A stretch of 32,000 nt of DNA from Coprobacillaceae bacterium. GTDB taxonomy: Bacteria; Bacillota_I; Bacilli_A; Erysipelotrichales; Coprobacillaceae. Each line of letters starts with the position of its first letter. Within the stretch, counting starts at the first letter, position 1. This document shows positions 1-32,000 of the stretch, piece after piece. Location of the stretch: assembly GCA_963675515.1 (NCBI GenBank), contig OY776328.1, positions 1,260,001-1,292,000 of the forward strand, given 5' to 3'. Below the pieces are notes generated by a model, which saw nothing but the letters and a program-made list of their open reading frames with translations, was not told the origin of the DNA and searched no databases. The position numbers and the translations under genes were made by a program.

Positions 1-2
1 AT

Positions 3-62
3 ATTGCTGGGATGGAAGCGTTAACTCTTATTTGTAGCTTTGCGGCTCTATTATTAGGGTAA
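3..62 (+). CDS. 3' end of an ORF entering from the left edge (...IAGMEALTLICSFAALLLG*). Possible C-terminus of a RiPP precursor or other small protein.
   Basis: Frame 3 is open from the window edge to TAA at 60-62. The tail is Gly/Ala/Leu-rich with one Cys. It lies directly upstream of a hairpin and of the RRE-radical SAM gene. Only 19 codons are visible. Confidence 0.25.
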   Translation: MAGMEALTLICSFAALLLG

Positions 63-81
63 TGAAAATCTAGCTTTTCCT

Positions 82-127
82 AAATAACGATAGAGAGTAT
101 TTAAATAGCTGCTTTCTATCGTTATTT
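82..127 (+). terminator. Hairpin between the edge ORF and the radical SAM gene. Candidate terminator or attenuator.
   Basis: The 13-nt arm AAATAACGATAGA (82-94) pairs perfectly with TCTATCGTTATTT (115-127) across a 20-nt loop. The T residues lie in the 3' arm rather than in a separate tail, so it is not a textbook terminator. Confidence 0.4.
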
Positions 128-259
128 CATGTATGCAATAGGATAGTTAAGGGAATAATCAATAGTAACACAAATTTACAGTACGATTGCGAAAATAAAT
201 ATAAAAATTGGTGAATATGATATTTATTAATATAATATATTAAAATAGAGGGAGTATAT

Positions 260-1570
260 ATGGATAATTATATTTGCTTAAGAGACAAAAGCTACCTAAA
301 AAGAAAACCTATCGGTATGTATTTTTCGGCAGTCAACAATGACGTCAGAGTCGAAGTTGGATTAAACGAGAGTGCGGAATCAATTATAAGCTGTTTAACT
401 GGGGAAATGAGAATACATGACATAGTGGTCAAATTAGCTGAAAAATTTAACGATAGTCATGAGAAAGTTGATAAAATAGTGCGTGAATTTATTGATGTAC
501 TTGATGTCAGCAATCAGCTAGAATATTTTAGTTCTCCTATTTTTAGAAAAGTTTTAGTTAAAGGTAGTGAAGAATATTATGTTCCAGAGGTAGCAGTGTT
601 AGAGTTGACACACAACTGCCCTTTAAAATGCAAACATTGTTATTTGGATGCGGGGATAGGTCCTAGTATGGATAGGTTGAAATTACTTGAGTTAATTAAT
701 ACTTTTTCTGAATACGGTGTCCAGTGTATTCAATTGACTGGTGGGGAACCCTTCTTATACCCGTTTATTGAAGAAATAATTGACTTGTTGATACTTGAAA
801 ATATTAAAATACAAATAACTACGAGTGGTTTTATTTTTAACGAAAAAGTGTCTAGAATACTTGATAAAATTTCCAATAGAGGAAGTTTGGTTCAAATTAG
901 TATTGATGGATTGGAAAATAGTCATAATAAGATACGTGGGAATGACAAGGCGTATGAAAAAGCCCTGTACTTTCTTAATGAGTGCTCCTTAAGGAAAATT
1001 ACAACCGTTGCTGCCACATGTGTTGTCAGTCAGGAATTTGAGGAAATAGAGCTTTTAACTATTAAACTTAAAAAAATGGGGGTATCATTACATAGGATAG
1101 GCCGTATATCGGATCAAGGGAGGGCTAAATCCAATAATATTTCATCGCAAATGTCGGGTGACCTTCTGAACAATTTAATAGATACTTTGAAAAACAAATA
1201 CAATGATGACAGTTATAGAATCGGAGGTTTTGAAGATATTGATTGTGAGAAAGAATACAATTGTGGAGCGGGCTATAATTTAATAAATATTTCCCCGACA
1301 TTTAAAATTTCTCCTTGTCCGATGATGAATATTTGTATAGGTAATCTTGCTGAGGAAGATTTTGAGAGTGTTATCAGGCGAAATAGTTCAGTTTTTGTGA
1401 ACTTAAGACGACCATTCGATGATATATGTAAAGGTTGTGAACGTGAATATGATTGTAAAAATTGTATTGCTGAGGCGTATACTAATAAAGATGGGGTTAA
1501 TCATTGTGGGTGGTATAATGACGAATTTAAAAGTGTAGAAAAAGAATTCAGTTCGAGTTTTAATAATTGA
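260..1570 (+). CDS. Radical SAM/SPASM peptide-modifying enzyme with an N-terminal PqqD-like RiPP recognition element (RRE)
   Basis: CPLKCKHC is a CxxxCxxC radical SAM cluster motif, and QLTGGEPF is the GGE SAM-binding motif. The C-terminal SPASM pattern is CEKEYNCGAG...ISPCP...CKGCEREYDCKNC. N-terminal residues of about 30-90 (VEVGLNESAESIISCLTGEMRIHDIVVKLAEKF...VREFIDVLDVSNQLEY) have the PqqD/RRE layout. The RBS GAGGGAG sits 5 nt before the ATG. Confidence 0.9.
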   Translation: MDNYICLRDKSYLKRKPIGMYFSAVNNDVRVEVGLNESAESIISCLTGEMRIHDIVVKLAEKFNDSHEKVDKIVREFIDVLDVSNQLEYFSSPIFRKVLVKGSEEYYVPEVAVLELTHNCPLKCKHCYLDAGIGPSMDRLKLLELINTFSEYGVQCIQLTGGEPFLYPFIEEIIDLLILENIKIQITTSGFIFNEKVSRILDKISNRGSLVQISIDGLENSHNKIRGNDKAYEKALYFLNECSLRKITTVAATCVVSQEFEEIELLTIKLKKMGVSLHRIGRISDQGRAKSNNISSQMSGDLLNNLIDTLKNKYNDDSYRIGGFEDIDCEKEYNCGAGYNLINISPTFKISPCPMMNICIGNLAEEDFESVIRRNSSVFVNLRRPFDDICKGCEREYDCKNCIAEAYTNKDGVNHCGWYNDEFKSVEKEFSSSFNN

Positions 1571-1679
1571 ATTATTTTTTCCTTTTTATGTATTTCTATC
1601 ATTTCAAGAGGCTGTTTTTGTGATCGCTATTAGATTAAATAAGTTTATTTGAAGGGATTGTACAAGTTAGGAGATTATT

Positions 1680-2396
1680 ATGATTAAATTAAATAATATA
1701 GAATTTAGTTACGGTAGGAATGTGGTATTAAGTGATTTTTCTTTGGAAATCCCAAAGAAAAATGTAGTAAGTATTTTGGGACATAATGGTGCGGGTAAGA
1801 CAACAATTGCAAAGTTGATAGCAGGATCACTATTGCCAGGGAAGGGAAGTGTGTATAATGGAATTGAACCTAAAAACATATTCTTTTTCTCGAACAAAGG
1901 AAATGTATACGCCAACATGTCTCTAGAAGAAAACATTAAATTTCTAAGAATGTTGAAAGGAATAAACAGAGATGACACAATAATCAATGAAAGAGTCGGG
2001 TACTATTTAAAAAGATTCAAGATGAATAAGCATTATGGGAAGAAAATATTAGAATTGTCTTCAGGCCTTAGGACTAGAGCAATCCTGATTTCTGGATTAA
2101 TTTTCGACCCAGATATGTTGCTGCTGGATGAGCCTACGAATACGGTTGATCCGTATACAAAGAAATTGATTGCTGAACTGTTGAATGAACTTTCTAATCA
2201 GGATAAGCTAATTATACTAATAACACATGATTTGGATTTTTGCTACGAAGTAAGTAAAGTAAATATTATCATAGATAATGGTCAACTTCTTAGAATGGAG
2301 GAAATCGATAAAGAGTGTGAAAGTATAATTGCATTCAAGGAAAAATATTTACACTATACTGAGGGGGGCTTGAATGATGAAAGCTGTAATATATAG
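1680..2396 (+). CDS. ABC transporter ATP-binding protein
   Basis: Walker A is GHNGAGKTT, the signature motif is LSSGLRTR, Walker B is LLLDEP and the H-loop is ITHD. An AGGAG RBS lies upstream. Confidence 0.9.
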   Translation: MIKLNNIEFSYGRNVVLSDFSLEIPKKNVVSILGHNGAGKTTIAKLIAGSLLPGKGSVYNGIEPKNIFFFSNKGNVYANMSLEENIKFLRMLKGINRDDTIINERVGYYLKRFKMNKHYGKKILELSSGLRTRAILISGLIFDPDMLLLDEPTNTVDPYTKKLIAELLNELSNQDKLIILITHDLDFCYEVSKVNIIIDNGQLLRMEEIDKECESIIAFKEKYLHYTEGGLNDESCNI

Positions 2397-3030
2397 AGAC
2401 TTAATGTGTTTGAAAAGCCAAATTAAAAACTTTTTTTGGTGTTTCATACTGATTTTCATGCCTCCTATGTTGATTAAATATAGGGAAGTAGCTGTTCTCA
2501 ACTATGATATTGTTTTTATTGTAATGAGTGCACTCACTCCAGCAGTGATTGGGATGCAATTCTTAAGTAGCATTTTAATCGAGGATAAGCAAAATGATAT
2601 CATGCCTATAATATTTAGAAATGATATTAGTGTTTTGAAGTATTTTACTTCCAAGACAATTGTCCCTTTTATAGTTTCGATTATGTATATGGTGTTATCC
2701 CTTGTGATTTATCAATTGTTTTTTCCTGTTATCATGTTCTCAAAATATAATATTCTTGAAATAGTTGAGCTATACGGTATCTACTTGATACTTACGTTTG
2801 TGGTTCTAATACTTGAAGAATTAATTGTTTTCATAGTGAAAAACGATGCCTATTTACCAACTGTAAGTATTTTTTCTGCATTGGCATTAATATTCGGAGT
2901 TTTCTATTTTATTAATCCTCTTCAAAATTTATTAATTTTTATTTTTGTAATGTCATTTGTGTCAATATTTATTTTATTTATAATTTCTTATATTTTAAAA
3001 AATAAATACGCAAATATAAAAATAATTTAG
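2374..3030 (+). CDS. Polytopic membrane protein, probably the ABC-2-type permease partner
   Basis: 218 aa, about 6 hydrophobic segments. Its start overlaps the stop of the ATPase gene, indicating translational coupling. Confidence 0.7.
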   Translation: MMKAVIYRDLMCLKSQIKNFFWCFILIFMPPMLIKYREVAVLNYDIVFIVMSALTPAVIGMQFLSSILIEDKQNDIMPIIFRNDISVLKYFTSKTIVPFIVSIMYMVLSLVIYQLFFPVIMFSKYNILEIVELYGIYLILTFVVLILEELIVFIVKNDAYLPTVSIFSALALIFGVFYFINPLQNLLIFIFVMSFVSIFILFIISYILKNKYANIKII

Positions 3031-3038
3031 AGGTCAAT

Positions 3039-4169
3039 ATGTTTAAAATTGATCAAGAATATCACGAATATAACATGAAATATAGCGAGATGAAGTTAGT
3101 CTTTTGGGAATCAAATGAAAAAGGTATAAAAATAATTGATGGAAACAATATGAAGAGCTTCGGATCGAATATTTCCAGTAGAAGAGAAAACAGAACTGCG
3201 ATAAACCTTTTATTACAGGAAAGATTCCAATTAGAAAAGGAACTGATAAATATTGATAAGCGATTAAGAAAAGGCGGACACACATTGCTTATATATATTA
3301 AAATACGTACAGAATTTATAGATGCAAATACAATTTCCGACAATAGAGAGTATAATTATTTAAGGGTTGTGGTTAGAGGGGATAGCAAAAATCCTATTAC
3401 TTATGAGAAGCATCTTGATAATTTTTGCTATATTAATATAATACAAAATATTAATTCTTTTCTTAAACAAGAAATATTTTATAAGAAGTTTAATATGAGT
3501 GATAAAATTAACTATAAAAATTATAAATTGACTTTTGCGCCAAAAGCTGCTGGTGTATTTGTTCACGAGGCTATAGGGCACATGATTGAAGAAGATATAT
3601 TTCAATATGTCGAGAATAATTTGAGAGAAATAAATTTTCCTAATTCATTTACACTTTGTGATGATCCAACTGGTTATGAAAAAATGGTAGGAATTAATAA
3701 GATAGATGATTTTGGAACACCTGTTAAAGCTGTAAAATTAATTGTAAATGGTAAAATAGAGAATATCATATCATTAGATAATGGGTTTGCTAGATCTGGA
3801 AAATATGATGAGTTGCCGATTCCAAGAATGAGAATGCTTTGTATTGAATCACCTTTGGAAGTAGTAGAAGATATTAATGATTTGATAATTACCAGCATAG
3901 ATTATGGGCAAGTTACCCCAGGTAATTTAAGATTCGAGTTAAATGGGAGAGGATATTTTAGATCGAAAACAGAAGGTTTTCACTATTTGGATGCCATTAG
4001 AATTAAAGGCAATATTAAGGATTCAATTGAAAGTCTAAAGATTATTGGTCGGGATAAGGAGGTTTTTGTAGCGGATTGTGTAAAAAAAGGCCAGCTTGTT
4101 AGGGTTGGTATGAAGTCTCCTTCAATGTCCATTATTTGTGAATCTGTTGAGGGGGATTTGTATGAATAA
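3039..4169 (+). CDS. TldD/PmbA-family metalloprotease (TldD-like, with a metal-binding motif)
   Basis: VHEAIGHMIEED matches the HExxxH...E/D motif of TldD. The C-terminal ...VRVGMKSPSMSI... tail is typical of the family. At 376 aa it is shorter than the canonical length of about 480 aa. Confidence 0.75.
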   Translation: MFKIDQEYHEYNMKYSEMKLVFWESNEKGIKIIDGNNMKSFGSNISSRRENRTAINLLLQERFQLEKELINIDKRLRKGGHTLLIYIKIRTEFIDANTISDNREYNYLRVVVRGDSKNPITYEKHLDNFCYINIIQNINSFLKQEIFYKKFNMSDKINYKNYKLTFAPKAAGVFVHEAIGHMIEEDIFQYVENNLREINFPNSFTLCDDPTGYEKMVGINKIDDFGTPVKAVKLIVNGKIENIISLDNGFARSGKYDELPIPRMRMLCIESPLEVVEDINDLIITSIDYGQVTPGNLRFELNGRGYFRSKTEGFHYLDAIRIKGNIKDSIESLKIIGRDKEVFVADCVKKGQLVRVGMKSPSMSIICESVEGDLYE

Positions 4170-5127
4170 CAAAGTCGGATTAATATACGATACTATTATT
4201 TATAGGATTGTCAACGGTGTCATTAGTAATGAAAAGAAAGTCTTCATGTTAAATTGTAATGATAATCCGCGATATTATTCGAATCAAGAAAGCAGAAAAT
4301 TTGAATCTTGGGCAAAACACAATATTGATTTACTTTTTAATTCATCTAATGAAGAACTAAAAAATTATAATTTCGAGATATCTTGGAGATATAAAAGAAA
4401 ATATATACTTGATAGTTCTTATGAATACGAAAAAGTTTCTAAAGTAATCAATGTGTTCAATAAAATTAATTATTCTTTTAATTCTATTATTGATTTCAAT
4501 GAAGACTATTGTATATTGTCGGACCTTGAATTTGAATCCGAAAGATCTACTAGGGTTACTGAAGTGACTGCAGATCAATTTATTAATGGAATTTTGTGGA
4601 GCAAAAACGATGTTGCAACTCTCATAAAAAAGTTCCTTCAATCAATTTATTTTGAAAATATAATAGGTAATAAATCGATTTATTCTATAGACCAAATCGA
4701 TAAAAGAATATTTAATAAATATGTTTCTATTAGTATTTTACCTACAGAACCATGGGATGATCAGGGATATCCTCAAGAATTTGCTACTTTGATTCATCAT
4801 GGAGTATTAAAAAAGTTGTTATGTTTAAATATTAATATCCCTATTGATGACCGCTTCGTCGGGGGGTATGTAGAAATTGATCACTTACGAAGAAGTAACA
4901 TTTCAATTGGCGAAATAAAATTTGACACAAGAGAAATTGAAGATGATACATATTTGAAATCATTGGGTTTTCACATTTGTTCTATTGAAGTAATTGAGGG
5001 GAATATAGTACAAATAATTTCTAGAAATAATGAAAACAAGCGAGTTCAGTTTTATGAGAGAGTTGAGAATATTATAAATTCACTGGTATATAATCGCTCA
5101 TCACATAGTTATTATTTTATTAAGTGA
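4162..5127 (+). CDS. TldE/PmbA-like partner subunit (no HExxxH motif). Assigned from position and pairing only.
   Basis: The start was moved to ATG 4162 because the RBS GAGGGGG lies at 4149-4155. This ATG overlaps the last codons of the TldD-like gene (stop at 4167-4169). The size is similar and there is no metal motif, as in TldE of TldD/TldE heterodimers. Direct sequence recognition is weak. Confidence 0.5.
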   Translation: MNNKVGLIYDTIIYRIVNGVISNEKKVFMLNCNDNPRYYSNQESRKFESWAKHNIDLLFNSSNEELKNYNFEISWRYKRKYILDSSYEYEKVSKVINVFNKINYSFNSIIDFNEDYCILSDLEFESERSTRVTEVTADQFINGILWSKNDVATLIKKFLQSIYFENIIGNKSIYSIDQIDKRIFNKYVSISILPTEPWDDQGYPQEFATLIHHGVLKKLLCLNINIPIDDRFVGGYVEIDHLRRSNISIGEIKFDTREIEDDTYLKSLGFHICSIEVIEGNIVQIISRNNENKRVQFYERVENIINSLVYNRSSHSYYFIK

Positions 5128-5227
5128 CAGATGGGTTATAAAGTTATATTTTTATATTTGATGGAGGTTCTGGTTACTGACGGTTATATTTATGTTGTGT
5201 ATATTTGTTAATATATTTTTAAGCAAG

Positions 5228-5261
5228 TCAGGTCGAAAATAAATGGGCCTGATTTTGTTTT
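5228..5261 (+). terminator. Rho-independent terminator closing the 260-5127 operon
   Basis: Stem TCAGGTC (5228-5234) pairs with GGCCTGA (5246-5252), 7 bp including one G-U pair. The loop is 11 nt and is followed by TTTTGTTTT. Confidence 0.6.
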
Positions 5262-5266
5262 AGTCT

Positions 5267-5599
5267 TTGCGAGATATGCAATGTAATGAGAGGATGGTGT
5301 GTTTATGGCGAAAATTCTTTAGTGGACATGAGGCAGCACGTCAGCTTTTGACTATGCTAAGGAAAAAGTATTGTTTTCGGGAAGGCGACAACTTTTGTGG
5401 AATTCAATACGTTGCGGATCTTCAAAAAGAACCGTATAGATCTATGCGGTTTTTCATTCATTGCTTAGGGGAAGAAAAGTCTGACCAATTGTTAGTGTTT
5501 GATATAAATACTTCCATCTTAAAGGTAAATCAATATATGAAATATCATTACGAGGATTTGATGACTATCTGGACATGGAAAATGATTTTTTATCTATAA
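5267..5599 (+). CDS. Hypothetical ORF of unknown function. The start is uncertain.
   Basis: Open frame of 110 codons lying between a terminator and the next promoter. No convincing RBS and no recognisable motif. It looks locally GC-richer than its neighbours by eye. Confidence 0.3.
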   Translation: MRDMQCNERMVCLWRKFFSGHEAARQLLTMLRKKYCFREGDNFCGIQYVADLQKEPYRSMRFFIHCLGEEKSDQLLVFDINTSILKVNQYMKYHYEDLMTIWTWKMIFYL

Positions 5600-5719
5600 T
5601 TGATTACTGAGATAAGAGATTAATGGGGAAGTGGCAATTTATAGCGTAATATATGGTTCTTTAATTCTTTGCATAAAAATTATATCGAGAAATGAATATT
5701 TCAATAATTGTCCCGTATA

Positions 5720-5748
5720 TTGACATTTTGTCCCAGGGAAAGTATAAT
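5720..5748 (+). promoter_or_regulatory. Consensus sigma-A promoter for the ATPase/protease pair
   Basis: TTGACA (5720-5725), exactly 17 nt of spacer, then TATAAT (5743-5748). The RBS AGAGGTG is at 5754-5760 and the ATG at 5767. A TTGTCCC direct repeat (5708-5714 and 5728-5734) flanks the -35 box. Confidence 0.65.
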
Positions 5749-5766
5749 TTGTTAGAGGTGTAATTT

Positions 5767-6807
5767 ATGAAAAAAAAGAATGTTTTGAACTTAATTAAAT
5801 ATTATATGGAAAGTAATGATGATGCTTTTAGAAATGAAGCTTATGAAATAGCGAAATATTTTGATGAAGCAAAAGAGTATCAACTGTCAGAGTATATAAT
5901 GGCCCTATTATCCGACACAAACACTTTTTCCCCGCAAACTTTTCAAAATGATTATAGATTTTTAAAACGTTTGGATATTAATTCTGAATCGCTACCACTA
6001 CCCGAAAAAATAAATGATAGCATTTTTGGAATAGTGAACGCGATTGGAAGAAATTTAGGAATTAATAAATTTTTGTTTGAAGGTCCGCCCGGAACGGGGA
6101 AAACCGAGTCGGCAAAACAAATAGCAAGGATTGTTGATAGAGAATTATATATAGTTAACTTTGATTTAATAGTAGATAGTAAGCTAGGTCAAACTTCAAA
6201 GAATATTTCCGCCTTATTTGATGAGATTAATAACGTTCCACAGCCTGAAAAGATTCTAGTTTTATTCGATGAACTTGATGCAATTGCCATAGATAGATTG
6301 AATCCTAATGATCTACGAGAAATGGGTAGAGCGACATCTTCCGTCTTAAAAGGTCTGGATAATATGAATAATAATGTTGTATTGATTGCGACTACAAATT
6401 TGTATGGTTCCTTTGATAAAGCGCTAATCAGAAGATTTGATGCGGTGATTGATTTTGGTGTTTATACTAGGGAAGATCTATTAGAAATAGCGGAAATAAT
6501 ACTAAATGATATGTTAATCAAATTCAAATCCACAGGAAGAAATATTAGATTGTTCAGAAAAATCATTGACAATATGGAAAACGTACCCTATCCAGGTGAT
6601 TTGAAAAATATGATCAAGACGTCTTTAGCTTTTAGTGATCCTACAAATGAATACGATTATTTGAACCGTTTGTATACACTTGTATATAAAAATAAGCCTG
6701 AGTCAGACTTGATTCTTTTAAAAAAACAGGGGTTTACGGTTCGTGAAATAGAGATACTTACCGGGATTTCTAAAAGTCAAGTTTCGAGAGAGGTGAGGGG
6801 GATATAG
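5767..6807 (+). CDS. ietA: Classical AAA+ ATPase (IetA-like) with a C-terminal helix-turn-helix-like tail
   Basis: Walker A is FEGPPGTGKTE and Walker B is LVLFDELDA. The sensor and second region of homology are TTN...ALIRRFD. The last roughly 30 aa (GFTVREIEILTGISKSQVSREV) look like an HTH. The gene is paired with an S8 protease gene 2 nt downstream. Confidence 0.75.
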   Translation: MKKKNVLNLIKYYMESNDDAFRNEAYEIAKYFDEAKEYQLSEYIMALLSDTNTFSPQTFQNDYRFLKRLDINSESLPLPEKINDSIFGIVNAIGRNLGINKFLFEGPPGTGKTESAKQIARIVDRELYIVNFDLIVDSKLGQTSKNISALFDEINNVPQPEKILVLFDELDAIAIDRLNPNDLREMGRATSSVLKGLDNMNNNVVLIATTNLYGSFDKALIRRFDAVIDFGVYTREDLLEIAEIILNDMLIKFKSTGRNIRLFRKIIDNMENVPYPGDLKNMIKTSLAFSDPTNEYDYLNRLYTLVYKNKPESDLILLKKQGFTVREIEILTGISKSQVSREVRGI

Positions 6808-6809
6808 AA

Positions 6810-9035
6810 ATGAATGATACTTTACAATTAAAGGGTAGATTTCAGCAAGCAAAGTCTAAAAATGGCCCACAAATTCGTGATTTACCTGCAGGAGCTAAAG
6901 TGGACGTACAAAAGTTAGAATCATTAAAATTGGACTTGCTAGAAATGAGGAAATTTTGGGCAAAAAACGAATATATCCCTGATGCTCTAGTTAGTGTTTA
7001 TTACCGTAAGGTTGCAGCAAAAACTAATAGGATACAGGGGTTGCTATCAAAAGGATCATCCAAGCCATCTTTATCAGTAGTGGGCGCTAGATTTTCAGAT
7101 GATCCATCCCCAAAACATATTATAACGCACTATATTCCTTTAGATGTTATCGATGAGTCAATTTATTTTTTGGAAATATGTATAGATATTTTGAACAGGT
7201 ATTTTTCAGGTGTTATCAATCAGGTCACACTAAAAAATATAAATAAAAATAATATAAAATTTGATGACAGGAAAATAAAAAAAACTAAGTTCGCTAAAAT
7301 AATAGTCGATTCTTATTATGTTGAAAAAATGGATGTATTAGTTGATCAATTACAAAACGAGGAAGAATCCATTATCACAATATTCGATACCGGTGAGAAA
7401 ACAATTGAACTGATGAATAAAATCGGTTTAAGGCTCAATCACATGCGCATTATTGATGAGACCACCTTACTTCTAAGACCAGACGAGTTAAGTTTGCTTA
7501 GGCAAAAAGCTCCATATTTAATATCTATGGCCGTAATAGATATCACACAAATACCTAAAGATGACTTCCAATTCCAACAACAGAATAAAATTACTATACC
7601 AATGCCGGTAAACGAACCTACAATAGGTGTTATTGACACGATGTTCGATGATAGTGTTTATTTCTCCGATTGGGTTGAGTTTGAAAACATGTTATCTGAA
7701 GAAATACCGCTATCACCAAAAGACTACAATCATGGAACTGCGGTATCTTCAATTATTGTTGATGGGCCTACTTTTAATCCGAACTATGATGATGGATGCG
7801 GGAGGTTTAGAGTAAAGCATTTTGGTGTTGCTGCTGGTGATAAATTTAGTTCCTTTACAATATTGAGAAGTATAAATGAGATTATCACTTCCAACAAAAA
7901 TATTACGGTATGGAACCTATCTTTAGGTTCCATACTAGAAATAAATAGAAACTTTATTTCTCCTGAAGCAGCGATATTAGATAAAATACAATACGAAAAT
8001 GACGTCATTTTTATTATCGCTGGTACTAATAAAGCGAAAACGGATGAAGAGGAAAAGTACATAGGGGCGCCCGCAGATTCAATAAATGGTTTGGTCGTAA
8101 ATTCTGTGGACAGTAATGGAAAGCCGGCATCATATTCAAGAAACGGGCCGGTGCTGTCTTTTTTTACCAAACCCGATGTTAGCTATTATGGTGGTACGAG
8201 CGGTGATTTGATGCGGGTATGTACCCCAACAGGTGAGGCTTTTGTAGGGGGGACCTCTTATGCTGCACCTTGGATTTCTAGAAAAATGTCATATTTGATT
8301 GATGTTCTAGGATTTAGCAGAGAGGTTGCAAAAGCAATTTTGATCCATTCTGCAACGGGATGGGAGATACAAGAGATTCCTTCAACGTTGATAGGTCATG
8401 GTGTTGTACCGATAAATATAAATGACATAGTTCAAAGTCCAAATGATGAGATCCAGTTTATTTTATCTGGTGTGTCTGAAAAATATGATACCTTTAATTA
8501 TGACATTCCCGTGCCAATCGATAAAAATAAACATCCTTATATTGTGAAAGCTACTCTATGCTATTTTCCTTGTTGTTCCAGAAATCAGGGTGTTGATTAT
8601 ACAAATACAGAATTGGATTTGCAATTAGGGAGACTGTATAGTAAAGGCATTAATCCAATTAATAATAATTTTCAAAGCTCTGATACTGGTATATATACCT
8701 GGGAAGAGGATGCTAGAAAATTATTTAGAAAATGGGATAACGTTAAACATATCAGAGAAATATATTCAGGTCAAAATAAGCCCAGAAAAGTATATGAGAA
8801 TTTTCAAGGAATCTGGGGAATCAGCTTAAAAACTAAAGAAAGATTAGATGAAAAATTTGGTCTAGGTTTAAGATTTGGTATTGTGGTTACCCTCAAGGAG
8901 ATTAATGGAGTAAATAGAATAGATGAATTTGTTAAAAGCTGCATGTTACATAGATGGATAGTAAATACAATAGATATAGAAAATAGAGTTGAAATATATA
9001 ATATAGCTGAGGAAGAAATTGAATTCGATGAGTAG
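6810..9035 (+). CDS. ietS: S8 subtilisin-family serine peptidase (IetS-like) with an N-terminal region of about 270 aa of unknown function
   Basis: Catalytic Asp in GVIDTMFD, His in YNHGTAVSS, oxyanion Asn in WNLSLGS and Ser in GGTSYAAPW. It is tightly coupled to the upstream AAA+ gene. Confidence 0.8.
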   Translation: MNDTLQLKGRFQQAKSKNGPQIRDLPAGAKVDVQKLESLKLDLLEMRKFWAKNEYIPDALVSVYYRKVAAKTNRIQGLLSKGSSKPSLSVVGARFSDDPSPKHIITHYIPLDVIDESIYFLEICIDILNRYFSGVINQVTLKNINKNNIKFDDRKIKKTKFAKIIVDSYYVEKMDVLVDQLQNEEESIITIFDTGEKTIELMNKIGLRLNHMRIIDETTLLLRPDELSLLRQKAPYLISMAVIDITQIPKDDFQFQQQNKITIPMPVNEPTIGVIDTMFDDSVYFSDWVEFENMLSEEIPLSPKDYNHGTAVSSIIVDGPTFNPNYDDGCGRFRVKHFGVAAGDKFSSFTILRSINEIITSNKNITVWNLSLGSILEINRNFISPEAAILDKIQYENDVIFIIAGTNKAKTDEEEKYIGAPADSINGLVVNSVDSNGKPASYSRNGPVLSFFTKPDVSYYGGTSGDLMRVCTPTGEAFVGGTSYAAPWISRKMSYLIDVLGFSREVAKAILIHSATGWEIQEIPSTLIGHGVVPININDIVQSPNDEIQFILSGVSEKYDTFNYDIPVPIDKNKHPYIVKATLCYFPCCSRNQGVDYTNTELDLQLGRLYSKGINPINNNFQSSDTGIYTWEEDARKLFRKWDNVKHIREIYSGQNKPRKVYENFQGIWGISLKTKERLDEKFGLGLRFGIVVTLKEINGVNRIDEFVKSCMLHRWIVNTIDIENRVEIYNIAEEEIEFDE

Positions 9036-9333
9036 AAATCGACTCATTTCCGAATTTTTGATATCTAACTTCACTAAAATTATTCTTAAAAAATATTTAC
9101 AAATTTGATTTGTTACATCTGAACTCGCAATCAGTTTATCTAAAATTTATTTGGTAGGAAAAGTCTAGTGGTAAAAATACCATCATGGACATTTTATGGT
9201 GGTAAAAAAACTTTCAAATTTTCATATTTTTATAAATTAGAATACAGTTGTAATCTTGGCGATCATTTTGGATCAAAAAGTAAAATTGAATATTCAAAGG
9301 GTTTCGAACGAGAATATTTAGGGGGTATGAGAT

Positions 9334-9603
9334 TTGAAAACGCGATTATTTATAATTGGGAATGGTTTTGATTTAGCACATCAACTGCCAACTAATTATA
9401 ACCCGGATTTTAAGATGATTGCAGAGAAAAATGAGCCTTTAGCTTATTTTTGGGATATTTACCAGTCAAGCAACGCTGATATTTGGTCGGATTTTGAAAA
9501 TTTGCTTGGCTATCCTGATTTCAATAATTTGGAAGAAATATTTGAGGGTTTCTCCCCAGATTGGTCATCTGACTTTGAAAGTGATAGAAATTCCATTATT
9601 TTT
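9334..9603 (+). pseudogene. abiH: abiH-like abortive infection gene, N-terminal fragment
   Basis: TTG start 8 nt after the RBS AGGGGG. The N-terminus MKTRLFIIGNGFDLAHQLPTNYNPDF carries the hallmark IIGNGFDLAH motif of the AbiH family. The frame runs into the left inverted repeat of an IS at 9604, and the apparent stop at 9610-9612 is IS sequence. Confidence 0.8.
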
Positions 9604-9659
9604 CTTAATTAACCACCAAATACATCCTTAAATTTAATAATGATTTACAAACCGTTTCT

Positions 9660-10807
9660 ACGGCTATGTTAGCCCATAAAGATGTTTATCGACTTTTCCT
9701 GTGAAATTAGGTGTATAATGAAGAAGAGGTGGGATAACCATGGAATTAGAAAAAATCAAGAATGAACTGGATACTTTAAACAGCGATGATTTAAGCGCCC
9801 TAATTGTTTTCATTCAGGACCGTCAACTTCTAAATGATTACACCAACATCCTTGTGGATGCATTAGAAGCCAAACACAACGACTCAATTTCGTGCCCTCG
9901 TTGCGGTCAACATCATATTAAAAGAGATGGCCACTACAAAAATAGTACGCAACGGTATAGATGCATTGATTGCGGTAAAACTTTCACTCCATATGTTGGT
10001 ACAATTTTGGAGAACACCAAACTTTCCTATATAACCTGGCTTAAGTATCTGATAATAATGAGCCATGACGAAGATTTGAGGGACTGTGCCAAATATGCAG
10101 GAGTGTCGTTAAAATGCAGTTTTTTCATGCGCCATAAAATATTGAATGCCCTAGCTCACAGGATGGAAAACATTGAGCTTAGCGGTATTGTGGAATTAGA
10201 TGAAATGAGCGTAAACATCAGTTATTCCGGGAATCACAGTAAGCAGGCAGAAAAACCATTACCCAGGAAGCCTTATAAAAGAGGACGAAAAGGTAACCGC
10301 AGAGACAAGAAAGATCAAAATATAACCGACGCCGTACAAATAGCAAGCGCCGTTGACAGGAACGGTCGTATATTACTCAAGGTCGCTAAGATTGGATCGA
10401 CAACGCTGGACAATGAGACGACAACCGCTGTATATTTGAAGCATCTTCAAAAAGCAACAACGCTGTGTACGGATGGATTATTCGTATATCGAAGATTAAG
10501 CGAAAGCTTACAAATTGAACACTATGCTTTTCCAGCAAAAAGTAAAGCAAAACGAGGAATCTACCACATAAATCACGTCAACTACGTGCATTCTCAAATT
10601 GAAAAGTATATGAAAAAACACAATGGGATATCTTCAAAATACCTCAATGAATACCTGGCTTATATCGCATACATGATTGAAACAAGAGCTAGAGACGTCC
10701 ATGATTATTTTGTTGATATTTATCAGTGCCATTGTGATTTCAGGCGAGAAAATTATATTGGAACAGGCTTCATCTATGAAAGCATAGCTTTGGGTTAACA
10801 TAGCCGT
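9660..10807 (+). mobile_element. IS1595-family element (called IS-A here), copy 1 of a head-to-tail dimer
   Basis: The 16-bp terminal inverted repeats ACGGCTATGTTAGCCC and GGGTTAACATAGCCGT match at 15/16 positions. The repeat period to copy 2 is 1152 bp. Confidence 0.8.
9740..10798 (+). CDS. IS1595-family transposase (copy 1)
   Basis: N-terminal zinc ribbon CPRCG...CIDCGKTF. The DDE-type core contains VELDEMSV...LCTDGL...HINHVNYVHSQIEKYMKK...YLNEYLAY. The stop codon lies inside the right inverted repeat. Confidence 0.9.
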   Translation: MELEKIKNELDTLNSDDLSALIVFIQDRQLLNDYTNILVDALEAKHNDSISCPRCGQHHIKRDGHYKNSTQRYRCIDCGKTFTPYVGTILENTKLSYITWLKYLIIMSHDEDLRDCAKYAGVSLKCSFFMRHKILNALAHRMENIELSGIVELDEMSVNISYSGNHSKQAEKPLPRKPYKRGRKGNRRDKKDQNITDAVQIASAVDRNGRILLKVAKIGSTTLDNETTTAVYLKHLQKATTLCTDGLFVYRRLSESLQIEHYAFPAKSKAKRGIYHINHVNYVHSQIEKYMKKHNGISSKYLNEYLAYIAYMIETRARDVHDYFVDIYQCHCDFRRENYIGTGFIYESIALG

Positions 10808-10811
10808 TTCT

Positions 10812-11959
10812 ACGGCTATGTTAGCCCATAAAGATGTTTATCGACTTTTCCTGTGAAATTAGGTGTATAATGAAGAAGAGGTGGGATAACCATGGAATTA
10901 GAAAAAATCAAGAATGAACTGGATACTTTAAACAGCGATGATTTAAGCGCCCTAATTGTTTTCATTCAGGACCGTCAACTTCTAAATGATTACACCAACA
11001 TCCTTGTGGATGCATTAGAAGCCAAACACAACGATTCAATTTCGTGCCCTCGTTGCGGTCAACATCATATTAAAAGAGATGGCCACTACAAAAATAGTAC
11101 GCAACGGTATAGATGCATTGATTGCGGTAAAACTTTCACTCCATATGTTGGTACAATTTTGGAGAACACCAAACTTTCCTATATAACCTGGCTTAAGTAT
11201 CTGATAATAATGAGCCATGACGAAGATTTGAGGGACTGTGCCAAATATGCAGGAGTGTCGTTAAAATGCAGTTTTTTCATGCGCCATAAAATATTGAATG
11301 CCCTAGCTCACAGGATGGAAAACATTGAGCTTAGCGGTATTGTGGAATTAGATGAAATGAGCGTAAACATCAGTTATTCCGGGAATCACAGTAAGCAGGC
11401 AGAAAAACCATTACCCAGGAAGCCTTATAAAAGAGGACGAAAAGGTAACCGCAGAGACAAGAAAGATCAAAATATAACCGACGCCGTACAAATAGCAAGC
11501 GCCGTTGACAGGAACGGTCGTATATTACTCAAGGTCGCTAAGATTGGATCGACAACGCTGGACAATGAGACGACAACCGCTGTATATTTGAAGCATCTTC
11601 AAAAAGCAACAACGCTGTGTACGGATGGATTATTCGTATATCGAAGATTAAGCGAAAGCTTACAAATTGAACACTATGCTTTTCCAGCAAAAAGTAAAGC
11701 AAAACGAGGAATCTACCACATAAATCACGTCAATTACGTGCATTCTCAAATTGAAAAGTATATGAAAAAACACAATGGGATATCTTCTAAATACCTCAAT
11801 GAATACCTGGCTTATATCGCATACATGATTGAAACAAGAGCTAGAGACGTCCATGATTATTTTGTTGATATTTATCAGTGCCATTGTGATTTCAGGCGAG
11901 AAAATTATATTGGAACAGGCTTCATCTATGAAAGCATAGCTTTGGGTTAACATAGCCGT
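10812..11959 (+). mobile_element. IS-A, copy 2 of the head-to-tail dimer
   Basis: Same ends as copy 1. It differs from copy 1 at only three positions that I found: 9883C/11035T, 10582C/11734T and 10636A/11788T. Confidence 0.8.
10892..11950 (+). CDS. IS1595-family transposase (copy 2)
   Basis: The 352-aa product is identical to that of copy 1. The three nucleotide differences are all synonymous. Confidence 0.9.
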   Translation: MELEKIKNELDTLNSDDLSALIVFIQDRQLLNDYTNILVDALEAKHNDSISCPRCGQHHIKRDGHYKNSTQRYRCIDCGKTFTPYVGTILENTKLSYITWLKYLIIMSHDEDLRDCAKYAGVSLKCSFFMRHKILNALAHRMENIELSGIVELDEMSVNISYSGNHSKQAEKPLPRKPYKRGRKGNRRDKKDQNITDAVQIASAVDRNGRILLKVAKIGSTTLDNETTTAVYLKHLQKATTLCTDGLFVYRRLSESLQIEHYAFPAKSKAKRGIYHINHVNYVHSQIEKYMKKHNGISSKYLNEYLAYIAYMIETRARDVHDYFVDIYQCHCDFRRENYIGTGFIYESIALG

Positions 11960-12035
11960 TTCTACGCCTTCTAAATCTTAGGTTTTTAGTGATGCTTTTC
12001 CTAACCTTTGGTATGATAATAACGAGGTGATATCA

Positions 12036-13007
12036 ATGGGAAACAAACTAAAACCAAAGAAAGATTCTTTAATAACTCTTACTAGAAAATATGCTAATGA
12101 CAATGATGAATGTGTCAAGTTCTTCTTCACTATCAAGTGGCCTGAAGGGTTCTTCTGTGAAAAGTGCGGTTGCACGCATTTCTACTTCATTGAAAGTAGA
12201 AAAGCTTACCAATGCAAGGAATGCAAACATCAGCATTATTTGCTTGCTGGCACCATATTCCAGGATACCAAACTTGAACTTTACAAACTGATCTTGGGTA
12301 TGTATATTTTCTTTACTGCTAATAAAGGTGTATCAGCAATAGAACTTGCAAGTGAACTAGACGTTAATTACAAAACAGCTTTACTTCTTGCCAGAAAATG
12401 TCGCATTTTGATGGCTCAAAGCTGTAGTGAAAAGATGCTGGATAGCATGTTTTATGAAGCTGACGTCGCATATATTGGATCTAAGAGCAAAGAGAAGAAT
12501 CGTCAAGGTTGTGCTACAGAGCAACAGCCTTTTTTTGTTGTTCTTTCGACGGATGCAGAAAACAAATACCCAAAATATATCAAACTTCACCCCATCCCCA
12601 CCGACAATCAAGTCTAGGTAGGAAGTGTCATCTCGAAAAGCATCAAACTGTCCCAGGATCGAAAACTGAATACCGATGGTAAAACCACATTTAACTCAAT
12701 TGAGGATGAGATTGATCTATGTAAGGAAAAGATCCTGTATAAAGAGGATGATCATCGCCTGTATTGGATTAACACCCTGATTGGTGATATCAAAAACAAT
12801 ATCACCGGAATATATCATGGCGTAGCAAAACGGGATCTGCCCTTATTCCTAAATGAGCAGGAGTGGCGCTTCAACCACCGGAATACAGGTGCTTATTTCA
12901 TGGACAAGATAAGAAAATATCTGCTTCTTTCATCGCCGATGCCAAGAAGAAAAATCATAACGGTTCTCAACTTAGCAGAATCTTATTTTTCAAGTACATG
13001 TATCTGA
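12036..13007 (+). pseudogene. IS-B transposase (IS1595 family) interrupted by an in-frame TAG
   Basis: ATG 12036 follows the RBS GAGGTG. The N-terminal zinc ribbon is WPEGFFCEKCGC...YQCKECKH. An in-frame TAG at 12615-12617 is followed, in the same frame, by 129 more sense codons. These end ...YHGVAKRDLPLFLNEQEWRFNHRNTG... (IS1595 C-terminal signature), with the stop at 13005-13007 inside the right inverted repeat. Confidence 0.8.
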
Positions 13008-13027
13008 TGGTTAATTAAGTTATTTTT

Positions 13028-13132
13028 CAAGTAGACATTAACGGCAATTTGCAAGAATCTTTGATTGAATTTGCGGAAAAGGCTGAAAAGGAAATTATTA
13101 ACACAACAGCTATTGATATTTACAAGAAATAT
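13028..13132 (+). pseudogene. abiH: abiH-like gene, middle fragment
   Basis: After conceptual excision of IS-B plus one target-duplication copy, the abiH frame continues without a stop for 35 codons (QVDINGNLQESLIEFAEKAEKEIINTTAIDIYKKY). It then hits TGA at 13133. Confidence 0.45.
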
Positions 13133-13241
13133 TGAATATCCAAGATAGTTTAATATTGCCGCTCCGCACAAGATGAGTGATGGTTCAATATATTTGCCAT
13201 CTTATTTACCTTCAAACTTTCTTGAGGTGTAAGATTTTAAA

Positions 13242-13284
13242 AGATACAGCCGATTGTTATTATTTGGCAGCTGTATCTTTTTTT
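13242..13284 (+). terminator. Rho-independent terminator inside the unresolved insertion block
   Basis: The 9-bp stem AGATACAGC (13242-13250) pairs with GCTGTATCT (13270-13278) and is followed by TTTTTT. It comes after a short gene-tail-like frame (...MSDGSIYLPSYLPSNFLEV*). Confidence 0.55.
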
Positions 13285-13376
13285 GCTATTATTAACTTAG
13301 AATATATCCTTTAGAAAGAAAAAAGATAGAAATCTCCCCAACCACAGTTTGATTTCTATCTGCTCATAAGAACAAT

Positions 13377-13796
13377 ATGATAATAATAAAAAATGGCGGA
13401 AAAATCAATCCCTTAAATCAAAAAAGTTATTCGGATGCTGTAAATTCTATAGATTATTCAACTATCCAATGCACCAATTGCCATCATAGCGAAGCCCGCT
13501 TCCAGGCACATTCCTACTACACTAGAAATGTGTCCTTTTTGGGGTTCAAAACCAAAATCAAGATACTACGGGTTATTTGCACCGTATGCCGCAAAACTCA
13601 TGCCATACTGGTGGAATCTATCGTTCCTTACTTCATTATCTCCAAGGAAGATATCGTAACGATCATAGCCAATAACGATCACCACGACTTCTCCTACATC
13701 TATTTTCTAAAACGTTTTTTCAAATCAATGACCGATTATGAACGAATCTGCGTCATCAAATCAAGAAGATGGCCATGTATCTTCATAACCACTTAA
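13377..13796 (+). CDS. Small zinc-ribbon protein, probably IS-associated (DUF6431-like, from memory)
   Basis: CTNCHH...CTVCRKTH cysteine pairs. The gene lies directly upstream of, and co-oriented with, the ISL3 transposase gene. No clear RBS. Confidence 0.45.
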   Translation: MIIIKNGGKINPLNQKSYSDAVNSIDYSTIQCTNCHHSEARFQAHSYYTRNVSFLGFKTKIKILRVICTVCRKTHAILVESIVPYFIISKEDIVTIIANNDHHDFSYIYFLKRFFKSMTDYERICVIKSRRWPCIFITT

Positions 13797-13864
13797 CTTT
13801 CATACATAATCAGGGGTGTCCGATGTAAAATCTAATTGTAATCATGTTGCAGGAGGAAAATACA

Positions 13865-15289
13865 ATGGAAACCAAATCAAAAACCAAAGATTCTAGAATT
13901 GCGCAGTCAGCGGATACCCTAAGCGCGCCTGTCGACGAGGTATATATCAAAAAGCTGTTCAACCTCGAAGACAAAAACATCTCCAAGATCCATGTCAATC
14001 ATCAGTTTGACGGTGTCCATGTCCATGTGGAGCTGGAGTGTGCTGTGCATACTTGCCCTGTATGTGGCACAGAGACATCGATTATCAATAATTATGTGAA
14101 CAAGAAAATAACCCACTCCATTTTAAACGGCATCCCGTGTTACATCAATTATCACGCTCGGCGGCATCGTTGCCCGGCCTGCAATAAAACATTCTATGAA
14201 CACAACCCTTTCACCATCGAAGGAATGAAAATCTCTTTGGCGACCGTATATAATGTCCTAAAGGATTTAAAATCATTCAACGAGACATTCACCAGCGTTG
14301 CTGCCCGTTATAATATTTCGGCAACGGCAGTTGCTTCGATCTTCGACAGACATGTCAGGGTTTCAAGAAGGAAGCTGCCTGAGTATATTTGTATCGACGA
14401 GGTCTACGCCTTCAAGTCCGATCGAAGCAATTATGTCTGTGTCCTACTTGACTATGAAAGCAAAAAACTGATTGACCTTTTGCCTAGCCGCAAGAAGCAG
14501 GACCTGATCACCTACTTCAATCTGATCCCTAGAGAGGAACGCGAGAAGGTAAAGATTGTTTCAACCGATATGTGGGAGACCTACCGCGTGGTCAGTAAAA
14601 TTGTCTTCCCCAAGGCCGTAACCGCCTGTGACAAGTTCCATGTAATCCAGGAGATGACCAAGAAAGTCGACCGGATCAGGAGAGATGTCATGAACCGGGT
14701 CAAAGTGTCATCAAACACAAAAAAAGAGAATCTCACCAAGCAAGAGATTGTGGAAGTTGAAGAACGCCAAAGACAGTATTATGTACTCAAAAAATTCAAT
14801 TGGCTTCTTTACAAAAATGATGCAAAGATCTTCGATCCAAACGTGAAAAAACATTATAATAGGGTGCTTAAAGGCTATTACAACCACTACGATTTACTGG
14901 ATTACATCATTAAATGTGACAAGGCACTTGAAGAGGCTGTCGATTTGAAAGATGAGCTGATTAGATTTTATAAAAAAAGCAGTCATGAAAAAGCCAAAAA
15001 GGACTTGGAAGAAATAATCAAAATGTATCAGGCCAGTGATATCAAGGAAATCAACGAATTCGCTAAAACGCTGATCAAATGGAAATATGAGATAATCAAT
15101 TCATTCATCAAGATTGACAAGAATGAACGAAAAATAAACAATGGAATAATTGAAAACCGCAATAAAACCATCAAAAATATCAAGCATAATGCCAACGGAT
15201 ACAGTAACTGGGAAAGGTTCCGCAGCCGGGTCCTGTATGTAATAAACGATGACGTCACCTACTATCTGTACCCAATAAAAAAAGACTAG
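13865..15289 (+). CDS. ISL3-family transposase
   Basis: The start was moved to ATG 13865, 8 nt after AGGAGG. The zf-ISL3 pattern is CPVCG...RRHRCPACNKTF. The DDE core is ICIDEVY...STDMWETY...CDKFHVIQE. Confidence 0.9.
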   Translation: METKSKTKDSRIAQSADTLSAPVDEVYIKKLFNLEDKNISKIHVNHQFDGVHVHVELECAVHTCPVCGTETSIINNYVNKKITHSILNGIPCYINYHARRHRCPACNKTFYEHNPFTIEGMKISLATVYNVLKDLKSFNETFTSVAARYNISATAVASIFDRHVRVSRRKLPEYICIDEVYAFKSDRSNYVCVLLDYESKKLIDLLPSRKKQDLITYFNLIPREEREKVKIVSTDMWETYRVVSKIVFPKAVTACDKFHVIQEMTKKVDRIRRDVMNRVKVSSNTKKENLTKQEIVEVEERQRQYYVLKKFNWLLYKNDAKIFDPNVKKHYNRVLKGYYNHYDLLDYIIKCDKALEEAVDLKDELIRFYKKSSHEKAKKDLEEIIKMYQASDIKEINEFAKTLIKWKYEIINSFIKIDKNERKINNGIIENRNKTIKNIKHNANGYSNWERFRSRVLYVINDDVTYYLYPIKKD

Positions 15290-15452
15290 AGATCCGCAGA
15301 TTTCTAGTCATCTAATATAAGCTCCAAAGATTCATGAGGTCGCACTCACATCAAGTAATATTGTAGCTCCCGATGGTGGATAGGTTACAATAAATTAGAC
15401 AAGATTATAAGGACATGATAAAATCTTGTTAAATTTGTGGAGGATATTCAAA

Positions 15453-15746
15453 ATGACAAAACGCAGACCTAAACGTACTTACACCGATGAATTCAGAATC
15501 AAAATGGTTCAACTTTACAACAATGGGAAACCCAGAGCGGAAATAATCCGTGAATACGATTTGACAGCTTCAGCGTTCAATAAATGGGTTAAACGCTTCA
15601 ATGACACGGGTTCGTTTACTGAAGCCGACAATCGATCAGATCATGACAAGGCGCTTATCAAGCTCCAAAAAGAAAACGAACGACTGAAGATGGAAAATGA
15701 TATTTTAAAGCAAGCGGCGCTGATAATGGGACGAAAAGACAAGTAA
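15453..15746 (+). CDS. IS3-family transposase OrfA (HTH)
   Basis: MTKRRPKRTYTDEFRIKMVQLYNNGK... is a typical IS3 OrfA, with a leucine-zipper-like C-terminus. ATG 15453 is preferred over the TTG start in the ORF track. Confidence 0.85.
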   Translation: MTKRRPKRTYTDEFRIKMVQLYNNGKPRAEIIREYDLTASAFNKWVKRFNDTGSFTEADNRSDHDKALIKLQKENERLKMENDILKQAALIMGRKDK

Positions 15747-15781
15747 TCTTTGCCAATAAACACAAATACTCTATCAGCGCT

Positions 15782-16561
15782 ATGTGCAAAGTCTTGAAAA
15801 TCTCTCGGGCAACTCTCTACTACAAACCCAAAGGGCGTAAAGTGGATTCGAAGCTTGAAGATGAAGTAATAAAATCATTCAAAAACAGCAAGAAGAATTA
15901 TGGAACACGCAAGATAAAAGATGACTTGGATGATTTAAACATGGTTGCCAGCAGAAGAAAAATTGCTCAAATCATGGACAAATACGGCTTGATTAGTAAA
16001 TACACCATCAAGCAACGACCAAAGCATTATGGCAAAGTAAATAATGACGATATTGAAAATATGATCAATAGAAAATTCCAAGCAGAGCGGCCAATGCAAT
16101 ATTTAACCAGCGACTTGACCTACATCAAGGTGGCTGGAAAATGGAACTATATTTGTCTGATAATTGATTTGTACAATCGTGAAATCGTTGGTAAATCTAG
16201 TGGTCAAAACAAAGACGCCAACTTGGTTATTAAGGCATTAAACGATATAAAAAGTGATCTCAGTGATGTCGAGATATTTCATTCAGACCGAGGATCGGAG
16301 TTCAAAAACGAGATGATTGATGGGATATTGGCATTGCATGGAATCAAGAGATCGTTGAGTGCCAAAGGAAAACCGATTGATAACGCGGTATCAGAATCAA
16401 TGTATAAAATACTCAAAACAGAATTCGCATTCAATCGACAATTCCGCAGTATCGACGAATTGTCATTGGAACTGTATGATTATGTCAACTGGTTCAACAA
16501 CAAAAGGAAGCATGGGAGCCTTAATTACAAAACACCCGTACAATACAGGATGTCCTTATAA
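15782..16561 (+). CDS. IS3-family transposase OrfB (rve/DDE integrase core), expected to be made as an OrfAB fusion by -1 frameshifting
   Basis: The DDE core is LTSDLTY...FHSDRGSEF...AVSESMYKILKTE. It is in the -1 frame relative to OrfA. That frame is open from 15701, immediately before a T TTA AAG heptamer. Confidence 0.85.
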   Translation: MCKVLKISRATLYYKPKGRKVDSKLEDEVIKSFKNSKKNYGTRKIKDDLDDLNMVASRRKIAQIMDKYGLISKYTIKQRPKHYGKVNNDDIENMINRKFQAERPMQYLTSDLTYIKVAGKWNYICLIIDLYNREIVGKSSGQNKDANLVIKALNDIKSDLSDVEIFHSDRGSEFKNEMIDGILALHGIKRSLSAKGKPIDNAVSESMYKILKTEFAFNRQFRSIDELSLELYDYVNWFNNKRKHGSLNYKTPVQYRMSL

Positions 16562-16594
16562 AAATTGTCTAAAAAAGTGTTGACTATCCAATGG

Positions 16595-17172
16595 GTGCTA
16601 CCTCACGTTATTTTGGAGACCCGAAATATTTTACTAGCAAGGATATATTTCTTAGCTTCAATTATACTCATACTTTGGAAAAATTATATGGTATAGACGA
16701 TAATAATATCTTGCATATACATGGAGATGTAGGAGGCAAGGAATTAATTTTAGGTTATCCTGAGGGAAAGTTTAACCCTAAAAAATATTTGTCTGATGTC
16801 ACTATGAAGGGAAGACATTTTAGAGAAATGGATGTTCTTGATTATATCGAATCGATTGATGATTATTATCAAAGAACAGCATTTGATTTATTGCACTCTA
16901 AATTAAAGAATTTCAAAAAATTACCGAAACTAAAAGAATTGGATGACTTTACCGTTTATAACCATATTGACGAAATTATTGTAATCGGCCATTCTTATAG
17001 TATAGACCATCCATATTTTGATTTGTTGAATTCAAAGTTCAAAAACTCTGCATGGACGCTATTTGCGCATACATGTAATGATGAGCAATCAGCTTCTTAT
17101 CTGGTCGGTTTAATTGGTATTTCAAATTATTCAATTGAGAAGATTTATAATATTATAGCAAATAAATTGTAG
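16595..17172 (+). pseudogene. abiH: abiH-like gene, C-terminal fragment
   Basis: ...YFGDPKYFTSKDIFLSFNYTHTLEKLYGIDDNNILHIHGDV... contains the FNYT...HIHG motifs of the central AbiH region. The ATG at 16591 in the ORF track belongs to the IS3 target duplication and is not a real start. Confidence 0.75.
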
Positions 17173-17367
17173 ATCCTTAAACTTTTTGGGTTGACTATTT
17201 GATGTGCTCTATTGACGTTATAGAAAGAAGAAGGTTATATGGTTAGTAAGAATTAATTTACAATTAGAGATAACGTTATTGAAATATACAGAGAAGGATG
17301 GGATAAACTAGCCTTTGCTGAATATCGGGAAGATTATTTTGAAGAATTAACTAATCTCACATGGACG

Positions 17368-18003
17368 ATGACGAATAGGGGGGAATTAAAGTCTGGAAAG
17401 TTAAAATGTTCGCTACATCAATATGTGATGCGGAAATGGTACGGTGCTGAAATAGTCAAGAGTATGTATGAAAACGGGTATATCATAGAACACTTAGATA
17501 ACAAACCGCATAATTGTGTCATATCAAATCTAGAATTTTTGCTAAAGGATTATAATACTGCAAAAGGTCAATCGTTGGACAAGGATATTATTAAGAGTTT
17601 AGATAAATTCGCATTGTCTATGTATAAAGATTTCAAAAAGGGGAATTATGAAATAGCAATTGCATTTAATCAAGATACCAATTTTTTTGATGAGAATAGA
17701 AACGTAATTCGCCCGCTTAAAGCCATACATTTATTATATGGGAGCGACTATTATTTTGTCATTTTGCAAGCTCAACAAATAATACACAATCTAGTAAATA
17801 CAAAGAAATTGCAACTCAACAAGTTGTCTTTTGAAAAAATCATGATTGAAGAAGCTTTTTTTCTTGAACTTTCACCCGAAGAGAAAAACAGAACGGGCAA
17901 TGGCAAAGGCGGAATTATTGTTAGAAATGGTAAAGTTTATTTAATACCAGGGAAGAATTGCCTCATAAATTCTGTTTCGCAAGTTACGAATTGGGATAAA
18001 TAA
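17368..18003 (+). CDS. HNH-like endonuclease-family protein. The upstream in-frame extension to ATG 17239 is broken by a TAA.
   Basis: GYIIEHLDNKPHNCVISNLEFL resembles the H-N-(H/N) core. Coding-like sequence continues upstream in the same frame to 17257. See the finding for 17239-18003. Confidence 0.55.
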   Translation: MTNRGELKSGKLKCSLHQYVMRKWYGAEIVKSMYENGYIIEHLDNKPHNCVISNLEFLLKDYNTAKGQSLDKDIIKSLDKFALSMYKDFKKGNYEIAIAFNQDTNFFDENRNVIRPLKAIHLLYGSDYYFVILQAQQIIHNLVNTKKLQLNKLSFEKIMIEEAFFLELSPEEKNRTGNGKGGIIVRNGKVYLIPGKNCLINSVSQVTNWDK

Positions 18004-18116
18004 TTTCCGAAGTGTAAGATTTTATCATATATACTATTTTTCAGATATAATGCTTTATGATGTTATTAAGCTTAATTTATTATCTTAATTTTTACAATAA
18101 CAATTTTTTATAATTG

Positions 18117-18157
18117 TGGTATCACGGACAATGATACCATTTTGATGTCAAAATGGT
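18117..18157 (+). promoter_or_regulatory. Two overlapping, mutually exclusive 8-bp hairpins
   Basis: TGGTATCA (18117-18124) pairs with TGATACCA (18132-18139). ACCATTTT (18136-18143) pairs with AAAATGGT (18150-18157). The two share ACCA at 18136-18139. A TATAAT box lies at 18109-18114 just upstream. Confidence 0.35.
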
Positions 18158-18749
18158 GAAATATCAGTATAAAATAATGGTAAATAGTGCCTATAATTGG
18201 CTAAAATAAAGGGCTAAAATCGCCTACAACTAATCCCTTAGTGGACGCCATTAGAAAATAACACCGTGAAGCCCTGGATGTATTGCCAAAAGGCAGTGAT
18301 AAAAACCAAAGTTATGAGTATACGTGTTATCGCTATTACCAGAAAGTATTCGAAGCAAAAAACAAACTTGAAACAGCCGCCAGGTCAAAATATGGCAAAA
18401 ATCCAGTCAAATATTTTGAATATGTTCATAAGGGTGAATTTAGATCATTGAAAATGTTAATAGGTTATTGATTAACATTCGGAGTAGCTAAATGGGTTCG
18501 CAACATTTACAAAATGGCGATAAAACAACGTTTAAAACTATCGTGGCAAGATAGTAGGGTTGAAAATTCTAAAATATACAAGTTGCGACTGAGTCAGAGC
18601 AGTTATAGTACTGTCGCAGGCAAATCATAGTATTAGCTGAGATGCACCTGCTTTATAAGTAGGGAAGAGTGCTTCTCTCGTTCAGCAACCAGTTTTTTAA
18701 ATTAATGGTAATATCGAATCATGTTGTAAATAATTTGTGAAAATGGGCA

Positions 18750-18782
18750 TTGACTACTGTTATATACTGTTATATACTGTTT
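18750..18782 (+). promoter_or_regulatory. Promoter with embedded tandem operator-like repeats for the GntR/ABC operon
   Basis: TTGACT (18750-18755), 17 nt of spacer, then TATACT (18773-18778). ACTGTTATAT is repeated at 18756-18765 and 18766-18775, with a partial copy at 18776-18781. The RBS AGGAGG precedes ATG 18796. Confidence 0.6.
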
Positions 18783-18795
18783 GTAGGAGGCCGGT

Positions 18796-19185
18796 ATGAA
18801 GTTAGTTGTTAATAATAACTCTATGATTCCAATATATGAACAAATTGTTACTCAAATTAAGTCCCTAATTATTGAGGGGCAGTTGACAGAAAATCAACCT
18901 TTGCCATCAGTAAGGTCATTATCAAGAGAATTAAAGATTAGTGCATTGACTGTAAAAAAGGCATATGATTTTTTGGAGAGAGAAGACATGATAGTAACTA
19001 TACACGGCAAAGGTAGCTATGTATCTTCTCCAAATGTGAATATATTAGATGAAGAAAGAAAAAGAGAAGTCCAAAAGGGATTAGAAGAAACGGTAAAGAA
19101 AGCATTTGATTATGGGTTGAATAGGCAAGAGATAATTCAATTGTTTCAAATAATTATGGAGGAAAATTATGATAAGGGTGAGTGA
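18796..19185 (+). CDS. GntR-family transcriptional regulator, short YtrA-like type
   Basis: LPSVRSLSRELKISALTVKKAYDFLERE is the GntR winged HTH. At 129 aa it has only a short C-terminal tail. An ABC ATPase gene follows, as in ytrA-type operons. Confidence 0.85.
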   Translation: MKLVVNNNSMIPIYEQIVTQIKSLIIEGQLTENQPLPSVRSLSRELKISALTVKKAYDFLEREDMIVTIHGKGSYVSSPNVNILDEERKREVQKGLEETVKKAFDYGLNRQEIIQLFQIIMEENYDKGE

Positions 19186-20017
19186 ATTGAGAAAAAAGTA
19201 CGAAAAATTTGATTTGGACTGTTCTTTGAATATTCCAAGAGGTTACGTTACAGGCTTGATTGGAGTCAATGGATCTGGTAAAACGACTACTTTTAAAGCA
19301 ATACTGGGACTTATTCAAAAAGATAGTGGAGAAATAACGATACTAGATAAAAACATAGATTTTTTTAATTCAAGTGATAAGCAAGATATTGGGGTAGTGC
19401 TTTCTGACTCGGGCTTTAGTGGATATTTGACAATAACGAATGTATCTGATATTCTCAATAGTTTTTATCGCAATTTTAATAAGGCATTGTTTTATCAACT
19501 CTGTGAGAAATACGATCTGCCTATTAACGTGAAATTAAATGAATTTTCGCTAGGAATGAAAGCAGTTTTCAAAGTCATTGCAGCAGTCAGTCATGATCCA
19601 AAGTTGTTAATCCTTGATGAACCAACTGCTGGTCTAGATGTAATCAACAGAGAGGCGGTGCTGGATCTATTGCGGGAATATATGGAATTTGAAGATAATT
19701 CAATTTTAATAAGCTCTCACAATTCAAAAGATTTAGAGAGCATTTGTGATTTCATTTATATGATAAAAAATGGTAAAATTATTTTCCATGAAAGCACAGA
19801 TTCTTTGCTAAGTGATTATGCTGTAATCAAAATGAAGGATGATCAGATATCCGAATTTGAGCAAGAATATATTATTTTTAAAAAGCGTGAATCCTATGGA
19901 TACAAATACCTAACAAATCAAAAACAATTTTACCTTGAAAATTTTCCTCAAGTTGTAATAGAAAACGGTAACATTGATGATTTACTAATGATAATGAATA
20001 TGGGGGAATCGTTATGA
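19169..20017 (+). CDS. ABC transporter ATP-binding protein
   Basis: Walker A is GVNGSGKTT and Walker B is LLILDEPTAGLD. The signature motif FSLGMKA is degenerate. The gene overlaps the regulator gene stop. Confidence 0.85.
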   Translation: MIRVSELRKKYEKFDLDCSLNIPRGYVTGLIGVNGSGKTTTFKAILGLIQKDSGEITILDKNIDFFNSSDKQDIGVVLSDSGFSGYLTITNVSDILNSFYRNFNKALFYQLCEKYDLPINVKLNEFSLGMKAVFKVIAAVSHDPKLLILDEPTAGLDVINREAVLDLLREYMEFEDNSILISSHNSKDLESICDFIYMIKNGKIIFHESTDSLLSDYAVIKMKDDQISEFEQEYIIFKKRESYGYKYLTNQKQFYLENFPQVVIENGNIDDLLMIMNMGESL

Positions 20018-20091
20018 AGGGCCTACTGGTTAAAGATTTGAAATTATTAATATCAAGTCAACGAACAATAGTTGTGGGTTTGCTATTTCGG
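20014..20091 (+). pseudogene. ABC-2-type permease, N-terminal fragment (MKGLLVKDLKLLISSQRTIVVGLLFR)
   Basis: An ATGA start/stop overlap with the ATPase gene. The frame is cut by an IS3-family insertion at 20092. Confidence 0.65.
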
Positions 20092-20169
20092 TAATTGTCA
20101 AGTATGTTGTCAGTAAAAACGTATATTTTCTTTATGCTATAAAAATTATTTTGATGGCTTTATTGACAT

Positions 20170-21237
20170 CTAATCCTTCTTTTCAGGATTTAAGAATACT
20201 TCTACCGGTAAAGACCAATCCCTCGTATCCCTGCCGTTCCATCGCTCAGGATGGGCTGCTTTGGCTGCTTCGTAAACCCTTTGACGTTTTGCCATAATAG
20301 TAGCTTCTTCGCCGTTATGACGCTGTGCTGGAGTTAGGAACTTTATTCCACTGTGATGATGTTCGTAGCGATACCAGTTCACAAAATCATTACACCATTC
20401 ACGTGCCTCGACTAGGCTACCAAATCCCTTGGGTTGGTAATTTGGCCTGTATTTGAGCGTCTTGAACAGACTTTCCGCATATGGATTATCATTGCTTACT
20501 CTTGGTCGGCTGTTTGAAGGCGTAATACCTAGTTGGTAGAGTGTTGCAAGCATTGTAGCACCCTTCATAGGACTGCCGTTGTCCGAGTGCAATACAAGCG
20601 GATCGGTTGACATCACCCGTTGCGCTAATGTGGTTCTCTTGATAAGCTCACTGGCGTGCTCTGCGGATTCTTCCTCCCATACTTCCCAGCCCACAATGTC
20701 CCGGCTATATAGATCAGTTATCATGTAAAGGTAATAGAAACTGCCCTTGACCGGTCCGTTCAAATATGTGATGTCCCACATCCAAATTTGGTTGGGTGCA
20801 ACTGCCACATGGGTTGATATCTGCCGGGGTTTCGGTTCTTCTGCTCGGCCTCTGTGGTTTTGCATTTTTAGTTCCCTTAAAACCCTGTAAAACGTTGATT
20901 CTGAGGCTATATACTCTCCTTTGTCCGCGAGGGCTGGAACAATTTCACATGGCGGCATGCTGGCATATTCAGACATGTTTACCGTCTCGACAATCTGTTC
21001 TCGTTCCTGATTGGTCAGTTTGTTTGCGGGTTCGGGTCTCTGTGCTGTCGGACGAAGATCTTCGATAGTACCAAGCGTATTTAATTGTTTAACCCAGCGG
21101 TAATAGGTGCGTTCCGTTATTCCAAGTTCTTTACATGCTTTAAGGAGTTTGGCACCGCTTTTTACTGCTTCATCGATTAGTTCAATACCTTTACTGCGAT
21201 CTGAGGCACTAATCATTCGTCCTCGGGATCCCCCCAA
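20170..21237 (-). CDS. IS3-family transposase OrfB (DDE integrase core)
   Basis: The core is WMWDITY...LHSDNGSPMKG...NPYAESLFKTLKY. It is in the -1 frame relative to OrfA and overlaps it by 25 nt. Confidence 0.9.
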   Translation of the reverse strand: MGGSRGRMISASDRSKGIELIDEAVKSGAKLLKACKELGITERTYYRWVKQLNTLGTIEDLRPTAQRPEPANKLTNQEREQIVETVNMSEYASMPPCEIVPALADKGEYIASESTFYRVLRELKMQNHRGRAEEPKPRQISTHVAVAPNQIWMWDITYLNGPVKGSFYYLYMITDLYSRDIVGWEVWEEESAEHASELIKRTTLAQRVMSTDPLVLHSDNGSPMKGATMLATLYQLGITPSNSRPRVSNDNPYAESLFKTLKYRPNYQPKGFGSLVEAREWCNDFVNWYRYEHHHSGIKFLTPAQRHNGEEATIMAKRQRVYEAAKAAHPERWNGRDTRDWSLPVEVFLNPEKKD

Positions 21238-21707
21238 ATCGCATCTGCCTTTTTTCTTAGAACAAGAATAGCGGCAGTTTCAGCAAGAGCCTTTTCCTTT
21301 CTTGCCAGTTCCTTTTCCAAGCGCTTATTTTCCTTTTCAGATTCTTTAAGCTGCTTATTAAGGCGTGACGCTTCTTTGGCAACACCGCCGTTCGCGTTCA
21401 TGCAGGCATCTTTCCAAGCCATGATTTGTTCAACATAGAGACCTTTTTTGCGGGCATAGTCAGCGAGTTCGGTTTCATTCATACTGGCTGTCTCAACCAC
21501 GATTAGGAATTTGTCCTGGGTTGCCCAGTTGTCCGAAACGACATCATTACCAGGAGCTGCAAGCCCCTGTGAGCGAGCTTTGTTCCTCCAGTTGCGAATA
21601 GTTTGTTCCGAGATGCCTTCTTCTTTTGAGATTTTGCTTATAGATTCATTATTTGGTGGAAGCATTCTCCGGATGATTGAATCTTTAAATTCCTTGCTAT
21701 ATTTCAT
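21213..21707 (-). CDS. IS3-family transposase OrfA
   Basis: The start was moved to the ATG giving MKYSKEFKDSIIRRM..., 8 nt after AAGGAG. It has an HTH followed by a coiled-coil (KQLKESEKENKRLEKELARKEKAL). Confidence 0.85.
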   Translation of the reverse strand: MKYSKEFKDSIIRRMLPPNNESISKISKEEGISEQTIRNWRNKARSQGLAAPGNDVVSDNWATQDKFLIVVETASMNETELADYARKKGLYVEQIMAWKDACMNANGGVAKEASRLNKQLKESEKENKRLEKELARKEKALAETAAILVLRKKADAIWGDPEDE

Positions 21708-21787
21708 AGTATCAGCTCCTTCTTTGCGGTATCTATATACTACCACAAATATTTTTATCTTTCACTGACAACTATCCTAACACACAG

Positions 21788-22378
21788 GGATTTGTAGCTA
21801 TGTTTATGTTGTCTTTTGACTTTGACTATATATTTATCGTCGGATGGGTTGCGTATATTGCAATGATGGTTTCTGTAGGAACCATAAATTATGATGAACT
21901 CGATAATTGCAATGCTTTCTTGTTTACTTTACCGTTCAGTAGATCCACCTACGTTGTTGAAAAGTATGTTTTTGTCTTAGTGAGTACAATTGGTTCATGG
22001 CTTATAGCATTATGTGCTGTAATGGGATTTCAATTGTTCTCTAATCAGACTACAGACATTTTCACGTTATTATCATATACTACAACGTTATTACCGGTAG
22101 CATTTTTAATGATATCATTGATTCTACCAATTCAACTTAAATTCGGAATTGAGAAAAGTCGTGTGGCTATGATGATTGTTTTCGGCGCAATATTCGCTGT
22201 CTCGTATTTTGGCGTAGATACGTTTAAAAATAAAGCGGCAGTAAATGAGCTGATTACAAATATAATGACGTTTACTAGTACGAATATTATTCAAGGTGTT
22301 GCTATGCTAGCTGGATTGATTTTGCTTTATGTGTCTTTTGTGGTTAGCAAGAACATTGTAAAGCAAAAAGAGTTTTAA
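21788..22378 (+). pseudogene. ABC-2-type permease, C-terminal fragment
   Basis: Multi-pass hydrophobic protein that continues in frame from 20091 once the IS is removed (...GLLFR|GFVAMFMLSFDFDY...). Confidence 0.65.
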
Positions 22379-22648
22379 TCAATCAAACTATATTTTTTTG
22401 AATGACCAAATAACACAGGAAGCATTTCTTTTGGTTTGCGAAAATAAGTGATGCTAGAATAGAAACTGTACTAGTGAAATGGAAGAATTTCCATCGGTGT
22501 GGAAGAATGTCATAAATGATACGCTAAGAGAATGGAAAAGTTCAGTAAAACAGGAATTTTAGAAGGTGTATCACTTCTACCGAGTATAAAGTTTTCCTGA
22601 GTCATGTGGTCAATAAAAAATAATTTTTAGAAAGAAAGGATAAGATAA

Positions 22649-23345
22649 ATGAAGTCAAGAATGCCGATATATCTATTCTTGAAACCCTTTGTTTTTAAGC
22701 ACAAGGTTACTTTATTAAGAATATTTACTTATTTAATTCTGATATCAATTATGTCTACAATCCCAGTAGATATAATGCGTAAAATAATTGATGAAGGGTT
22801 TGGAAGGAAAGATTTAACGCTAATTGTTCAACTAGTAATGATTATGCTTGGACTCAATATTCTTAAGAGTATTTTCACGATGATTATGAATAATTCTGCA
22901 ATTGTTATTAGTCAATCAGTTATAAAAGATATTAGGAAAAATATTTTTTCCAAATTATTGTATATGCCCTTTTCGTTTTATTCTAGAAAAGAAAGTGTTT
23001 ATGTGAGTTCGAGGATTAATGAGATTAACAATATAAATGACTTGTTTTCGATAAACTTCTTCAATATCCTCGTTAGTTTTTTTACATTTTTTTTCTACGT
23101 GTATTTTTTGGGAATAATAAGCACGAAATTGTTAATTGTTTCGCTAGTTCCAGTTCCAATTCTATTTTTTATTGTTAAGATATATACCGGAAGAGTTAAT
23201 AAGCTGACTAATGAATTACTTGAGGCAGATTCTGTACAGAAAACAAAAGTATCAGAACGAATACGCGGTGTTGAATATATTCAGTCAGTTTCAGCAGAAG
23301 AAGATGAATTTTCTGTGTTGACTGAGGGTGATAATGAAGTTATTA
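22649..23345 (+). pseudogene. Fused ABC exporter (TMD-NBD), N-terminal transmembrane fragment
   Basis: Type-1 exporter membrane domain, interrupted at 23346 by an IS. The apparent stop at 23348-23350 is IS sequence. Confidence 0.8.
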
Positions 23346-25133
23346 CCTAAGCTCCCGCAAATTTTTATAACAACAACTATATTTTAGTGTTTCAAATCAC
23401 CGAAGCCTTGATATATAGCCATTTTTTCATCGGTTAACGCTCATAAAACCTTGCAATTCACCTGAAATGTTGTTATAATTATTATAACAACAGAGAGGTG
23501 ATTTGGATGAGTTATGAGGTTATTCAGAAGGTTGGTCAGTATCAATATATCTATCTTGCTGAGGGATTTCGCACTAAAGACGGGCAGGTAAGACAAAAGC
23601 GTCGTTCGATTGGGAAAATCGATCCTAAGACTGGACAAAAGATCTATAAACCAGAATATTTGGAAGAGCTTCGTCTAGCGGGTCAAGCGATAGAGATCCC
23701 TTCAACCGAGAAAGTGTTCTCTATCGACGATATCAAAAAGTCATCAGTGCGTTCATATGGCCTTTTCCATTTGTATAGCACCATTGCTGAAAACTCAGGT
23801 TTGATCGATGCTTTGGAGCGATCTATGCCAAACCACTGGCAAGAGATATTCATGCTTGCTTGTTACATGATTTCCACCAGCGACCCGATGATGTACTGTA
23901 ATGAATGGATTTCAGGAACACAATCATACCCTGTCGGTTCATTGACATCGCAACGCATAAGCGAACTGTTGATTTCTCTTTCCGCAAATCAACGGAATGA
24001 TTTCTATCGCCACTGGTATGCTGCAAACAAAGATGATGAATATTTAGCTTTGGATATAACTTCAACATCGTCTTATTCGGAATTGATTGATGACGTTGAA
24101 TGGGGCTATAATCGTGATCATGATAACCTGCCGCAGATCAATATCTGCATGCTCATGGGAGAGTCCAAAAGGCTACCTTTGTTCCAAACCATATTCAGTG
24201 GCAGTCAAAAAGATGTCCGAACGCTCAAGAACACTTTGGATCAATTCGAAGCCACAACTGGTAGCCGGGCCATCACCGTAGTTATGGATAAAGGTTTTTA
24301 CAGCGCTTCAAACATCAATAAAATGCTTGATGAAAAGGGCGGTGGACCGGTAAAATTCCTGATCTCAGTACCATTCTCGTCTGCCTTTGCCAAGAACCAG
24401 GTAGAAAGCGAACGAAAAGACATCGATTGTGTGGAGAACACGATTGTCATCAACGGTAATTCAATGCGAGCAGTAACCAAGGAACGTTCTTGGGATTCCA
24501 AGCACAAATTGTACACCCACATTTACTACAGCGCTAAAAAGGCTGCGGGAATCCGTGAAGACCTTTATTCATCAATAGCCGTGCTGCGGCAAAAGGCTAC
24601 TGAAAATCCTGAAAAATGGCTTCATGATGCCGAATGCGTGAAGTATCTGATTATCCGCAAATCCGAAAAGAAGGACAATGGATACACTATCAACATCAGG
24701 ACAGACGTTGTTGAACAAAATCTTAAAACTGCAGGTTGGGTTGTCCTAATCAGTAATGACATCGCCGATGCTCAAAAGGCAATCACGATATATCGGGATA
24801 AGGACGTCGTGGAAAAAGGCTTCCTCCGTCTAAAAAATAACATCGACCTCGGAAGGTTGCGAGTACATAGCGACAATGCGATGCAAGGGAAATTATTTGT
24901 CGGATTCATTGCATCAGTGATCATGTCAGAAATCAACAAAGTGATGAATGACAAAGGACTGTACAAGAAACACACGATGAAGGAGCTTCTCCAAATCCTT
25001 GCAAAGTTGCGCATCCAGGATATCAACGGGCAAAGCATCATAGCTCCGGTTACCAAGGAACAGCGAATTATATACGAAGCATTTAATATCCCGTTACCAT
25101 AGATGTTGTTATAAATTTGTGCGGGATTTTAGG
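23346..25133 (+). mobile_element. IS1634-family element
   Basis: The 30-bp inverted repeats CCTAAGCTCCCGCAAATTTTTATAACAACA (23346-23375) and the reverse complement of 25104-25133 match at 25/30 positions. A perfect 6-bp target duplication TTATTA occurs at 23340-23345 and 25134-25139. Confidence 0.85.
23507..25102 (+). CDS. IS1634-family (IS4-like) transposase
   Basis: The N-terminus MSYEVIQKVGQYQYIYLAEGFRTKDGQVRQKRRSIGKID... is typical of IS1634-type transposases. ATG 23507 follows the RBS AGAGAGG. The family assignment is from memory. Confidence 0.75.
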   Translation: MSYEVIQKVGQYQYIYLAEGFRTKDGQVRQKRRSIGKIDPKTGQKIYKPEYLEELRLAGQAIEIPSTEKVFSIDDIKKSSVRSYGLFHLYSTIAENSGLIDALERSMPNHWQEIFMLACYMISTSDPMMYCNEWISGTQSYPVGSLTSQRISELLISLSANQRNDFYRHWYAANKDDEYLALDITSTSSYSELIDDVEWGYNRDHDNLPQINICMLMGESKRLPLFQTIFSGSQKDVRTLKNTLDQFEATTGSRAITVVMDKGFYSASNINKMLDEKGGGPVKFLISVPFSSAFAKNQVESERKDIDCVENTIVINGNSMRAVTKERSWDSKHKLYTHIYYSAKKAAGIREDLYSSIAVLRQKATENPEKWLHDAECVKYLIIRKSEKKDNGYTINIRTDVVEQNLKTAGWVVLISNDIADAQKAITIYRDKDVVEKGFLRLKNNIDLGRLRVHSDNAMQGKLFVGFIASVIMSEINKVMNDKGLYKKHTMKELLQILAKLRIQDINGQSIIAPVTKEQRIIYEAFNIPLP

Positions 25134-25139
25134 TTATTA

Positions 25140-26101
25140 GTAGAAGAATAACACAGTCAAAAAATATGACTGTGTTTTCACAGATAATAGCTCTCTTTTC
25201 TGTCTTTATTCCGGTCACAGTTTATATTTTTGGAGGATGGCTATTTGTTAATGATCAAATAAGTATAGGTGGCATTATTGCATTTAGCACTAATGTAAGT
25301 CACTTATATTCGCCTTTTCTGGGAATAGCATCTTCTATGGTTACAATTAAACCGGCGATAGAATCTTTACGAAGAGTAATAGATTTCTTTTATGGCGAAG
25401 AAGAAAAGGAACTGCTCAATAAAAATGCAAGTTATGATGAATTATCTATTGATATACCTTTAAAACAAATTATTTTTGATCAGGTTTCATATTCTTACCA
25501 AGGAAAAAAACCACTATTTGATAACTTGAGTTTTGTAATTAATAGAGGTGATATTTTTTTATTAAAAGGGAAAAATGGAAGTGGAAAAACAACAGTAATT
25601 AGGCTACTATTGGGAATTCTTAATCCTAATAGTGGGAATATAAAATTCAACGGAACAGATATGCGTGAAATTGAATTGAGTGAAATAAGAAAGCGCATTT
25701 CTACTGTAAATCAAAGAATATTTCTATTTAATGATACGATAGAGAATAATATAACTTATGCAACTAATGAAAAATATGATAAGATGATTTATAATCAAAT
25801 TATTGAATCGCTTAATATAGATAAAATGATCGAAACTCTTGATGATGGAGAAAGAACACTAATTGGGGAAAATGGGAATAAGCTCTCTGGCGGACAAGTT
25901 CAAAAAATTGCTATCGCGAGAGCATTGTTGAACAATTCAGATGTGATAATATTTGATGAGGCAAACGCTAATATTGATATAGAAACTAGGGATTGGCTTA
26001 AACAATATATACTGAGTATAAAGGATGATAAGATCATAATTATTGTGGATCATTCCAATGATTACGATGATATTGCGGATATTAGACTTTTTATGGGTTA
26101 G
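25140..26101 (+). pseudogene. Fused ABC exporter, C-terminal fragment (end of the TMD plus the NBD)
   Basis: Walker A is GKNGSGKTT, the signature is LSGGQVQKIAIARAL and Walker B is IIFDEA. It joins 23345 exactly in frame, giving a reconstructed 552-aa protein. Confidence 0.85.
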
Positions 26102-26242
26102 TGTAATTGTATATCTAGATAGAAAAAGGGTACCACTTTTTTTATATGATACCAAAGTACCGTATTGCACATATGTGCCAATATTGCTTGCGCTTGGGTT
26201 ATTTATTTGATACAATACGGATAACAAATAAAATACAAAAAA

Positions 26243-26274
26243 AGCCCTTGCTTTCTTAGAAAAAAACAAGGGTT
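26243..26274 (-). terminator. Minus-strand rho-independent terminator downstream of tRNA-Leu
   Basis: Stem AGCCCTTG (26243-26250) pairs with CAAGGGTT (26267-26274). On the minus strand it is followed by TTTTTTTG. Confidence 0.5.
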
Positions 26275-26372
26275 AGAACCAGTAACCTATTCAAACTAGA
26301 TCGCTGATTATATATCAGATTAACTGACATTAATTATGTTAGCTAATGATATCATAAATTAAGCATACATTC

Positions 26373-26417
26373 AATCCAGTTTAGAAACGGTTATCGGTCT
26401 AAATTGGATTTTTTATT
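26373..26417 (+). terminator. Plus-strand terminator-like hairpin with no annotated gene upstream
   Basis: The 12-bp stem AATCCAGTTTAG (26373-26384) pairs with CTAAATTGGATT (26399-26410), including one G-U pair. It is followed by TTTTATTT. Confidence 0.45.
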
Positions 26418-26470
26418 TGCTAACGCAGATAAAATAATCATCACATAATTAAGAGTTAGACAAATCAAAA

Positions 26471-26555
26471 TGGTGCGGGTGACAGGACTTGAACCTGCAA
26501 ACCCGAAGGCGCTAGAGCCTGATTCTAGTGCGTCTGCCAATTTCGCCACACCCGC
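26471..26555 (-). tRNA. tRNA-Leu (anticodon CAG), type II with a long variable arm and encoded CCA
   Basis: The minus-strand reading is GCGGGTG-TG-GCGAAATTGGCAGACGC-A-CTAGA-ATCAGGC-TCTAG-(variable arm)-GCAGG-TTCAAGT-CCTGT-CACCCGC-A-CCA. The acceptor and anticodon stems pair perfectly. The anticodon loop A-T-CAG-G-C gives anticodon CAG. Confidence 0.9.
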
Positions 26556-26589
26556 ATCATGTTGTAAACATTAAAATGTCCACTTGATT

Positions 26590-26618
26590 ACTATACCACT
26601 ATCCCATAGAAAAGCCAA
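26590..26618 (-). promoter_or_regulatory. Promoter for tRNA-Leu
   Basis: On the minus strand TTGGCT (26618-26613) is followed by 17 nt of spacer and TATAGT (26595-26590). A TGG just upstream of the -10 box gives an extended -10. It lies about 35 nt upstream of the mature tRNA 5' end. Confidence 0.5.
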
Positions 26619-26807
26619 GAGTTTTTTTAAATATTTTTGTAATTTTTTTTAAAATATTTTTGTAATTTGTGTGAGGCCTCTTGCTAATGTTCAGAATCAT
26701 AAGGCACTTTTTGCTTGAAATCAAAATAGCTGATTTAGAAAATATGGGACCAAAAGGGTTTAAAGTGCTACAGTGGAGCATAGGAATAATTTGAGGGGGA
26801 TTGCATC

Positions 26808-27700
26808 ATGATTTCGTTGCAGATTCAGATTTTTGTCTTGTTGGGGATCGGGTTCACTCTGGCCAAGAAAGGGATGTTTTCCAAAACCACCCAGAATCTG
26901 ATGACCAATATCGTGTTTTTGGTCATCTTGCCGGCGACCATCATAAAGTCATTCCAGATGGATCTTGATTCAAGCGCGATGGTCAACTCTTTTATTATCA
27001 TGTTGATTTCCTGGGAATCCAGTTTCTCTATTTCCTGGCAAACAAGGCCCTCTACAACCGCTTTGACGAGGACGAAAAAGTATGCGCCCGATACTCGACA
27101 ATGGCTTCCAATGCCGGATTCATGGGGATGCCCATCGTCTATGGCCTGTTTGGCGACCAGGCATTGCTTTACGCCTCGTTTTTCCTGGTTTCTGTCAGGG
27201 TTTTCATGTGGCCTTCGGGCATCTCTCTTTTTGCCAAGTCAAGCTATGACAAACTCTGGCGTCTGGTGTTGAGCCATCCGTTCATGATTGCCGTCTATAT
27301 CGTTTTTGCGGTAATGGCGTTGAAGTATTTGGGAATCGAACTGCCTGGCCCGGTCAGCGACACAATCGGGGTTATCGCCAAATCAAACACAGCCATCTGC
27401 CTGCTGGTGATTGGAGGAATCCTGGGCGATCTAAAAGAAATCAGTTTTTTCAATGTGAATACAATTGTTTTCAGCTTTCATCGGCTGATCGTGATGGTTT
27501 TTTTGCGACTTTTAAATGTGGATGTTCTTATCGCCAATATATGCATTTTGCTTTCAGCTATGCCGGCGGGAAGTTCAACCGCAATGATGGCCCAGCGGTA
27601 TGAAGGCAATATCAAGTTCGCTTCTCAACTCGTCTTCGTTTCGACGTTGCTATCGCTGGGAACATTGCCTTTGATTTCATGGCTTTTCACTACTTTTTGA
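26808..27700 (+). pseudogene. AEC-family (auxin efflux carrier / malate permease-like) transporter, frameshifted
   Basis: The N-terminal frame (MISLQIQIFVLLGIGFTLAKKGMF...) is plausible up to about 27005. The family-typical continuation (...LANKALYNRFDEDEKVCARYSTMASNAGFMGMPIV...) is in another frame that is open only from 26969. The shift therefore lies between 26969 and about 27010. Confidence 0.75.
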
Positions 27701-27718
27701 TAATATGATGGCAAAGAA

Positions 27719-27750
27719 AAATTCCAGGCTGAACTGGAATTTTCAGTTTT
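27719..27750 (+). terminator. Terminator after the AEC gene, possibly bidirectional
   Basis: The 9-bp stem AAATTCCAG (27719-27727) pairs with CTGGAATTT (27734-27742) and is followed by TCAGTTTT. Confidence 0.55.
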
Positions 27751-27783
27751 CAGGATCGGTCATTGAATTATTGATCGCACCGG

Positions 27784-28793
27784 TCAGGCCTGACAAATTT
27801 TCAACAAGGTGACCGCTCCATAAGACAGACCTGGACCCAGTTTTTCTTGATCAGGTAATCACTTTTGTAGCTTATCAGGTATCCCTGTTCCTTTAGCTGA
27901 TAGCCAACTTACAGCGAGCTTATAGATCATTGTGTTGTGATGGTCAACACGGCAGGGGAACAATTATCCTGGTCTATGGCACCTGGATATTCGCTTGCTT
28001 GAATGATTCATACAGGTAGCGATGACTTGATTCGAATCGGTCATAGTCCGGGCTGTCATTTAAAATATCTATCGCCTGTTTCAATCCGTAGACAAGGCAA
28101 GATGATATGGTAAAGGGGTTTCCTTCCTTGAGTTAATAGTAACCCGGACCAAGATAGAGCGGAGGCTGTTAGATTGAAAGATGGGCTGGTTGTAAAATAC
28201 CATGGCCAGTCCGGCATAGCTGCTTTGTTGCTGTTGGAGTTGCCAGATATACTCCGCTCAAATCAAGTGGCATTGTCTTGAAGTCCCGATCCTTGAGATG
28301 CAGTCAATGCATAAGTGATGCTGTGGTGCCTGGAGATTTCCTTGAGTCCATCGGGATCGAACAGATACCCGGTCGATGTCTTGCAAGTGGGGCGTCCATA
28401 TCCAGCTGATGTTGTCCTGGCATTGTTCCAGCCGGTTTTCAATCTCTTTTGTGGTTATTATTTCACCCCAGTCTTTTTTTAAAGGGAATGAATGATAGAT
28501 TATCTCGGTTTGCCATTTCAATAAGACGATCGCCAAACTCACTACACGATAGCACCATTCCTTTGCCTTCAAGCGATAAAAGATGCACCGCTACCATCTC
28601 GTTGGCCAGGGTGCCTGATTCTGTGATGGTCTGGATGTCCCGCATTTTACCAGTGCGCAAAGCTGTTTTCTTGTTCTTGCAAAGTCCACCATGAAATCAT
28701 CGCTACGATGGAAACCGGCATGGCTGAAATGGCTGCGTGGATTTCCGGCTTGATAACTACCGGACCGGGAAGCAGGCTGATAATTTCAATCAC
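27784..28793 (-). pseudogene. Class-V (AGXT/PhnW-like) aminotransferase, heavily frameshifted
   Basis: Minus-strand pieces in at least four different frames read IISLLPGPVVIKPEIHAAISAMPVS, HRSDDFMVDFARTRKQL, MRDIQTITESGTLANEMVAVHLLSLEGKGMVLSCSEFGDRLIEMA and CKTSTGYLFDPDGLKEI. Together they follow the conserved order of class-V aminotransferases (LL.PGP...HR...F...GsGt.a.E...G.fg.R...ETSTG). The ends are approximate. Confidence 0.65.
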
Positions 28794-29349
28794 CTCCAGG
28801 ATGGGAACTGAAAAGGGAATAAACGCTCTGTTTGAGACTTTCGATGCTTAAAAACATCGGCTGGTAGAGCGCACCAGGTTTGCCCACGAGGTTGTGGAAC
28901 GGGGTGAAACCGAGGTGGCTGTAAAGTTTGAGCTGCCGGGTCGTCGCCGATATGACGCAATAGTCGTAGCCTTTTACAATGCATGTTTCCAGCATTTTTT
29001 TGGCAAGGTTGTAGAATACCGGACTGTTTCTATATTCCTTCTCGATTGCCAGCAGTCTTATCTCGCAGATGTTTTTGCACCTTGGCAAGTAGCGCTCCAG
29101 ATTGGGGATTTTTTCATCCAAAGAGAACGGCCTTCTGGCTCTTAGGGCGATCATGCCAATGAGGGTATCTTCCTTCTTGGCGATGATGTAGGTGTTTTCC
29201 AGGTCGAACCGGTCGACAAGCATTCCATTTTCATTGGGGGCATGCTGGGGAATCTCCTCGACGAAAGTGTGGTAGTTGAGTCTTGCAATCGCCAAAGACT
29301 CCTTAGGGGTTGAAGCGAGCTTGTAGACAATGTTGTGGTCTGGAATCAT
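28786..29349 (-). CDS. GNAT-family N-acyltransferase
   Basis: 187 aa. ...IGMIALRA...EIRLLAIEKEYRN...GFTPF has the acyl-CoA N-acyltransferase fold pattern. The RBS GAGGAG precedes the ATG. Confidence 0.7.
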   Translation of the reverse strand: MIPDHNIVYKLASTPKESLAIARLNYHTFVEEIPQHAPNENGMLVDRFDLENTYIIAKKEDTLIGMIALRARRPFSLDEKIPNLERYLPRCKNICEIRLLAIEKEYRNSPVFYNLAKKMLETCIVKGYDYCVISATTRQLKLYSHLGFTPFHNLVGKPGALYQPMFLSIESLKQSVYSLFSSHPGGD

Positions 29350-29364
29350 GTTTGTCTCCTCTTT

Positions 29365-29961
29365 TTATTTTTTATGGTACCGTACTTCCAGGTACTCTTG
29401 AATGTTGGTCTGGTGGCGGAATATTATCAGGCTTATTATTGCGATAAGATAGGCAAGTTCAAGGGGCGTGCCCTTGTTTGTCAAGGCGAACACCGGCAAG
29501 CATGCCAAAGCGATCAGTCCGGCAATTGAAAACTTCTTGACGATGGGAAAGAAGACGAAGTAAAGGACACAGACAGTAAGCAGCCAGACGGGATTGTAGA
29601 GAGAAAAGCCTCCAAGCAAGGCGGCAATCCCTTTGCCACCACGAAACTCGAGCTGCCAGGGGTAAATATGGCCAAGCACAACTGCGGTGGCGCTAAGCAG
29701 GATGACCGGCTGGGACTGCGAAAAAGTCATCGCCAGGAATACGGCCAAAGATCCCTTGGCAAAGTCGCCGCACAAGACAATCGCGAAAGAAGCCTTGCCA
29801 AATACCATAAGAGTGTTCAATGCACCGGGATTCGAGCTGCCAAGGGTGCGGATATCCGCTTTCTTGATGATTGTCGAGTAGTAATAGGCAAAATTGATGC
29901 AGCCAAGCAGATAGGACAAGCCAATAAGCAAGGCGCCAGAAATGATAAACTGTGGATTCAT
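29365..29961 (-). CDS. plsY: PlsY-family acyl-phosphate:glycerol-3-phosphate acyltransferase-like membrane protein
   Basis: GSSNPGALN (compare the GSGNxGATN motif) and FRGGKGIAA (compare the GGKGVAT motif), with multiple TM segments. ATG 29961 (MNPQFII...) is preferred because the TTG start in the ORF track overlaps a TGTTATAAT extended -10 box at 29994-30002. Confidence 0.75.
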   Translation of the reverse strand: MNPQFIISGALLIGLSYLLGCINFAYYYSTIIKKADIRTLGSSNPGALNTLMVFGKASFAIVLCGDFAKGSLAVFLAMTFSQSQPVILLSATAVVLGHIYPWQLEFRGGKGIAALLGGFSLYNPVWLLTVCVLYFVFFPIVKKFSIAGLIALACLPVFALTNKGTPLELAYLIAIISLIIFRHQTNIQEYLEVRYHKK

Positions 29962-30111
29962 ATTGATACCGCCTGTATTTTCAACTTGAAACAATTATAA
30001 CATAACCCATATCAAAAACGGAAATAAAATGTAAACGCTTGTAATGATGTTGTCGTCGAATCCGCTCATAGGCAGTCTTTGCACTCTTCCAGCCAGAAAC
30101 CAAAAGGGGAT

Positions 30112-30145
30112 AGAAAAAGCCAAGGATTATCCTTGGCGGTTTTGG
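30112..30145 (-). terminator. Terminator downstream of the ybjQ-like gene (hairpin usable on both strands)
   Basis: The 8-bp stem GCCAAGGA (30119-30126) pairs with TCCTTGGC (30130-30137). A T-run follows on the minus strand (plus-strand AAAAA at 30114-30118) and GGTTTTGG follows on the plus strand. Confidence 0.6.
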
Positions 30146-30156
30146 TGTTGTGGGAT

Positions 30157-30468
30157 TTATTTGAAGCGCACGGCTGTGCCGTAGACAATCACTTCAGCGG
30201 CCCCTTGCATGATGGCAGATGAGGCGTAGCGGATATTGACAATCGCATCGGCGTTCAGCCCCTGAGCTTCTCCTACCATCCGCTTGGTGGCCAAAGCCCT
30301 GGCGTCATCCATCATCCTGGTGTAGGCGTTAAGCTCCCCGCCGACCAGGGTCTTGGATCCCTGGGTGATATCGTGGCCCACGTTGCGTGTCTGGATGGTG
30401 CTGCCTTTTACAATTGTGAGTGTTTCAATTTCTTTTCCTGTGATGTAATCAGTATTTACTAAGATCAT
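30157..30468 (-). CDS. ybjQ: YbjQ/UPF0145-family protein
   Basis: 103 aa. MILVNTDYITGKEIE...VGGELNAYT...A...GLNADAIVNIRY...VYGTAVRF matches the UPF0145 pattern along its full length. Confidence 0.85.
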   Translation of the reverse strand: MILVNTDYITGKEIETLTIVKGSTIQTRNVGHDITQGSKTLVGGELNAYTRMMDDARALATKRMVGEAQGLNADAIVNIRYASSAIMQGAAEVIVYGTAVRFK

Positions 30469-30668
30469 CGGTTTCTCCCTTTCTTATTTCCTTGATTCTT
30501 TCAATGGTGCGAAACGTTTCCCTATAAGTGCCTAGGCATGAAATGGGAGGATTTTCCAATAGGAAAATCACAACTGAATATTCAATACTTGGAATGATGG
30601 CTGTCATGTTAGCCTGAAACAAGTAGTCTGATACTCCTACACGCATGAGGTTATAACAGTAAAATTAT

Positions 30669-32000
30669 GTGTGAAGCTAGGTGAAGTCGGCTGAACAATA
30701 CCTAAGTGATATATCATATGGTAAAGGATAGGCCGGGACGCTATAAATTATCTATGGTGAGAATGTCCGTGTAAGGACTGACGAAACTGCGAATGTACGG
30801 GTCTAGAAAGTCGTGCTATTGAAAGGTGGCATGTTGCGTGCGCAACGATGAATATCGAAAAGTAAGAATCGTTGATATGAAATTCGAGATACTCGACAAT
30901 GAGGGTATAATTCATCAGGCTCATAGCAGGAACCTAAGGATAAATGTAAAGCTAGAATATTTGGAACGTTGTAAGCGAGAAACGTCTATTAAACGACTGT
31001 TATCGGGACGGTAACTATAAGTGTAAACGAAGTGTTTTTATTCTCGTGAAAGTAGGGGCACAGTACCGATGAAGCCACGAAAAATGGTGGAGGGATAGCC
31101 CCAAGTCTGGTTCTTTAAAAATCAGTTACAGTTAAATGAAGCTCACAGGGTCTGATAAGATGATGGGAAACAATTGTTCTAAACGAAAGGAATAATCCAT
31201 CGGTGAGCACGGGATTACGAAACAACGAATATTACAGTATGCAGGAAACTTTTGACTGGTTGTATCAAATGAGTTTAAACAATGATACTTACGGGATAGA
31301 TCTTTATAATCTGGTGATATCCAGGAACAATATACTCCTCGCCTATCGAAACATCAAAAGCAACACCGGAAGTCACACTAAAGGCACTGACGGCCTTACT
31401 ATTGATGATTACAAGATAGAAAACGTTGAGAAATTTATTCAGGATATTAGACTATCGCTATTGGACTATAAACCAAAAACGGTAAGAAGAGTAGAAATAC
31501 CTAAACCTAATGGAAAATTACGACCATTGGGAATACCAACGATGCATGACAGACTGATTCAACAGATGTTCAAACAGATACTTGAACCAATCTGCGAAGC
31601 GAAGTTTCATAAGCATTCATATGGATTTAGAGCCAATCGCTCAACCCATAATGCTTTGTCAAGATGTTGCCATATCGCCAATATGACGCACAATCACTAT
31701 GTTGTTGATTTGGATATCGAATCGTTCTTTGACAATGTCAATCATACCAAGTTAATCAAACAACTTTGGAATATCGGCATCAAGGATAATCAGGTACTGA
31801 CGATTATAAGTAGAATGCTGAAAGCTCCCATCAAAGGAGTAGGTGTCCCACACTGTGGGACACCACAGGGCAGGAGTGCTTTCGCCATTACTTTCAAACG
31901 TAGTGTTGAACGATCTGGACTGGTGGATAAGCAATCAATGGGAAACATTCAATGCTGATTATAAATGTCCATATAAGTATAGAGTACTCAAGAAAACCAA
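30669..32000 (+). mobile_element. Group II intron, 5' part (continues beyond the window)
   Basis: GTGTG at 30669-30673 fits the GUGYG 5' consensus. It lies about 535 nt upstream of an intron-type reverse transcriptase ORF, which is the usual distance for domains I-III. The 5' end is inferred and no RNA fold was made. Confidence 0.6.
31203..32000 (+). pseudogene. Group II intron-encoded reverse transcriptase/maturase, frameshifted within RT motif 5 and truncated by the window edge
   Basis: RT motifs are RRVEIPKPNGKLRPLGIPTMHDRLIQQ, YGFRANRSTHNAL, VVDLDIESFFDNVNH and GTPQG. After GTPQG the expected GVLSPLLSNVVLNDLDWWISNQWETF is read only in the +2 frame. This is consistent with one extra A at 31872. 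Confidence 0.8.

Follow-up and report, generated by a model that had tools for sequence, protein, structure and literature searches.

Known systems related to the operon

Plasmids of Clostridium botulinum carry a type of biosynthetic cluster that encodes the bacteriocin boticin. On pBOT3502, CBOP15-19 are described as devoted to making and secreting boticin, and CBOP16-17 are the part to which the boticin B region of strain 213B aligns (PMC2674064). The pBOT3502 set consists of a radical SAM gene, a 'bacteriocin' gene, two TldD-related genes and ABC genes. Our literature search found no description of peptide modification or of the role of TldD/E in boticin-type clusters, and no structural work on boticin B.

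The subtilosin A cluster of Bacillus subtilis (sbo-alb) combines a short-leader, hydrophobic, anionic precursor that ends in Gly with an RRE-radical SAM-SPASM thioether synthase (AlbA), a two-gene ABC module and a paralogous metalloprotease-like pair of the M16 family (AlbE/AlbF). SkfB, the synthase of the sporulation killing factor (SKF), forms a Cys-to-C-alpha thioether and carries a single auxiliary cluster in a Twitch domain; the SKF gene cluster is without TldD/E.

Escherichia coli TldD/TldE (M103), the leader peptidase of microcin B17 and klebsazolicin, is a housekeeping pair encoded apart from the biosynthetic gene cluster (BGC). Its trimming of microcin B17 is N-terminal and processive, halted by modifications (PMC10885120, PMC12707348), and reportedly needs ~15 free N-terminal residues (PMC10885120). 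Cluster-encoded TldD-type proteases have been described for pearlin/ammosamide and for biphenomycin, in the latter case beside a B12-radical SAM enzyme (PMC10885120, PMC12707348). The biphenomycin protease BipI, a single TldD that is self-sufficient and has no TldE partner, trims both peptide ends (PMC10885120, PMC12707348), and the B12-dependent radical SAM enzyme of that system works with an MNIO. Pearlin TldD/E act as carboxypeptidases on scaffold peptides.

A probable boticin-type operon at the window edge

The window analysed here is a stretch of 32,000 nucleotides, and we consider the operon at its left edge likely to direct biosynthesis of a boticin-type bacteriocin (RiPP); it lies in an island of low GC content that is riddled with IS elements. 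Its five ORFs and associated features are as follows.

3..62, + strand: precursor peptide gene 3' end, 19 codons (…IAGMEALTLICSFAALLLG) and a TAA stop in frame 3, cut by the window edge
82..127, + strand: stem-loop of 18 bp, after the precursor stop and before the radical SAM gene
260..1570, + strand: RRE(PqqD)-radical SAM-SPASM peptide maturase, 436 aa (Pfam PqqD and Radical_SAM, invariant Cys, fold)
1680..2396, + strand: ABC transporter ATP-binding subunit, 238 aa (PF00005, 8.8e-20)
2374..3030, + strand: polytopic membrane permease (ABC-2-like), 218 aa, overlapping the ATPase gene by 23 nt
3039..4169, + strand: compact TldD-type metalloprotease subunit, catalytic, 376 aa (PF19289, invariant metal ligands)
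4162..5127, + strand: TldE/PmbA-type non-catalytic partner, 321 aa from ATG, overlapping the TldD gene by 8 nt (PF19289)
5227..5262, + strand: probable intrinsic terminator of the operon, a GC-rich stem then UUUUGUUUU (-16 kcal/mol, z = -2.65)

Downstream of the precursor tail, the hairpin, radical SAM maturase, ABC ATPase, permease, TldD and TldE/PmbA follow in this order, all co-directional. The original prediction of a five-gene RiPP operon, in which an RRE-radical SAM-SPASM maturase is combined with an ABC transporter and a TldD/TldE pair of its own, was upheld. Its description of the genes as tightly packed fails at one junction, where 109 nt (1571-1679) separate the radical SAM gene from the ABC genes, and the terminator that it placed at the operon end does fold as a hairpin followed by a U-run, although a consensus terminator scan makes no call there.

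The cluster architecture is already recognised, because C. botulinum pBOT3502 has the same gene set; the operon is thus a member of a known cluster kind that is biochemically uncharacterised as far as we found in the literature. The prediction knew of no characterised radical SAM RiPP pathway with a dedicated TldD/E pair and had named an earlier characterisation of this exact architecture as a finding that would count against it. The architecture proved to be known and annotated (pBOT3502 CBOP15-19; PMC2674064), and it is only for the biochemistry that the statement stands.

Boticin loci (pBOT3502, 213B, pTO08, pOsaka2020-2) share the same five functions and, like the window operon, are plasmid- or island-borne. 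They encode a PqqD-radical SAM enzyme (34% identity to that of the window) and a TldD-type protein (30% identity) whose metal ligands are unchanged, together with a second protein of TldD/PmbA type, an ABC transporter and a small peptide that starts M-[EQ]-[KR]-P, with both Cys aligned with the window family. In contrast, the peptide gene lies after the radical SAM gene in C. botulinum and before it in the window, a single fused 547-aa ABC protein corresponds to the separate ATPase and permease, the protease subunits are longer (395 and 407 aa versus 376 and 321) and the peptides carry a 15-17-residue hydrophilic C-terminal tail, which is missing from the window subfamily. The TldE-like proteins of the two are too diverged for BLAST. 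Elsewhere among related loci, the ABC ATPase gene is kept beside the cassette and is followed by the permease in L002, L006, L008, L009 and L091; the window permease is 35% identical to that of L001 and has a weak ABC2_membrane_4 match under cut-off (18.2 versus 27 bits).

The precursor gene and its family

The original prediction saw an orphan operon with no visible precursor. We looked for a precursor ORF inside the operon and none is present there, but positions 3-62 are the 3' end of a precursor-family ORF, with complete homologues at that position in related loci, and the orphan label therefore fails; the fallback guess of a substrate gene upstream of the window was essentially right, with the edge cutting the gene. 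The gene has ~44 codons, starts outside the window and ends at position 62, 197 nt before the radical SAM gene. Searched with a 15-member precursor HMM, the tail was the best of 1254 six-frame window fragments, and its score is weak taken alone (7.8 bits, E 0.28), with just 19 precursor codons contained in the window. It aligned to the second invariant Cys column of the family, has a Cys at position -9 relative to the stop and a final Gly, both as in the closest precursor subfamily, and matches the complete precursors of related loci in position, strand and trailing hairpin.

Complete precursors of 40-55 aa occupy the equivalent position in >20 related loci from Bacilli, Clostridia, Erysipelotrichales and one actinobacterium. 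Their N terminus carries an M-x-K/E-P motif, two Cys are invariant, and the body of the peptide is very hydrophobic and for the most part anionic. Across these highly diverged peptides the two Cys are the sole invariant side chains, with the first at residue 12-14 and a spacing of 21-25 residues to the second; outside the Cys, conservation is highest in the M-x-K-P motif, within a conserved M-x-[KE]-P-[EK] segment. The C-terminal residue varies (G, A, F, I, V, L), with a conserved terminal Gly in the window's own subfamily. Held-out precursors were found by the HMM in pTO08 (2.5e-9), pOsaka2020-2 (4.3e-9) and L004 (8e-5).

Precursors are always accompanied by the same set of radical SAM, TldD, TldE and ABC genes, in six or more different arrangements and in loci that include the C. 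botulinum boticin plasmids. They adjoin the radical SAM gene in L001, L002, L005-L012, L015, L085/L086 and L090/L091; Bacillus cereus pb2 has three tandem copies beside it. The order in L091 (precursor, radical SAM, ABC, permease, TldD, TldE) is identical to that of the window, as is that of the intact cluster L006. In the reverse direction, two short TldD relatives from a full-library search both lay within the same cassette. A strong hairpin follows the last precursor gene in six related loci. Its counterpart in the window (-21.1 kcal/mol, z = -5.5; 0/200 shuffles fold equally well) is likely to act as an attenuating terminator or to stabilise the mRNA, setting the ratio of precursor to enzyme.

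The radical SAM maturase

Of the parts ascribed to the first protein by the prediction, the PqqD domain (27.1 versus a Pfam cut-off of 23.4 bits), the Radical_SAM domain with its CxxxCxxC and GGE motifs and the C-terminal Cys were all recovered, while the Pfam SPASM model PF13186 gave no match at E <= 0.01, although Cys pattern and fold do fit. Invariant in an alignment of 21 homologues were C120/C124/C127, G161-G162-E163 and seven C-terminal Cys (C335, C353, C390, C393, C399, C402 and C416).

The family profile matched SkfB (8e-42), CteB (3e-21) and PqqE (1e-17), with SkfB best by far (146.6 bits versus 78.7 for the next), and the AF2 model (pLDDT 91.3) had SkfB, SuiB and CteB as top full-length folds. 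A non-RiPP maturase family had been named as a possible refutation; instead, the closest solved relatives are peptide maturases, and we rejected a sulfatase or cofactor maturase identity on both profile and fold. CteB is now classed as a ranthipeptide synthase. The closest solved structure is SkfB (Foldseek 4e-24), but its match stops at residue 372, before the Cx2Cx5Cx2C block of the window maturase (390-402). The AlbA model matches residues 34-374, and its equivalog score (95.5 versus a cut-off of 850) shows that the window maturase is not an AlbA orthologue. As all curated NCBIfam maturase models, including that of SkfB (TIGR04403, 79.9 versus 300), score far under their cut-offs, function cannot be transferred from known maturases. 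The best partial NCBIfam match was NirJ2 (98 bits).

The TldD/TldE pair

The predicted pairing of an intact HEAIGHMIEED motif with a motif-less partner was confirmed on both counts. In the TldD-like protein, the motif (H176, E177, H181) is joined by a Cys ligand motif, CxKxGQ (C347), and H176, E177, G180, H181, E184 and C347 are invariant in alignments of 15 and of 42 homologues. The metal-site residues H176, E177, H181 and C347 align to E. coli TldD, which the family profile matches at 8e-41; the AF2 model (pLDDT 93.3) has TldD (5nj5_A) as best fold, with a TMq of 0.73 over ~450 alignment columns. A search of the full library of 1.84 billion proteins gave relatives in 76 representative clusters at E <= 1e-10, and the short TldD clade is small and specific to this cassette.

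HExxxH is absent from the fifth protein, which matches PF19289 (27.3 bits versus a cut-off of 22). With a profile built from 13 homologues, E. coli PmbA is found at 1.9e-9 and TldD only at 0.006, and hhalign joins it to the TldD-like family with 95.8% probability. An alternative GTG start at 4138 would give 329 aa; the deposited protein (P0095) has 321 aa.

The window pair thus resembles E. coli TldD/TldE in its two-domain fold, in the HExxxH and Cys ligands of its metal site and in having a paralogous partner that is catalytically dead, but is cluster-dedicated, and only the C-terminal domain is detectable by sequence. The subunits are indeed short, as predicted: against a 495-residue PDB chain of E. 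coli TldD (tags included) and 450 residues for PmbA, each is ~100-130 residues shorter. BipI and the ammosamide/pearlin TldD/E are likewise dedicated proteases inside a RiPP BGC, but neither the biphenomycin nor the pearlin system has an RRE-SPASM maturase or the window's precursor family. The sbo-alb cluster resembles the operon in outline; its precursor is unrelated in sequence, its protease pair is M16 rather than M103, and the window system has no sign of the head-to-tail cyclisation of subtilosin A.

Proposed maturation and competing chemistry

We propose that the N-terminal RRE of the maturase would bind the M-x-[KE]-P-[EK] segment of the precursor, and that the radical SAM/SPASM core would link both invariant Cys to carbons of the backbone or of side chains. 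Sactionine-type thioethers seem most likely, and would make the peptide hairpin-like, hydrophobic and mostly anionic. The TldD/E heterodimer would then thread the free N terminus and trim until the first cross-link bars entry, and may also cut the C terminus in boticin-like members with long tails; the ABC ATPase and permease would serve product export, producer protection or both. The two invariant Cys could also pair as a disulfide, with the enzyme doing something else.

Some other chemistry within the same RiPP cluster, with the Cys in a disulfide or free rather than in Cys-S-to-C-alpha thioethers, is a tentative alternative that we consider unlikely. The structural neighbours CteB, SuiB (Lys-Trp C-C cross-link) and the epimerase EpeE/YydG would suggest ranthionine-type thioethers to C-beta or C-gamma, cross-linking through C-C or C-O bonds, or epimerisation, and the low NCBIfam maturase scores point the same way; the clear lead of the sactionine synthase SkfB and the restriction of invariant side chains to the two Cys argue for the thioether. 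Somewhat more doubtful is a TldD/E pair that is not a leader peptidase and might serve in C-terminal follower removal, in head-to-tail cyclisation, as suspected of AlbE/F in subtilosin, or in self-protective degradation. Because only 11-13 residues precede the first Cys, against the ~15 reported as a requirement of the E. coli enzyme, canonical 'pencil-sharpener' trimming may not apply. The hydrophilic tails of the C. botulinum members, the cutting at both ends by BipI and the terminal Gly that the window's subfamily has in common with the subtilosin A precursor are all consistent with a non-leader role, but no second peptidase is conserved in the cassette and the N-terminal M-x-K-P looks like a removable recognition segment. 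The varied C-terminal residue of the family argues against a common cyclisation step.

Genomic setting

The locus lies in an island of 29-33% GC, versus 44-48% at 27-30 kb of the window. Its neighbours are IS-damaged: nested IS elements interrupt an AbiH gene, IS3 splits a GntR-ABC module and IS1634 an ABC exporter; since the surrounding island is so heavily damaged, the locus could be silent. That the window copy is a decaying, non-functional remnant of a boticin-type cluster nevertheless strikes us as improbable. The low GC, the split neighbours, the occurrence of the window cluster as a singleton in the protein database and the absence from the window of two features found with its closest relatives, a small TM protein and agr-like quorum-sensing genes, would fit decay, but none of the five ORFs is truncated, no catalytic residue is lost, translational coupling is kept, hairpin and terminator are present, and the order is that of intact clusters L006 and L091.

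A boticin-type RiPP operon is also favoured over two non-RiPP readings, a maturase for cofactors or sulfatases accompanied by housekeeping TldD/E and an anti-phage system beside IetAS, either of which we regard as highly improbable. The NirJ2 match, pVip matches from PADLOC and the position of IetA/IetS directly 3' of the operon might suggest such a role; the NirJ2 and pVip matches, however, cover the generic radical SAM core only, far under cut-offs, and anSME ranks eleventh by fold with shorter coverage. The RRE domain of the maturase, the small Cys-containing peptide genes that adjoin in >20 loci and the one member annotated and published as a bacteriocin locus refute a non-RiPP function on sequence evidence, and the short TldD clade is cassette-specific. 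IetAS itself has its own perfect promoter past the terminator.

A divergent boticin-type operon

The five-gene operon of the window extends the boticin-type radical SAM/TldD–TldE bacteriocin clusters by a new and divergent member; all its ORFs run in one direction:

260–1570, + strand, radical SAM protein (436 aa)
1680–2396, + strand, ABC ATPase (238 aa)
2374–3030, + strand, permease (218 aa)
3039–4169, + strand, TldD-like protein (376 aa)
4162–5127, + strand, TldE-like protein (321 aa from ATG; 329 aa from an upstream GTG at 4138)

The operon is a real feature, and its domains had been called correctly; in Pfam, the second protein matches ABC_tran and the third has an ABC-2 membrane match below threshold. 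The genes follow one another closely except at the first junction: the radical SAM and ABC genes are 109 nt apart, the ABC and permease genes overlap by 23 nt, the permease and TldD genes are separated by 8 nt, and the TldD and TldE genes overlap by 8 nt, so the close packing described in the original prediction holds for the last three junctions only. The 8-nt overlap suggests that TldD and TldE may be co-translated. At ~5227–5262, a hairpin with a trailing U-run folds at −16 kcal/mol (z = −2.65) and is a plausible terminator, as had been proposed, but a consensus terminator scan does not list it. Between the TldE stop and this hairpin lies a 26-aa hydrophobic ORF (MGYKVIFLYLMEVLVTDGYIYVVYIC, 5131–5211) with no obvious Shine–Dalgarno sequence, which could be a chance reading frame or a mini membrane peptide.

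Plasmid tblastn with the radical SAM protein retrieved B. cereus plasmid pb2 and six C. botulinum plasmids. On one of the latter, pBOT3502, the annotation reads 'PqqD family peptide modification chaperone', 'bacteriocin' (MEKPKITNANMVACSGNPYAAIAMLGLACGADFAYCQMPSVSDLWGSGTAKAL), two copies of 'metallopeptidase TldD-related protein' and an ABC transporter; all five functions are present in the window, with what is very likely the peptide gene clipped by the window edge. These pBOT3502 genes, CBOP15–19, have been published as the boticin cluster, and in strain 213B the boticin B region matches CBOP16–17 at 52% identity (Carter et al., PMC2674064). The architecture had been taken as unprecedented; genome annotation and publications on C. 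botulinum therefore already recognise it. Bacteriocin activity of boticin B has been shown experimentally (PMC9611418).

Compared with the C. botulinum boticin proteins, the window radical SAM enzyme is 34% identical over 419 aa (1e-79) and the TldD-like protein 30% identical over 335 aa (7e-42), whereas the TldE-like protein is linked at the profile level only. Plasmid pTO08 carries a 50-aa ORF (MQKPEIISADLGLCAVNEFVALAAIPGGAATFAVCQMPNLDEIVSNAAYV) at the same place as the pBOT3502 bacteriocin gene. This ORF may be boticin B itself, since btcB is reported to have 50 codons; bacteriocin catalogues list boticin B as an unmodified peptide. No peptide modification, radical SAM role or TldD role in a boticin-type system was described in the literature found. 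The window is a divergent addition to a bacteriocin cluster type known since 2000–2007, and its general operon design would not surprise a specialist.

In outline, the operon most resembles the subtilosin sbo–alb operon, with an M103 pair in place of the M16 pair AlbE/F found in the sbo–alb layout. A defence-system reading was rejected on the PADLOC results, which consisted of generic radical SAM-core (pVip) and P-loop matches, with none for the permease, TldD or TldE.

Precursor peptides

The original prediction described an orphan operon without a visible precursor; instead, we found what is very likely the tail of a precursor-family peptide at 3–62 and complete precursors in related loci. 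In frame 3, window 3–62 reads …IAGMEALTLICSFAALLLG and then TAA; the ORF listing of the window leaves out ORFs that run past its edge. The tail comprises the C-terminal 19 residues only, including the second of two Cys invariant in the family, and lies on the same strand as the radical SAM gene, 197 nt upstream. Its terminal Gly and its Cys at position −9 relative to the stop are exactly as in the closest subfamily (for example, …LCSWAACIAG before the stop in the related locus L091), and an 18-bp hairpin follows at 82–127 (−21.1 kcal/mol, z = −5.5); in six relatives, too, the final precursor gene is followed by a hairpin. Although first of 1254 six-frame window fragments, the tail scores weakly against the precursor HMM (7.8 bits, E 0.28); strand and position, the Cys and Gly spacing and the trailing hairpin carry the assignment. 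Window 3–62 is very likely the 3' end of a precursor gene, which is not proven because the 5' half lies outside the window. For genome scanning, this means that a cluster can seem orphan when its precursor is cut by a window edge.

Complete candidates are widespread among the related loci. In locus L001, two tandem small genes directly before the radical SAM gene (encoding P0002) encode M(EENIM)EEAKMFKADLGVCAFQPELAVIGFTEGLAALTAICGAVAIVAG, and B. cereus pb2 has three identical precursor copies beside its radical SAM gene. ORFs of 40–55 aa adjoin the radical SAM gene in Paraclostridium benzoelyticum, P. dentum, Niallia sp. (two copies), Acidipropionibacterium (deposited as Propionibacterium) acidifaciens, a Clostridium plasmid, Erysipelotrichales, Eubacteriales, Lachnotalea, Bengtsoniella and Ca. 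Sediminicultor genomes, a Lactobacillales MAG and several metagenome contigs. When aligned, these peptides share an N-terminal segment M-x-[KE]-[PA]-[EK], an invariant Cys at residue 12–14 and a second invariant Cys 21–25 residues on; A/V/I/L/M/F/W/C/G make up 60–76% of residues and net charge is zero or negative, with one exception (Ca. Sediminicultor, +4). Across very diverged precursors, 11–13 residues (13 in most) precede the first invariant Cys, counted from Met1. Pfam and NCBIfam assigned the precursors to no family, while an HMM trained on 15 of the peptides recovered the held-out ones of pTO08 (2.5e-9), pOsaka2020-2 (4.3e-9) and locus L004 (8e-5).

The radical SAM protein

Pfam detects a PqqD domain (PF05402; 27.1 bits versus a cut-off of 23.4) and a Radical_SAM match in the first protein. 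C120/C124/C127 and G161-G162-E163 are invariant in 21 homologues, as are seven C-terminal Cys, including C390-x2-C393-x5-C399-x2-C402. The Pfam SPASM HMM gave no match to the window protein at E ≤ 0.01, and several of its homologues carry a precomputed SPASM match. The protein thus has the N-terminal RRE and the CxxxCxxC plus auxiliary-cluster Cys of sactisynthases, and its nearest retrievable relative is P0002 (57% identity).

The original prediction would have failed had the protein been a sulfatase or cofactor maturase. In the AlphaFold2 model (pLDDT 91.3), residues 1–90 form an N-terminal beta-strand and helix domain, and the best-matching folds are SkfB, SuiB and CteB over 430–460 columns, RRE included; anSME ranks eleventh, with ~370 columns. 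Likewise, the family profile searched against the PDB ranks SkfB best (8e-42), followed by CteB (3e-21) and PqqE (1e-17), with no anSME chains at E ≤ 1e-5. Together with the RRE domain and the adjacent peptide genes, these rankings rule out a sulfatase or cofactor maturase. Among curated equivalogs, the protein falls below the NCBIfam cut-offs (score/cut-off) of AlbA (NF012164, 95.5/850), SkfB (TIGR04403, 79.9/300), NirJ2 (TIGR04055, 98.4/500), PqqE (TIGR02109, 48.7/381) and mycofactocin (TIGR03962, 70.8/265) and, judged by these scores, is a member of none of the five. The results support a peptide cross-linking enzyme, most plausibly a thioether synthase; for a predicted product with Cys-S to C-alpha (sactionine) bridges, the support is the similarity to SkfB.

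Compact TldD and TldE proteins

PmbA_TldD_3rd (PF19289) matches both the fourth and the fifth protein, and in the TldD-like protein this third domain is the only one that Pfam detects. Nonetheless, H176, E177, G180, H181, E184 and C347 of the TldD-like protein are invariant in sets of 15 and 42 homologues, and H176/E177/H181/C347 align with the HExxxH and GxC metal-site motifs of E. coli TldD, which the family profile matches at 8e-41. The AlphaFold2 model (pLDDT 93.3) has 5nj5_A as its best Foldseek match (6.9e-21, TMq 0.73), with ~450 columns covering both domains. The intact metal site, which had been read correctly from the sequence, the profile match and the two-domain superposition together identify the fourth protein as a compact but complete TldD. 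Its partner was also rightly described as motif-less: no HExxxH is found in the fifth protein, and a 13-homologue profile matches E. coli PmbA (1.9e-9) better than TldD (0.006). Against the TldD-like family, the TldE-like protein aligns with 95.8% hhalign probability.

Word-indexed homologue searches with the two proteins gave almost no matches; relatives of TldD were collected by a full-library HMMER search and with profiles from locus translations. The HMMER search revealed a small clade of short TldDs (360–400 aa), of which 19 representative clusters fall within E ≤ 1e-30 and 76 within E ≤ 1e-10, while canonical TldDs (450–480 aa) match the query via the C-terminal domain only. The compact TldD/E clade appears to be specific to boticin-type clusters.

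Conservation of the cassette

Using tblastn with the window proteins, we found radical SAM, ABC and TldD-type genes together in related loci L001, L002, L004–L009, L011 and L012, and the same cassette also occurs on annotated plasmids and further contigs. It spans Bacilli, Clostridia, Erysipelotrichales and one actinobacterium, in at least six gene orders:

Gene orders of the cassette
Precursor, radical SAM, ABC, permease, TldD, TldE: window, L006, L091
ABC, permease, TldD, TldE, precursor(s), radical SAM: L001, L002, L083 (B. cereus pb2), L085
TldD, TldE, ABC, precursors, radical SAM: L007
ABC, permease, precursor, radical SAM, TldD, TldE: L008
Precursor, radical SAM, TldD, TldE, ABC: L005
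Radical SAM, precursor, TldD, TldE, ABC: C. botulinum plasmids

Linkage kept through shuffled order across distant taxa argues that the genes probably form one pathway. A reverse test agrees, as two short-clade TldDs picked from the HMMER search both lie inside the same cassette.

Several loci depart from or extend this pattern. Lactococcus ileimucosae (L003, 8001–9287) encodes a radical SAM homologue with 41% identity, with no precursor or TldD/E detected within 8 kb on either side, and may hold a degraded or differently organised cluster. After the cluster, L001 (9485–12197), L085 (8801–11526) and L084 (1677–3663) carry a LytTR response regulator, a histidine kinase, a 45-aa AgrD-like ORF and AgrB, and production in the closest relatives of the window is probably under quorum-sensing control. 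The closest relatives also encode a 57–61-aa TM protein (immunity-like) after the radical SAM gene. Neither the small TM protein nor the agr-like genes are found in the window, and they may lie upstream of it or have been lost. L085 and L086 adjoin a phage-type integrase.

Proposed maturation of boticin-like peptides

TldD-type proteases have precedents in peptide pathways. The housekeeping TldD/E of E. coli trims the microcin B17 leader processively until heterocycles block it and is reported to need ~15 free residues to reach the active site, and pearlin and ammosamide clusters encode TldD-type proteases (PMC10885120). BipI of the biphenomycin cluster works alone, cuts both ends and adjoins a B12-radical SAM enzyme and an MNIO (PMC12707348). 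In the literature found, only the biphenomycin papers and a protease review tied TldD/E to a SPASM or sactipeptide pathway.

From gene content, homology, linkage, intact catalytic residues and precursor features, we infer a route in which the RRE would bind the conserved N-terminal precursor segment, the radical SAM enzyme would make thioethers at the two invariant Cys, TldD/E would shorten the N-terminus as far as the first cross-link, where trimming would stop, and the ABC module would export the peptide and/or confer immunity. The 11–13 residues before the first Cys are close to the free-tail length reported to limit E. coli TldD/E, and the distance from Met1 to this Cys may be a ruler, either for the protease or for the RRE-maturase. 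With the first Cys at residue 12–14 and a reported need of ~15 free residues in the E. coli enzyme, there are three readings: the compact TldD/E may have a shorter reach than the E. coli pair; it may make a single cut or act elsewhere than at the N-terminus; or the fixed spacing may instead reflect the distance from RRE to active site within the maturase.

Our wider proposal, which we hold tentatively and at rather less than an even chance, is that boticin-like peptides, boticin B included, form a distinct phylum-spanning RiPP class. In it, the two invariant Cys would be cross-linked by an RRE-radical SAM-SPASM enzyme, maturation would fall to a dedicated TldD/E heterodimer of miniature size, and the strictly conserved 11–13-residue tail (13 in most) before the first Cys would be the ruler of this protease. 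If true, it would make this TldD/E pair the first to have co-evolved with a radical SAM peptide pathway. The comparative set, with ~20 precursors that share the two invariant Cys and an N-terminal stretch of fixed length, the compact TldD/E clade and at least six gene orders, makes both the peptide chemistry and the role of TldD/E directly testable, and a TldD/E acting as a short-range "pencil sharpener" would be a possible leader-removal tool.

Genomic context

The operon lies within a horizontally acquired island: GC is 29–33% over the operon and IetAS (window 1–9000) versus 44–48% at housekeeping genes (27000–30000). The remaining features of the window are:

5720–5748, perfect TTGACA-17-TATAAT promoter before IetA
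5767–6807, IetA (AAA ATPase)
6810–9035, IetS (S8 peptidase)
9334–9612, N-part of AbiH (profile 1–82)
16591–17172, C-part of AbiH (profile 140–259)
18796–22378, GntR regulator, PmtA-like ABC ATPase and ABC2_membrane_5 permease module
20170–21746, minus strand, IS3 insert in this module
22649–23350, TMD of an ABC exporter (MsbA/bacteriocin-exporter type)
23498–25102, IS1634 transposase
25166–26101, remainder of the exporter
26471–26555, minus strand, tRNA-Leu(CAG)
28786–29349, GNAT/FeeM-like (housekeeping region)
29365–29994, PlsY (housekeeping region)
30157–30468, YbjQ (housekeeping region)
30569–31958, group II intron (Rfam D1–D4 match, 30569–30747)
From 31203, intron reverse transcriptase/maturase ORF, which may run beyond the window end

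The anti-phage pair IetA and IetS, which comes next downstream, is unrelated to the operon. The operon is intact despite neighbours split by insertion sequences. AbiH (9334–17172) is interrupted by ~7 kb of nested mobile elements, comprising two IS1595 copies, a truncated third copy, a DUF6431 ORF, ISL3 and IS3; a repeat of at least 300 nt is identical in the two tandem IS1595 copies, which start 1152 nt apart and have equal transposase scores. The ABC exporter (22649–26101) is split by IS1634, and insertion sequences of the window show 80% identity to Enterococcus IS3 copies, a loose pointer to Lactobacillales. Loci L083 (B. cereus pb2, 8836–10719) and L087 carry the GntR-ABC-ABC2 module directly behind the radical SAM gene, at 41% and 34% identity. 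In L090 a GntR-ABC pair stands ahead of the cluster, and the module may be an accessory immunity module of boticin-type clusters.
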